Assembly (NCBI GenBank): GCA_977020255.1 | Contig: CDROCS010000457.1 | Coordinates: 434,001 to 498,000 of the forward strand | DNA: 64,000 nt | Direction: 5' to 3' | Source: Obrimoposthia wandeli | Taxonomy: Eukaryota | Shown: positions 1 to 64,000 of the stretch, in pieces | How the letters are laid out: each line of letters begins with the position of its first letter | How positions within the stretch are numbered: position 1 is the stretch's first letter | Notes under the pieces: generated by a model | Database searches by the model: none | What the model was told of the DNA's origin: nothing | What the model saw: the letters and a program-made list of their open reading frames with translations, nothing else | Translations under genes and position numbers: made by a program

Positions 1-865
1 AAAATCTATAGAGTATTACTGACGTATAGCCATCCACAACACCCACCGTTGTATACGTCGCTATCGTCAGGTTGCCGGAACGCCTTAGCCAACCCACAAA
101 CCTGTGCAGATCTGGTGCTCCCAAAAGAGTACTCTAGCAGATGAACCATTTCAGTTATTTGACCACGTCCCTGTGGAAGATCGAATCCTATTATTATCCA
201 CTGATCGTAACGTTCATATTGTTGATACAACCGCGGACTGGCTTTGTTATTGTACATTCAAGGTTTAACCTGGTTTGTTCTACCAGCTATTCACTATTAA
301 TGCTATGAACAACGCCCACATCATTCCATGTGTATTCGCATTTTACCCAACAAGCAACAAGCGACACTTCTTCGTGAATTCCGTGTATACACCCTGAACA
401 ACGACGTGGCCATCGTCCATCACCATTTGCAGATGACATATGATGTCCACGACTGAGTAGAAGGTCTTCTGCGTACCAACAACCACGCTGAAGGCTGGCA
501 TCGCCGTATGCAGTCCAATATTGGCGCACAACACCCAAACATCTGGCGTTTCCTTGATGATCTGCATCGTGAGCAAACCCTCCATCAAGTGATCATCACC
601 CAAGTTTTCGCTGACAAAGCAGCCCCAACACAATGTCGTCCCTTCCTGTGGGTATTGCTCATAACATCCAGATCCAGACGGTGAATTTTGAACTTGTACA
701 TAATATGAATGACTGAAAAAAAATTGGTAAAATATTTCCTTTATACTTTCATTTACCTACAAAATTTTCCTTTTTTTAATTTTTACAGGAGGGGCTATTT
801 GGCGTGTGGTTTTGCGCCGGGGGTTTATGTTCGGGTGGTTTGTTCTAGAGATGTATTACTGTAGA
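1..865 (+). mobile_element. Mutator/MULE DNA transposon, degraded 3' part and right end
   Basis: Broken + strand translation gives DRILLLSTDRN..DWLCYCTFKV*PGLFYQLFTINA..IPCVFA and LRTNNHAEGWHRRMQ..HPNIWRFLDDLHREQ. These are typical MULE transposase motifs (DGTF..P..F.QLY; RTNN..EGWH; HPNIW). A G-rich terminus-like tract lies at ~790-865. Confidence 0.8.
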
Positions 866-1118
866 TGTATTTATATAAATGTTTAGTAGGGACCGAACTA
901 ATGGGATTTGTGTGTTTGCTTTTCGTTATACGAACTTTCATACCTGAGATTGTTTCTCGCTAGAAATTTATTGATAGAAAATCAAAAATATATTTTCACA
1001 AAGATAGGTTGAAGAAAATTGTAGGAACGTATAGCAATAACCCCAAAATTATAAAGTGTTCATAGAACATTGTGTGTCTTTGATTTGAAATTTTCCTTGC
1101 CATTTAATCAAGAAACTC

Positions 1119-1551
1119 TTATTGGAATTCTTCTTTGAATTTTGAAACATTGCAGATAAATGGTTTCCTGGTTTTCTCAAAATGTGGTCGCGGCATGTCG
1201 GAGAAATAACTCTCCAAGTCATCTCCAAGTTTCCATATGTGGTCTGGGAACTGTTACAGCAATTTCCGGAATACTAACTTGTGTCAAATAAGCAAACATC
1301 ATCAATTTCCCCGAACGACTCGATGGGATATAATGTTAATATATGTTCAGTGCAGTTGTTCAAATTTTGAAATAAGGGCCTTACCAGATAAATATCGATT
1401 AGATTTAGCAATGCAGATTTCTGACCATCTGAAACCGCCTCGGGGGAAATATGCGTCAGAGAGACTTGGAGGACCGACGAGGACAAGTGCTTCAGGAGGC
1501 TTGTCACATTAGCCAGATGATCGTCTCGACAAGCGGGACTCTCGATCAAGT
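1119..1551 (-). CDS. Last two coding exons (1385-1551, 1119-1250) of an unidentified host gene; further candidate exons upstream to ~4.3 kb and possibly 6.8-7.1 kb
   Basis: Open exon bounded by tgtag| and ctg|gtaagg. It splices in phase 0 via gtaacag| to FPDHIWKLGDDLESYFSDMPRPHFEKTRKPFICNVSKFKEEFQ*. No family recognised. Confidence 0.45.
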
Positions 1552-4500
1552 CTACACAAGATATATATGTTGTATATACATTGCTAATCGATTTTCGTTT
1601 GTGATTTATAAATTTTTTTAAACTTCATTATTTCAATTTTTACGATTATTTGACTCTCTTAAAAATAACGAATTTCTGGGTAGGGACGTGGATCTCCTTT
1701 CTCCGTTCATAAATATCTATAAAACATGTTTGGATAAATATTCTGTCAATGCTTTAATTTCTTTTGAAGGTCTTCATGTAATTTTTAAATATTTCGTAGA
1801 CAACTCCCCCTACCATTTCATTGAGAAATCTAACAGCTTTTTCTCGTTTAAATGACTATTTTACTACATATCTTTTTGGTTTCAATCGGTACTGAATGTG
1901 AATGTTTGCTGGCAAATATGGGCGTACGTTTTAGCGTAGTTTTTGGTGAAGTGGCAGATCCAACGATGCCAGTTGAGGGCTGGCAAAATAAAGTTAAAGT
2001 AACATAAAAATAGACAACATGTAAAATGGTTTTTAAAATAATAAAAATCGAATATGGAATGTTGTCGACGTGTAAGAAAAAATTGTTGAAAACGTTGCCT
2101 TTTAATTTTAGATTGTGTTTTTAATTCTGACATTTGGAAAATACATGTCTGGGTCAAAAGGAAATATTGCTATAATTGATACGGCTGAAGATATAACTAG
2201 GAAGAGAACCATTTACTTGAATGTTCCACCAAAAAAGCTCTAATTGCCTAAACGAAATCGAATGTTTGAAGAGGTTAAAAATATCAACTACATCAATGAC
2301 AAGCGTTCTAAAGTCTCAAATGCATTAGACAATTTTATGAAATGTTATCTCAAGGAATCTCCTACGTATATTACGATGAAAATTGAGATATGTCAAGAAA
2401 ATTTAGAACGTAAATGTTAATCTCTTGTTAAAGCCGGCGATTTTTTGAGAAATTAACATTTATTAAATGGTAGTTTGAAAATGTTAAATTAAAAAATGAT
2501 TTCTAAAATGATTAAAAAATGAAATGACTTCTGGAAAATATTTATCATATTATAAAATATCAACTGAATTAAAGTTTCAACTTTAAAAATGATTTATACT
2601 ATTTAAAAGAATTCTAATTCGTAAAATGAAATGAAATAAGTCACTAATAAACTCACCCGACGGAATTTCATTGATTAACTTTCTATGTAATGCTATAAAA
2701 ATGCTCGATGATATATCATCTAAACTGCGTACTTCAACTTTCCCAGATTCACGCAGTATTTTGTTTACAAAATCCAATTTTTCTAAATAATTAAATTTTT
2801 TAAAATTAATATTGATAAAAAAACCTTTATACAACATTTCCTATGTTTTATTATTTCAGAAATATCGCATAAATAAGGCAAAAATTATAATATTATAATA
2901 ATGAAATCAAGTATCGACACTAACAAAATTCTTTATGTGAAAGGCCAACAGAGATGAAAATTTACTAAAAATGGATATTAGCTGTATAAATGATAATTCA
3001 TTGAAAAGTAAAACAGAATATAAAAAAAACAAAATTATTAAAATTCTATATAAAATACATATATAGTTTACAAAAGTAGATAAAAATAGAAATAGAATAT
3101 AGTATATAATCTAAGTTTATCTAGTTGAAATTTAAAAAGAAAATTTATTGATATGTATGTAAAGTTAATTGTATTTTTTTTTGATAAAGTTTAACAATTC
3201 TTAGAAAATCAGTTAAATTTATTTTTGAAAAAAGAGGAATTGACAAGGTCATCAAAGCTTACCTTAGTAACATGGCGCTATTGTGATCATCTTGTTTACA
3301 TAATCGAATTTTATCGTTAAAATTTTATTTTAGTATCAGTAATATTATTGTTAAAACACGCATGTGATTTGACATTTTTCTGTAATGAAATTGTTTTATA
3401 ATTCTTATTTCTTAAATTCCTTTAAAAAAATTTTAAATAAAAATGTTATATCAGAAAATGGATGTTTTAATATAGCAAATTTTATTTTATAAGATGACAG
3501 AATCCATTTAGAAAAATTGTTAAAATATAATTTCTTTTTACTCCTTATATATTATTTTTAAATGAAAAAAAATTGTTTTCTTTAAATTATTTTTATTAAA
3601 TAGTTTCACCCTACTATGGGATTGTCGCGCCGTGGATAGATTATGTTATCTCTGTCTTCGAGGTGACCGAATGCCTGCAAAGTCAAAGATAACTCTGTTG
3701 AATAAACAAAGATTGAGAAAGAGAGACTATCGTATATCAAATGACCCTTTTCTGTCAATTCGATAGCAAATAAAGCTACTTTTCTGAGAAATTGATAATT
3801 CTTCATTGGCCACAAAAAAGATGCCGTGGCTACAACATCTTGAACCATTCCACCCTTATTCATGCACAGCCGATTGTCAGATCTCTCTCCGTGATCTGGT
3901 TCCGTTCCCTCAAGCTATTCCATACTCACTATCAAGTATATAAAACAAATTACAAATTTCCTTTATCGTAGACACAAATAAATATTTTAAAAAATCCTGA
4001 TATCCTCAGAGAGCCTTAAATCAAATAAAGAAGATACAATATATGTTACCAGTACCTTCTCCTCGTTAGAATTTCAAAGGCCATACATTTTATCTGTCCA
4101 ATAACTTACCAACTTTACACTTGTAAAATTAGTGCATTAAAATGGTTTGATATTTCTTAAAATCCAATGTTACTATTAAACGTTTTTGCATAGAAAGTTC
4201 AATCAATTAACATTTTTATAACCATCGATATTTTTGCAATTTGTATCTAATAAATAAATAATTTAAAGTTGAATCCAAATAGACATTACTCGGTCTTTAT
4301 GTATTTTTACTATTTTTTTTTGCACGGTGCTGAAATTAAAAGTTTCTTCAAAACTTCATAATTTTTATAAAAATATATTAACTTGTAAAATTAATTAGTG
4401 GAATAGAATCCAAACTAAAGTTAAATAATGATTATTTAAAACTTTTGTTATGTATGAGATTTATTTTGTAAAATTATTTAAAAATTAAGATAATTTATTT

Positions 4501-4676
4501 TAATATATATCACATGTTTAATTTTATTAAGTTTGATTTGAGATAATTTTAAGTATTTTTCTTTCACAAGTAATTTTTATATTAATTGAAACAATTAGTT
4601 TATTCAAAGTAAATTTCAAAATATTTTTGAAACAGATACTCAACATAGTAATGTTGAGCAAAATATTGTTCCTTAA

Positions 4677-6754
4677 CCCATATTAACACAGTGATCTCAT
4701 ATGAGATCACCAATAAAAGGATACTTGTGAAGCAACTATAGAGGTTTATGTACTTTTTATAGATTTTTCATATTTTCTATACATATACGTTATTAATTTA
4801 ATAATTTTTAAAAAATTAATTGGTCAAAACATGAATTTAAAATGTTGAAAATTTTCAAAATTAGGGGTAGTATAATAGAGTTGGAAGATTTGGGAATACA
4901 AGTTGTAAAGAATGCTATGAAAAGATCCAAATTTCAAACATTGAAAAATATTATACATTTTTGTGACAATGATGATGCAGAAAACATTAAATATGATCGA
5001 GGGTTCAAAATCTGAAAACTAATATCAGCAACACAAAAATCGTTTATGAAATTTGAGATATTTGAAGAGTGTCTTGCAATGGACTAAATGATTGTAAAAT
5101 ATTTTGGCCACAATCCTTTAAAGCAGTTTATAAACGGAAAGCCTGTAAGATTTGGGTACAAACTTTGGGCATTATGTGGTGTGTCTGGCTAATGCTACAA
5201 TTTCGATCTTATTGTGGTAAAGGTGCCACCGATGTTAAAAGGGCAGATCTTTTGCTGGGCTCCAAAGTTGTACTAAATAAGTTGAATGTAGTAAAAATAC
5301 CAAAATCACATACAGTATTTTTTGATAATTTGTTCACCGGATATGGATTGTTAGTACACCTTCGCAACCTTGGTTTTCAATCAACTGGGACAACGCGTGA
5401 AAATAGATTAAATAATTGTCCGTTGATCGAATCACAAGAAATGACAAAACAGAAAAGGGGGTCATACGACTATAGATTTGACTCGAATGAAGAAATTCTA
5501 ATTGTTAAATGGCTTGATAACAAATGTGTAATTGTTGGGACTAATTACGACACAGTAGAGCCATTAGAAAATGTACAACGTTGGCAAAAATACATAAAGA
5601 TAAGAGGGTATGTTTCTCAACCAAATACATTGAAAAACTATAATGTTTACATGGGAGGTTTAGACAAACATGATTAGTTAGCAAATAAATACTCAACATC
5701 AATTCGAGGTAAAAATGGGTATTGGCCTCTTTTTACTCGTATTATTGATATGACAGTGGTAAATTCATGGATAATTTACAAATTTGTACATGATGATCCA
5801 AAAGAATCTATGGATTTGTTGTCTTTTAAAAGAGCTTTTACCATGTCATGTTTAAAATTGGCAAGTCCTAAATGTCAGCTTGGTCGGAAAAAAAATCGGT
5901 ACCTGGACCATCAAAAAATGAACCAAGTATTCGATTCGACTCCTTAAAGTAACATTATAAGAAAATATGATCATCAAAGAAGATGTCAAACAAGCCCTGT
6001 TCTTCACAACCAAGAACATATTGCTCAAAATGCAATATTACCTTATGTGTCGATTGTGTATCAAAAAATGAACCAAGTATTCGATTCGACTCCTTAAAGT
6101 AACATTATAAGAAAATATGATCATCAAAGAAGATGTCAAACAAGCCCTGTTCTTCACAACCAAGAACATATTGCTCAAAATGCAATATTACCTTATGTGT
6201 CGATTGTGTATCAAAAAATGAACCAAGTATTCGATTCGACTCCTTAAAGTAACATTATAAGAAAATATGATCATCAAAGAAGATGTCAAACAAGCCCTGT
6301 TCTTCACAACCAAGAACATATTGCTCAAAATGCAATATTACCTTATGTGTCGATTGTGTATCAAAAAATGAACCAAGTATTCGATTCGACTCCTTAAAGT
6401 AACATTATAAGAAAATATGATCATCAAAGAAGATTTCAAACAAGCCCTGTTCTTCACAACCAAGAACATATTGCTCAAAATGCAATATTACCTTATGTGT
6501 CGATTGTGTATTACCGTACCACAGAATGTAATAGCTCGTTAATACATTTTTTAAAAATATATGTTTTTGTTTGAATTAACTATACATTTAGTACCTTATT
6601 ATCCCAGTGATCTCGTATGAGATCACCCTATATCTCGGTTATTTTTTGAGGTAAATCAATTCTGACTAGTACAAAATGTTTCTACGCCTTTTAAACTATG
6701 TTGTTGGAAAAATCATTTAAAAAATCAAAAATTGTGAACCTGGGTTATAATAGG
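4677..6754 (+). mobile_element. piggyBac-family DNA transposon with decayed transposase
   Basis: TTAA at 4673-4676 and 6755-6758. Imperfect TIRs (cccatattaacacag / ctgggttataatagg). Subterminal palindrome gtgatctcatatgagatcac near both ends. Transposase motifs FFDNLFTG, GTTRENR, WLDNKCV, YNVYMGGLDKHD and a C-terminal Cys-rich domain; several frameshifts. Confidence 0.92.
5911..6510 (+). repeat. Four near-identical 150-bp tandem copies of the piggyBac Cys-rich C-terminal coding segment
   Basis: Unit starts tcaaaaaatgaacc at 5911, 6061, 6211 and 6361. It encodes ..RRCQ..PCSSQPRTYCSKCNITLCVDC across shared frameshifts. Confidence 0.97.
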
Positions 6755-7565
6755 TTAAATTAATTATTAATTGAACCGAAATGCCTGCAATCTAACGAAA
6801 TTGTTCTGACCGCGACGATCGTTTCACCCTGCTTGTCTTGGTGAACTTCTGCGAAGCCAGAGATAAATAAAGAACAGTAGTCTGTTGGAGACAGGCGTTT
6901 TGATCACATATCAGGTACCCAATTCCTTACCACGTTGATTAGCCATAAAAACAATTTGTTAATCTGTAGTTGCGATGCAGAGTTGGGTTTACTTCCCACA
7001 ATGCTATTTGTAGTTCTTATTATTGCAGCTTACTTTTGCATCGCTATCGGCTTTTATGTTGTTGCTTACAGATAGACGGAATGTCGATTTTCTTCTGCCT
7101 GTCTTTCATCTGTCTTATAAAAGCAGTCAGTGGAAATCAAATCACAAATTATTTTATGCAATATTATTTTGACAATGTTTATTTACAAAATAAATGTTTG
7201 ATTTAATTGTTTTATTTTCACAAGAAATATTTATTTTTGAATTTCTTTAGAAATCTTGACGAACTTTATCTATATTACAGATTCATCAAAGTGTCGATTT
7301 TCATTTGTTTAAATATTTACAAAAATATGATTTTTGATTTGCTTGTTTTTTTATATTGTATATATCTAACTAAAATATTGATATTTGTGCAAAAAAATAA
7401 AGATAAAATTTTATTTTTATTGCCTGAATCGCATGTTAATTATAAATAAAATATTTATTTTTAATTATTTTTTAATTTTATATAATCATATGATTATAAC
7501 TTTTAGTCCTTGAATTAATGTTTAAAATTTATATTACTTATTGTTTTCTAAAAATTAAGTAGTCA

Positions 7566-8086
7566 ATGACCGAAAATATAAATACAACTGGCAGTCAAAC
7601 TGTTACGGTAACTCAAGATTCTTCCGATCAAGTATGTTTTTAAAATTGTTAAAATATAATAAGAAGTAGCCTTTGACTTTAGTACTCAGATATCCTGGAA
7701 ACCGACGTCATTTGCAATGGGCTGAGAACGTTATTGACAATGAACACATGGGAAAGAAAAAATCAAAGTGCTGTTGTATATATGAAAGACCTAGAAAGTT
7801 TGATGAATCTAGTAGTTCAAGTTCAGAATCGGACTATGATATAGATTGTTGTGATGATCCGAACGGTCACAAAATCTATAAACTTCATAAGAAGAAGAAA
7901 GATATGTCTAAGAATCAAACAGATCATTGCAGAGGTCATACAGGTGCTTGTTATATTAAGAAAACTGATGAAAAACCATCTGATGATGTTGAGAAAGAAA
8001 CAGATGAAACGAAACCGGAAGAATCGATCCTGTCAGAAGAAACTGTTAAACCTGACGTAGATTATCAAGAAACTAATAAAGATTGA
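7566..8086 (+). CDS. PPP1R11: Protein phosphatase 1 inhibitor-3 (PPP1R11/Ypi1 family), join(7566..7631,7670..8086)
   Basis: Signature [44 protein letters not shown] 38-nt gtatgt..tag intron joins [22 protein letters not shown] in frame. Confidence 0.92.
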
Positions 8087-9157
8087 TATATCTATATGTA
8101 TTTTATCGTGATACCATACAAAGGGACTCCTATTGATATTCTTACTTTCTGCCTTTTATTTACTGACACTGATTAACTCCCATTACATACTGATATGCTC
8201 ATGTATACTCTAAGTCAATGTAATTAAGCTGCAGTGTTTTTCATAAAAATAAAACATTACTTGGAATTATATTGCGGTATGTGTTATACTATACTATTTA
8301 TATAATTGATATAATTTTTCTTTAATAGTTAGTACGAATGGTTAATGGATTTTTGTAAATGATTTTCTAATTTAGTAATTAAGCGCCTGCACTTAGATTT
8401 CCCATTATACTATCATTCGAGAATTACATTCATTTTTGGCAAAAAATATATTTCCAATCGGAAATTTAATAAAATTATTTAATCGGAAAATTCAAGAAAC
8501 GCTAAGAATTAATTCACATTTTGAAATAAATTATAAAATAATTCTTTAAAACTATTTTAGTTACATGTACTGAAAAGGCCTTTTTAAAATAATAAATCTT
8601 TCATTTTCTTTATATTCCGTATTCAATGACTGTTCATATTAGGCTTAAAAGCCCCTTCGCAAAATATTTAAGTTTTCGTTTCATAACGTAATCATAAAGA
8701 TCACAATTAATCACGAACGAAAAGAAAAATACGCTATAAAATACAGTTAGCTGTATCAATAACCTAGCTCAACTGTATGAATGGGCCATCACTGTTCACC
8801 TGGCTCACATCATCGTTCAGGTGTAATAGCAAATTATATAATTCATGAATAAAGATTCGTTAAAAAATTGTGGATTTCTACCAGGTATTTTAGGGGAATT
8901 TGGTTATATATAAAGAACGCGTCATAATAAATATTCAGTCACAAAACGTTTTAGTTCTACTCGTAAGGTTAATAATAATGCTTATTGTCTTTCATAGTTC
9001 CATTATATTTTAACATAAATTCAATTTTCTCGATAAAGTCTTGCAGTAATTAAAATATGTTTAGAATCCAAAGAGCAATTGAGGATTTGAAGTAAATATA
9101 TAACTATTAAATCTAAATAGCCAACGAGAATAAAAGTACTTTGTAAACTTATAATTG

Positions 9158-11105
9158 TGTTGGGGTTTCTATATGAAACTGTTTTTCTAATATAGAACCT
9201 CAGGATGGAGAGCCCCAACGTGAGTTCTATAGAAGCAGGACTTGTAGATGTTTGTGGCCTACTTAATGTTATACTTGCCTGTCTCAATTATTATCTGAAG
9301 GTTTGTTATTTCTAAATTTGAAGGGTCTATAACAACGCTGTCTAGTTGTAGGAAATCGTTTATTTCTAATCACACTAAATTAACACGTCTAAATATGTTC
9401 TAAAAATTACAATACAATTCCTAAGACTTTTGCAAAGTCTCTACATAAGTGGGGATGATCCACGTATCGATTTTATTTTAGGGTTGGTTAGTTACTAGAG
9501 TCTTACTCTAAAATGTGACAAGGTTAAAGTGGTAGGTTTTTTGGGTAGCTAGTTGCTATAAAATGGAGATTGAGTTTAGAGAGCTGTTTGCTCTAAAATA
9601 GTGAAATGATTTTAAATTAGGGAATTGGTTTTTTGTGAGCTGTTTGCTCTAAATTTGGAAAAGATGGTTTAATAAATTTATGAGTAATTTAGAGAGCGGA
9701 TGCTCTAAAATGAGGAATAAGTTTGGAGAGCTTGTTGCTCTAATTTAGGCAAAATCAAAGGACAGTTTCTACGCAATTATGAAACAAATCAAATGTAAAA
9801 TATGGGACGATTATATGAAATCAAGTAACAGTTTATACGCAATTATGAAACAAATTAAATCTTCCACTTTTCTGTTCACAGTATTATCAGTATTTTAATT
9901 CTTAATATTTTTACGATTTTTACTTTCAAATACTGCCACGTTTGGCTCTTACCTCCTCCGAATAACCCGGCGTCCGGTCTCGCTAGGCCTCCTCAATGTC
10001 GGCAGAGTTGCCCTGCTCGGTTCTCGTTCTAGGTGCTGTAGTCGCACGGCTCGGTTCTCGTTCTAGGTGCTGTAGTCGCACTGCTCGATTCTCGTTTTTA
10101 GTGGGATCTTCTTTAGACTCCTAATGTTTTCTGCAAGTCTGAATTTAATTTGGGTTTTTTATCCGGCTGTGTTTGTGACTTACCTTTGTCGAATGGGCCG
10201 GCTGTTTGATTTCAATAGCTAATATATCCTGGCTTTTATTGTTTGGAGCGAGAATGTTTGAATAATTGAGTCAATTACTTCTTATTTTATTATTTGGATC
10301 GAGATGTGTTTGAATAATTTAATCAATTGCTTCTTCTTTTATTATTTGGATAGAGACGTGTTTGAATAATTTAATCAATTGCTTCTTCTTTTATTATTTG
10401 GGTCGAGACGTATTTGAATAATTTAGCCGATTACTTCTTCTTTTATTATTTGGATCGAGACGTGTTTGAATAATTTAGCCGATTACTTCTTGCTTTTAGT
10501 ATTTGGCGCGAGTTGTTCTGCAACAATCGAGTAATTGCGTTAGTATTTATATAAATTTACCTTGGCACTGTCCAGATTCTAATGGGTTTCCTGCTCGTTC
10601 CTCCGCGACTCAATTCTGCAGTCTACTTGCTGCTTGTTGTTCGGAGGTCCTGATCCCGTTAAGTGCTCTCTCAGACACTGATAATGGGCTCGTTTGTTCA
10701 GCTGTTTGGCTCCCAGTGACTCCTACAATTCTTCTGACGAGATTTTCCTTTTAACAACAGTTAATGGCACTTAGCCTAATGTATTTCCTTACCTTGAGAC
10801 TGGATGGCTGGCGTAGTTCCCAGCGTCAATGATTTCTTCAACTTAATTAACTTTTTAATTATCTTCTCTGTTTTGCGGCTAGATCTTTTTGGGGGCCCTT
10901 TACTTTAATTTTAACCTCTATATATATCGCACACTAAACATGACCTTTCAAGGTCCTAATATTTTTCTACAAAAACTATATTTAATTTCAATTTTAATTT
11001 ATATTTAAAATTAATTTAGTCTATATTTAACCTTGCTTTCAAGGATTTTTATTTTAGTATAAAATCAATTAATTATTTAAATTTACTCAAAACCTAATCC
11101 TAACA
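9158..11105 (-). mobile_element. Solo LTR, family A (copy A1)
   Basis: On - it reads tgttaggattagg...gaaaccccaaca. Perfect 4-bp TSD ATTG at 9154-9157 and 11106-11109. Internal ~56-bp tandem repeats at ~10250-10500. Confidence 0.93.
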
Positions 11106-12053
11106 ATTGTAACATTTGATTTGTATTTGATTATTTATCAATTTACTGTTACAAATAATTCCTTTTTTATATCGAAACTAAGTATTCGTTTATCCTATTA
11201 TGTTGTATAACTTTTGTGATCTTCTAACTTTGTGTAACTTGATTCCCAAATGTGAAATGATAATCATCATTTAATTGTATTTGCGATTTAATATTGAATG
11301 GACATGAATTATCGTTTTGAATTCATTTAAACAGTTTTAGATTGTGTAGACTGCTTTAATTGATTAAAGTTTCATAAAGCTTCAGATAAATTTGGTCTAT
11401 CTATTTTTATATAGTGTTATATTTTTAAAAAATATTTTTATTAAAAAGCTAAAGAACTGCTCCAATACAATCAAACAAAGATTTTCATCACAGTCTTATG
11501 TCGGGGTAAGAGGACTAACCAACTATAGTTTCATTTCCAAAAACTGAAGTTTATGATATCAAGCCACAATTCACTACGTGATTTCTTATCTATTTTACTG
11601 TCATTCCTCATGATGTAATCCGAGTGTGACAGAAAGGAAGCCCAGCTGCTCTAGAAATTGCATTTCAACACCCAACAAGAAGCTCATTAAGATTAAAGGA
11701 ACAGCAGTGCCAGCTTTTTAAGTATGTAGTTACTTATTAACTTTTATTAACTTCATTAAAATGAGACTTTACTGGCGAATCATCCAAGAGATTCAACATT
11801 TACAACCACATCAAACCAGAGTATATTCTACAAATCCATGCCCCTATCCTGTCGTTGCATATTCGCACTAATAGCCAAGTAGTTAATAGAGATTTTCCCC
11901 ACTGAATTAGCTACCGATCCCGGGACAATGTAGTGGTACCAAAGTTGTAACATGATTGAAGCCTCAAGCACAGTTGTTAGTTTATTAGAAAACTTTGATA
12001 TATTGGATGAATATCTAACCAAATAAATAACAAATAAATAACTCTCTTCTTTA

Positions 12054-12180
12054 TTGTTTCAAATATAACAAATTGATGATTGTTTCAGATATAACAAATT
12101 GATGATTGTTTCGAATATAACAAATTGATGATTGTTTCAAATATAACAGATTGATGATTGTTTCAAATATAACAAATTGA
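12054..12180. repeat. 26-bp minisatellite, ~4.5 copies
   Basis: aaatataacaaattgatgattgtttc repeated at 12061, 12087, 12113, 12139 and 12165. Confidence 0.95.
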
Positions 12181-13123
12181 GAATTTCTTCCTTCTTTCTA
12201 ATACAATTTTTCTTTTTCAACTTGCAGAATCCATACAATTTATAATGAACGATCATCAGGCTGATCGATATTAGAAATAAGGTCACATATGACTTGTGCA
12301 GTCTGGCCTGACGTGTGCAAAAATCCCGATACACTGTCCCCTGCGCATGTGTGTATATTCAACCGAGGTCGGGTGAATATTTTTGTAGGATAATTTACTC
12401 CGCTGCCCAAATGTCAAATTGCAGCACCATGGAGAAAATATAATCTTCGTCCGCACGAATTGATTTATGGCAGCAAAGGGAGACCGAGAAAGTCGTCAAA
12501 GTGCAGCCAATCGGTGCAAAGCGTGCACACACACTCACACAGTCAGAAAAAACACACAGGCGAAAGAAAAATTGTCAGTAGTCACAATGATGTCTTGTTT
12601 ACTCGCGCTCGAGGCTGCTGGACAGTGAAGTGAATTCGTACGTCTCCTGGTGCATCTGGGCAGTTGTGCAGCATGGACAGGGAAAAAAGACCAAACACAG
12701 ACTACAATCATCGAAACAACTGCATAATCCATGGTGCCAGTCATCATCGACGTAGTACAGTCAAGTGCAGCAGAGGGAGACCGAGATATGGTGGAATGGG
12801 AGGAAGGTGAGAGAGGATGTCGAGGAGGCGAAGAATCTGGTGGCAGGCAGATACTGCATCCACGAATTGATGTTGTTGTAGGCTTGGAATCCACTCGAGT
12901 GGAAAGGAACCGCCGACAACAGTGCTGGGAAGAAGAAAAACTTCGCTTTAAAAATCGCCCCATTTTTTTATGCCGCCTTCCTGACGAGCCTGGCAAGGCG
13001 AAACGGGACGTCCACCCCGTCGGAGGCTGACTAGGAATAACTCCATGACTGTGGGGACCTCAATTAATGTCAATTTAAATTGACAAAATAATTATTTAAT
13101 TGTTTTAATTACTTAACCCAACA

Positions 13124-15273
13124 CAGTGTTTCTTAAACTTCTTGACACTGTGGAGTACTAATTATTTTAATTTCACGGAACCCTATGAAAATATTTACAT
13201 ATTTAGAAACATTAAAACAACATACAATTCACAAAACTTTATTTAAAATTACATATATTCAAACATTATTTTATTTCATGTAAATCATTTAAAAAACGTA
13301 CATATTAATCAACGAAATACTTCATTGGGAAGAGTGCACGCGCATTGAGGGGTACACATGTTTGATATTTGGTACAAGATTTGTTAATGATAATCCCTAA
13401 TTAGATTTTTTAACCTATTTTGTTATTTTTTTTATTACAGTGACTGTTGAGCACCTGCTCTCTTATAAATGAGTAGATGGAAATTGAAGAATTATTTTAA
13501 TTGCCTTGTCACAAAGTATTGTACTCTCTATTGACTTGTATTCAATATTTAGCACGTTATGAGTTTTCTTTAACTTTTTTCAATGCCACGTCGGATGACA
13601 GATCGGCTAACATATATTATAGATATGCTTTTTTCTGAATTTACGAAATTGAGTAGATCTAAATCCCACAATGCATCTCTTCTTGGGTCTTGGCTTAAAG
13701 GAAAGTATTCCTCGAATTTTACTAATACATCTTTAAATGCTTAACTATATTCAATATCAATTTCTATTTGCACCTTCACTCATTTGGTCTTGAAGGCTGC
13801 TGAACATTTCGAGGTAATTGTTTTCCACTTTTCGAATCCAGAGTTTTTTTCTTCCTTTGTCATTCTATTTTCCTAAAACTATGGAACATAGTTTATGTAT
13901 TTCTTGCATAGATAAGTTCAGCAGTTGAAATGTGCCTGTAAGATAATATAATTTCCAGTCCCACTCTAAGTTTATAAATTCTTTTCCATACACGGCCAGC
14001 AAACTTCTGCGTACAATAATAATGTTTGATGAGGTGATCCAATTTCTTCACACAATGTTTCAAATAGTCTTGAATTAAGAGCGCTTGATTTAATAATTTT
14101 TTAATGTTAATACCTGGTTAAACTCAGTACTAATATTTTTGATTACTAGCATTTCTCAGTATCATGCAATGTAAACTTAAAATTTTCGGAGCCACTTGTT
14201 TTATTTTTGCGTCTACTCTTGAATGTTTACCAGTCATACTAGCTATTTAAAAATAATCCGATATTGTCAAAAAATATCGTGTTCAGTTGTTTAACCGGTC
14301 ATTTCATTAATTTAGCTCTTCTTTAATTTCATTTTCATCCCAATTTACATATTCAATATAAATAAGAAACAAAATTTTACCAAAAATGTATGTTGCCTCG
14401 TCCAATTGAAGGACATATATGTTTGAAGCTTTAATTATTTTATTAGTTGCTGTTGAATATTTTCGCTCATCATGGTTAATGCTTTGCTCAATGGTGTCAA
14501 TAAAATATGTATTTTTCTAATTTATTTGCAAATTTATCTTCTAATATTATTTGATAAGCGTCGATCATGCAAGGCTTATTTAGATTCTCTCCTATAGTGA
14601 GTTTTTTTTGATTTCGCAATGCGAAGTGATATAAAAAAAATGTTTAAAGAGCTAAATCCTTTCCTGTCTTCTGAGACTTCAATTCATTTTCCATTCTCTT
14701 AAAAAATCCATTGGCTTATTCTGAAATCGAGGATAATTACCAAATGTATTGAAGGTTTTGCTTGGGCCATAGTTCTATTAGGCAGAACATCTGAACAAGC
14801 AACACATTGTGGTGAATCCGAGAGCTGTACATGAAGAATCATATTTGCGAATCTTTCTTTTAGACTCCAGTGGAGAAGTTACATAGCTAAACCGTTGAGA
14901 ATGGCTCACACTTAAGTCACTCGTTGATTGGTTATATTTTGAGTAGCTCTAGTTTCACATTTATGATAGTTTAGTTACCGCTAAAACACTTGTTGAATTA
15001 CCCTCAACAGTAGTCTTAGTAACTTTAAAAAAATCTAATTTACATTGCTTATACTGGTTAAAAATTTAAAATAATATATATTAACCTGCTTAATTTTTAA
15101 AAAAATTATAAATATTACTTAAACATCCCATTTAATATTCGAAGAAAAATGAATATTACAGTCTTATATACTATATATTATGTGGTTATATTTTATATTG
15201 AAATTTTATATGAAAATCTTTTTGTCCTTGGGGTGACTGTTTATTTTCGCAGAACCTCGTTTAAGAAACACTA
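13124..15273 (-). mobile_element. hAT (Buster/Charlie-like) DNA transposon, heavily decayed transposase
   Basis: TIRs cagtgtttcttaaac (13124) and gtttaagaaacacta (15259-15273). Minus-strand remnants KRKIRKYDS..PQCVAC, LHCMILR (HCxxH), LYAEVCW (EVRW), LADLSSD and FPSTHL*ESRCS. Only the right flank fits an NNNTANNN TSD. Confidence 0.82.
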
Positions 15274-15804
15274 CTCTAGCAAATAGCCTCCCCTTACTTC
15301 TTAGTGTCAGTCTCACTCAAGAAAACATCCCTTAACTGAAAACTACAAAGACAATTGACTTCAGAATATGACAGACTACAATTCTTTATCAGGTAAATAA
15401 GCAGAATCAGGATAGTAAGCATCATTTGTAAAGGTCGTACATACTGTTAGAGTCTAAAGAAAATTAGTTACCACAGCTGGAAATTGCATGAATGGTTGAA
15501 AGTCATGCATTCTAACATTGAACTGTTGTTGCTCGTAATCTTACCCGATAACCAAACAAATAATTTTGGAATGGGTAATTATTTTATGTGTGTGTTTAAT
15601 ATGTTGTATTTTATCAGAACTGACAAACTAGCCTATCAAATATGGCATCAAATAACTCGAAATTTTTTAAATGGTACATACATTTGATTATCTTTGTTTG
15701 CTTATTGAATGTATTACATAAGAAATTAAGGACTAAGTTGCAGTGTAGATATAGGTACAGTTAAAATAACATTTATTATATACACAGAGACGGAGGAGCC
15801 AGTG

Positions 15805-18800
15805 CTATTCGAACTTCATTCTTTTGGCAGCAGACACGGAGGCCGCACTGACGCCCGTTCCGGACACGCCACTCCGGTCGAGCAACGACATGGATGGTGT
15901 ACTGCTGGAGAAGTAACCAGACCCACCAGCTCCAACCCCACTGGAGCCACTGATAGTGGTGGCACTGCTGCCAATGTCGCTGCGCTTGATGGTGGCTGCA
16001 ATGCCGCCGCTCGAGGAGAACGATAAGCCACCTTTCATCTTGGTGGCGGCCTGAGCGATCATGGCATTGATATCCCGCAGGTCCTTGCTGGGGGAGCTGT
16101 TCACCGTGAATGTGAGGCGCTTAGGTGAGATGGGCACGTGAGCGGCCTTGGCTGGGCTCACGAACACGTTCTTGTTGTTGGCGATCTTGCGTGGTGCAGA
16201 GCTCAGAGCTCCTCCCCCGCCTCCAGCAGACAAGTTGTGCTCGCTGCTACCACCAGGCGCTGCACTCGCGGGTCCGTGACGATTCGGCATCGGTGACAAG
16301 TGCGGCTGCCCCAGGTGCGACTGTCACAATGTGAGAATGAGGGTTTTGAAAAAGAGTTATGATTAAAATATGTAGACAATTGTCTCAAGTCTGAAGGTGA
16401 TTTTCTCAACATATGCACAGACGCATTATGACTATACAACAACAATTCTAGTGTATGCCACTTATTTAACGCTAAAACAGATCAGATTTCCTAATCTAAA
16501 ATATGCGCGTATACTTGGATATAACCATAGGCGTTCAAAAACAAGGTGTTATAACAATTTTGATAAGTAATTATCTAATAGATGAATTCGACTGACAGCG
16601 TATTTAACAATTTTCAATATATTAAAATAAAACATCGATACAAATTCTGTAACACCTAAATGGTAAAAAAAGTTCAAAATTTTGATAAATTGAGCTTCTG
16701 AAGTTGATCTATATGAATAATATTCTCAATTAAAATATGCCGATTTAAAAATCTAGATACAAATAGCAATTTCCTTTCATTCGTTTTTTTCAACAAAACA
16801 AACAATCGAAATAACGGCGTTTACTAGAAAACTGGACAAGTTCCAAATGTGCTATAGCTTTTAAAATTATGTTCAATTTAAAATCCAAATTAAATTGTAC
16901 AATTTAATTATAATATTTATAAACCCATAAAAATTCTATGAATCCTGACTGACAAACGAGGCACCACATCGCACTTGTAAATAATGACGCCCATAAGAAA
17001 TCATCAATTGGCCGAGATGAAGAAACCGGGAAAGTATCGAAAATCCCACCCCATAAAGAGCTTGCCAAAAATTCAAGGATTAACAAAATCCATTGAGTTG
17101 GCTTTAAAATTTATCCAAGTTACATAAATAAAATAATCGGCAAGCCTATCAAAAACTGAATTTGGGCATTAACAAAAAAGAAAACTCAACAAGTCCCTTT
17201 TCAAGGAAACTTTGTCCAACTACAACTAAACCTTTCTCTGACAACGGTATAGGGGCTTATTTATTTAATAAAAGTGGATGAAAATGAGGTTTGATGTAAG
17301 TCATAAGATAATTTCTGTTTCTCGGCATGTCATGAAGCAATGACCAAGGAAATATATTTTGAAAAGATGCATCCTAGAAAGGTTAGTGCCATTTACGAAT
17401 CAACAGCAGTATGGAAATTATTTGTTCAGGCTATATTTAGCATCGAGTTATTATGCAATTCCGAAAATAAAATAGATGTCACAAAGAACAAAATCCCTCT
17501 GTTGTTCCTTACTTAAGGTATATTGAAGAACTGCGGATATATTTAAATTATTGTTGTGGTTAAACTATACTTTTCTAGTTTTGGGGGAGAACCGGTTATT
17601 ATCTGATGTTATACAATATAAACACAATCCGCTGTACATAAGTAAGTTATTTCCAATAAAAGGCTGTAGTAGATCACTTACCGATTTCCCCGAGAGCATG
17701 GAGTAGCTGATAAGGAAGCGCTTGATGTACGAGTGCAGAGCGGGCAGGAATACGGCGTTATAGAAGCGGATGATGTCTTGCCGGACTTCTCGTGTTTCGC
17801 CTGCCCCAGCCAGGGAGGCAGCTGCCTGGGGGTCGCTAGGCACAGAGGAGCCCTCGTTCATCTGTTTCTCCAGTTCCGAGGCCGCCAGCGCAGTCGCCAC
17901 TGCGTCTGAATGGCTGCCGTCCGGGCCCGGGGCGATCAGCACGTCCACTAGGACGTCTCGGTAGATGTGACGCGCAGACTGAGGCTGCATCCGGTACATC
18001 TGCACAGCGGGGGCGGTTTTGATTGGTGAGATATTTTGAAGATTTGTCTTTATAATCACACAGTATTGTAGATTCCGATTATCAAACATTCAACTACACC
18101 ATACTAATACTTAAACTGTCAAATTAATAATAACACTTTCGTGGTGTCGGTTAGCGCAGTTGTCTGAAAGTAGCTAGAGTGCCAGTTTGTTTTCTCCTTT
18201 GGTTAATAAAAACTGTGATTCATTTATTAAAGTTTAAAAACCGCTTATCGACATAACCAGCTGAAATTGTTATTCGTACTCCCTTTTAACCCCTTCGAAC
18301 AGTCAAATAAATTGGTGATCATTTAGAGCTTCTCCTTGGATAAAGTTTATTGTTCTAATTACTGTTTCCATAACATTATCCATCTGCAATTTAATTGACC
18401 CAAAAAGTTACACAATAACCGGAGGTTGTGTTAATTTTCTTTCTCTCGCAGTTATACAATTTTTGGTTAAGTAATTTAAACGCGTCTTTAGGGTTGTTGA
18501 TGTTCTCTTTTCTAGATATACAGCCCACCTATTAAAACATGGGACAATTTAATATAACCTATTAAGGAACGAGAGAGAAATGTCCACACTTTACTGGCAA
18601 CTCCTAAATTTAGCAATCCTCTTGTGTGTATCACCTTCCCCATAGAGTTCAGTCGACATTTGCACAATATCTCTTTTGACAACAAAAAGCTGTGTGCCAA
18701 ATAGATAAACAAGTTACAATAATGTCCAACTGCCTATACTAAAGAGGAGCATTTGTGCGCCAGGCAGCAGTAAATTCCGTTGTTGTTAAAGGTATAGTTT

Positions 18801-21800
18801 GTGTTCGTTAATTTTGAGGGAATGAAGCAACTATTTTCGTCAAATACACCCATACATTTAGTCAGAACCACATTTCCAATACGGCAGCAAATCAGTACCT
18901 GGATGATCTCGTGGAAGCTGATGAGGCGGTTGGAGGCCACCTTTGTGACGGCGTACACGCAGCAGATGATGACTTGGTCAAGGCAGCGATCGCGCAACAA
19001 GTGGGTCTGGTCGATGATAACGTGCTCGAACGTTGTCCAGATCTTGCACATCAGTTCACGGTTAATGTGCAGACGATCGCACAGGTCTCGCAACCGAAGA
19101 CTGCTCAAGAAGTACATCTGGACAAGGAAAAAGTCGAAAAATTAATCTTTAAACTCTTTGATTGTATTTTTACTTTTCTGGAATTTTATTGTACGTATTT
19201 ACCAGTTTTACAGAAATTCATCGCTATTCCTAATGGACTTACATAAAATTTGTTACAATTTTAACTTAAACAAATAAAGATTTATTTAAATATATAAATA
19301 ATATTTTAGCATAATAAATATAGGGAGCACAAATAAGAAAATTTAAAACTATTATAAAAATACGTGATTTATACATTCTTGAACTTTCCTATAAGCGAAA
19401 TTGGAGAAAATAAAGGGGATGTAGTAATAATAGACATTGAAGAAGAATCATAAAACGACAATGTTTCGATAGGTGAAGAGATCAGGTTATAACAAGAAGG
19501 TGATGGAGAAGTGTATAAAGAAGATGAAAGTAAAATATATTTTATCAACAAAAATTTCCCATATAATTATTATTTCCCCAATGAAAATGTTTACCCTAAC
19601 AGTCTGTGAACAAAACACGTGTGATTTTAATTTAAAAAAGTGATATTTTCTGGAAAATTATGATACGTTGTGTAGGGAAAATAATTTAAAATAGATAAAA
19701 TGAAAAAGCAAAGTCGTGATAGTCAATAAAAACGATTTTGAAATAAATGAAGTACTAAATCGTCGACGCCTAGATGTCAATTTCCACTCTTTCGGGAAAC
19801 CGTAAAAAACTGAAACTTTAAGTGCTACCAAAATTTCTTTCTTTCAGATATGAACCTAAAGATGGTGACCCAATGCGTACAGGTTGAAGCTAGAGAACAT
19901 GTGAAAGAAACAGTTGTACCTGGCGGAAGAACAGCGCGAGCGAGTCGTGTCTGATAGAGAAAGGCTTGGTCGTAGCAGCAACAACGGTAGTAGTATTCAG
20001 ATCTGCGGCAGCTGCGACTGCAGATGTTTTGTCATCGTCGGCGTTAGCAGACAGCAAGTGGGCAGCAGCACGAGCTGACTCGTCATCGTCGTGCCGGAAT
20101 GAAGTGACAGATGTGCTGACCGCAGAAGTAACTGCCACTGAGGATGATTGTGTAATCACGTTTGTGTTGATCGTGTTTGTGCTCCCGCTCATGCGCCTTG
20201 AAGTGATCATCGAGGACTTGGACTGCGACCGGTCCCGGTTAGACTCCACAATCAGCTTCTTGTTACCCTGTATTCCGATGTGGGCGGAGTCAGTAACAAT
20301 AACGAGAAATTTACGTGACTTACCACTGCAAAGATCTTACTTTTTAAAACAGGAATTTACTCAAATGAATCCATTTTTTATTTTTGACAACTTATTTAGA
20401 CTAATCGTCTGTAAATAAAATGTTCAGATAGTATTTCATTAGCTCCATCTGTTATCTGTCAGTAGTACCTTGAATGACAGCTCAATGCGCTCTGGTGGAG
20501 TGACCTCGTCGATAGAAGGGGACTTGCCGCTTCGAGCCAGACTGGTCCACAGCACAGAGACGGAGCGCCAGGCGTAACTGTCGACTATGTTCTCTGTTAC
20601 TTGGTTGAAGTACTTCACCAACTCTCGAGGTAAGTCCACACATCGCATGAAGATCTCGGCTATCTGCCATGATCGCAAGACGGTTGACTCGATATTATTA
20701 AGAAGAAAAGTGACACTTACAAACACATATTGCATGGCATAATCCTATTCAGGTTCAACCAAGTGAGTCAAATTCTATACAAAATACTGTTTTGTGGATC
20801 TTTTGTGTTTTCTAACTGAATTTTACAAAGAAATTGCCGGAATGACCAACCTTGTAGAAGTGGAGTGCCTGTAGGTCCATAACCTCGAGGATCCAGGGGA
20901 AATGTTTGGATGAGTCACTAGACACTAGGACAATCTCCATACATATGGCGAATAGAGACGTGTGGAAGTCTTCCTTCTTGAGCAGGGAGCTGATGTCGAT
21001 GGTGCTGAGCTTGATCTCATCAATGTCACTGGAGCGCGAGCGCATCTTATAGCGCAACTCGATCTTGGCCACTTCTGCTTTGAGAATATTTTCCAGTGCC
21101 ATGTAGTAGAGCTTATGTACTGTCTGACAGCGTTGCAAAGACGGATCGAACTGCTTTTTCTGGAAGATGGTGTGCAGATCCATTTTCAAATCAATGTACT
21201 TGTCGTTGTAAGAGCCCAGGAAGGTGTAGCTCATCTTTTCCAGTCGGGTTTGAATCTCTTCGAGAGGGCTTGGGAAACAATGTGTTTGCATCATATCAGT
21301 GAGTTCCTCACTGGCACAGGCTTGCTTCTTGCTCAGGAACGTCTGATCAACATGCCAAGATACACTAAAACCACACTGGTATATCCACAACCGAAATTAG
21401 TGCAGTTCAACTCGATCTTTACTATGTCTTATAGATTAAACTGGATTTTTGTTTAAGATTTCTAACGACGTTTATCGTTTTATGCATCCTTAAATATTGC
21501 ATCAGAATAGAAATGTGAAAATTGTACGGACATAAAGCAATTTAATTCTTAAAAAGTTGTAAGACAAAATTTAGCTTTAAATCGTCAAAGTATGACAGAA
21601 TAATATGTTATGCGGCTGTTCATTGGAACAAATATGATAAATGTAATATTTGTAGTAACTAAATGAATAAAATATCATAAGTGCAATTTTCTATAAAAGA
21701 TAAAACATGGCTAAATTAAAAAATCATAATTTTAAAGTTTGCTAAAACTATATTTCATGTTTGCTGTGATTAGAGCCAGCCTCGCTCCTGTATATAAAAA

Positions 21801-24800
21801 AATGTTTATAGATGAGGTGGAGACTTACGATAAGATAGTTGGAGTTCATGACGCGTGAGTCGTAGTTGTTGAAGTTGATACCGCCATTTAGACGACTGAC
21901 GATACCAGAAGTCCCCACACCGACAGCAGAGCCACCTGGAAACTTTCCCTGCTTAGGCGGGACTGGACGTCGCGTGTCCACGCTCCCGGGAATGTTGCCA
22001 CCGCAGTTTATTACCTCCTGCATGTAGCGCACCGCATTGGGTGTCAGCTCCGAGTTTAGACTCAGTTCGTGCTGACCGCGAGCTATCGACACCGAGCCAA
22101 TCTCATCACCAGCATTTGCATTCAGATATATGCGCTCATCAAAGTCACCCGAGGCCATCATGTACTCGGCGTACAGATTTAGCAGAGCGCGCGAATTGAA
22201 CTCAAAGTTTACACTGTTGAGCACGTTATCGTCTCGACCTTCTCTGCCCTTAATCACTTCTTTTTCCAGCAGCTTCTCGACATAACCGCGGAAGTAGCTG
22301 TCGCGCGTGGACTTGCAGTCAATGTAGTTCATATCGTTGCTTTCACAAACGAACTTCAACACGGACGGAAAGCGGTCATGTGGCTTCCAGGAACGATTGA
22401 AAAAGTCTGCTGGAAGACCTTTGAAGGTAGGATTGAAGATGTATTTGGCTTTGGAGACAATGGCATTGCTGGCCACCCAGTCCAGAGTGCAGAGCAGAAG
22501 CTGGAATGAGAGAATAATGTCACCGCAGATCGCCGGAAAATTGGTTTTGATCTTGATGTATAGAATCCAGATAAACCGAAACAATTCTTCGTCTGTGTAA
22601 TGGATCTTGAACTTCTCTTCTGAAATGAAAAATACAGTTATTTTTCATTGAATTAGGAGAGATTTTCACCTGCAACGTCGTCGTCTAAGTTGTCATATTT
22701 TTGAAATATCATATAGAAGGCATCAATGAACTTGTCGAATATTACAGAAGAGACTGAGAATTGACTTTCGATCCGTTCGATTCTGTCACGAAGTTCTACA
22801 TTAAATTCAATCATATCTGCCCATTTCCGAATTCGGTGGAAGAACTACGAGAAATAAATAGGATAATAGTCGTTTCTAAAGTACTTACTTGAACAAAGCT
22901 CATCTTAGAGGCGGAGAGTAGTCTTGCCAAGGAGACATAAGTATTGTCGAGGCTATTGATGTTGTCTGTCGTGCTTTTCCTGACACACTCATATAAGGCA
23001 CAAACGAGCCACTGAAGCTGATCCCCATCGATGCAAAAGTTGCTTGACACATCTGGATACCAACAAAGAAACAGAATTCAATATCTGATATTTTAAAGTA
23101 AATGCAATTATATTCTATCACTAATACCAGTTTGGGATCATTTTCGACTAGGAACACATTGAAATTTTCAGATTTTAAGAAAGTTAAGGTGAGCGTTGAG
23201 AAACAAATAATTTTTCAAAATTCCTATGTGGTAATTAGGTGACCTATCTGAAAAGGCAATGTTCCACTTGTTGTTAATGACGTGCGTTGTATCTTTCTGG
23301 CTTAAGAGCCAGACAGATATAGTATGTTGAAATAAATGATATATACATGTTTAATGAATTTAAAACATAAACAAGTTTTATTGTAGTCAAAACAATGGTA
23401 TCATAATCGTGATTGTACCACGATATGTAAAGATCAATGCTGATGCTCGTTCAGGTACGTCAGTTGGAGTAGATGCAGTAGCATAGATTGAATATATTGA
23501 ATGGAAAAACACATTTAAGAATATCGCAGCAAAGATAGTCGAAGATGATACTATGATGGATGTCGACGATGTTGTTCAAAGTCTGAGCTCTATACAAGAC
23601 AAGTTATAAACTCTGATTTCACAAGTTGCCACAATATTGATCAATGTGGATAATAGTATTGGTGACTTTAATTCTGATATTATGAAGAGTGGGAAAAGAC
23701 ACAAAAACAAAAATAATTTTAAGGATAGAAAAACATTAATTGACTAGAAATTATTGTAGGCCTGAAGTTTGATAGTGACTATACCTCATTATACTGATAT
23801 TCAAAAGATAATTGACAAAAGAAATGACGAGAAGGCGATGAGTGGTGTTATGAAGGCTACCAAGAAACTCCTACAAAGCTCAGGATTGACTATTGTTTAC
23901 TGCTGCTCAAAAGGAGAATCGGAGACGACGCACTCAATGTGGAGATGCATATAGAGACTTCCAGTTCTGACACGGGAAACTACTGTGGAACAATAACAAA
24001 CTCTATGTTTTCTTTTTGCTGGGGGAGATATGTGTAGGAGTACTTTGGACAAATGTTGTTTACGAAGGTTCAATTTGGAGGGTTATTTTGAGATGTACTG
24101 ATAAGAGGAGTAATAATACATATTTGAAACCATGTATATTTTTATAATGTTTAATTTTAGAACCAGTATATATTTGTGAAATTACAATTATATTAGAGGT
24201 TAAGTCAAATGAATATATTGGAGGTATCCGAGTAAAAATTCATGGTAGGGAAGATATGCCATCAGATAGACAGACTTAGTTTTGAAAGTAGAATATTACA
24301 AGATAATCATATGTTGACTGAGTATGGAATCAAGAGAAGCACTATATATTTGGAATTGCAATTGAAAGGTGAAACAAAGAATTCAGTAAATGAATGTTGT
24401 GAAAGTGTTTATTAAAAACTTAACTCACAAGAAGGCACAATTTAGCGATGCAATTATTTGAAGCACACAATAAAGAAGATATAAAGCTCGAGAGTTGTGA
24501 TGAATATTATTCAAAGGTAAAGTAAGAGATTAACAAACTATTGCAAATGGCTATTAAGTTAGAGCAAGACATAAAAAAGTAGTTACAGACAGATTTAAAC
24601 GATTGGATGATATATTGCGTTCAGTAGACACGAAAGCTATATCTGTAAGATCACAGAATATCTAGAAAAGAACGGGAATACAAAAAAAATGTATATCCAA
24701 CGTCAAAACAGTGAATGATACGATTCCATTGTGCGATCAAGCAAGGATATTGCAAATTTAAGTTGATGTTAGAGAGATAACGTTGGAAATAAATAACTAT

Positions 24801-26191
24801 TTCACATTCACATGTCATATAAAATGTCACAATAAGATGGGAAAACAATTTCTTATCCACTATTTTTGTTCCCTTGGAATTTGTGAGTCCATTTATAATG
24901 CGTGCTAAAGTTCTGATGCAAAATATGGAATGGGATGAAGTTATTAGAAATTCATTGGAGGGAATCACTGAGCCTTGGATTACATAATGTGAGAAGTTGA
25001 TAGAAGTAAAAATACATATATATTTGTGGATACATCATGTGATGCATTTGAGGATGTAGTCTATGTCAGGAGTGTTCACCAAGACGAAATGAATATATTA
25101 TTAATATTAGTGTGCTCTCTTTCTCTGGCTATTTAACATACAGGTAGATGTAGTAAGTTGTAAAAATGTTACATAATTTTTAATGAATGCTTTGTGAATT
25201 TATAAATATGAATTATTATTCTGATTCTTACATTATTTAATTATATAATAAAATGCATTACAACAATTATTAAATTAGTGTCAATGTTCATTTATATTTT
25301 TTGAAAGAAACTAAATTGTGAAAAAGTATTTATTTTATATATATTTTTTAAAGTGCATAAGCATAAAGAGAAAATCCCTTCAAAATTCGATGAATTATCT
25401 AATTGTGTAATGTACTGCATCACAAAAATTTCAATATTCTGACGCGTTTTTAGAAATTATATATTTTCTATTTGAAACGTCAAATATTTTTGTTCCTTTG
25501 ACATAAATGATGGATTAAATAATAAAACGTATACATTGCTGACAAAAAATATTTATTCAACCCTGAAACATATATTTATGCAAAGATAATGTCGATGGTA
25601 TTCCAATGACGTGCATTTCTTCGCTTAATATATTATTTTTATTGATATCTTTAATTGTATTTTGAAAAAAATACAATCATCCAATTTTCTACAAAAAAAA
25701 TTCATTATGAGTGCTTATGAAATAAAACTTTAATTTAAGTAACAAATGTATTGTACGATAAATTATATTTGACAACTTTTATAAGTGAGGCCAAAAAGCT
25801 TATATACAATTCGACCATTCTGAACTAATGTCTTAAACTGTAAGAAATTTTAAAATAGTCATGTATTAAATAGAGATAACTACATGTATTCTTTATGTTT
25901 GTGCTACAGTAACCATGTTTCAAGATAAAATGTATTCTAAAATTTAAAATTTAATCTATTAATAAGGAAAACCTGCAAAATAGAACTTTTAAAGAAAAAA
26001 ATACAGTTTTCCTATTAAAATTATTATTTTTAATAACTTATACAAATTTTTGTAATGAATATCTGACCTTTATATTTATCCCATGCTTCTTCTTTCACAG
26101 TTCCTTCAATACATAAATCAACACAAAGATCCTCAAATCTTTTTCCCAATTGTTCTTCTTGATCTTCGTAATCATCAGACAAATTGGTCAT
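15805..26191 (-). CDS. RBL1: Retinoblastoma-family pocket protein (p107/p130-like), complement(join(15805..16320,17682..17999,18899..19117,19920..20267,20469..20663,20851..21342,21829..22619,22670..22844,22889..23052,26068..26191)), ~1113 aa
   Basis: All junctions are GT-AG and phase-consistent. N-domain [36 protein letters not shown]. Pocket [34 protein letters not shown]. Pocket [50 protein letters not shown]-terminus [19 protein letters not shown]. The symbol is a family-level call; the 21343 acceptor is the least certain junction. Confidence 0.95.
24160..24375 (+). pseudogene. Ubiquitin-like domain remnant in RB intron 1 (antisense)
   Basis: [30 protein letters not shown] /frameshift/ [33 protein letters not shown] aligns by eye with ubiquitin [65 protein letters not shown]. 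Confidence 0.75.
24850..25085 (+). mobile_element. BEL/Pao LTR retrotransposon RT-connection/RNase H remnant
   Basis: [24 protein letters not shown] resembles Pao [34 protein letters not shown] resembles LHVFCDASERAYGAVVYLR. Confidence 0.65.
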
Positions 26192-27399
26192 ATTTATTTT
26201 TTATTAATAATTTTATTATTATAAAAATTCAAAATTCAAAATTAAGTAAGTTATAGGAACTTTTGAACTTAAATATATCATATGATTAAAAACATTCAAT
26301 ACTACGATTCGTATTTGTAAAAAGGTTGACTGCGTTATATAAACACAAGAATACATTAAAATAAATTCATTTTGTGACAATAATCTTCACAATTTTAAAA
26401 CTTTTAAAGGATAATATTTATGTTAGTAATATTAGAAAATATTTAACTTAAATTTTTACATCTACTTTTATGAATAATCATTTAAAATGTCGTCAAAAAA
26501 ATTATTATTAACCAAGTTGAACCCAGTTCATGTAATAGTTTAAATTTGTTTCTAAAATATCTCCACAACAAATTACGTTGAGTAAATTATTATTTTAGGT
26601 CCTGAACTTTTTTAATATTTAATTATTCTGAAAAAAATAAAGTGCAGCCACATTTTTTAATTTAGTATTTAACAATTTAATAAGGGATTTTTTATATTTC
26701 TTATATAATTTTTCGTTCAATTGACCTGATTGTTTTATTTTTAAAATTCCTGTTATAAAAAGTATCTTAAATGTAATAATTGTAATAGTTTAATTTATTG
26801 TATAATTTTATCAAGCTTAAAATCAATTTAAATTTAATAAATTAAAAAAAAAGAGAAAACTTACAAAATTTTAGAGTTATTATTTTTAAATGAAAATATA
26901 TTTAGCAAAACGGTCAGTATTTTAAAATAAAACGTTTATTTAGATAATTTTAGATTCATCATAAAATCAATTCTTAAAACTTTGTTATTTTTAATACGTT
27001 TTAAATAAAAGTTTAATCATGGGTTAGGTTTAACGGTGAAATAAGTTAAAATTATTTAAAATTACAACCAAATTTATAACTTGAAACCAACCTAACTATA
27101 CAAATGATTAAATCTTTAATAATTTTAGTATAAAATTTAAAACCTATATACATAAGAAAAATATTACCTTGGTAGGGCTTGAACTGACAGTATAACATTG
27201 GTAGGTTTGTAACAACCAATGTCCAGATACGCCCATTTGAAATTCAAGACCTTAACAGGGCTAGAATCAATAGCCGAACTGTTGAGAATGATGAAACTTT
27301 ATCAGTTGGAATTAGAGTTCTTAACCACAGATAATAAATTATAACAGTAAAAATTCGTTAATTGATTCTTAATGAATATATGCTCTTCGGCATTTTTAA

Positions 27400-27770
27400 T
27401 ATTTTAATCCCAGACAGTTTTACACGTTATTCAGAAGGCCATGGCCTCGTCAGAGAGACTGCTCCTTATCTCTGACTTTGCAGTAAAGAAACCCACGAGA
27501 CCAGAGATAATAATGTCGATCTGTGATCAAAGCAGATTTTGAAGAGGAGTCAACACATCCCAATTACGACCCGCACAGATGATGCGGAATCTACTAGGTG
27601 GGTTTCTTGGACTGTACATATTCCCACCTGTCTTCTTGTGGCAACCGCATCAGCAACATACTTCCTCATTCTCACTACCATACATTGAGTGACATTGACT
27701 AATGACAGCCGATGCTGCTGGTGTCTCCGTCGCGTAATACCTGTCGTCATAAGCAGCAGCAACAACATTC
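27400..27770 (-). mobile_element. Possible LINE apurinic-endonuclease fragment
   Basis: NVTQC..RKYVADAV..VGICTVQETHL resembles the APE N-terminal N(V/I)xG...DIxxxQETH motif. Nothing else supports it. Confidence 0.3.
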
Positions 27771-29529
27771 ACCAAAGCCAACCCTGATCTCATTACTCCA
27801 ATAGCAAATCTATTTCCTAATCATTTTTCCTTTGTGTCTGTGTGGATGAATATAATGACGATTAAATTCAATATCAAACCGGCGGTAATACCTCGAGCCT
27901 CCCTCTCGACTGAGCTACTTCACAGCAACTGAAGTGCCTACGCCCTTCTCTCTCGTTCACCTAATTGCAATGGGCTTGCCAACGCCGTCTCTCACTCTCT
28001 CTCTCTGTATTTTATAAATTGTTAGCGGAGATTGAACTTCCCAATAAATTATGTAACCATAGCACAGTTTTCACACACATTTATCTTTCTACCAATTTAT
28101 ATATCTTATTTGTATCTGTATCTGTGTACAAAACCTTTTGTTAGAAGTACAAAATAAACAATATCCTTGTGTGGCTCAATGTAGTGATGAACGACTGAAT
28201 ATTGTTTTGAGCAACATTTTGATTATCGTTTCTTATCTGTTTGTCTGAATTAGGGAATAAGTAGTAGCACCTCCTTTTCGATATAAAATATGGAAAAAAA
28301 ATTATTCAACATTGAATAATATTGTTATTTTTTGACAGCACAAAATAAAATGGACAACAGATTTTCAGTAAATTGGGTTTCCATCGCACATTACCAAATA
28401 AGAAAAGACAATAGTAACTCAAACCTTGACAAATAACAAGGTGATTATTTTATATATTTGTGGCTTCCCAGATATCTCAATATAAAACCAATGGATTTTT
28501 GTTTCTAGTCTTGCGTGAGAAGCATCGTATATCACAAGTCAACAACATCAATTAAAAATTTACTAATAATATTAATGAATTATCAGCAAAAAAATATCAA
28601 AGAACGTTATATAACTTTTATTTTAATATTTTGTGACATTGATCAAAGCAAAATATGAACATACTATTAATTAATTGTGACTATAATTTTGAAAATTTTA
28701 TTATTTACAAATATTTTGTATATTTTATTAAAAAGTTATAGTATTTTAAAATCAAAATTTTTACAGACGGATGGTATATAGGAACTTGAGCCTATAATCT
28801 TGAAATTAGGAATTTATTTAAAAATTTATTTTTCATTTATAATATTCATATATCATTATTAATTTAAAATTTCTTAATTTCTTACATCATAATAATTTAT
28901 TGACCTAAATCAATAAATATTGGATACAATTTTATTAAACTTTCATTGTGGTGCATAAAGTCATTTATTTAAATTTTATTTTATGAAATTTAAACAAACG
29001 TATTTATATAAATATTATCAATTCACCGTTAATATGTATTAATTTATGGAATTTATAGAATTTTTTAATATGCTACTTAAAAAAATTTTTTGTATTAAAA
29101 TATTAACAAAAATCATTCAAAAAATAAATAATGACTTATGATACTGAAAGAAGTATGCATTTTCACCAACTCTTAACCAATCTTGGACCCATTCCTTCAC
29201 AATCGATGTCACCGTCGGATTAATCAAGTCTACACTTGGAAGAGAGAGAACCAAGTCACAATTAAAACTATGTGAACTACGAATTAAAGAAGTTAGACGA
29301 TACACTCAGGGATACCACATAAAATTATATTTTAAAGCTCCGGACATAATAGACTATGTGTTTGTGGTACTATCAATTTTAAAGAGGAACCCTTATATAA
29401 AAATCATATGAGTACTAGTACTGCAGGTTAAAAACCATTATAAACAATTCTTTCATCAGTACTAATGATACATCTGAGATCCTTGACGGTTATTACATGC
29501 TCACTTTTATACAATCTAAAGCATCATTA

Positions 29530-31043
29530 TGTTAGGAATAGGTTTTGATAAAATTAAAATGATTAATCATTATTATACTAAAATAAAAATCCTTGAAAGC
29601 AAGGTTATAATTAAGATAAAATTAATTATAAAATTAAAATTATAAAAATAAAATCATAAGGAAAATATTAGGACCACGAAGGTCATGTGTAGTGTGTGAG
29701 TATTTAAGGGATTTTAAACTTTACCAAAAGGCCCCAAAAAATTTAGCTAAAAATAGGAAGAAGTTGATTAACAAGAAAAAAGTTCATTGAAAGAAGAAGC
29801 AAGCTCAGAATTAATTATACGGAGAAGGAAGCAGAGCCGAGACAACGAGCACTCAGACAAGTGCATTAGACCACTTAGCGACGCTGCAAGAAGACAGCGA
29901 CTATCCAAATCCCAGCGCCGAGATCCAGTCTGCGCAAATTAGCGACACCAAAAGAAGACGCTGAGAACCGCCAGCCAGATCCACATCAGCGAGGTAGGTG
30001 CACTTAAAATTAAGTGCAGCATTAATTTTGTTCTAGGACAGGAGAAGCAACTATAAAAAGAAGAAGCCAGTAATTAGAAGACACAAGATTCCAGGGAAAT
30101 AACAGAAAATTAAAATTGAGAACTCGTCGATTTATTCCGAGTAATAACAGAAAATTTCAAATTGAGAACTCGTCGATTTTAATCCGAGTCAGAGAATAGT
30201 AGAAAATAATTAGAGAAGCAGAAAAGGTGGGTCTGCAACGCAGAAGAAGAATTAACTTTCCTTTTTAGAAAAGTAGAGTGGAGCTAAAAGGAGGTATGGT
30301 CAGCATCTGGAACCAGGAATCGAACGAGCCCGGGCGTACGGATATTTGGAGTGAGCCGGAGTCTGCCTACAGATTAGGAAGGTGAGCAGTAACAAACTAG
30401 AGTACGATTTTGCCAATTGTTAAATTCTCATTTTGTTAAAAAGACTCTACAAATTAGAGTACGATTTTGTTAAAGTAAACTCAGTTGTCCATTTTTTGAG
30501 AAAACTAAAGTTGTCCGTTCTAAGTAAGGAATTTGACTTAGAGAATCAGATTGAGATAAAAGAGTTTGATTAAGAAAACTTATTAAAATCAACCCATATT
30601 TTTAGAGCAACCAGCTCTCTAAAATCTAAACTTAACCTATATTCGCCCATAATTTTAGAGCAACAAGCTCTCTAAAATCAGCCATATTTTTGGAGTAAAG
30701 ACTCTAGTAAACAAACCACCCTAAAATAAAATCGATACGTGGATCATCCCCACTTGTGTAGAGACTTTGTGAAAATTTTAGGAATTGTATTGTCATTTTT
30801 AGAACGTAATTAGAACATGTTTAGCTTTGTGTGTTTAGTAATAAACGATTTCCTACAACTAGACAGCGTTGTTATACCCTTCATATTAGAAATAACAAAC
30901 CTTCAGATAAGAATTGAGACAGACAAGCATAACATTAAGTAGGCCACGAACATCTACAAGTCCTGCTTCTATAGAACTCACGTTGGGGCCCTCTATTCAG
31001 AGGTTCTATATTAGAAAAAGAGTTTCATATAGAAACCCCAACA
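29530..31043 (+). repeat. 5' LTR (family A, copy A2)
   Basis: Starts tgttagg and ends ccccaaca. TATA-like tatttaa at 29701; AATAAA at 30840-30845. Confidence 0.92.
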
Positions 31044-31051
31044 TATTAAAT

Positions 31052-31358
31052 TGGTGACCCGAGTGAGGATAGCACTATTTTTTAGAACGTAATTAGAACG
31101 TGTTTAGCTTAGTGTGTTTAGTAATAAACGATTTCCTACAACTAGACAGCGTTGTTATAGACCCTTCAAATTAGAAATAATAAACCTTCAGATAAGAATT
31201 GAGACTGGCAAGCATAACATTAAGTAGGCCACAAACATCTACAAGTCCTGTTGCTATAGAACTCACGTTGGGGCCCTCTATTCAGAGGTTCTATATTAGA
31301 AAAACAGTTTCATATAGAAACCCCAACATATTAAATTGGTGCCCCAAATGAGGATAGC
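31052..31358 (+). promoter_or_regulatory. Two primer-binding sites (31052 and 31337) separated by a duplicated LTR 3' end (~31078-31328); probably elongator tRNA-Met
   Basis: TGGTGACCCGAGTGAGGAT and TGGTGCCCCAAATGAGGAT compared with the complement of the animal elongator tRNA-Met 3' end, TGGTGCCCCGTGTGAGGAT. Each follows ccccaaca-tattaaat. Confidence 0.75.
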
Positions 31359-31464
31359 TCGTCGGACACAGCGACTTCACGTAGAATAAGAAAGCAAATT
31401 AAGAGTAAGTTACAGAAGAAGAAGATACAAGCAAATTGAGAAAAGAGAATCGAATAAGTTTTGA

Positions 31465-31660
31465 AATCGAGTAGATTTGTTCCTCGAATTAAGTAATTTG
31501 ATAAAGTTTGTAAAATCGAGTTGATTTGTTCCTCGAATTAAGTAATTTGATAAAGTTTGTAAAATCGAGTAGATTTGTTCCTCGAATTAAGTAATTTGAT
31601 AAAGTTTGTGAATCGAGTAGATTTGTTCCTCGAATTAAGTAATTTGAATAAAAATTGTGA
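31465..31660. repeat. 49-bp tandem repeats in the 5' leader
   Basis: atcgagtagatttgttcctcgaattaagtaatttgataaagtttgtaaa at 31466, 31515, 31564 and 31612. Confidence 0.9.
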
Positions 31661-31829
31661 ATCGAGTGGAATTGTTCTCAAACAAAGTCCTCGAATTAAA
31701 TAAATCGGAGTAAATAAATTGAATAAGTTAAGTCGAGTCGACAAAGTCCTCGAATTAAATAAATTGATATAAGAAATCGTAAAATAAGAATTGTGAAATA
31801 AGATAAAAGTAATAAGTAAATTGATATCG

Positions 31830-33800
31830 CAAACGAATACATAATTGATAAAACAACGAATAATAAAAAGGGACCCGCATTTAATACTAGAAGACAAAGA
31901 CAGATTCTTCAGGAAGAGATAAATAATAATAGTTTTAGCCGAATTGAACAGGTTCCTCAAACAGATAAAAAAGTAATAGAAGAAACTAGAATCGAAGAAA
32001 ACGTATCAGAAAGGGACGTTAATCAATCAGCAGTTTCAACCGACAGTTTTGATTTGACTGATTTGTTTGGTGAAATAAACCAAGAAGAAATTGAAGTTAT
32101 TGAAGTTCAAAACCCAGAAGAAATTGAAATTGCCAATCCAGTAGAGGTTGAGGAAGTTCAATTGGATAATATTGAAGAAATAGCTGAGAATATAGCTGAA
32201 AATATGGCTCAAGCAGGAGCTCAACCAGGTAATAACCCAGGAAATAATGTAGGTGGAATGAACGCAGAACAGTTGGCACAAGCCTTGAATGCGACATTGA
32301 GACCCAACTTTTCTGGATCACTGCAGATTACAAAGTTTAAAGGAGATGAGGAAAGTATTTGGGACTTCCTCGCAGAACAATCGAGTTGTGCAGATGTTCA
32401 AGGATGGAACGATAGAGAAAAATGTGTCCGTGTACAGGCACATCTGACCGGATTAGCACTTGAAGTGTATAAACATTTGACACAGCAGAACGTTTAAATT
32501 AGGAAACGTTGGAAAGTGCTTTTATTGGAAAATTGGTATTGGGAGACTTAGCAAAAGTAAATAAGCGAATCATGAGAGAACGGAAACAGAAACATGTTCG
32601 AAAGCGTGAGTTAATACGCGTATGTTTTGAGAACCTTGGCCGCACGAGTGAACCCAAGAAGAATAGTGAGAAATCAGGCAGGTGACCCTGTAGCTCAAGA
32701 AGCACAAGTAGCGGAAGATGAACGGAACCAAAATGAAATGGCAGAAGTTTTGTTAGATATATTTAGAGGAGGACTGAAAAAAGACATTAAAATGTTATTG
32801 GCCGTATCGGATACAAATGATTTTGATAACGCCGTTCGAAAGGCGAGAGAAATTGAGAAAAATATAAAAAATAACGCAGCATTGGCAATTTACGCAATGG
32901 CCGCAGGTTATGGCGATAATACAAAGGTATTTGTGAATAAGACAGAACCGAGTAATTTTCAGAATCGAAATTATGGACAAAATAAGTTCGAAAAAAGAAG
33001 ATGAATCCAGTAACGGAAATAGAGATAATTTCAGAAGTAGAAATATAGATTATTCGAGAGGTAGAAATAATAGCGAGCCTTGGAACAGGAATCGAGACGA
33101 TTCAAGAGGTAGAAGTAGTAATGATTCGTGGAACCGAAATAGAGATGATTCCAGAAATAGATTTGGTAGAGATAATTCAGGAAATCGCCAACCGTGGAGA
33201 GGAGACGATAGGAATTATAACGCAAACAGAGGAGAGCGAAATGACTTCCGATTTGGAAATAATACCGGAAGTAGTGATAGAAGATTCAATAATCGAGGAA
33301 GCAGTTTTGAATCAAATTTCCGAAGAAATGATTTTAGAGGACGCTATGACAATAGACAAAATAGTCGTCGAGTACAGTTCGAAGATGAACAAAATAAGAT
33401 AGATATTCGAAGGAGAATAATGTGTTATACGTGTAAACAGATGGGTCACTACTTGAGAGATTGTACGAGAAGTAAAGAATTCGGAACTAACAGATTTGGA
33501 AATAATAATTTCGGAAATAATAATTTTGGAAATAATTATAGAGGATATAATTCACCCCCGCCGTGGAATAGAGGTGGTGGGTATACTCCACCGCAATGGA
33601 GACCGAATAATCAGTATACGGATAGACAACAGTCACCAGACAGATACAATAATTATGCAGACAGACAGCAAGGAGCTGAGAGATACAATAATTACGTAGG
33701 ACAGCAAGGAGCTGAGAGATATAATAATTCCGGAAGATATAATAACAATAATGTTGACAAGACAAACAGTCGTGAGGGTTCACCAAAACCGAAGGGAAAT
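31830..33800 (+). pseudogene. gag: Gag (frameshifted) with CCHC zinc knuckle and R/N/G-rich repeats
   Basis: Fragments 32054-32497, 32627-33004 and 32973 onward. Capsid-like LQITKFKGDEESIWDFL..W..LTGLALEVY and ESVS*YAYVLRTLA. Knuckle CYTCKQMGHYLRDC at ~33422-33463. Confidence 0.88.
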
Positions 33801-34337
33801 TTTAGTTACGTAAATGATGACAGCGATAGGAATCTCGAGACCGAACTTCGACGCGAAATAGATTTTGAAGATAGTGATAATAAATTCGAACGAATGTTGG
33901 GAATAATTAAAGATTCACCGCATACAAAGATGGCGAATTCATCTACGTTGTCGAAACAAGAAAAAAATCTACACTCAAGAGAAGAGATGAGTGATTTGAT
34001 GAACCGAATACTAGAAGTGCATGAGACACCAATCGAGAAAACGTGTAACGCACAACCTATGACTGATCACATAGAAGTAGCAAGAAATGCTAAGAGTATG
34101 GAAAATGTGATAAAGATAATTAATGAAGCTAAAGAGACGTTGAATCAACCGTTAGAGGAAGCGAGTGAAGCTCCAGAAGTTTTGGCAAAACTACAAACAA
34201 TTAAAGTTCACAGATTGGAAGAAGTGCGAGCAGAATTGGTTAAACATAGTCATGATAACTTGACTTACAAAGACATATTACGAGGATTATTGAAAGGATA
34301 TGGTCGTTACGTACAGAGATCAAACCAAAAAGGAACG

Positions 34338-34565
34338 CTGAAAATTTCACTTCGATTAATTTCCGGACAGATTATGCATGAAAAACTTAACGTATACCAA
34401 ACAATGAAAACAGTTCGAAAAAAGTTGGCCGAGAAACTTGAAATTGATGGAATGAATATGTTGTTCCATTATAAAGGGAGATCACTAGATGATGAGGACG
34501 TACCAGTCGAGTGTGGATATCCGATAGGAAACGAATTAGAGGAAAAGATTGATGTCATCACTGTA
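34338..34565 (+). CDS. SUMO/ubiquitin-like domain within the Gag-extended ORF
   Basis: LKISLRLISGQIMHEKLNVYQTMKTVRKKLAEKLEIDGMNMLFHYKGRSLDDEDVPVECG..EKIDV follows the beta-grasp pattern and has SUMO-like F..G..L.D...P...IDV. Confidence 0.7.
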
Positions 34566-35061
34566 GGACGTCAGGAGTTAGTAGATAATGAAGGATTGGC
34601 TAAGATATTGAATTCTGCGTTAGATATGATAACAACGCCTATAGAAATTTTAGACAGTTCAAGCGAAAGCGGAAATAATAATGTAGCTGAAGCTTGGAAC
34701 AAGACGTCCACACCTGAACCAAACGTAGCTGAACCAGACGTGGAACCAAAAAATGAGTTGACGAATCTGGTAGTTGAATTACCACCAGAGCAGGATATAA
34801 TTCAAACCAGACAAGATGAAGTCACGGTTGTAGCTAACCAAGTGAGAGAAAGCGAAAATGTAACCGAACTAGTTGGAGAAGACGAAGTCTCCGATATTGT
34901 AGATTTAGATTCACCAATTTGGCATGCCGCATACAGAGATAGACAAGCAGAGCAGACGATGCGACAAAACGAGGAGATTGGTCATGTAGCAGGACCAAGT
35001 CAAGAGGTACGGTATAATGATGAACCGTATGATCCAGGTGAGAATCAAACTGAGTATCAGT

Positions 35062-35095
35062 ATTTTCGAAGAGGACCTGGAAGACCTAGAAAGGA
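35062..35095 (+). other. AT-hook motif
   Basis: RRGPGRPRK in ORF 32973-35198. Confidence 0.6.
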
Positions 35096-35222
35096 CGGAA
35101 GTATATTACGAAATGTTCTAACTGCACCTCAAACTGATGAGGAGAGACATCAAAGAATTGGGCAGTTAGAAGCGTCATTAGAGCAGTATAGTGCATAGCG
35201 AAATGAAGATATCAGAGGTGAT

Positions 35223-35630
35223 ATGAATTCGGAAGCTCCAAGTAGTAAATATATACTTACGGGAATTCTCAGACAAGTAAAGCCGAAGTTGTTCAAAATG
35301 TACAAAGATGAAACAACCGATATAACAGACAATTTGACTAGAGCAGTTAGATCACAAATGTCTGCAGTGAAGAGAATGACTGCGAATCAAGGATACCATG
35401 TATCGATAGACAAATTTTACGATGGCGAAGTTTTAGCGAGATTATGAGGAAACCAGACTACAAATAAAAAGCTAATCACAGCGATTACATACCTATGTTT
35501 CCAATTGACGGAAAGAACGAGCCAACCCCACGAAGTCAAACAAGGAATAAATGAAGCGATGTATCTGATCGAGAACGTATTGCAGCGACGAATTGTCGAA
35601 AACGGAGGTTGGGCAAAATTAAGCGACTAC
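35223..35630 (+). pseudogene. Bcl-2-like domain (one internal TGA)
   Basis: RL*GNQTTNKKLITAITYLC sits at a BH1-like position. NVLQRRIVENGGWAKL matches BH2 (cf. RHLHTWIQDNGGWDAF). Same frame as the Gag ORF and the env signal peptide. Confidence 0.55.
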
Positions 35631-35738
35631 GCTAAAACCATTGTGGAAATGAATGAAGACGATGATGAACAATGTCATGAGAATCGTCAAAGAGAAAATA
35701 AACAATACCGTCCGAAAGAAAGAAACAATCAACCAAAT

Positions 35739-37545
35739 ATGTCCACAACGTTGATGATGATGATGTTAGTAATGTTTATGGGAATGCAACAGGCATCAGC
35801 GTTAGTAGCATACGACTGTAGCGTACCACAGATGGGACAAAAGTATTCACTGTCCAGAATCACAGCCATCAAAATTAGAAATTAAAGGTGTTGAAAACTA
35901 TGTCGTGTATTAGGATGTTGATAAAATACAAGTACAAGTGAAGGAATGTTCAGTTCATTCAAGTTATCACGAATTTTACTGTGGTCATAGAAGTTTCATG
36001 TCGGAAATCACACCTACCACACCGTACAAACCACACAAGGTCTTTCCGAGAGATTGCGAAGACGCATTTCGAACAGGAAAAATAGAAATAGATAAGAATT
36101 ACACACCTGACGTAAAAGTTGGGGTGAGACGATACGAAACAGTCACGAGAGTAGGACGACGATGGGCTGATGGATCTTGTGACGGAGGAACAAAAAACGT
36201 GCGTGGTACCAAAGTAACAGCCTTAGTAATGGACGTAACTTACCAGATCGAATTAAAAACATGGACCGCAAATTTTGATAAAAATACAAAACGAATGATG
36301 AAGTATCCGGAATGTAGATTGACAGATACATCTTGTCATACAGGTTAATCCACAATTGTGTATCACGTGGATACAAAACAATGCTCATTAGTATTTTTGA
36401 AAGAAATTAAATTTAATAAAATAAAAGGGTTCCTGTATAATAAAGATGGAGAAGGATTTCATAACACAACAGGACCAATTCCTACGACGCTGACACGTAC
36501 ATTGTTAATGGCAACATCAACAGAAGAAGGATTGATATTTATTAAAAAGAGAAATAAAGCGCGATGCGGAATGACTGTTAGTACTACAAACTATCCTGGA
36601 ATAGTTTTGTCAAGAGAATCAATAGCATTGGCAGGAACCAAGTTAAAACCTAGAGATATGCAGCTACACACGTATTTTAATAATAAAATTGATTTCTATT
36701 ATCATAAAGGATTGATGCAAATGGAACAGTTATATCGGATGATGATTGAGAGAGATTGTCAGTTAAACAAAGAGATTGTAAGAACAAAGTTAGCATTAGC
36801 TATTACGAATCCGGACATGGTAGTACCATTATTACCCTTAGATGAAGGAGTATTTGCTAAAACCATGGGAGAGGTACTGTATACTTACAAGTGTAAAAAA
36901 GTAGAAGTACAGTTGAGAAAAACAGACCGATGTACGAGTGAATTGGCAGTAACGCATAATTTAAAAGAACTCTTTGTTGAACCAATCACGAGAATGATAC
37001 TTCCAAAAGACACTCCAACCAAAGAAATCAGCTGCTCTAATATAATGGCACCTGAATATCAGATGACGAATGATCTATGGATAACGCTACCTGACCGAAA
37101 ACAAACAACAACTTCAAAGATGATAAAAATGACGACTCTTAAAGGAAAAATGAAATTCGAAGCGATAAAGAATATGGAAAATGTAGGTCTATACAATGAG
37201 AAAGACTTAAAAGCAGCCTGGAACGAAATAATGTTTCCAGTAAGAAGGGCCAGAGTACTTACGGAGATGGTACATCGTGCATTACCGCCAGGAGCTAGAT
37301 ATGCGAATTTTGATATGTTATTGTCGCCAAGTCATTTCAAGGAAGCAGCACATCAGACATTTAGAAAGATGTGGGGGAAATTCCTTGTTTTAGGACAGTT
37401 ATTTTCAGGTATTTATGTTATAATTAAATTTGTGCAGGTAATTATAGCCCAGGTGTTGTCTACGTATAGTTTATACAGGATAACCGGAATCACCTGGCAA
37501 CTTATAATTGGATGTTTTCCATTTTTAGCTAAATATATAATGCAC
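35739..37545 (+). pseudogene. env: Envelope-like class III fusion glycoprotein (chuvirus/Jingchuvirales G-like); one frameshift (~35860-35930) and one stop (36346)
   Basis: Signal peptide MSTTLMMMMLVMFMGMQQASA followed by LVAYDC. Motifs CSVHSSYHEFYCGHRS, YFNNKIDFYYH, CQLNKEIVRTKLALAITNP..GVFAKTMGEVLYTYKCKKVEVQLRKTDRCTSELAV..LFVEPITRMI. C-terminal hydrophobic block WGKFLVLGQLFSGIYVIIKFV...LIIGCFPFL. Confidence 0.82.
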
Positions 37546-37914
37546 CATCATCACGAGAACGAGTTGCGAGCCCTCAAGAAGGAGCAACATCAAACGAGAA
37601 CCATGATACGAGAACCAAGAAACTACCGAGACGACAACGACGACGATAACGATAGTCCAGGAGAATATGCGAAGATACCAAATACAGGACAAGCAAAGAA
37701 TCCATTACAAGACAAGGAAGAAGTGGAGCCAAACCTATATCCAATGAAGGAATTAAAGGAAGAGAAGGAAAAGTTCAAGAGAAGCATTTTAATGATAAGA
37801 TGGCCTAGAGTGAACTACAGTGAGATTCCACAAGCAGAAGAAAGAGACAAAAAAGATAATTCCAGAAGTATTCTGAAGTCTAGGATATCCAATGAGAATC
37901 CGAATGCTCCACCA

Positions 37915-38200
37915 CAGGTAGCAGTAACACTGAACGGAAGAGAATACCTTGTCGAAGTTGATACTGGATCTGCAGTATCAGTGCTGAGTAAAGAAATCTT
38001 GTCATCAAAAGAATTAGGAGCAGTATGTCCTAGAAAACAGACATTTGTTAACGTAAATGGTACAGATGTAGTATCAGAAGGAACACTGAAATGTAAATTA
38101 ATTATTGATGGAAGACCATTGCAGTTAAATGCTAGAATATTCACAGATTGTGGTAATCCAGTCATGATTCGGATGGACGTAATACGAATGTTTGAAGGAA
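37915..38200 (+). CDS. Retropepsin aspartic protease, copy 1
   Basis: VTLNGREYLVEVDTGSAVSVL (DTG at 37960)...FVNVNG...PVMIRMDVI. Confidence 0.85.
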
Positions 38201-38450
38201 TAATAATATTACCAAACAACAAGAGTTCAAATAACAACAGTTCAGTGAGAGATATAAAGATGTTGAGAGGACCTACAGTTGAAAAGGAAAAATACACTAG
38301 TTTCTGTATGGGAGATCCGTACCGAAACAGGAAACAGGAAGTGTTAGTAAAGTCGATACTTCATTACAAAGGAGTAGACAACGGACCACAAGCCATGGGG
38401 AGGAGGAAAATAACATATGATAGTATAGGAGAAACAGCTCCTTTTAGAAT

Positions 38451-39445
38451 CGAGAGGAATAGACGAAGGTCACTAGAACCGTACCATTCAAAAGAAATGA
38501 CACACAAAATGGCGAGAACGGGTTTACAAATGTTAAACGGAGATACGACAAAAAACTCTGGTTCTGAGAAAGTAGTACGATGCGTATATTGTAGAGTAAA
38601 GTTTAGAAATTGGGAAAACAATGATAACCCAATGAAACGTCATAAAAGAAAAGCACCAACATGTCCATTCCTCCTGAAATTGAGAACTGCAAACGAACCA
38701 AAAATTCAAACTGGAAAGGCACCCGATTTTGACAACAGTGACGAGATTCCAGAAGGAGGAACAGTTCAAATAATAGGCATGTGATAACAAATAGTCGAAT
38801 TGAAGACGTATTCGAAGTAATGCGAGAAATAAACGAATGTGACGAACAATATCGAGAGGTAACATTTGAAGATCCGAGACTTAAAAAATTGGCAAAAAAG
38901 GGACTTTTTGCTATAAAAAAGGATGGTAAAGACGTAATTAAATGCCACAAATGTAAAAAAGAACGAATTATTGACAGATATACTCTTGAGTTACCTAAGA
39001 AAACTTTACATCATGAATTTTGCGAGTTTGTAGTTTTAAAATCAAAATAAAGCAAAAAGAACAGAAAACTGAATGTATAGTCGAATACCAAATCACACGG
39101 AAAGAGATTTTGGCTCAACAAGACACACCGGTAGTGTCATTCGTGAGAAGACTATATCCAAAAGAAGCAGAAAGAATCAGAGATTTGGTAGAATTAAAAA
39201 TAAAAACTACGCGAAACGGATACGGATCAATTTTTGAATTACTACGAGATAAAGATGACAGTTCAATTGAAACAAAAGAGAAAGAGTACATAAATGAACT
39301 AGAATACATGCTAGAAGATCTGGAATGCGCAGTTTGTATGGTCAACAAAGTAGAAGTTGCCTTTTTACCATGTAGACATGTGAGAACATGCCGGAGACGT
39401 GCGAAGGAAATGGTAACATGTCCGATTTGTAGAAGAATAATAGAT
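38451..39445 (+). pseudogene. IAP-like module: BIR - BIR - RING (frameshifted)
   Basis: BIR1 RRRSL..MARTG..VVRCVYCRVKFRNWENNDNPMKRHKRKAPTCPF (CX2CX16HX6C). BIR2-like REVTF..LAKKGLF..DVIKCHKC..HHEFCEFV. IAP-type RING CAVCMVNKVEVAFLPCRHVRTCRRR..CPICR, with one Cys to Arg change. Confidence 0.88.
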
Positions 39446-39559
39446 CGACAAGTGAGAAATATTAGATTTCACTATCCAAACAAAATAAGTGGACCGACAA
39501 AATGTAATAATTCGATAAATACGATATACCATATGGGAAATATAAATAGAGCACAGCGA

Positions 39560-42500
39560 CCAGCAGCTATCATTAGAGCAAATAATTTAAAAGTAAAAGC
39601 CTTAATTGATACAGGTGCTGTAGCTTTGATAGTAAGTGAGGATTGTTTGACAGAGGAACAGAAACAAACAATGGCAGAACCAGATCAATTCTTTGTATCG
39701 GCCAATGGAGACCCTGTAAAAGTGACGGGAATATTACCCTGTACATTTATAATTAGACGTAATACGATCACTATATCAGTTAGAATCATGAGAGAATGTC
39801 CTGAACCTACAATTTTAGGAATGGATGTATTATCACAACTCAAAGGGATAAGTATCGATTTACAAGATCCAAGATTGAAGGATAGCACATCAAATAGACA
39901 AATAAACCAAATCGATGTAATTATAGAAAATCCTATAAAAATCGGTAAAAGATCACAATTTCTTATTCAAGGTCACACATTATCAGAAGATAAAGGACCA
40001 GTTGTGTTCGAACCATCACGGGATTTCATAGAGAAATACGAATTATCAATTGTGAGTACAGTATGTCTGATCGAAAACCACAAAATATCAGTTAGACTGA
40101 TGAATACAACCAACAATGACATCCTGTTATACAGAGGAATGAGGTTGGTAAAGATAGCACAGATAGAGAATTCCACTGTGTGTGCTATGAAACTCGATAA
40201 AGACACGAATGATTACGAAGAAATAGTAATCCAATCAGAAAGACTGACAACCAGAGAAAAGAAACAATTACTCGATCTAATACATAAATTTCCAAAAGTA
40301 ATTGCAAAAAATCCGTATGACATAGGAGAAACACCTGTCATAAAACACACAATACCACTGACAGAAGATAAAGTAGTCAGAAGAAGACCATATCGAGTAC
40401 CATTACAGTTACAAGATGAAGTCAAAAGTCAGATTGAAGATATGTCTAGAACAAGAGTAATTAGACCGAGTTTTTCACCATTTTCAGCACCTGTAGTGTT
40501 ACTAAAAAAAGAAGGATGGAAAAATAAGATTCTGTAAAGATTTCAGAGAACTGAACAAGATCACAAGAAAAGATGTGTATCCATTACCTAGAATTGAAGA
40601 GATGCTTGATAAATTAGGTGATTCAGACTATTTTACGACATTGGATTTGCAGAGTGGATACTGGCTAATCGAGATAGAGGAATAGGATAAATACAAAACA
40701 GCCTTTTCCTGCGGAGATGGACTATACGAATGCGAAAAATGCCATTCGGACTAACAAGAGCGCCAGCAACATTTCAGCGTTGCATGAATTTTGTACTCGC
40801 ATCGTGTGCAAACACGATGGTTTATATCGATGACATAATAATATTTTCTAAGACGTTCGAAGAACATCTAAAAAATCTTGAAGTTGTATTTAAAAGACTG
40901 GAAAACGCTAAATTAAAAGTTAAACCTACAAAATGCGAATGGGCTAAAGAGCGAGTAACATTTTTAGGACATATAGTATCGAAAGAAGGCATCCGACCTG
41001 ATCCAGCAAAGATCGAGAAAGTAAAAGCGCATCCAGTGCCAAAGACTGTTAAGGAAATACATAGTTTTTTAGGTCTTGCGAATTATTATAGACGATTTGC
41101 TGAACATTTTTCAGATATATCAACACCATTGAGAAAGTTGACGAGGGAAGATGAGAAGTTCATATGGGGAAAAGAAGCACAACAAGCGTTCGAGCATTCA
41201 AAGGAAAGACTGATAAAAGCACCAATATTAGCGTTTCCAGATATAAACCGACAATTAATACTGATGACGGATGCAAGTAACTATGCTGTAGTAGCAGTAT
41301 TGGGACAAGAGGATGACGAAGGAAGAGAACACGTCATCGCGTATGCGAGTAGAGGGTTAAACAGAGCCGAAAGAGGATACTCTGTTATTGAGAAGGAATG
41401 TATAGCCATAGTATATTCATGTAGACAGTACAGACACTACTTGCTAGGACAAAATGTATTCCTGTATACAGATCACAAACCACTACAGTTCTTGTACAAA
41501 CATAGAGACGATATGAACAGATTAAACAGATGGTTTCTGAATTTGTCCGAGTTTGATCTAGAAATCCGTTATAGAACCGGAAAGTGGAATGGCAACGCAG
41601 ATTGTTTGTCAAGATTAATAAATGTAGACGAGAAAGGAAACATAATTCCGGAAAAAGGTCAAGATGAAGTCAACGACCAAAAAGGAGAAGCAAATCTCCT
41701 AACGATTTTGCTGAAGACGCGTAAAATAGACAAAGAGATCATCAAGGAATAGAAAGAAGATGAAGAACTGAGTCTAATCAAAGAATTGTTAGTGAAAGGA
41801 GATATAAATGATGAAATGACGAAAAAATACTCGATAAAAGAAGGAATCTTGTATATTGTCAACAATGTCGGCAATATAGTAGTAGTAATTCCGAAGTCAT
41901 TGAAAACAGCAGTGATGATCCAGTACCACGATGGAACACTGGGAGGACATCTGTCAGGACGAAAGACAATAGCCAGAATCAAAGAGAAGTACCATTGGGA
42001 TGGGATGGAAGATGACATAAAACAATGGTGTAAACAATGTAAAGTATGTTTAACCAGAAAAGACACAGGAACTCGTACTAAAGTTCCACGGAAACCAATG
42101 CCAGTTCCTTTGGCACCAATGGAATTCACAGCGATGGATATATTGGGACCATTGAGAGAATCGAGTAAAGGAAATAAGTACGTCATAGTATTTACGGACT
42201 GCATGACGAGATGGGTAGAAGCATACCCCATGCAAAACCAGAAGGCTGAAACAATAGCGCAGATCTTAGTAGAAGAGATAATATTTCGATACGGAGTGCC
42301 TAGAAAGTTATTAACGGATCAAGGCAAGAACTTCACTGGATAAGTAATAAAAACAGTATCGAAGATATTCGGAATCATGAAGTAACAAACTTCACCATAT
42401 CACCCACAAACCGATGGTCTAGTATAAGGGTTTAATAAAACTTTATGTATGATGGTACAATCTTATTGCTCCGATAAGCAAGAAGATTGGGATAAGTATT

Positions 42501-42750
42501 TACCTTCATGTTTATATGCTTACAGAAATTCAGTTCGAGAGGCGATGGGTCACACACCATTCTATCTGATGTATCTCAGACAGAACAATATGCCAATGGA
42601 TCTGGAGTGGACCGAACCAACATCTCAGTAGATAGAAACTGAGCAATACATTGTCGTTATGATACAAAGACTACAATATGCTTGGACTAAAGCAGGATTG
42701 AAATTGAAATTCAATCAAGAAGATTACAAAGAACAATATGACAAAAAGAT
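39560..42750 (+). pseudogene. pol: Pol: protease copy 2, reverse transcriptase, RNase H, integrase (stops and two compensating frameshifts)
   Basis: KALIDTGA (39608). RRPYRVP, FCKDFRELN, YPLPRIEEMLDKL, MPFGL..APATFQR, YIDD (40823). RNase H TDAS..EKEC..TDH..NADCLSR. Integrase HDGTLGGH..CKQC, MDILGPL, TDQG.NF, TSPYHPQTDG. Confidence 0.96.
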
Positions 42751-43720
42751 AATATGTCAGATGGTCACCAAATACTTTGATGGAAAGACCATTGTATGTA
42801 ATATACCGGTATCTCACCAATTGAAAACAGATCAAACGGAAGTATCTGTAAGGTTGAGCGTAATAGAAGGATTCCATTCGCCAACCCAACCGGAAGTAAC
42901 AAACAATAAAATCGTTAAAGCAACGACAGAGTTACGCATTAACAGCGGATACCGAAAGTGGGAAGCTAAAAATAAACCACAAAGAATCAATATGATCAGA
43001 GAACAAGTGACAAACTCAATCTAACCAAAATATCATGCTGAAATACTATCATCCGCGCCAAGTATGATTACATCGATAAACGACGAAATTATAATTTTAC
43101 TAAAAAATCGATGGCCATCATCAACCGAGATACGAGTCAACTTAGCAAAAACACCGATATCTAAGCTGAATGTCATCTATTTCGATGGATTGTCCATCAT
43201 GGGTAAATTGGAAACAATTGTCATGTGCTATGGAGCACAGTTCCAAGTTGAGATACTTAAGGATAGTGTAATACCTTATCCGATTCATAGAGACTCAGGA
43301 CCAGTCAATCCAATTATTCTAAGCCCTTCATTAATTTCAGTTCAAACAGACATCCCAGAAAACCCTTCGAGCGAGTCTAGTCAAAACAGCGAACCTCAAA
43401 GAAGCGATCCAGAGTCAACAGAATCCGAAGACAACATAATAGAGCGATTCGAAAGAACCATGGAAGTTGAATTCGCAAAAGAGAGCAGAAAAAGACGAAA
43501 CATAGACTTCGTGAAACAGAATATACAAGAAAGACGAATTAAATCCGCAGAAGAGACCGAATCGGAAGAGGAACTAACGAAGGAACAGACATCAGAGACA
43601 AAGCTGAATATCTCTCCAGCAATACGAATGCTGAGAGGAAAGAAACTGGCGAAATTATTCATCATAGATGAACAAATATAAAAGCGATTAGAAAGACTGA
43701 GACTTGAGGAGTCAGAATTG

Positions 43721-46460
43721 ATGCCACCAATAAGTGAGATAATTCCAGACATGTTATACCTCGGAAATGTGGAAGACGCCACAGACGAAAAGAAACTGTT
43801 GGAAAAATGAATAACATATGTGATCAATGTTACAATGAATCACGAATCGCGATACAAGACAATCAGAGCTATGACATTAAGAGTGAAAGACTCAATGGAG
43901 GCTAATCTTCTCGAATGGTTCGGAGAAACAAACGAGATAATTTACAAAGAACTCCAAAACCAAGGAAAAGTATTGGTACATTGTCAGAAAGGAATCTCTA
44001 GATCAGCAACCTTGGTATTAGCATATCTAATAAAGAATAGGCGAATGCAGGTACTAGTGTTAGGTTTAGGAATTAGGAAATTAAAATAATTAGTCGATTT
44101 TATACTAAAATAAAAATCCTTGAAAGCAAGGTCGAAAATTAAATTAAATATTAATTTTAAAATTCAAAATTAAAATTATGGAAGTTAGGATAAAAATTAG
44201 GAGGACCACGATGGTCGTGTATAGTGTGTGATATATAAGGTTAGAGTTAATTAACCCAAAAGTGCAAAAAACGGGAATAATTTAGAATCTGCTAACGTCA
44301 GCAGAAAGAAAAACGTCAGCAGAAAAAGGTAAGCACATTCACGTGCAATTAATTTAGATCGATTTAGTTAACAGCAGTCGCCGAGCCCCGGAAAAGCAGA
44401 AGAAGTCAAGAGTGCTGATTGACAGCACATAGTCAACTAGTCAACTATATAAGTCGTGGAACTCATATCACAAGTTGACGAAGTAGAAATAGCCGAAATC
44501 CAAATTGCCAAGTTGACTGCAGAGGATCAACAATTGCCTGCATTAATTGTTTAAGAAGCATATTCCTACAAACAAAAAGACCAGAACGAAATCAATATTC
44601 CAGGTCTACTGAGAGGAAAATTGGTAAGTCAGATTTGGATTTGACTTCATTGAAATAATCAATAATTTAGATTGTCGCAGTTGATTGATTTAGAAGCCTA
44701 AAGTTTGATAAAAAGGAGCAAATAAATTGTTAAAGAAGTTCGCAGTTGATTTATTTAGAAGCCTAAAGTTTGATAAAAAGGAGCAAATAAATTGTTAAAG
44801 AAGTTCGCAGTTGATTGATTTAAAAGCCTAAAGTTTGATAAAAAGGAGCCAATAAATTGTTAAAGAAGTTCGCAGTTGATTTATTTAGAAGCCTAAAGTT
44901 TGATAAAAAGGAGCCAATAAATTATTAAAGAAGTTCGCAGTTGATTTATTTAGAAGCCTAAAGTTTGATAAAAAGGAGCAAATAAATTGTTAAAGAAGTT
45001 CGCAGTTGATTGATTAAGAAGCCTGCTCATTTCCAACGGTTGCATTCGAAGACGATCCCACAAGTTCGTCAGTACTACATACGGACTCCAGTACCGGATT
45101 GACGTTCGAGCAACGTATAGGTGAGAAACGGTTTAAAATAATCATTGCCCCTAGTTGGCAATTAGGATAAACTCATTGTCCCTAGTTGGCAATTCGGATT
45201 TGTAACATATTCAAACAAAATCATTGTCCCTAGTTGGCAATTCGGATTTGTAACATATTCAAACAAAATCATTGTCCCTAGTTGACAATTAGGATTGTCT
45301 TTAACAAAATCATTGTCCCTAGTTGACAATTAGGATTTGACTCTAATCTAGGTTGAACTGTGTCTAATATTCGTTGTAATATTGTTTCGAATTTGTGTAA
45401 ACTAATATCATTTTGCATTTGTGTTAAACTAATATCATTTCGAATTTGTGTTGAACTAATATCATTTTGAATTTGTTTTAAACTAATATCATTTTGAATT
45501 GTGTTAAACTAATATCATTTCGAATTTGTGTTAAACTAATATCACTTCGAATTTGTGCTAAACTAATATCATTTCGAATTTGTGTTAAATAATCATTGTC
45601 CCTAGTTGACAATTCGGAGCAAATACTCATTGTCCCACGTTGACAATTCGGAGCAAATACTCATTGTCCCAAGTTGACAATTCGGATAACGTATTCATTG
45701 TCCATAGTTGACAATTAGGCTTTTATAAGAATCATTGTCCACAGTTGACAATTCGTGGTTAAATTCACAATCATAGAATTGCCAAGTCAAGAAACTTTAC
45801 CCACACGTTCTAAGTTAGGTTGAAGAAATTTAAGAGAGTTGTGTTATAAATTAACCAACCTAGGAAGAAGATTGCATTGCACCTTTGTCTTCATAAGAAT
45901 AAAGGTTTAACCCCAACATCCAAACCGATAGCAGAGTAAAGTTATTAAGAAATCTATAACACGAGCTTATTCTCGAGTTAGAAGAATAACTCTAAAATCT
46001 CGATCACCCCGAACGTAAAATCGATACGTGGTTCATCCCCACTCGTTGTAGAGACTTACAGAAGTCTTAGGAATTTTTACTATACTTTTTAGAAAATACG
46101 TACATAAACGTATTGTTGTGTTTAGTTTCGTGAATTACCAATAAACGATTTCCTACATTAGAACAAGTCGTTTTTTCACCCTTCTGATTAAGAGACATCA
46201 AATCAAATACCTTCAGATAATACAAGAGATAGGCAACCATAACACTAAGTAGGCCACGACCAACTTTAAGACCTGCTTCTATTCGAACTCACGTTGGGGC
46301 CCTCCGCATTCAAGAGGATCTGTACCAAGTTTCGTATAGAAACCCCAACACTAGAAGCGCTGAAATATCTACATGAAAGACGAAGTATCGCGAACCCAAA
46401 CCTTAATTTTTTGGGACAATTGTCAAATTACCAACTTCTGTTACAAGAACGGAGACGGAT
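43721..46460 (+). pseudogene. Dual-specificity phosphatase in the pol reading frame, split by a solo LTR (43721-44057 + 46355-46460)
   Basis: PISEIIPDMLYLGN..*ITYVINVT..VKDSMEANL..VLVHCQKGISRSATLVLAYLIKNRRMQVL|EALKYLHERRSIANPNLNFLGQL. The HCX5R motif and general-acid Asp are intact. Confidence 0.93.
44058..46350 (+). mobile_element. Solo LTR, family A (copy A3), inserted in the DUSP gene
   Basis: tgttagg...ccccaaca with TSD CTAG at 44054-44057 and 46351-46354. Removing it restores MQVLEALKYL. It contains ~58-bp, ~27-bp and attgtccctagttg-based tandem arrays. Confidence 0.96.
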
Positions 46461-46514
46461 GGATGACAAAAGAATTTCCTCCAATCACTATCGTTTACCG
46501 GATTATTCTTAGCA

Positions 46515-46965
46515 GGAATCGACAAAATCACCCAGATAATGCCGAAAGTATTTCTATGTCACTCAGGAGATATAGATACTGCTGGATTAAAGTTCCACAG
46601 TATCACTCGAGTGATTAACATTGTTGAAGTCGAAAACGAGATAATCAGTATATGTCAAAATACTGAAGATGACACTACACGTTATATACATGCTTCAAAT
46701 CGGGAGGTAACCGACGCACAACAACACCTGGGGAAGTTGACTCAAACTATTCAAGCCGAAGTCACAGAAGGAAACGGCGTTCTGATATATCACAAAAAGG
46801 TACAATGTTAGCACCTACCATGGGTGTATCCTTGTTGGTAGAGTACCATGGTCATACACCGGAGAAAGCGATGGTCTACATCAAACTGAATAGACCAGAT
46901 ACGGAATTCAAACCGTTACTCGTTCGAGAAATAGAGAAATACTCCGAAAGAAGGAAGCAACAACG
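46515..46965 (+). pseudogene. Second DUSP-fold domain, predicted catalytically dead
   Basis: KITQIMPKVFLC..SITRVINIV..GNGVLIYHKKVQ/LAPTMGVSLLVEYHGHTPEKAMVYIKLNRP is collinear with the first DUSP, but the catalytic Cys, Arg and Asp are absent. Confidence 0.65.
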
Positions 46966-49615
46966 AGAAATGAATGAAGTTACAACAACAGTGCCCAGCT
47001 ATCAGTACCGAAGATTGCTAGTACTAGGCTTGTTAAGTTGTCTAATGCCAACAACGGGAGCACAAGAGATAGGCTCCAACCACGGAAATAATTCCTGGAC
47101 CAAAGAAATCAACAACTACATCATGCAGTACAATACACCGACACTGATGATGCTATTAGTGTTGATAGGACTGATCAATGTTTGGCTAATCAGAAAATGT
47201 TCCCGTTCCATAAGAACCGACAGAGAAAGATTCCAGTTTGTAAAAATGAAGAGACCAAACGGACCAACAACCCAAGCACTTGTTTATCTAGACGAAAGGA
47301 TCGAGGAGAACATAGTGAACGAAGCGATATATTATCCACAAAACAGACTACTGAATCAATTCCGAATGGACTACGAAGCTGACCGACAGCGCACACTTGA
47401 TAGAATATCAGCAACGTTCGCAGGATGCGAGCGAAGAAAACGAATTGTAAAGGAAATACAAAAATATGCGGATTCAAAAGGTACGACGTATATATTCGAC
47501 GGCGATGTCATCAAAACACATGAGTATGGAAGTAAGAGAGTGATAATCGAAACGAAGGAAGGACATAAAACATGCTTGTCCGCCAAAAATGGATTCGGAA
47601 AGTTGATTATGCAAGGCAAACAGGTACAGTTGATTATCGGAAAAACTGGAATCGAAGAAATGTCAAAGCAACGACAGACAACCAAAACAAAACGACATGG
47701 CCAGAAACGGATGTATCTGAAACGAATAATAATCAAAACCGTTTGCAAAAGGACGACCAAGGCCCTGTGCACTGTTGCACAAGTATTGATCTATGGAGTA
47801 GTAATTGGATTGGTACTACAAGCTATTCCAACCGGTAAAGCTGAATTGATGACGCTAGCTGAATATAATTTACATTTGAGAAATCTAGACAACACCCTAG
47901 AAATAATCAAGACGTCTCACAGTCAAGCCGTGATGATAATGTGTGTGAAAGGATGTCCAGAACGAGTATGTATAATACTAGCGACAGAAATGAAAACACT
48001 AAATGGATATTATGGAGTTAGTGTTGTCACATGTGAAGGATACACATTTGGACAAACTAAGATAGTACTTCTCAGTGACATATCCAACCAAAGTACACAT
48101 AAATTGAAAATATTAACCATCAAAAGTAAAGGGATACAAGCAATACGTTATGGTATTCTATAATTGGTTAATCCAATACTGGCATTGATTATCGGAATCA
48201 TAATATTAATATTGCTCATCTTGTTTTGTTGTACAAAGATCGAGCTGAAATCAAAAAAGAAACGTCATGATCTCGCAAGACGAACAGGTCAAATGAATTT
48301 ACAAAAATTCGACACAACTATACCAAGACCAGCCTTCATAAATGAACCAGCACCGGAATATCAGCCAACGATATATGAACATATCGAGGTAGACCATACT
48401 TCACGAGTAACTTGAGTTATCCCAGAGAAGTTCCTGAGATTCGGAACCGGACGTTAATAGGAATCATGCTGATCATACAAATCACCACGACCGAGGCTGG
48501 TTACGAGATCATGATCAGTAAATGGAGACAAGATACGATACGTGCGTTATACATAGAAATACCTATACTAAAAATGAATCACTTAGTAGACATTCAACTA
48601 CAAACATCCGGAACCGAAAATGTCGATCAGAAATTGTATGTCATCCGCCAGATTGAAATAAAGATTGACCAACATACACTTTACTACCGACTGATACTAT
48701 TCTATTATGAAAAGGTATTATACCTATGAATAACAATATCAAAAAGGAAACGGATTATCCAAATTAGCCGAACAAAGTCAGTAATATTGCCTTACGACGA
48801 GCGCATCTGGAAAGTTATTGACAGGATTATTGTCACAGGTAAACGACGTAAAACTGTATGGAATTCTGTTAATTTATTCTTCAGATTGTTAGAAACTGAC
48901 CAGGTAACAGTGGCGTGTCCCAATCCAGATGACGGAATCAAATTCGCAATACAACTTCAAATGTTAGTACCACATTATGATGCAGAATGTCTATGTAACC
49001 GAATTTCCAGCAATGCTAAAGAGACCTCTACCATAATCATAGTAATAACAGGGGAAATATTCTATATAACTCTAAGATACCAGACACGTCGATTTCGTGG
49101 ACTCGGTATAAGTATTAAAGACCCAAGAAATTCAATTCCGGAAACCAAACACAGTCACAAAGAAGGCAGAGGTGAAAGGAAGAAAGTTCAATTCCAGAAA
49201 CCAAAGCATAATTATCGAGAGGAATAGAGTGAAGGGAACGATTCCACTGGATCTCAAATCTCGAATAATAATACCCTTTAGACAAAAAACAAAATATCCG
49301 AATCCGCGATTTATTAGAAAATCAGACATAATACACGGAAACCGAACAACACTACTTGAAACGCCATCCAAACCGACAAAAATCAAAATAAAATACGGTT
49401 ACCAATCCTCAGACAGCGGGAATACTGCAGTAAATGCTTTAATTGTAATGGCTGTAGTGTCAACTGAAGTAGTTCTTTTGACAGTTGTGTGCGTAAAAGG
49501 CAGTCAGGTATACCCAAGAATACGACGAAGATGCAAAGAGCTACGATGCTGTAATACAACCATGATGGAGGGAGTGGAATTACGACTCTTACCTCCGCCT
49601 CCCATCAAGACATGA
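46966..49615 (+). CDS. Series of unknown membrane/secreted proteins (ORFs 46805-48163, 48164-48415, 48412-48729, 48787-49227, 49172-49615)
   Basis: Several hydrophobic stretches: LLVLGLLSCLMPTTGA, TLMMLLVLIGLINVWLI, VLIYGVVIGLVLQAIPTGKA, PILALIIGIIILILLILFCC, LIGIMLIIQITTTEA, ALIVMAVVSTEVVLLTVVCV. No family recognised. Confidence 0.5.
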
Positions 49616-49741
49616 CAAGTCTCGAGGAGGTTGTAAATAAGGGAGTGTGTAAAAATATGTAGAAATATGTAGAAGCGATTGTACAAACAAGTAGAATTAT
49701 GTAAAATTCATGTAGAAATTAATTGTCATCATGTATTTAGA

Positions 49742-50060
49742 ATGTCTGAGGAATGCCCAATATGTTTGGAAGATATAACCGAACAAAGAACAAGACCCAA
49801 TACCTGCAACCACCTACACCACGAGGAATGTTTATCATAATGGATCACAACTTATGGAGAGTTCCCCCATCCAATATACCCTCGTTGCCCTGTATGCAGA
49901 AGACAATTCACAAAGTTCATCATAATAGAACCCAACCAAGAGGATGTAGATGTACAGGTGGTATTCTGTTGGAAGAATTTGAGAGAGTGTTGGTGTTTCA
50001 GAACGACAAGATCCGACCGCTTTTGTGTAAACATCACAAAACCACTAACCCTCAATCGAG
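49742..50060 (+). pseudogene. RING-H2 ORF 1 (TAA at 49838)
   Basis: MSEECPICLEDI..TCNHLHHEECLS*WI..RCPVCR. Missed by the ORF track because of the stop. Confidence 0.85.
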
Positions 50061-50090
50061 CCCAAATTCAACATCACCCCTCTCACAGCA

Positions 50091-50396
50091 ATGTCTGGAG
50101 AATGTTCCATCTGCTACGAGAACATCGTGGACCTTTACACCAAACCCAACAACTGCGAACACAAATTCCATGTCCAATGCCTCGAGACATAGATCCCAGT
50201 TGTCAACAGCAACAAGCCCCTCGACTACCCAACCTGCCCGATGTGCAGGGCATCCTTCTCGGTACACTTCGTATACAACCGAGACTGCCTTCAAGCAGTG
50301 GTACCCATCGTACACTACTGGAAGGACATCTGCGACTGCTGGTGTATGTTCTGCGCGGAGGAGCGACGCACAGGCCAGCCCGACAGCCAACAATAA
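50091..50396 (+). pseudogene. RING-H2 ORF 2 (TAG at the conserved Trp, 50190)
   Basis: MSGECSICYENI..NCEHKFHVQCLET*IP..TCPMCR..HYWKDICDCWCMFC. Confidence 0.85.
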
Positions 50397-50692
50397 TGGA
50401 AGGTAACTTTTTGACATAAACGTGACATCATGAACTAACCCTGTGTATCGCATACCGCGGTAAAATAGCTACCATAATTGTAATCATATTTGTATAATAT
50501 TGTGAAACTGTAAAATTACCTTTACCATTTTTATGTGTGATGTTTATTGTACTGGGAAACCCCTAAAGACAAATTTATACTTAGAATGCGAAAAACATAC
50601 CCAAAGAAAAGACAAAAATCGGTAGGTTAAAATATTAAGGCTTAAAATCATATAAACTTCAAATAAAAAAGTGATTTAACCGATACACCATT

Positions 50693-50923
50693 GTGCAGAT
50701 GATATGCTCGGTGTGCCTCAACAAAGTTCGGGACTCCTCGGCAATCCCTGCCGGGTGCCGTCACCGATTCCACGAAGCGTGCCTCTATATGTGGGCCAAA
50801 GCTCGACCCGCCGGCAACATCACATGCCCGATGTGCCGAGCACCCTTCACCGAGTGGACGATCCAATGCCGTGGACGTTCAAAGGGCACCCGCTCACCTA
50901 CCAGCTGTATTGGTGGCGAGTAG
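50693..50923 (+). CDS. RING-H2 ORF 3 (intact)
   Basis: CSVCLNKV..GCRHRFHEACLYMWAK..ITCPMCR. Confidence 0.88.
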   Translation: MQMICSVCLNKVRDSSAIPAGCRHRFHEACLYMWAKARPAGNITCPMCRAPFTEWTIQCRGRSKGTRSPTSCIGGE

Positions 50924-51507
50924 TGCCGATGCCCCATCTGCCCTATGCGCCGTCGCGACGCACAGCGCAATATACGAGAGGTGTGGCGGTCTAGCCGTGA
51001 CCACCACTCGTGGCAGTACGCTCGGCGAGTGTGGCTCAGCAACCATGAGCAGCACAGTTCCGGCGCCCCCTAATCCGCCAAAGCCCGCATCTGAACATTT
51101 CCCAGCAGCTGGGGCTTTACCAGGGCGACACTCCAGTGTTTCCAACGTTGCCCTTGGAGCGGGTGATGCTGTTCCTCGAGAAGCGGAACAGGCCAGTGCC
51201 CACCATCGACTTAACAATGGATGACTGATGGAACACTGACACTTTACCTTTCCTTCTCCTTTTCCTTTTCCTTCTCTTAACCTTCTCATTCGTAAAACAT
51301 TCATTTCTGTAAAAATACATGTCAATGGAATATTTGTTGACCATGTCCAAATTATACCGAAAATTACCGATTCTTGTCAACTAGTGGGTATGTTGAAGAG
51401 TAATTGAATGTTTGAAATTAAGTGGGGATGCTTTTTCTAAATTCTGGGATTAGTAAATTAAAATCGATACGTTCCGAGGACGTAACATTTTTGGAACCCC
51501 CGAGATA

Positions 51508-53078
51508 TGTTAGGATTAGGTTTTGATAAAATTAAAATAATTAATCATTTTTATACTAAAATAAAAATCCTTGAAAGCAAGGTTATAATTAAGATAAAAT
51601 TCATTATAAAATTAAAATTATAAAAATAAAACCATCGGGAAAATATTAGGACCACGAAGGTCATGTGTAAGCGTGTGCGATATATATAGATGTTAAAATA
51701 AAAGTAAAGGGCCCCCAAAAAACAGAATTAGCCGGTTAGAAAAAAGCCCAAGGAAAATTGAATTAAGCGAGTCAATTAAGGAAATTATCAGATCGATTCA
51801 TTGTGAGAATCGAGTCAGTTGCCGAGACAGACGAAATCCAACAGCAATCCATTGCTGAACAGAGCCGCGCCGGGAGCAGAGACAGCCATCTGTAAGTAAG
51901 TGCTTTTTATTAAGTGCTCTACTTAAAATCGTTCCAGGAGCTAAAGTAAACAATAAACAAAAAAGAAAAACACTTACTAAGCCAAAAAAAGGAGAAACCC
52001 AATTTCCAGGAAAGCACTTAGCAATCGGGGCTAAAGAAAAAGAAAGATAAATTAAGTACTTTTAAAAAGCACTTACGTAACAATTTCCAGGAAAGCTATT
52101 AGTGCTTCGGGAAGGCCAGGAAAATTAGAATTGCATAAATAGAGAAGTGCAAAAAAGAAAATAGAACGTAGCCAGAGAATCGCGCCTCATCTGACCTCAG
52201 AGGAAAAGCAAGAAGGTAAATCGGCGACTAAGAAAGCTAAGTTATTTCCTTTAGGAGCCAGAAAAATTAGAAGCCACAAATTGGAATCGGAACAAACAGA
52301 GGGCATCGGAGCGATCAGGAAAGATCTCTTCTAGCAACCAGATTCGAGCAAACAGAGGGCATCAGAGCGAGCAGACCAAATCTTTTCCTACAACTAGACC
52401 TGGGCAAACCTAGGACCGCGTCAGCCGACTCCGTTGATCGACGCCAATAAAGCAAATAAAGGTAAAAAACAGCTGACGATTTAGATCCTAAATAAAGGAT
52501 TGTGTTTTATTGAATCTCCATAAGAGAAATTTAGATCCTAAATAAAGGATTGTATTTTATTGAATCTCTATAAGGAAATTGTAGATCCTAAATAAAGGAT
52601 TGTATTTTATCGAATCTCCATAAGGGAAAATTAGATCCTAAATAAAGGAGAACTAGAAAACGGATTTGACCCTAAACTACCCATAGTTTTAGAGCAACTA
52701 GCACTCCAAAATCAGTCCCCATTTTTAGAGTAAAGACTCCAGTAACTAAACAAACCGAAAATAAAATCGATACGTGGATCATCCCCACTTGTGTAGAGAC
52801 TTTGTGAAAGTCTTAGGAATTGTATTGTCAATTTTAGAACGTAATTAGAACGTGTTTCACTTAGTGTGTTTAGTAATAAACGATTTCCTACAACTAGACA
52901 GCGTTGTTATAGACCCTTCAAATTTAGAAATAACAAACCTTCAGATAAGAATTGAGACAGGCAAGCATAACATTAAGTAGGCCACAAACATCTACAAGTC
53001 CTGCTTCTATAGAACTCACGTTGGGGCTCTCCGTCTGAGGATCTATATTAGAAACAGTTTCATATAGAAACCCCAACA
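51508..53078 (+). repeat. 3' LTR-position copy of family A (A4)
   Basis: tgttagg...ccccaaca, with ~55-bp tandem repeats at 52480-52650. The centre is unlike the 5' LTR. Confidence 0.88.
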
Positions 53079-53871
53079 CTTACATATAATACATTTTTGA
53101 GTAACGACGAATTGAATTTTTAAGTACATTTTGAATAAAAGACGAATTGAAAATTTAAATATATTTCAAGTAAAAGACGTTTGAATTTTAAGTACATTTC
53201 GAGTAATCCGACGTTATTGAATTATTCGGCAATAACATATTAAATTAAAGAGTTAGATAGACGTGTAGAAAGTCACGGAGAATAATTTGAAGGGTGATTA
53301 TAGCAGGAGGCGTATAAAAGTATGCGAATAGAAAAGTATCGGTTCTATTGTGTATTCTTTAATAATTTTAGGAAGTTTTAAGTGTGCTAAGGTAAATATA
53401 GTTATTTTAGTGAAATCGATAGAAGATTCATTCCGAGTTAAATTCTCTGTAAAATTCGTGTACCCCCTAACATATAGATTAGCCGAGGGACAACCAACGA
53501 GGCAATATTCCACGTGCTGACATATTCCGAGGTGTATTGTCTACGTCGATTGGTCCCGGCTCTGTTTCATCGACATTCGGTTTTAGTGTTTCCAGACGCT
53601 TCCTACATTAAAGCTAACTCAGCTGATGAACTATCCACCCCGCATTTCATCACACCACGCTTGCTTTGAGGCCCTACTAGCTATTCTGTGAATACAACTC
53701 TTTGAACACACCACAAAACAATGAGACACAAAACCTTCAGATTGAGAATAGAATTAAGTAGGACACGAACAGGTAGGCCACATCCATCTGTAAGCCCTAT
53801 TGCTACAAAACTCACGTTGGAGGCCTCCATACGAGGATCTAATTGAAGAGTTTCAAATGGTAACCCCAACA
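53079..53871 (+). mobile_element. 3' part of an LTR of related family B
   Basis: Matches the reverse complement of 61818-62550 and ends taaccccaaca. Confidence 0.85.
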
Positions 53872-53989
53872 ATCTTATTCAATTTTCCTTGATTTAACAC
53901 ATATAGTGTTGTTCCTAGCCACAACGACACACCTCCATTGAGAACGACACTATATACTACTCTAGTCTAGGCTCTAACATACTATTTTT

Positions 53990-55405
53990 GAATTTAAAAA
54001 TATTTGGTTTAACCTGCTTCTTCAATACCTACAATATAATACTTGAGCACAGTTTGGGAACACTCAATAAATGCTCGACTCCTGCAACTGAAATGTTGAA
54101 GTCAAGTCTTCCATCAGTTTGCCATCCCAGTGAACCGTTAAAGGAACCGATGCTAAAAATTCAGATAGAATAAGTTTCGATCTAGTCGTTCAATATCTTG
54201 TTCTCGCTCGTTGAATGTAGTTCCGGTTTATATTGACATTGCTAACATCATAGCCAAGATTGGATACCATTTCACTAAGGATATTGTTCTGTCTAAAGCT
54301 GCTACAAGTCCGGGAGACATGACGTTGGTCTTGGCTCTTTTTGGCACAAAAGTTCCTGCTTCTTTGTATTCAGTCTCTGTACCGGGAGTTTTCTTTGCTT
54401 TATACCCAACATGGTCTGCAGTTTCATCTGCCGCAGAAGAGGAATCCGTTGGGAGAGTAGCATGTATTTTGGAGGTTTCCAGCTCATCCTGTGATCGTTT
54501 CTGGTGCCTCAATTTTGCTTCCTTCCGTTCCTGGACACGTTGTCTCCGATGTGTTTTCACTAGGTCAAGAGCACCAATTGAACCGGGTCGATATTTTTGC
54601 CTATGAGTGAGGAGGAATGCTCTGTCTGCTGGGTTCGTGATCGTAGTGAAAGCATCTATATGGGCGATATCAAAAAGTTCATCAAGTCACTCCATGAATT
54701 CATTTTCCTTGATCTTGTGTCCCGGGATTGTTCGATGTTTATGCTTCTGGATACCTTTCCTTTCAACGAATACTGACTCTAACTTATCAATGGTATGTTT
54801 AGATGTACGAACAGATATTCCGGCCTTGACCCAAAATACAGCTATATCTTCGATGGCTTTTCGACTGGAATCTCGAAGATGGGGGATATGAGGGAAATGG
54901 CCGAGAGCTTGGCGATATGATGGTAGCTTGGCTCCGAGGATTTCATCTTCATATGAACCAAGCAAATAAACGTTGCTTTTTTCTCTGGTATCCATTTTTC
55001 ATCTAGAAATCTAAAATAATGGAGTATATGTTAATTACTATTAGTATTCATTCAATATTCATTCATACAAGAAGATTGATTATCTAATTTGATTATTGAA
55101 ATGCTGATTATGCAATATGCACTATATTTGTGATTTAGTATTAATTGTGGCATCGCTAATGTTATGAGTAAATGCCAAATTAGCAATGGACTGCATAATG
55201 TATATATTTACGTTAATTATCACATAATCTGTAATAATGCAATATACAATGGTTAATAAATTACTGGTGAAATTATTACTTGCACTGCATGTCATAACAT
55301 ATTGAAATGATGACAAGAGGCAAATATTTCTGAAATTGTGATATTTTCCATATACGGATAATATAGATATGTTACTTGAACTTTAATGCTCGAGGGTCAC
55401 CCCTA
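53990..55405 (-). mobile_element. Truncated DNA transposon, hATm-like
   Basis: KLPSYRQ..FWVKAGI..LFDIAH..LVAALDRT and PLTVHWDGKLMEDL..LLSVPKL. The end reads TAGGGGTG on - at 55405. The superfamily name is from memory. Confidence 0.65.
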
Positions 55406-55554
55406 AATATTATCCAATTGTAATAATCTTTTGCACAGTATGTTTTTTTCATAGATGGCATAGATTGATGGGGCAGAAGTTGAATTCAAACTTTCATTTT
55501 TAAGGACCACAATAGTTTTGGAGATATATTTCGGATAACTGAACACAGCACAAA

Positions 55555-55692
55555 CACATAACACAACATAAAAACCTTTGGCCTTGATTTAACTAGGAAG
55601 GCCAAGACGATCAATAAGACCTACATAGAACTCACGTTAGAGGCATCGATATGAGGATTCTAAAATAAGAGTTTCAGAAGAAAACCCCAACA
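55555..55692 (+). mobile_element. Diverged LTR 3'-end fragment
   Basis: tagaactcacgttagaggc...gaaaaccccaaca. Confidence 0.7.
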
Positions 55693-55775
55693 AAAGTGAC
55701 TTGTACAGTTTTATTGTTGGTTGGCATCCAATTCTATAATAATAGTTAAGAGAGTAGACAATTATTTTATAAATT

Positions 55776-56040
55776 TGTTAGATTAAGGAAAATTGTATAA
55801 GATAAATAAATAACTATTTATATAAAAAAATTTTAAACTTAAAATCAAAGATAGAAATGAATTTAAATAGAAAATAAAAATAAATTGATTTTAGAATAAA
55901 ATATCGAATGAAAATAAATTAGGACCTTAAAAAGGTCGTAGGGAAATGTGTGTGGAATGAGTAGAACAGTGTGAGAAGGAGCCGAGGAAGATAAATCTAG
56001 TGGGTGAGGACGAGTGGATTTCGAAAGGGAAGTTGAAGTT
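55776..56040 (+). mobile_element. 5' part of a family B LTR
   Basis: Starts tgttagattaagg and matches the reverse complement of 62900-63156. Confidence 0.8.
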
Positions 56041-56129
56041 TAAAATATTTACAAGGTTTTATTTTTTTTAGGTTAAGCGTAACTTTTTGAAAACTAATTG
56101 TTATTATTTATGTATTCATATTTATATAT

Positions 56130-56918
56130 TCTAATTTTCTATCTATTTAATCTCGCTATAGTTTGGGTGAAAAGGCCATTCAAGTACTGATAAAGTTACA
56201 GATAATGTACAAAGCCAATTCTATCTTTCATATGTAAGTTTTCGTAAGCCAACCAATATTAGCTGGAAATACCAACCGATAGGATTCTTTGTTGAATTGA
56301 TAAATAACATTTGTACTTTGATAAACATTAATAATTAAAAATGATGAAATGTTATATTACAATTTAATAAGAAAAAAAGTTATTGATAACATTTAAAAAT
56401 GTTTAATATTTTCAAAAGAAGTTACTTCAAATTTTATTTAAAACATTTTTTAATAGAATTATCAAAATTTATACTAAAATAATTCAATATTTTATGTTTA
56501 AAGGTTACACTATCAATTCTCCTAAATATTAGACTAAATTTATTTTTTCATTATTTTATTATGTTTAAAAAATAATTCAAAATTTTGTTCTTAAAATGAG
56601 AAAGTTAAATATTTTTGAATTTATTTTTTATTTAATTTTAAAATATATTTTTTAACTATCAATGAATCAGAATGAAAGTTATTTATTGTGTCGCCAAATT
56701 TCATAATTTTTAATTATTAACGTTTATCAAAGTACAAATGATATTTATCAATTCAACAAAGAATCACATCGGTTGGTATTTCCAGCTAATATTAGTAGGC
56801 TTACGCAAACTTACATATGAATAATAGAATTGGCTTTGTACATTATCTGTAACTTAATCAGTACTTGAATGGCCTTTTCACCCGAACTATAGCGAGATTA
56901 AATAGATAGAAAATTAGA
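56130..56918. mobile_element. MITE/foldback element with ~220-bp inverted arms (56130-56350, 56700-56918)
   Basis: tttaatctcgctatagtttgggtgaaaaggccattcaagtactga.. versus ..tcagtacttgaatggccttttcacccgaactatagcgagattaaa, around an AT-rich non-coding spacer. Confidence 0.85.
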
Positions 56919-58329
56919 TGATTATGAAATGGTTATATATTTACACACAATCTAAAAGCATTTAATTTAAAATCATTTTATTTTCCATAATTAATTATGT
57001 ACTTAATAATATCATATTCATTTTTTACAATCGGAAATATTTCTGTTTTGTAAAAAGCAAGTCAGTCAAGTATATTTATATGTAATAACTATTAAATTCT
57101 ATTTCAAATGTCATTTCAAAAATTAGACAGATGATAATTATCTGACTCATGAGCCAGTCTCTTTAATTTATAGTCAGATTATCGCATAACCTGAAGACCT
57201 TAGCATACATTTGTAAATTTCAGTCTTGTCCAAACATGAAATTTCATGACGTAGTACTAGTGGTATTGTAGCGTTTGATGACATGTAAAACAGATTAATT
57301 TTACTAGACACTACACGCACATTCCAGTCATGTTTATTGTGCAGTCACAATTTATTATGAGGTGCTTTTCTGACAAAGACCACATACCACTGCATTGTTG
57401 TCTTGACTGTATGTCAGGCGGCTGATTGGATTGAGTTTTCAATTTGTAAATTTGATTTGTTGCTTATTGACCTTGAAAATGTACTAAATTTATATATCAC
57501 ACACGTGTTTGGCAGCATCTAACCATAATTTCTGATTTAAATCATGTAGAATTTCTTGTTTCTATTAAATAGTGAACTCAACCTTTATGAAGTAAGAACA
57601 GTATTTGAGGTAGATTGTTGGATGACTTGTTAATCATATATTCAAGTCAACCAACAATCTTTCCTTGTATGTTGTATTACTAATCGGCATTACATATCAA
57701 CATTCTTCAAGCAGTGATTTTGATGCATTCATTTTATTAATATGTTGTTCCTGCAGATAATGCAGTTAGTATCAGTTTCAGTCTCATTTACTGTAATGAA
57801 TAAAATTTTGCATATAAATGTCCAGTTACAAATGGAAAAGAAGAAACAGATTTAAAAGGAGCTTTGCTATTTTCGTATATTTTGTATATATATATTGAGA
57901 ACTAAACTAAGCACAACTAAAACATAATTGATATTTCCAGAATTTATTTCTATCTTTTCTACTTAAATTGATAAATTTTTAAAATAATATTATATTATTT
58001 TTAAGTAATCAAGAAAGATTATGTACGTTAATGTCAATCATGATTAATTGAAATAATTTTAACTTAGTTTAAGTAAATTATCTATAACTATTTGAAAGTA
58101 GATTCATATTATATTATAAAGTTTAATAGTATTATGAAATTTATGATACAAATAACAAATCACAAATATTTGTGGTTACAGTAATAATTTTTAATATCTG
58201 TTCACTTTTAAAAAGATATTTGAAATGATTTATTGTACGCTTTAAAAAATACCAAAGCTATAATTTTAAAATTAAAAAATACATATACATCAATATACAC
58301 CTTAAAATGTTAATTTAATTATTCCTCGA

Positions 58330-59250
58330 TTTTGAGCTACTTTCAGAACACGCTTCGTCATAAATGTTATGGTGTTGTCTATAACACTGTGAGGAATATT
58401 GTTCCATTCATGACGTATTATATGTTCTAAATTGTCCAGATTATTTCCAAGAATTTATTTCCTCTAGATCCGAAATTTTAACCAAAACCAAATGTGTTCG
58501 ATTGGATTTAGATCAGGCGATTTAGCAGTCCAGTTTGTTGTTCGAAGTCCCATTAATGCTCTGAACTGCCTTGTTTTTGTACTGCGACGAGGTGTGGCAT
58601 TATTATCTATATAAAGCCAAGACAATGATGGATCTCCAAGCGAATATGATAATGGATATACGAAATCCTCCAAAACAGATAGTACCAATCACTATTCATG
58701 TTGGGCACAAATCTACCCATATAGCTTCACAGATGACAAGGCGTCCACCACCACCTTGGATCATAGGTTCAATACTGATGTTGTCACTTCTTCGAACCCA
58801 TAACCTAATACGGCCATCTTGTTGCCATAAATAAACTGAGGCCTCATCAGACCATACCACTCTTTTCCATTGAGGCTCACGCCATAAACAGTGTTGCATA
58901 CACCATTTTAAACGTCCTATTGATTTATAAAATTTTACTTTATTATAATAATATTTTTGTTGTGCCAATCATTCAATATAATCTTACGTCTGCTTTAACA
59001 ACTTTTAATTCCACAAAGCTTAAGACATCTTCGATTTGTAGATACGGAAACATTAATACCAGTACATTGAACTATCTGACCACTTGATGTTAGCGGATTC
59101 TGTGTAGGACACCGTACGATACGTCTATATTCTCTTGATGTTGTTTTCTTCCGGAAGCCTATTTGCGACTTAATTGAAAATCGTTGATTGTGGATCTATA
59201 TATACCTGTTTTAGGAAGCTTTCATAGGGACTATATTTCTCATCTAATAA
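58330..59250 (-). mobile_element. Tc1-family transposase pseudogene
   Basis: WKRVVWSDEA, GGGRLVI, YIDNNAT and NWTAKSPDLNPIEHIW (DD34E-type motifs); frameshifted. Confidence 0.9.
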
Positions 59251-59526
59251 AGCATTTACTTTTACTTTATTGTAGTCTTGTAGCTTTTCTAATTTCATTG
59301 ATTCTTTAATAATTATAATTTGTATAGGGCCTTTGGTCTTTTTTTGATTCGCAATATATATGTGAAGCCGATACTTATTATCTAGTAAAAATTCACAGCA
59401 AACTAGAACTAAACCTTATGGAAATGGTATACGACGTTTTATTTGTTTAAATTATTGTCTGTTTCGCTAATTGCTATTGCGAAACTTATTTTTAAGAAAA
59501 ATATTTTACAATTTTGTATATTCTAA

Positions 59527-62500
59527 TTTTGGGGTTTCTAATTGAAACTCATATTCAAGTAGATCCTTATATGGAAGCCCCCAACGTGAGTTCAGTAGCA
59601 ATATTGCTTACATATGGATGTGGCCTACCTGTTCGTGTCTTACTTAATTCTAGTATTAGGATTCGGTTTTGGTAAAATTAAATAATTAATTGAATTTATA
59701 GTAAAATAAAAATCCTTGAAAACAAGGTCATAATTAAAATAAAGTTTAGATAAGAATTAAATTATTGAAAATTAAAATGGTATTTAGAAATATTTAAGGA
59801 CCACGAAGGTCATGTATGATGCGTAATATATAAGAAGATTAAAGCTACTGAAAAGGGCCCCAAAAAATAATCATCAACGAAAATAGAAGATATCAATTAA
59901 CCCTCAATACGCGGGAACCGAGATAACTCGGTCCCGACAAATACGCATACAGTGACGGGAACCGAGTTAACTCGTTTTTAGACAGGGGATTTCCCATCGA
60001 TTTCCATGGTGATGATATACGTATTATCTAAGTTATTTTAATGTCTATAAACAAAATCAATATGAAAACCTAGAGCGACATGGAAACCCGATAATGCAGG
60101 ATGATAATACGTACTGTATTAAATACATAGCACAGTGAGGGTTAAGGTCAGCGAAACACAGAGGATATCAAATTAGACCAGCGAAAATCAGAAGTTAAAT
60201 TCGTGACATCAATTAGGATCTCTAGAAAATCGTAATCTCGTGTAAGACACACTGGGAGCCAAGACAGCTGCAGCCAGAGTCATCAATTTCAGCATCAAGG
60301 TAAGTGCACTTGGTTGGTGTGCAACTGAACTGACATATTTTTGACAGTTCCCACCGAAGCCGGAGACAACTGACGAGTGAATCATCGCGCCAGTAAGAAA
60401 CTCGCGGGAAAAACACTAGCGCTACTACAAGAAAATCCATTACAGCAAAAAGAAGCGAGCGGGAAATCGACAGAGGTAATAGCACTTAAATTAAGTGAAA
60501 ATTTAATTGACAGTATTTCAGGATATATAAAAGGAGGAAATATCGTAGCGGAACCATAACCTAGTGTGTAGAAAAGAGAAACAGTTTATAATTCACTGTT
60601 ACCAGCACTCGCAGAAAATTAGAGAAACAGAACACAGAAATCGTGTCGTAAACTACCAGAAGACAGAATAGGTAAGAAAGCTGCGAATACCAAGAGATAA
60701 ATCATTAAAGAAGAAGAAACTCTGCAGAATCAGCCGTCCATCGAAGTAGCAGAGGACCTCGAACACGAGACGTCGGATCAGGAGCCAACTTACGCATTAC
60801 ACGGGATCTTGTACTCTGGAATTGTCGATTGGATGTGAGCCGAAGTAATTGTCGGTAATTGAAGTTTTGATTAAGTAAAAGTGAATTTTGATTTGAAGTT
60901 TTGATTAAGTAAAAGTGAATTTTGATTTGAAGTTTTGATTAAGTAAAAGTGAAATTTAATTGAAGTTTGATTAAATTAAAGTGAAATTTTGATCTGAAGT
61001 TTTGATTAAGTAAAAGTGAAATTTAATTTGAAGTTTGATTAAGTTAAAGTGAAATTTGATTAGAAGTTTTGATTAGATTAAAGTGAATTTTGATTTGAAG
61101 TTTTGATTAAGTAAAAGTGAGATTTAATTGAAGTTTGATTAAATTAAAGTGAAAGTTTGATTTGAAGTTTTGATTAAGTAAAAGTGAAAATTTGATTTAA
61201 CGTTTTGATTAAATTGGTTGAATTAAATTGGATTTGTAAAAGGGAAGTTTTGATTTAAATTGGATAAAAACAAAAGTGAAGATTTGATTAAATCGGATAA
61301 AATTAAACGCGAAAATTATAGAAGTTTTAATTTTGACTTCAACTAATCAAGTCGTGAGTTTTGAAGTTAAAAGTGAAGATTGTGAGTGTTCTAAAATCAA
61401 ACCAAATTTTTAGACAAAAAAAATTATAACCTTGAACGTAACCGCAAATTGGAGTAAAGACTCTAAGAAAGTAATCGAACCTGAACTTAAAATCGATACG
61501 TGGTTCATCCCCACTTGTGTAGAGACTTACAGAAGTCTTAGGAATTTGATTGTAACTTTTTAGAAATACGTACTTAAACGTATTGCTTCGTGTTAGTCTA
61601 GTGTGTTAATAATAAACGATTTCCTACAACTAGAAAGCATTGTTCTAAACCCTTCAGATTAAGACAAAACAACAAACCTTCAGATAAGAAATAGAGACAG
61701 GCAACCATAGCATTAAGTAGGCCACAACCATCCTTAAGATCTGCTTCTATAGAACTCACGTTGGGGCCCTCCACAGTCAGAGAATCTATAAGTTTCATAT
61801 AGAAACCCCAACACTAGTCTCAATCTGAAAGTTTTGTGTTTATTGTTTTGTGGTGTATTCAAGTAGTTGTGTTCACATAATAACTAGTAGGGCCCCAAAG
61901 CTAGTGTGGTGTGATGTAACGTAGGATGGACAGTTTATCAGCTGAGTTAGCTTTTATGTCGGAAGGGTCTGGCAACACCAAGACCGAATTTTGATGAAAC
62001 CAAGTCGAGACCAATTGATGCAGACAATACTCCTTTGAATCTGTCAGCACTTGGAATATTGCATCGTTGGTTGTCCATCGGCTAATCTATATGTTAGGGG
62101 GCACAAGAATTTCACAAAGAATTTAATTCGGAATGAATCTTCTATCGATTTCGCTAAATTAACTATATTTAACTTAGCACACTTAAAACTTCCTAAAATT
62201 ATTAAAGAATACATAATAGAACCGATACTTTTCTATTCGCATACTTTTATACGCCTCCTGCTATAATCACCCTTCAAATTATTCCCCGTGCCTTTCTACA
62301 CGTCTATCTAACTCTTTAATTTAATATGTTATTGCCGAATAATTCAATAACGTCGAATTCCTCGAAATGTACTTAAAATTCAAACGTCTTTTACTTGAAA
62401 TATATTTAAATTTTCAATTCGTCTTTTATTCAAAATGTACTTAAAATTAAATTTGTTTTTACTCAAAAATATTCTTAAAATTCAATTCTTCTTTACTCAG

Positions 62501-63156
62501 AAATGTACTTAAAATTCAATTCGTCTTTATTTAAAAAATGTATTTGATGTAAGTTGTGTTTTATTGCTCACTAGTTCAATTTAAATATCAGTAGTTCCGA
62601 ATTTGCCATTTGAATATCTTTAGTTCCAAATTTACTAATTGGAATATCTGTAGTTCCGAATTTTTCTGTTATTCGGATATTTTTCTGCAATAACTGATAA
62701 TTAATTTCTCTTTATATATAAAATTTACTCACCTCTCAATTCTCGCTTCTCGCGGCCTCTGAAGAAGGGAGATGGCGGCTGTATCTCGAATTATTCGTGT
62801 CTGAGTGCTTCTTCATGAACTAATGGAGTCGGAGTGCTTTTTCGCGAACTAATGAAGTTTGAGTTCCGCGACTAATAGGTTCCTGTTCTTCTTACTTAAC
62901 TAAATCTCAACTTCCTTTTCGAAATCCACTCATCTTCCCGCACTAGATTTATTTTAATCGGGTCTTTCTCACACTGTTCTACTCATTCCACACACATTTT
63001 TCCACGACTTTTTTAGGGTCCTAGTTTATTTTATTCTAAAATCGATTTATTTTTAATTTTCTATTTAAATTCATTTCGACCTTTGATTTTAAAGTTAAAT
63101 TTTTTTAATAAAAATAATTATTTTATTTATCTTATTCAGTTTTCTTTTATCTAACA
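59527..63156 (-). mobile_element. Family B solo LTR, interrupted by A5
   Basis: The 59527-59653 and 61814-63156 pieces join into one LTR (tgttagata...ccccaa(c)a on -). Flanks are ctaa / ctat, a degenerate TSD. Confidence 0.8.
59654..61813 (+). mobile_element. Solo LTR, family A (copy A5)
   Basis: tattagg...ccccaaca with TSD CTAG at 59650-59653 and 61814-61817. A ~35-40-bp gaagttttgattaagtaaaagtgaa array lies at 60860-61210. Confidence 0.93.
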
Positions 63157-63476
63157 CTATAATCGTCAATCAAAATTGATTTTGAACTAAATGAAATAAA
63201 GTATTAATATGTAAATTTATATGTCAGATTTCATATCACAGTTATGTTATAATTATATTTATTTTTATCTTTATTAATAAAATATGCTTTCGTATCTGAA
63301 ATAGGATTTGGTGTCTTGCTTTAGATATCCTCAGATATCAAACTTTTATGGCTAAATAATTAAATATTTTATACGAAATGCATGAAGCACTATAGGTAGA
63401 AACTAAAAATTATAATTTGAATTAAAAATAGAAGATGTGAAAATAAAAATTATATAAAATAACATTTTATTAAATT

Positions 63477-64000
63477 TGTTGGGGTTTCTATATGTAACTC
63501 TGTGTTCTAATATAGATCCTCTTTAGTGGAGGGCCCCAACGTGAGTTCTATAGAAGCAGGACTTAAGGATGGTTGTGGCCTACTTAATGTTATGCTTGCC
63601 TGTCTCAATTCTTATCTGAATGTTTTTGTTGTGTCTTAATCTGAAGGGTTTAGAACAATGCTTTCTAGTTGTAGGAAATCGTTTATTTATTAACACACTA
63701 GACTAACACGAATCAATACGTTTAAGTACGTATCTCTAAAAAGTTACAATAAAATTCCTAAGACTTCTGTAAGTCTCTACACAGGTGGGGATGAACCATG
63801 TATCGATTTTACTTTAGGTTTGATTAATCTTTTAGAGTCTTTACTCCAAATTGTGGGTAAGTTCAAGGTTATAGACTCTATAGGGCTGGTTGCTCTATAA
63901 GTATAGTTTGGTTTTAGAAAACTCACAATCTTCACTTTAACTTCAAAACTCACGAATTGATTTCACAATTTTAACTCCAAACTAATCAAGTTAAACTCAA
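63477..64000 (-). mobile_element. Family A LTR 3' end (copy A6), runs off the window
   Basis: tgttggggtttctatatg... closest to A5. No PBS adjacent. Confidence 0.9.

What the first reader, a model, noticed from the sequence alone, without database searches (positions are those of the whole stretch)
35199..35640. Hidden Bcl-2-like domain split by a TGA, invisible in the ORF track
Seen: reading through TAG 35196 and TGA 35445 gives one ~140-aa helical segment with a BH2-like LQRRIVENGGW and a BH1-position L*GNQTTNKKLITAITYLC, where the TGA could be a mutated Trp. Established: viral Bcl-2 mimics keep mainly BH1/BH2 with low identity. Inference: a second anti-apoptotic module acting at mitochondria, complementing the IAP.
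Basis: inference. Interest (0 to 1): 0.7.

Follow-up and report, generated by a model that had tools for sequence, protein, structure and literature searches.

The report
Bcl-2-like cargo in dead Burro-type retroelement
A broken copy of a very abundant giant retrovirus-like jumping gene carries, just ahead of its envelope protein, a worn domain that likely derives from the cell-death regulator Bcl-2; the stop codon is decay of this one copy, and the same layout is already published for flatworm "Burro" elements.

Summary
The segment is real, but it is not a hidden gene. It is one domain of the polyprotein of a 23.5-kb gypsy LTR element (29530-53078): gag, ubiquitin-like, this domain, mononegavirus-type Env, protease, BIR, RING, protease, RT, RNase H, integrase, two phosphatases. 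That order (Ubl-BCL2-env-PR) is published for planarian Burro elements (PMC6431247), and this scan reported it four times before on other genomes. The TGA is private decay: 56 of 56 and 30 of 30 sister copies have a sense codon there, none Trp; it lies six columns before the BH1 Trp. NGGW is kept in 54 of 56 and 29 of 30. The domain is under purifying selection (dN/dS 0.13, linker 0.25). Bcl-2 ancestry rests on weak, concordant signals: Pfam below cut-off, a host-exon profile beating shuffles, and a Bcl-2 fold only when AlphaFold was seeded with host Bcl-2 rows; the unseeded model failed (pLDDT 42). NWGR is absent. An ER tether through the Env signal peptide fits the anatomy better than mitochondria; anti-apoptotic action is untested. 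Known kind, low interest.

The parts
35244..35630 (+). Bcl-2-like helical domain of the element's polyprotein, broken in this copy by TGA 35445-35447
   Evidence: profile signals; seeded model; dN/dS 0.13
35196..35198 (+). TAG that cuts the polyprotein upstream of the domain in this copy
   Evidence: sense codon in 53 of 56 (1 stop, 2 gaps) and 29 of 30 (1 gap) sister copies
35445..35447 (+). TGA inside the domain; decay of this copy, not a Trp codon
   Evidence: sense and not Trp in 56 of 56 and 30 of 30
35460..35471 (+). BH1-position motif TNKK, in place of NWGR
   Evidence: alignments to host Bcl-2 exons; column census
35601..35612 (+). BH2-like NGGW (the first BH2 Trp is absent)
   Evidence: 54 of 56, 29 of 30
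35748..35801 (+). hydrophobic segment ending in ASA before LVAYDC: predicted internal signal peptide of Env
   Evidence: 13-aa hydropathy 2.06; 26 of 30 copies at 1.8 or more, small residues at -1/-3 in 28 of 30; Pfam PF24664 starts here
35748..37641 (+). Env, Monjiviricetes-type fusion glycoprotein, in three pieces (frameshift near 35850, further stops)
   Evidence: PF24664 E 0.008, 5e-15, 2e-65
34362..34517 (+). ubiquitin-like domain (weak)
   Evidence: PF00240 E 0.059, below cut-off
31820..33467 (+). gag region with one CCHC knuckle at 33423-33467, broken
   Evidence: PF00098 E 1e-4; breaks
37918..39847 (+). aspartic protease (weak), BIR 38491-38673, degenerate BIR 38865-38963, RING 39317-39448, aspartic protease 39554-39847
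   Evidence: Pfam; in one frame in a sister stretch
40691..42343 (+). RT, RNase H, integrase (gypsy order), broken
   Evidence: Pfam; stops
43811..46799 (+). two dual-specificity phosphatase domains; the first is split by a solo LTR 44058-46350 with CTAG flanks
29530..31328 (+). 5' LTR (TG...CA, ends 31043; a 285-bp part is repeated to 31328), followed by TGG
51508..53078 (+). 3' LTR; K2P distance to the 5' LTR 0.05-0.10 on three alignable parts; flanks ATTA / CTTA

Best explanation
The segment is a conserved domain, likely of Bcl-2 ancestry, inside the single polyprotein of a giant Burro-type gypsy LTR element, broken in this dead copy by a private stop; in working copies it would face the cytosol, likely held on the ER membrane by the Env signal peptide, and likely dampens host cell death together with the element's BIR-RING module. 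Shown: place in the element, shared frame with gag and Env in sister copies, purifying selection, decay of this copy, absence of NWGR. Inferred: Bcl-2 fold (about 0.85), cytosolic ER-tethered topology (about 0.6), anti-death role through non-canonical binding of host Bcl-2-family proteins (about 0.45).
Confidence: 0.6

Rival explanations
1. Bcl-2 fold reused for something other than BH3 binding: a membrane-tethered leader or matrix-like piece that links Gag to Env at the ER, or an adaptor against innate-immune signalling, as recalled for vaccinia A46, A52, B14 and N1.
For: NWGR and the first BH2 Trp are absent in 23 of 23 and 10 of 10 copies, yet the BH1-BH2 half is the most constrained part (dN/dS 0.11 and 0.04); fixed place between Gag and the Env signal; A52, B14, N1 and A46 are in the fold list (ranks 26-42).
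Against: Cellular and anti-apoptotic viral Bcl-2 proteins rank above those (seeded); BIR and RING travel in the same polyprotein; BH-less viral Bcl-2 proteins can still bind Bak/Bax.
Confidence: 0.25
2. The domain is a helical spacer unrelated to Bcl-2; NGGW and the weak profile hits are convergence.
For: Sub-threshold scores, failed unseeded model, no outside homologue, a stathmin repeat scoring E 0.0011 against the same C-terminal stretch.
Against: Host-exon profile beats shuffles and other windows; BCL2 is independently annotated at this very place in Burro; the match runs in register from BH1 to BH2.
Confidence: 0.1
3. One reading: a stand-alone hidden gene whose TGA stands for Trp (mutation or readthrough) and which acts at mitochondria.
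For: An ATG at 35223 precedes the domain, and a hydrophobic segment follows it.
Against: 0 of 56 and 0 of 30 copies have Trp or TGA there; the copy carries many other stops, frameshifts and a solo-LTR insertion; the frame runs on from gag in sister copies.
Confidence: 0.03

Closest known systems
Burro / GYPSM1 giant gypsy-like LTR elements of planarians (PMC6431247, section 7 read in full; Grohme 2018 and Jurka 2007 known only through it)
   Same: One huge polyprotein with Gag-CCHC, ubiquitin-like domain, BCL2-like domain, in-frame Env of mononegavirus type between gag and pol, protease, BIR, RING, RT-RH-IN; thousands of candidates in the genome.
   Different: Shorter (23.5 kb with a 2.3-kb insert, against more than 30 kb); one CCHC knuckle found, not two or three; no Pfam hit for MATH, ankyrin or dUTPase in the pieces scanned; two protease and two phosphatase domains, which that section does not name. 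No Burro sequence was on hand, so no direct alignment or tree.
Cellular Bcl-2 family (PF00452; the host's own Bcl-2-type exons)
   Same: Helix pattern, BH1-to-BH2 register and the final GGW.
   Different: No NWGR, no first BH2 Trp, 14-19% identity in the joint alignment, no classic tail anchor: the next hydrophobic segment starts 46 residues after GGW and looks like a cleavable signal.
Viral Bcl-2 proteins of large DNA viruses (KsBcl-2, A179L, F1L, M11L, DPV022)
   Same: Strongly diverged Bcl-2 fold carried by a selfish element; some lack BH motifs; they rank high against the seeded model.
   Different: Those are stand-alone genes with tested activity; this is a polyprotein domain of a retroelement with no tested activity.

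Membership tests
Burro-type giant gypsy LTR element | LTR-bounded element with gypsy order PR-RT-RH-IN | tested here: met
Burro-type giant gypsy LTR element | single polyprotein of about 5,000 aa from gag to pol | tested here: met
   open frames around Env of up to 4,645 aa without a stop in the match and 5,301 aa with one; in-frame domains; broken in the window copy
Burro-type giant gypsy LTR element | BCL2-like domain followed by in-frame mononegavirus-type Env before the protease | tested here: met
   30 of 30 Env loci hold the domain upstream; whole domain in the Env frame in 22 of 30; PF24664
Burro-type giant gypsy LTR element | ubiquitin/SUMO-like domain before BCL2 | tested here: inconclusive
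   PF00240 E 0.059 at 34362-34517, below cut-off
Burro-type giant gypsy LTR element | BIR and RING cargo | tested here: met
   BIR E 3.7e-12, RING E 4.3e-10
Burro-1 proper (S. mediterranea) | more than 30 kb, with MATH, ankyrin and dUTPase-like domains | tested here: not met
   23.5 kb in the window; no such Pfam hit in 22 window frames or 5 sister pieces; Pfam is less sensitive than the HHpred used in print
Burro-type giant gypsy LTR element | RT groups with Burro in a tree | not testable with these tools
   no Burro sequence could be fetched
Bcl-2 family (PF00452) | score above the Pfam cut-off of 31.4 bits | tested here: not met
   best 20.6 bits; window copy no hit
Bcl-2 family (PF00452) | BH1 NWGR signature | tested here: not met
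   columns read T, N/S, K, K in 23 and 10 copies
Bcl-2 family (PF00452) | BH2 W...GGW signature | tested here: inconclusive
   final Trp in 23 of 23 and 10 of 10, first Trp in none
Bcl-2 family (PF00452) | Bcl-2 helical bundle | tested here: inconclusive
Bcl-2 family (PF00452) | binds BH3 motifs and controls outer-membrane permeabilisation | not testable with these tools
   needs bench work

The most novel reading that the evidence does not exclude
A retroelement has kept a Bcl-2 fold under strong constraint after losing the BH3-binding signature, and uses it as an ER-tethered Env leader domain with a job other than classical apoptosis control (particle assembly or immune-signal damping): a retroviral-type counterpart of the poxviral non-apoptotic Bcl-2 folds.
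Probability: 0.25. Interest if true: 0.6.

Novelty: new member of a known kind. Interest (0 to 1): 0.22.

Why it matters
As a locus it matters little: one dead copy among thousands of candidates. As a family it adds a further Burro-type lineage in which a Bcl-2-like domain, a BIR-RING module and phosphatases are kept by selection. The review that describes Burro calls meddling with host apoptosis a possibility awaiting experiment (PMC6431247), and my searches listed no functional test of the domain. If the domain works without NWGR, it would be a retroelement-borne death or signalling regulator. The selection numbers and the missing NWGR are the small additions made here.

Tried and rejected
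Trp-codon or readthrough reading: rejected. Outside homologues: none in three word-indexed protein searches, none in metagenome contigs; the one hit among 1.84 billion representatives is an unrelated tandem repeat. PDB sequence searches: nothing for the window copy, a stathmin repeat for the profile, taken as chance. Unseeded AlphaFold model: pLDDT 42; no Bcl-2 chain among the 50 VIA rows, and Bcl-xL and A1 at ranks 4 and 6 with E near 1 among globins in Foldseek: uninformative. Attempt to deepen the alignment with other element families through ubiquitin-like hits: 0 of 20 fetched stretches held the domain, Env or gag; searches with divergent copies returned the same family at 84-92%. No look-alike search in the protein atlas was obtained, so language-model evidence is missing. 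No complex prediction was run. Rows dropped: 4 duplicate loci and the window itself before the count of 56; 7 of 30 Env-selected loci were left out of A5 (3 frameshifted, the others with a stop or not included), leaving 23; A3 uses 8 of the 15 non-element PF00452 loci. The Env rows are disturbed by window frameshifts and were not used. Grohme 2018 is not held; its figures and supplements may name further domains. PMC13238120 passages held nothing relevant.

Full report
Observation. No ATG ORF of 100 aa or more covers it. I read it through only with X. The window copy has no Pfam hit at E 0.1 and no PDB sequence hit at E 10.

Surroundings. Pfam on 22 frames gives, on the + strand: CCHC knuckle, weak ubiquitin-like domain (E 0.059), the segment, Monjiviricetes fusion glycoprotein in three pieces, weak protease, BIR, degenerate BIR, RING, protease, RT, RNase H, integrase, two phosphatases. 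LTRs starting TGTTAGG and ending CCCCAACA bound it at 29530 and 53078; they differ by K2P 0.05-0.10, the flanks are ATTA and CTTA, and a solo LTR with CTAG flanks splits the first phosphatase. Against natural sister pieces the window copy shows many stops and frame changes from gag to integrase. It is a dead copy.

Copies. The 1.35-Gb genome gave 12,263 first-look candidates, of which 150 were scored, at 92-100% identity; 137 of 150 have no stop in the match. Among 56 distinct sister loci the TGA site is a sense codon in 56, Trp in none, one base from TGA in 49 and two in 7; the TAG site is sense in 53, stop in 1, gapped in 2; NGGW stands in 54. In 30 loci chosen by Env rather than by this domain the numbers are 30 of 30 sense, no Trp, and NGGW in 29. 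All 30 hold the domain upstream of Env; the whole domain shares the open Env frame in 22, and 500 upstream codons are open in 13. Open frames around Env reach 4,645 aa without a stop in the match, and sister stretches carry protease to phosphatase in one frame. So the domain is part of one polyprotein and the stop is decay of this copy.

Selection. Pairwise dN/dS in the 30 Env-selected copies is 0.13 (0.08-0.21, codon bootstrap) for the domain, 0.25 (0.17-0.37) for the linker before it and 0.21 for a stretch of Env; five divergent copies against these give 0.08 (0.04-0.14) and 0.35 (0.24-0.50); the BH1-BH2 half gives 0.11 and 0.04. Pairs are not independent, the divergent five were found through the domain, and synonymous distance is near saturation in the last figure. 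The domain was useful to the element while it spread.

Motifs. In register with host exons the break lies six columns before the BH1 Trp column. The NWGR columns read T, N/S, K, K, the first BH2 Trp is absent and the last is kept in 23 of 23 and 10 of 10 copies. Gly and Arg of NWGR matter for BH3 binding, and ORFV125 with SPGR binds Puma about 250-fold more weakly (PMC9027176, passages); but DPV022 lacks BH motifs and binds Bak, Bax and Bim (PMC11209288, passages). Canonical groove chemistry is therefore unlikely, death inhibition still possible.

How it would work. A hydrophobic segment begins 46 residues after GGW and ends in ASA-LVAYDC. In the 30 Env copies AYDC is present in 30, hydropathy of 1.8 or more in 26, small residues at -1 and -3 in 28, and Env has one transmembrane segment in the 5 copies examined. 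From general knowledge of internal signal sequences in viral polyproteins (recalled), everything before the signal stays cytosolic, Env enters the ER lumen, and protease, BIR, RING and RT return to the cytosol after the Env anchor. The cut signal would hold the domain, or Gag plus the domain, on the ER. I took this tether reading from earlier notes of the scan and checked only its sequence basis. Mitochondrial action has no support. The most likely role is damping host cell death beside BIR-RING (about 0.45); a structural or immune-signalling role is the main rival (0.25).

What is known. PMC6431247 section 7 (read in full) describes planarian Burro elements with Gag, Ubi2/SUMO-like, BCL2, in-frame env related to mononegavirus glycoproteins, PR, BIR, RING and RT-RH-IN in one polyprotein of about 5,000 aa, and calls the effect on host apoptosis untested. 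Burro transcripts rise when PIWI silencing is lost (PMC8532177, passages). PMC11410931 (passages) only mentions Burro. Grohme 2018 was not available. Four searches listed no functional study of the domain; subscription papers are mostly not covered. The element here works like Burro and meets the architectural tests; it is shorter, showed no MATH, ankyrin or dUTPase hit, and has two phosphatases, so it is not Burro-1 itself, and no tree could be made. That the host is a flatworm is an inference from this likeness only. The scan has noted the same arrangement on four other stretches in other genomes, none in this genome.

Verdict. Observation confirmed, interpretation partly supported. A new member of a known kind; interest 0.22.

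Noticed in passing
window 44058-46350: Solo LTR of a related subfamily (73-79% to the element's LTRs) with CTAG on both sides, inserted in the first phosphatase domain.
   Followed up: yes
window about 59656-61813: Another solo-LTR-like copy with CTAG flanks; more LTR-like pieces at 9158-9513 (-), 53773-53871 and 63469-63850 (-).
   Followed up: partly
window 43811-46799; L137, L140: Two dual-specificity phosphatase domains in frame after integrase, and two aspartic-protease domains around BIR/RING; not named in the Burro section read.
   Followed up: partly
window 46673-51376: Several frames before the 3' LTR with no good Pfam hit, one of 496 aa with hydrophobic stretches and one rich in Cys/His (49841-50419).
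   Followed up: no
window 30796-31358: 285-bp partial duplication of the 5' LTR end, each end followed by a TGG-starting tract.
   Followed up: no
G000:C6225:57768-66159 (L181, L182): Three head-to-tail 2.67-kb copies, 99.9-100% alike, of a fragment of a divergent element (79% to the window) that holds the Bcl-2-like domain; recent duplication or assembly artefact.
   Followed up: partly
L031-L043: The host genome has 10 PF00452 matches above cut-off, some with degenerate BH1 motifs and one (L031) in a single 210-aa frame.
   Followed up: partly
G000 contigs C2592, C1456, C4682, C2050, C1351: Arrays of ubiquitin/SUMO-like matches spaced about 270 bases apart in short separate frames, besides the 228-base polyubiquitin-type arrays.
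   Followed up: no
window 5760-6659: 150-nt tandem repeat with 100% identical inner copies.
   Followed up: no

What the first reader, a model, noticed from the sequence alone, without database searches (positions are those of the whole stretch)
37915..39850. IAP (BIR-BIR-RING) module sandwiched between two paralogous retropepsins
Seen: two DTG proteases with shared features (FVNVNG/FVSANG; CGNPVMIRMDV/CPEPTILGMDV) flank a BIR-BIR-RING cassette. Established: BIR+RING is the architecture of baculoviral and animal IAPs. Inference: a protease duplication accompanied IAP capture, or lets env-PR1 and IAP-PR2-Pol be processed separately so that a free IAP is released.
Basis: partly seen in the sequence, partly recalled or inferred. 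Interest (0 to 1): 0.75.

Follow-up and report, generated by a model that had tools for sequence, protein, structure and literature searches.

The report
Anti-death cargo between twin retroviral proteases
A giant, virus-like jumping gene carries a cell-death-blocking module inside its one long protein between two conserved protein-cutting enzymes that likely cut it free; the anti-death cargo is already known from flatworm "Burro" elements, but the twin cutters also occur in relatives that lack it, so they likely came first.

Summary
Confirmed, with corrections. The stretch lies in a decayed copy of a very abundant ~23.5-kb Burro-like LTR retroelement. In sister copies env-PR1-BIR1-BIR2-UBA-like-RING-PR2-RT is one reading frame (11 of 20 env-picked copies unbroken). 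Both proteases keep the catalytic Asp (48 of 48 each) and show purifying selection (shared-variant dN/dS 0.12 and 0.18). BIR1 is canonical; BIR2 is a conserved variant below Pfam's cut-off. Three distant relatives also have a post-env plus a pre-RT protease (one up to ~6), none with an IAP between them. So the duplication probably predates IAP capture; env and RT trees agree, so there is no sign of fusion. The IAP is colinear with stand-alone IAPs of Maverick-like elements in the same genome (30-32%). Release of a free IAP is plausible but untested. BIR cargo and a functional B-IAP are published for Burro, and this scan earlier noted the element family and the Maverick link on other DNA. I found no mention of the multi-protease layout, but could not read two key papers.

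The parts
29530..31328 (+). 5' LTR of the host retroelement (TG...CA, ~285-bp tandem duplication at its 3' end)
   Evidence: 89-94% to the 3' LTR over the aligned pieces
31820..35450 (+). Broken gag (CCHC knuckle) and cargo region with a ubiquitin-like segment
   Evidence: PF00098 E 1e-4; PF00240 E 0.06; several stops
35750..37545 (+). Monjiviricetes-type fusion glycoprotein (env) inside the polyprotein, ending in one predicted membrane anchor; broken in this copy
   Evidence: PF24664 221 bits; hydropathy on sister copies
37912..38211 (+). PR1, post-env retropepsin-like protease (DTG 37960-37968)
   Evidence: purifying selection in the family
38251..38265 (+). Invariant hydrophobic motif in the fast-evolving PR1-IAP linker; candidate cut site (inferred)
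   Evidence: 111-113 of 112-113 copies per position
38347..38676 (+). N-terminal extension plus BIR1 (C-x2-C-x16-H-x6-C); the start matches the start of the stand-alone Maverick IAPs
   Evidence: Foldseek top rows are BIR domains but none at E<=0.001
38830..39030 (+). BIR2, variant BIR (C-x2-C-x18-H-x3-C); out of frame with its neighbours in this copy
   Evidence: 17.3 bits, under cut-off; 16.4 bits vs best of 200 shuffles 7.8; ligands kept in 82-88 of 88 copies
39068..39300 (+). UBA-like domain of cIAP/XIAP type
   Evidence: colinear weak match to the cIAP1 construct 3t6p; E 8e-6 to 6e-4 against 3 PF21290-bearing IAPs
39326..39472 (+). IAP-type RING finger; one zinc ligand lost in this copy
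   Evidence: (best PDB hits cIAP1/cIAP2/XIAP RINGs)
39512..39526 (+). Invariant motif between RING and PR2; candidate cut site (inferred)
   Evidence: 98-104 of 101-104 copies per position
39560..39859 (+). PR2, the protease in the ordinary pol position (DTG 39608-39616)
   Evidence: purifying selection
39880..42650 (+). Conserved PR-RT spacer (the position where Burro has a dUTPase-like domain; no Pfam hit here), then RT, RNase H and integrase, broken
44058..46350 (+). Solo LTR of a related family inserted into a dual-specificity phosphatase domain, 4-bp target duplication
   Evidence: 73% to the element's LTR
51508..53078 (+). 3' LTR

Best explanation
This is a BIR-BIR-UBA-RING apoptosis-inhibitor module that sits in frame between two selected aspartic proteases of a Burro-like retroelement polyprotein; it was likely inserted into an older two-protease gap, and the proteases are predicted to cut it out as a free protein that would block host cell death. 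Steps. Shown: one frame env-PR1-IAP-PR2-Pol in sister copies; purifying selection on PR1, PR2, BIR2, UBA and RING; two or more proteases without an IAP in three relatives; a colinear stand-alone IAP in Maverick-like elements. Inferred: signal peptidase separates Gag from Env, leaving PR1-IAP-PR2-Pol on the cytosolic side of the Env anchor; each protease trims its own ends at the invariant motifs, which frees IAP and Pol; PR2 does the ordinary Pol processing and PR1 handles release from Env or has another timing or specificity; the freed IAP binds caspases or their regulators through BIR1 and ubiquitylates through UBA-RING. The window copy itself is dead.
For: Single frame: 11 of 20 env-picked copies carry both DTG motifs in one stop-free ORF; 18 of 22 scorable PR1-picked copies have BIR2 and RING in frame; ORFs of 4335 and 4645 aa without a stop. 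Selection in 49 copies not picked by PR1 similarity: shared-variant dN/dS PR1 0.12, PR2 0.18, BIR2 0.13, UBA 0.10, RING 0.16 versus 0.58-0.93 for private changes, Fisher p 6e-3 to 7e-6; catalytic Asp 48 of 48 for each protease. Relatives: P0059 env-PR-[two C2H2 fingers]-PR-RT plus a third PR after integrase; L171 env-PR-[75 aa]-PR-RT; P0062 env plus 4 PRs and P0110 2 PRs plus RT; no BIR by Pfam in any. All 11 giant-element proteases form one clade against 40 ordinary gypsy proteases (97/91). Env and RT-RH trees have the same four-taxon topology. The IAP's five best matches among 155 proteins are the Maverick copies and three unnamed colinear proteins (115-143 bits vs at most 91 for other IAPs), one clade with SH-aLRT 94. 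Junction motifs are invariant inside variable linkers. A Burro1 BIR+RING region is reported to protect planarian stem cells from caspase-mediated death (second-hand, PMC13465017 passages).
Against: No cleavage, expression or caspase data here. PR1 orthology is unresolved: neither 'PR1+PR2' (AU p 0.24) nor 'all post-env PRs' (p 0.41) is rejected, and PR1 grouped with the pre-RT proteases (96/85), which fits a lineage-specific re-duplication. Support for the giant-element clade fell to 81-83/83-88 with fewer outgroups. One protease could cut both ends in trans, so the IAP does not need two. The cut-site pattern was defined after looking, has about 0.9% background density, and was missing at many flanks in the relatives. 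The candidate cut would leave about 31 residues after the last RING Cys, whereas 120 of 144 cellular hits end at 13, and position 11 is Ile instead of the usual aromatic (role of that residue in PMC5702613 passages). BIR1 differs from cIAP1 BIR3 at two peptide-groove positions (alignment; their roles recalled). The dN/dS is crude: copies are not independent and no tree was used.
Confidence: 0.6

Rival explanations
1. PR1 is a lineage-specific duplicate of PR2 made when the IAP was captured; the extra proteases of the relatives arose independently.
For: PR1's two best BLAST partners are P0059's post-integrase PR (56.6 bits) and PR2 (55.8), ahead of other post-env PRs (40.4 or less); PR1 joins the pre-RT clade; repeated independent duplication is evident in P0062 (b, c, d clade 100/97); AU tests do not reject PR1+PR2.
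Against: 3 of 3 relatives have a protease in the same post-env position without an IAP; PR2 is closer to the relatives' pre-RT proteases (64-80 bits) than to PR1 (56); PR1-PR2 identity (28-29%) is as low as between elements.
Confidence: 0.2
2. The two proteases serve particle assembly, not the IAP. The IAP stays bound to Env-PR1 or to Pol, or is freed only inside particles, and acts membrane-tethered or is delivered to the next cell.
For: The twin layout exists without the IAP; Pol is predicted to hang on the Env anchor, so early cutting at both IAP ends would detach it before packaging (inference); the RING tail is atypical.
Against: Invariant motifs flank the IAP exactly outside the limits of the stand-alone Maverick protein; UBA and RING are under purifying selection.
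Confidence: 0.25
3. The region is the junction of two fused elements (env-PR1 from one, IAP-PR2-Pol from another).
For: PR1 is a long branch whose place is unsure.
Against: Env and RT-RH give the same topology and rank order among four elements; both proteases fall in the giant-element clade; the layout recurs in relatives.
Confidence: 0.05
4. PR1 is a conserved but non-catalytic or regulatory dimerising domain, for example tuning PR2 by heterodimers.
For: PR1 scores lower on protease families (below Pfam cut-offs in the window) and evolves on a longer branch.
Against: DTG kept in 47-48 of 48 copies per position and the second motif in 44 of 48; dN/dS 0.12.
Confidence: 0.1

Closest known systems
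Burro1-4 / GYPSM1 giant Ty3/gypsy elements of planarians (PMC6431247 section 7 read whole, figure not seen; Grohme 2018 not held)
   Same: Giant LTR element; one huge ORF with gag, ubiquitin-like segment, in-frame mononegavirus-like env between gag and pol, BIR, PR-RT-RH-IN.
   Different: The review names one PR and does not place BIR between two proteases; no MATH or ankyrin hit in the ORFs scanned here; this family also has phosphatase domains; no Burro sequence was available for a direct comparison.
Burro1 B-IAP (Lee et al. 2026 Dev Cell; seen only as cited in PMC13465017 passages and reference list)
   Same: BIR+RING region in a planarian giant retroelement, reported to protect stem cells from caspase-mediated death.
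   Different: Whether it lies between two proteases, has UBA or a second BIR, or is released by cleavage could not be checked; the paper is not held.
cIAP1/cIAP2/XIAP/DIAP-type cellular IAPs (PDB 3t6p, 3eb5, 2ecg, 1sdz; lophotrochozoan BIRC7-like proteins)
   Same: BIR...UBA...RING order; best PDB hit cIAP1 E 4e-14; best profile hits are Lingula and Pinctada IAPs with PF21290.
   Different: Embedded in a polyprotein; RING not C-terminal; second BIR has H-x3-C spacing; altered peptide-groove residues; intronless.
Stand-alone IAPs of Maverick/Polinton-like elements in the same genome (L106, L110, L124 and others)
   Same: Colinear from start to end, 30-32% identity, E 1e-43 to 1e-44; one clade with the retroelement IAP.
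   Different: Separate gene beside TBP-like, A32 ATPase, integrase and polB genes; BIR2 reduced or lost; no flanking proteases.
Unnamed env-in-polyprotein relatives P0059, P0062/P0110, L171
   Same: Env then a post-env protease, then a pre-RT protease; RT-RH 54-59% and env 40% identical to this family.
   Different: No BIR or RING; the gap holds C2H2 fingers, a short basic linker or further proteases.

Membership tests
Burro/GYPSM1 giant Ty3/gypsy elements | Giant LTR-bounded element with PR-RT-RH-IN order | tested here: met
   ~23.5 kb including a 2.3-kb inserted solo LTR
Burro/GYPSM1 giant Ty3/gypsy elements | Single very long ORF with env in frame between gag and pol | tested here: met
   L062 gag to BIR1 in 2170 aa, L066 PR1 to integrase in 1602 aa; open frames of 4335-4645 aa
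Burro/GYPSM1 giant Ty3/gypsy elements | BIR cargo | tested here: met
Burro/GYPSM1 giant Ty3/gypsy elements | BCL2-like and dUTPase-like domains | tested here: inconclusive
   No Pfam hit in the expected positions; no profile-profile test run
Burro/GYPSM1 giant Ty3/gypsy elements | RT groups with Burro1-4 | not testable with these tools
   No Burro sequence was returned by any search
IAP family (BIR-containing, cIAP/XIAP type) | Canonical zinc-binding BIR (BIR1) | tested here: met
   PF00653 47 bits; four ligands kept in 87-91 of 91-93 copies; model region pLDDT 65-69 with BIR domains as top Foldseek rows, none at E<=0.001
IAP family (BIR-containing, cIAP/XIAP type) | Second canonical BIR | tested here: inconclusive
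   Below Pfam cut-off, H-x3-C spacing; above all 200 shuffles here and in P0050, P0052, P0053, not in the Maverick copy; model pLDDT under 50
IAP family (BIR-containing, cIAP/XIAP type) | UBA plus IAP-type RING | tested here: met
   no direct PF21290 hit on the segment itself
IAP family (BIR-containing, cIAP/XIAP type) | RING at the protein's C-terminus with the locking aromatic residue | tested here: not met
   Internal RING; Ile at position 11, Phe at 13; would depend on cleavage
IAP family (BIR-containing, cIAP/XIAP type) | Caspase inhibition or E3 activity | not testable with these tools
   Needs an experiment
Retropepsins (retroviral-type aspartic proteases) | D-T/S-G motif and downstream hydrophobic-G-x-D motif in both PR1 and PR2 | tested here: met
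   (family level; the window's PR1 deviates in the second motif)
Retropepsins (retroviral-type aspartic proteases) | Dimer-dependent proteolytic activity | not testable with these tools
   No complex job was run; activity needs an assay

The most novel reading that the evidence does not exclude
A clade of giant env-in-polyprotein retroelements keeps two to about seven selected retropepsins in one element and uses the gap between the post-env and pre-RT proteases as a self-excising cargo bay. Here it was loaded with a complete IAP gene from a mobile lineage shared with Maverick DNA elements, so a DNA-virus-type anti-death gene is expressed as a cut-out of a retroviral polyprotein, and its BIR1 N-terminal part evolves fast against the host.
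Probability: 0.3. Interest if true: 0.72.

Novelty: new variant of a known kind. Interest (0 to 1): 0.48.

Why it matters
Retroviruses and LTR retrotransposons normally have one protease (recalled). A lineage that keeps two or more under selection shows how a 5000-residue polyprotein with an internal envelope can be processed and can take up whole host-manipulating genes. It also gives a concrete, testable answer to how the IAP of Burro-type elements, reported to aid planarian stem-cell survival, becomes a working protein, and it links cargo between retroelements and Mavericks. The IAP cargo itself is not new.

Tried and rejected
1) Programmed -1 frameshift between BIR2 and RING: 19 of 30 copies picked by DNA likeness to the window showed a one-base offset there. 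Among copies picked by PR1, 0 of 22 scorable had it and 18 were in frame. Rejected as ascertainment by the broken query. 2) Fusion of two elements: env and RT trees agree. 3) Structure prediction: single sequence mean pLDDT 36, seven-row alignment 39; only BIR1 usable; Foldseek gave nothing at E<=0.001. 4) Searches for named relatives: one search gave ordinary gypsy pol proteins, nothing, nothing, three unrelated-looking viral IAP loci; the ESM Atlas gave no answer. 5) A host intron-bearing donor IAP: the 84 candidates scored of 17394 that I inspected (L151, L163, L165, L167) were Maverick or retroelement copies, so this is unresolved; survivin-like and BRUCE-like host BIRs were seen (labels recalled). 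6) Expression: no RNA holder listed; contigs of two runs of unknown kind cover the stretch and say nothing on expression. 7) Positive selection on BIR1: dN/dS of the N-terminal part is 0.59-0.65, not above 1, so relaxed or locally diversifying selection cannot be told apart. 8) A loose BIR-like regex hit in P0059's spacer overlaps a C2H2 finger; Pfam finds no BIR there. 9) PDB search with PR1 gave only DDI1 at E 0.32. 10) Literature on double proteases in LTR elements: one search returned 0 papers; one search listed 30 of 96, none evidently relevant by title or abstract start; none was read.
Full report
1. Observation. The stretch 37915-39850 lies inside an LTR retroelement running from about 29530 to 53078 (LTR pieces 89-94% alike). 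Pfam on the window's ORFs gives, in order, a CCHC knuckle, a weak ubiquitin-like hit, a Monjiviricetes fusion glycoprotein (221 bits), a weak protease, BIR (47 bits), a weak second BIR (17.3, cut-off 22.9), RING, a second protease, RT, RNase H, integrase and a phosphatase split by a solo LTR. The two proteases align without gaps at 28 of 99. The window copy is dead: the cassette lies in three frames, the RING has lost a zinc ligand, and PR1 deviates in its second motif.

2. The family. The genome holds very many copies: 150 scored of 18986 candidates match PR1 at 91-100%. I first suspected a programmed frameshift between BIR2 and RING, because 19 of 30 copies picked by likeness to the window showed an offset there. 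Copies picked by PR1 showed none: of 40 fetched, 22 had both motifs, 18 were in frame and 4 had other offsets. Of 20 env-picked copies, chosen by me from 89 rows mostly for long frames and so biased, 11 carry both proteases and the IAP in one stop-free ORF. Stop-free frames reach 4335 and 4645 aa. The cassette is therefore part of one polyprotein.

3. Selection. I compared variants shared by several copies (inherited from active lineages) with single-copy variants (mostly neutral decay). In 49 copies not picked by PR1 similarity, shared dN/dS was PR1 0.12, PR2 0.18, BIR2 0.13, UBA-like 0.10, RING 0.16 and BIR1 zinc core 0.22, against 0.58-0.95 for private changes. The PR1-BIR1 linker (0.55) and BIR1 N-terminal part (0.65) were not distinguishable from private changes (the same picture with 95 and 115 copies). 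Both catalytic Asp residues were kept in 48 of 48. This is a crude count on non-independent copies, but it says both proteases and the odd BIR2 were maintained while the family spread. Two short hydrophobic motifs, just after PR1 and just before PR2, are nearly invariant inside variable linkers. A similar motif follows PR2 and flanks some but not all proteases of the relatives. I read them as candidate cut sites; the pattern was set after looking.

4. What the IAP is. The best PDB match is the cIAP1 construct 3t6p with BIR, a weak UBA-region match and RING in order. The segment before RING matches the corresponding region of three PF21290-bearing lophotrochozoan IAPs. BIR2 has C-x2-C-x18-H-x3-C, scores 16.4 bits on a profile of cellular BIRs against a best shuffle of 7.8, and the same spacing recurs in distant homologues. 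Folding was poor except for BIR1. A BIR search of the genome was dominated by stand-alone IAP genes beside TBP-like, A32 ATPase, integrase and polB genes, i.e. Maverick/Polinton-like elements. These are colinear with the cassette from start to end at 30-32%. With three unnamed proteins they are its five best matches of 155, and the five rows that entered the tree (P0052 lacks BIR1) form one clade, SH-aLRT 94, quick tree with 40 of 78 usable cellular IAPs. The direction of transfer is unknown and no host donor was identified. Against a simple release model: 120 of 144 cellular hits end 13 residues after the last RING Cys, the predicted product would end about 31 after, and the usual aromatic position holds Ile (its role in RING dimers from PMC5702613 passages). 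The Maverick versions carry 18-residue tails, so the lineage tolerates some extension.

5. Why two proteases. A search of 1.84 billion representatives with the cassette returned long retroelement proteins without BIR. P0059 has env, a protease, two C2H2 fingers, a protease, RT-RH-IN and a third protease. P0062 has gag, env and four proteases, and P0110 has two proteases and Pol; these two share a contig length, so I infer but have not shown that they are one element. A metagenome contig, L171, has a 3703-aa gag-env-PR-PR-Pol frame with 75 aa between the proteases. So 3 of 3 long relatives examined have the post-env plus pre-RT pair and none has the IAP. All 11 giant-element proteases form one clade against 40 gypsy proteases (97/91; weaker, 81-83/83-88). 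PR2 is closest to the relatives' pre-RT proteases (64-80 bits vs 56 to PR1). PR1 is a long branch: it joined the pre-RT group and was unresolved, and AU tests reject neither 'PR1+PR2' (p 0.20, 0.24) nor 'post-env clade' (p 0.12, 0.41). Env and RT-RH trees of the four elements agree, so there is no sign of fusion. Position argues that the pair is older than the IAP; the tree neither proves nor denies it.

6. Mechanism. Shown: single frame, selection on both proteases and on the IAP core, IAP-free relatives with the same pair, a shared mobile IAP lineage. Inferred: the Env signal peptide and single anchor put PR1-IAP-PR2-Pol on the cytosolic face of the membrane; the proteases trim themselves at the invariant motifs, releasing an IAP slightly longer than the stand-alone Maverick protein; it then limits caspase-driven death of the host cell. 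I put this at 0.6. The rivals are a tethered or particle-delivered IAP (0.25), duplication at capture (0.2), a regulatory PR1 (0.1) and fusion (0.05); they are not all exclusive.

7. What is known. PMC6431247 section 7 (read whole, figure not seen) describes planarian Burro/GYPSM1 elements with BIR, BCL2-like, ubiquitin-like, dUTPase-like and in-frame env domains, and names one PR. PMC13465017 (passages) cites Lee et al. 2026 for a functional B-IAP of Burro1. That paper and Grohme 2018 are not held, and their text and supplements may bear on novelty. Searches for double proteases in retrotransposons found nothing relevant (listings only); some searches were also seen as listings. That the host is a planarian is an inference from this likeness. 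Earlier notes of this scan reported the same element family and the Maverick-shared IAP on other DNA and Burro-like elements in other genomes; look-ups for the protease pair returned nothing.

8. Verdict. The feature is real and family-wide. The IAP cargo is known; the selected twin or multiple protease layout with interchangeable cargo appears undescribed in what I could read. New variant of a known kind; interest 0.48.

Noticed in passing
P0062 and P0110 (unnamed proteins): Four DTG proteases in a row after env and two more before RT (one DSG); three of them form a recent clade. Possibly one element with about six proteases.
   Followed up: partly
P0059 residues ~2305-2408: A third intact-looking protease after the integrase domain.
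   Followed up: partly
L101-L130, L151-L162, L165-L167: At least two abundant Maverick/Polinton-like families with stand-alone IAP genes (341-aa and 301-aa frames), a TBP-like gene and, in L165, a dual-specificity phosphatase, a cargo type also present in the retroelement.
   Followed up: partly
window 44058-46350: Solo LTR of a related family (73% alike) inserted into the phosphatase domain with a perfect 4-bp target duplication; it holds several tandem arrays.
   Followed up: partly
window 30797-31328: The 5' LTR ends in a ~285-bp tandem duplication that includes the LTR end and the following primer-site-like stretch; absent from the 3' LTR.
   Followed up: no
family alignment, window ~38270-38570 and the two codons after BIR2: Amino-acid changes shared between subfamilies pile up in the PR1-BIR1 linker, the BIR1 N-terminal part and two codons right after BIR2, while PR, UBA and RING stay nearly fixed.
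   Followed up: partly
L163 5528-8155 (- strand): A copy with an in-frame tandem duplication of BIR2; L165 is a Maverick IAP with an in-frame loss of the BIR2 remnant.
   Followed up: no
window 49690-50420 and 50690-51230: Cys-rich, RING-like pieces in broken frames near the 3' end of the element, read by eye only.
   Followed up: no
L101 1381-1872; L102 BIR frame (- strand): Likely host BIR genes, survivin-like and BRUCE-like (labels recalled; Pfam BIR 80 bits for L101).
   Followed up: no
L171 12085-13470: Downstream ORF with a weak RNase_T exonuclease hit (E 1e-3) beside the two-protease relative.
   Followed up: no

Follow-up and report, generated by a model that had tools for sequence, protein, structure and literature searches.

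A decayed Burro-like element in the window

The window, as we call the whole stretch of DNA analysed here, comprises 64,000 nucleotides of contig CDROCS010000457.1 (434001-498000) within the 1.35-Gb assembly of Obrimoposthia wandeli, and all positions below are window coordinates. It contains a DUSP phosphatase domain (D1) followed by a pseudo-DUSP domain (D2), and the D1-D2 stretch is part of a decayed copy of a Burro-like gypsy element. The element spans positions 29530-53078 and is ~23 kb in size, the interval counting a 2.3-kb insertion in and an 834-bp deletion out. Its domains are arranged in one frame as gag-env-PR-BIR-RING-PR-RT-IN. On the + strand, Pfam profiles successively match a CCHC knuckle, a Monjiviricetes-type fusion glycoprotein, a protease, BIR, RING, a second protease, RT, RNase H and integrase. 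Two protease stretches are likewise found in another copy of the family, L063. The features of the window copy are as follows:

29530..31328, + strand: 5' LTR of the element
31820..35198, + strand: gag region with a CCHC knuckle (zf-CCHC, E 1e-4), then a weak ubiquitin-like segment (E 0.0025, below cut-off)
35448..37640, + strand: env (Monjiviricetes-type fusion glycoprotein), fragmented, between gag and pol (PF24664, E 2e-65 and 5e-15)
37900..39860, + strand: aspartyl protease-like segment, BIR, second weak BIR, RING and second aspartyl protease (Pfam)
40400..42747, + strand: RT, RNase H and integrase with several stops, the integrase end lost to a deletion
42748..43720, + strand: remnant of the post-integrase spacer, with part of three ~100-aa beta-rich repeats and an acidic linker (stops at 43022 and 43679)
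43721..44057, + strand: D1, N-terminal part (DSPc, E 6.4e-26, with the stop read as X)
44058..46350, + strand: solo LTR belonging to a sister subfamily and interrupting D1 (CTAG target-site duplication, 44054-44057 and 46351-46354)
46351..46467, + strand: D1, C-terminal part (DSPc profile 105-131), with PNLNFL, an FXF-type MAPK-docking segment, at 46396-46413
46524..46948, + strand: D2, here in a frame other than that of D1 and with a shift at ~46793
47009..47191, + strand: signal-peptide-like hydrophobic segment (47009-47062) and transmembrane segment (47144-47191), directly after D2
50675..50923, + strand: short stand-alone ORF encoding a RING finger, in the 3' region (zf-RING_2, E 2.9e-9)
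51508..53078, + strand: 3' LTR of the element

The two LTRs (29530-31328 and 51508-53078) can be aligned at their ends only (89-91%), their middles being differing tandem arrays, and the element is flanked by ATTA and CTTA. The 3' end of the 5' LTR is duplicated together with the primer-binding site (285 bp; first end at 31043, second at 31328). Env (35448-40534 region) has a signal-peptide-like start and one transmembrane segment. Given its location between Gag and Pol, it is the cytoplasmic tail of Env, and not Gag, to which Pol and the phosphatase pair would be attached. A Bcl-2 profile matches the element weakly (E 0.13); the Pfam profile search gave no dUTPase match in it, and neither MATH_TRAF nor ankyrin was matched by Pfam among the ORFs scanned. 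Elsewhere in the window, a host gene of the retinoblastoma family (RB_A, E 5e-26; RB_B; DUF3452) has exons at 15805-22644 on the - strand, the upstream end of this gene facing the element at a distance of 7 kb. There is also a piggyBac-type transposase fragment at 5066-5677 (DDE_Tnp_1_7, E 5e-18), and more related LTRs, apparently solo, lie on both strands (9158-11105, 59674-61800 and 63526-63811).

The general-acid Asp codon of D1 (43889-43891) and its HCQKGISRS motif (43979-44005) are intact, in agreement with the original prediction, and the two halves of the domain match DSPc over profile positions 1-103 (E 6e-26) and 105-131. The ends of the solo LTR that separates the halves are 84-93% like the LTRs of the copies L062, L064, L066 and L068, and 73-79% like the 5' LTR of the element itself. 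Among contigs from four runs of one study, two exact pieces span the junction of D1 and the solo LTR, each with fewer than 31 letters on one side, and were discounted. The pol frame had been predicted to run past the integrase into the DUSP, interrupted only by the solo LTR and one TGA. D1 is indeed in the same reading frame as pol, and both the solo LTR and the TGA in D1 (43808) are real, but eight stops interrupt the frame over 40691-44057, including one 14 codons ahead of D1. An in-frame 834-bp deletion at 42744-42747 has taken the end of the integrase with its GPY motif and part of the spacer, so the predicted ~350-aa spacer is a deletion remnant; the true spacer is ~540 aa long. Farther on, 19 bases are absent at ~46469 and a 1-base shift occurs at ~46793, so that the collinear domain lacking Cys, Arg and Asp is present as described but outside the frame of D1. 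The ~46793 shift recurs in the copy L019 and sits in an A-run, and may stem from slippage or misassembly. Among many copies, frameshifts cluster at one A-run in the D2 loop (8/89 copies at one codon), through slippage or long-read assembly error. Owing to the stops, the 834-bp deletion and the frameshifts, the window copy cannot make the fusion. The term "active DUSP" thus fits the family, as far as intact motifs can tell, and not this broken copy.

Conservation of the phosphatase pair across the family

Natural copies confirm the predicted fusion of a DUSP and a pseudo-DUSP downstream of integrase: in L063, L065 and L067 a single open frame runs from RT and IN through D1 and D2. At a further locus, C399, a frame of 4,633 aa is open through D1, and in L061 and L063 the PF24664 env lies upstream of PR in the open frame. 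D1 begins 577 aa past the GPY motif in L063. A degenerate pattern for HCQKGISRS has 5,927 matches in the genome in several synonymous forms (control, 0) and a 30-base pattern for the D2 loop has 3,247, counts that may include both haplotypes. Both domains are covered in 79/89 sampled copies, D2 is present in 20/20 additional D1 copies chosen for their absence from the D2 pattern list, and the integrase core lies at the expected distance in 33 of the 40 copies checked. A capture confined to the window copy, which would have undermined the original prediction, is ruled out by these counts: the D1-D2 pair is family-wide. Most copies are broken. Divergence of D1-D2 among copies is 0-13% and the median terminal branch is 0.018, so that the expansion is recent. 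The genome contains 14,214 DSPc candidates, and thousands of element-borne domains would swamp its phosphatase annotation.

Selection was assessed by contrasting alleles private to one copy, which reflect decay after insertion, with alleles found in at least eight copies, which reflect replicating lineages, no ancestral or consensus sequence being built. The set comprised 107 copies, L093 (a duplicate of L051) and the error-ridden L161 and L170 having been left out. Both domains are under purifying selection. Shared-variant pN/pS is 0.09 (0.05-0.17) in D1 and 0.06 (0.01-0.12) in D2, versus 0.85 and 0.80, respectively, for singletons. The N/S counts in D2 are 8.5/42.5 for shared variants and 179.5/62.5 for singletons (P 7e-11 on 89 copies). 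The excess of amino-acid change among private over shared variants indicates that D2 is maintained; copies were chosen on D1, a choice that favours intact D1 but not D2. Constraint does not differ between the two domains (P 0.46). In the 33 copies with IN, at a threshold of four copies, pN/pS is 0.01 for the IN core, 0.06 for D2, 0.12 for D1, 0.11-0.20 for the spacer parts and linker, and 0.23 for the region downstream of D2. D2 lies below the downstream region (P 0.005) and not clearly below the spacers (P 0.08). Purifying selection acts on the spacer and linker as well, so the phosphatases do not stand out by constraint alone.

The spacer itself (L063 aa ~2312-2664; remnant at 42748-43350 in the window) consists of three ~100-aa beta-rich repeats that are 21-22% identical and have Y-x-D-G in common. 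They appear IPT/TIG-like by eye, are under purifying selection, and gave no family match in Pfam, PDB or protein searches. On the other side of the pair, the polyprotein runs ~900 aa past D2 (L066; 47009-49615 in the window) with at least four hydrophobic segments, possibly representing several small membrane proteins; this region has weak matches only (Orthoreo_P10, E 0.001-0.05).

D1 is predicted to have the DSP fold, with CX5R and the general-acid Asp. In a sample largely picked on D1, Asp is kept in 105/106, Cys in 104/107 and Arg in 105/107 copies. D2 is, on the evidence of its sequence, a DSP homologue with all four catalytic positions replaced: His by Tyr (79/80 copies), Cys by Gln (78/79), Arg by Leu (92/97, with Leu, Phe or Ile in 97/97) and the acid Asp by Asn (96/97). 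It also lacks the MAPK-docking motif, the equivalent segment reading PDTEFK. The P-loops of both domains hold a Lys (HCQKG in D1, YQKKG in D2). The two domains are only 15% identical, and a doubt attached to the original prediction was whether the second has a DSP fold at all. Taken alone, D2 matches DSPc of Pfam (E 2.6e-6, profile 5-126 of 133), aligns with a 35-sequence DUSP profile in HHalign (94%, E 1.3e-7, 125 columns) and ranks DSP structures first in a PDB sequence search (best E 8e-4), which settles this doubt in favour of the prediction. The alignment-guided model of D1-D2 (pLDDT 85.7, pTM 0.60; pLDDT of the single-sequence AlphaFold model, 36) has no confident packing between the domains; in it, D2 repeats the strand and helix order of D1 with an extra hairpin, which is conserved (pN/pS 0.08). 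The model was built on a tandem-DUSP alignment, making the DSP-like shape of D2 partly circular. Because of this, and because both fold searches were filled by D1 matches, the fold of D2 is assigned from the sequence profiles.

Origin and possible role of the pair

In sequence and in predicted structure, D1 resembles the catalytic domains of cellular MAP-kinase phosphatases (MKPs) more than the poxvirus VH1-type enzymes with which the phosphatase had originally been compared. Its best sequence matches in the PDB are to DUSP10/MKP5 (E 5e-25), and the best structural match of its model is MKP-2 (Z 25.9, 36% identity, rmsd 1.2 over 143 residues), versus Z 19.2 and 24% identity for Orf virus OH1. 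DUSPs of large DNA viruses account for 75 structural matches at E <= 0.001, the viral DUSPs among the top 50 being 17-32% identical to D1. The nearest protein is a rhodanese-MKP, P0129 (49% identity), which matches the element essentially over the catalytic domain only; no rhodanese domain was matched upstream of D1. The counterpart of P0129 in the Obrimoposthia wandeli genome, C934, is 47% identical to D1 and contains two GT-AG introns inside the phosphatase domain, neither of which is present in D1. D1 and C934 both have a Leu 27 residues after the Cys. The missing introns and the common Leu fit capture from a spliced host message. Phylogenetic analysis leaves the placement of D1 among DUSPs unsettled and does not group it with the C934 MKP: AU tests reject none of four placements (p 0.10-0.22; quick tree, p 0.52), and the tree including D2 is distorted by the long branch of the latter. 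A protein search found no DUSP-bearing homologue among proteins of 1,832-5,831 aa, and among 1.84 billion representatives there was no close relative of the D1-D2 pair, the best single-domain identity being 48%.

The PNLNFL segment, an FXF-type segment opening helix alpha5, is kept in 82-85 of 85-88 copies per position. All 87 copies that cover the site have Leu, like the C934 MKP, at a position which, by MKP5 numbering, would correspond to MKP5 Y435 and MKP7 Y271. Around 25 residues past D2 there is a conserved segment, read by eye as signal-peptide-like, followed by a transmembrane helix (hydropathy and conservation, ~80 copies), suggesting that D1-D2 would be cytosolic and membrane-tethered.

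We see about an even chance that D1 is a captured JNK/p38 phosphatase of the host-MKP type that keeps the producing cell alive, with D2 as a scaffold or regulator and not a trap. D1 would have been taken from a host MAP-kinase phosphatase, probably through its spliced message. The protease of the element would release D1-D2 from IN, and the hydrophobic segment after D2 would tether the pair to the cytosolic face of a membrane. D1 could dephosphorylate the stress kinases JNK and p38 and so damp death signalling in the cell that produces the element. The simplest reading, given the kept PNLNFL and the BIR and RING domains on one chain with D1, is that stress-induced death of the producing cell is suppressed. 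In the sections of PMC4802042 drawn on here, JNK1 is bound by the catalytic domains of MKP7 and MKP5 on their own, in MKP7 through an [FL]NF[LM]-type segment, and the bare catalytic domain of MKP7 lowers UV-induced apoptosis. In planarians, JNK is described as triggering apoptosis (PMC4055413). Against a JNK/p38 target, the allosteric Tyr reported to be needed for catalysis and MAPK binding by MKP5 and MKP7 (PMC9676401, in part) is replaced by Leu in D1. The role of D2 as a scaffold or regulator is the weakest step of this explanation. The original prediction made D2 a substrate trap of the STYX type. Trapping of phospho-substrates needs an Arg pocket, and STYX keeps its phosphate pocket (Arg, Asp). 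D2 has lost the P-loop Arg, the acid Asp and the LNFL docking motif, so that trapping is unlikely.

A bolder version, in which an enveloped retroelement would carry its own MAPK off-switch, a JNK phosphatase with a dedicated dead partner made 1:1 with integrase and placed on the particle membrane, strikes us as unlikely. If true, the ~6,000 copies would represent a large hidden source of MKP activity in the stem-cell and regeneration signalling of the host.

It is unlikely that D1 acts on a different host target (ERK, a non-MAPK phosphoprotein or a membrane lipid), with D1 and D2 jointly forming a composite site for the substrate, in the manner of Cdc14 or receptor PTP tandems. The docking motif does not fix specificity, as it is present in all MKPs, whichever kinase they prefer, according to the same part of PMC4802042; ERK may therefore be a target as well. 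The unsettled donor subfamily, the Lys in both P-loops and the membrane segments after D1-D2 would also suit another target, and the conserved hairpin inserted in D2 would suit a composite site. However, the top sequence and structure matches are all protein DUSPs or MKPs, and the modest pTM with no confident D1-D2 packing does not favour a composite site.

Packaging as such may occur, but the original model taken as a whole, with D1-D2 packaged in enveloped particles, D1 acting on MAPK or STAT upon entry like VH1 and D2 trapping like STYX, appears quite unlikely. In its favour, the polyprotein that contains the pair also contains integrase, a protein that has to be taken into particles; the element encodes an env; and DUSPs are frequent in large DNA viruses, as the structural matches above illustrate. 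On the other hand, D2 is devoid of the residues and docking motif a trap would need, D1 is nearer to cellular MKPs than to viral enzymes, and the signal-peptide-like segment comes after D2. Equally doubtful is that D1 targets the products of the element itself (Gag, RT, IN or the env tail) and times assembly or maturation, D2 being a structural spacer or dimerisation module. There is precedent, since VH1 acts on viral proteins; D1 would be made equimolar to, and covalently linked with, Gag and Pol, and the rhodanese domain by which host MKPs bind their kinases has no counterpart in the element. Nevertheless, the MKP-type LNFL surface that faces MAPK is nearly invariant, and the neighbouring BIR, RING and weak Bcl-2-like match point to host death pathways. 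Finally, a captured gene and its decaying duplicate kept merely because the frame must stay open are highly improbable, for although constraint extends over everything behind the integrase and the majority of copies are damaged, the need for an open frame does not purge amino-acid changes, yet these are scarce among shared variants of D2, which is also more constrained than the region downstream.

Comparison with known systems

The published description of Burro/GYPSM1 of planarians matches the element in many respects: in each, a giant polyprotein has env placed in frame between gag and pol and includes BIR and RING, copies number in the thousands (PMC6431247, in part), and the gypsy order PR-RT-RH-IN between LTRs is the same. 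By its architecture, the element would point to a planarian as its host. The same source gives Burro a size of >30 kb and lists ubiquitin-like, BCL2-like and dUTPase-like motifs, MATH_TRAF and ankyrin repeats. The element described here differs in its ~23 kb and in having no MATH or ankyrin Pfam match in the parts scanned. In the main text of this review the word "phosphatase" occurs 0 times, and its section 7 names none, while the figures and supplement of Grohme et al. 2018 may; the portion of PMC8532177 consulted on Burro expression never mentions a phosphatase. Apart from a possible label in Grohme et al. 2018, no description of a signalling phosphatase borne by a retroelement was found in the literature searched. 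The feature is real and under selection, and the phosphatase pair is new to Burro-like elements within that literature. The presence of a phosphatase-pseudophosphatase pair under selection next to the BIR and RING domains supports the proposal in PMC6431247 that elements of the Burro type interfere with apoptosis of the host. It also makes this proposal directly testable by biochemistry on phospho-JNK.

LTR retrotransposons are, to our knowledge, not known to carry signalling phosphatases, and the closest parallels to D1 and D2 are cellular or viral genes. D1 shares with MKP5/DUSP10 and MKP7/DUSP16 the DSP fold, D...HCxxGxSRS and the [FL]NF[LM] docking segment, but it has no rhodanese domain, carries Leu at the allosteric Tyr and is embedded in a retroelement polyprotein. 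Poxvirus VH1 and other DUSPs of large DNA viruses are likewise encoded by virus-like entities; however, they are stand-alone genes of DNA viruses, and no tandem dead domain was seen among the top 50 structural matches. Active and inactive phosphatase-fold domains occur in one chain in the D1-D2 tandems of receptor PTPs and in Cdc14. The receptor PTPs have the same active-then-inactive order but are cellular genes with the classical PTP fold, whereas in Cdc14, also a cellular gene, the inactive domain comes first. Like STYX and MK-STYX, D2 is a DSP homologue kept by selection in which the catalytic Cys is replaced, the defining property of the STYX type (PMC2175518, in part). It differs from them in having lost Arg, His, Asp and the docking motif too, and in being joined in cis to the active-looking D1. 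D2 is a compact new pseudophosphatase, under constraint equal to that of its active-looking neighbour.
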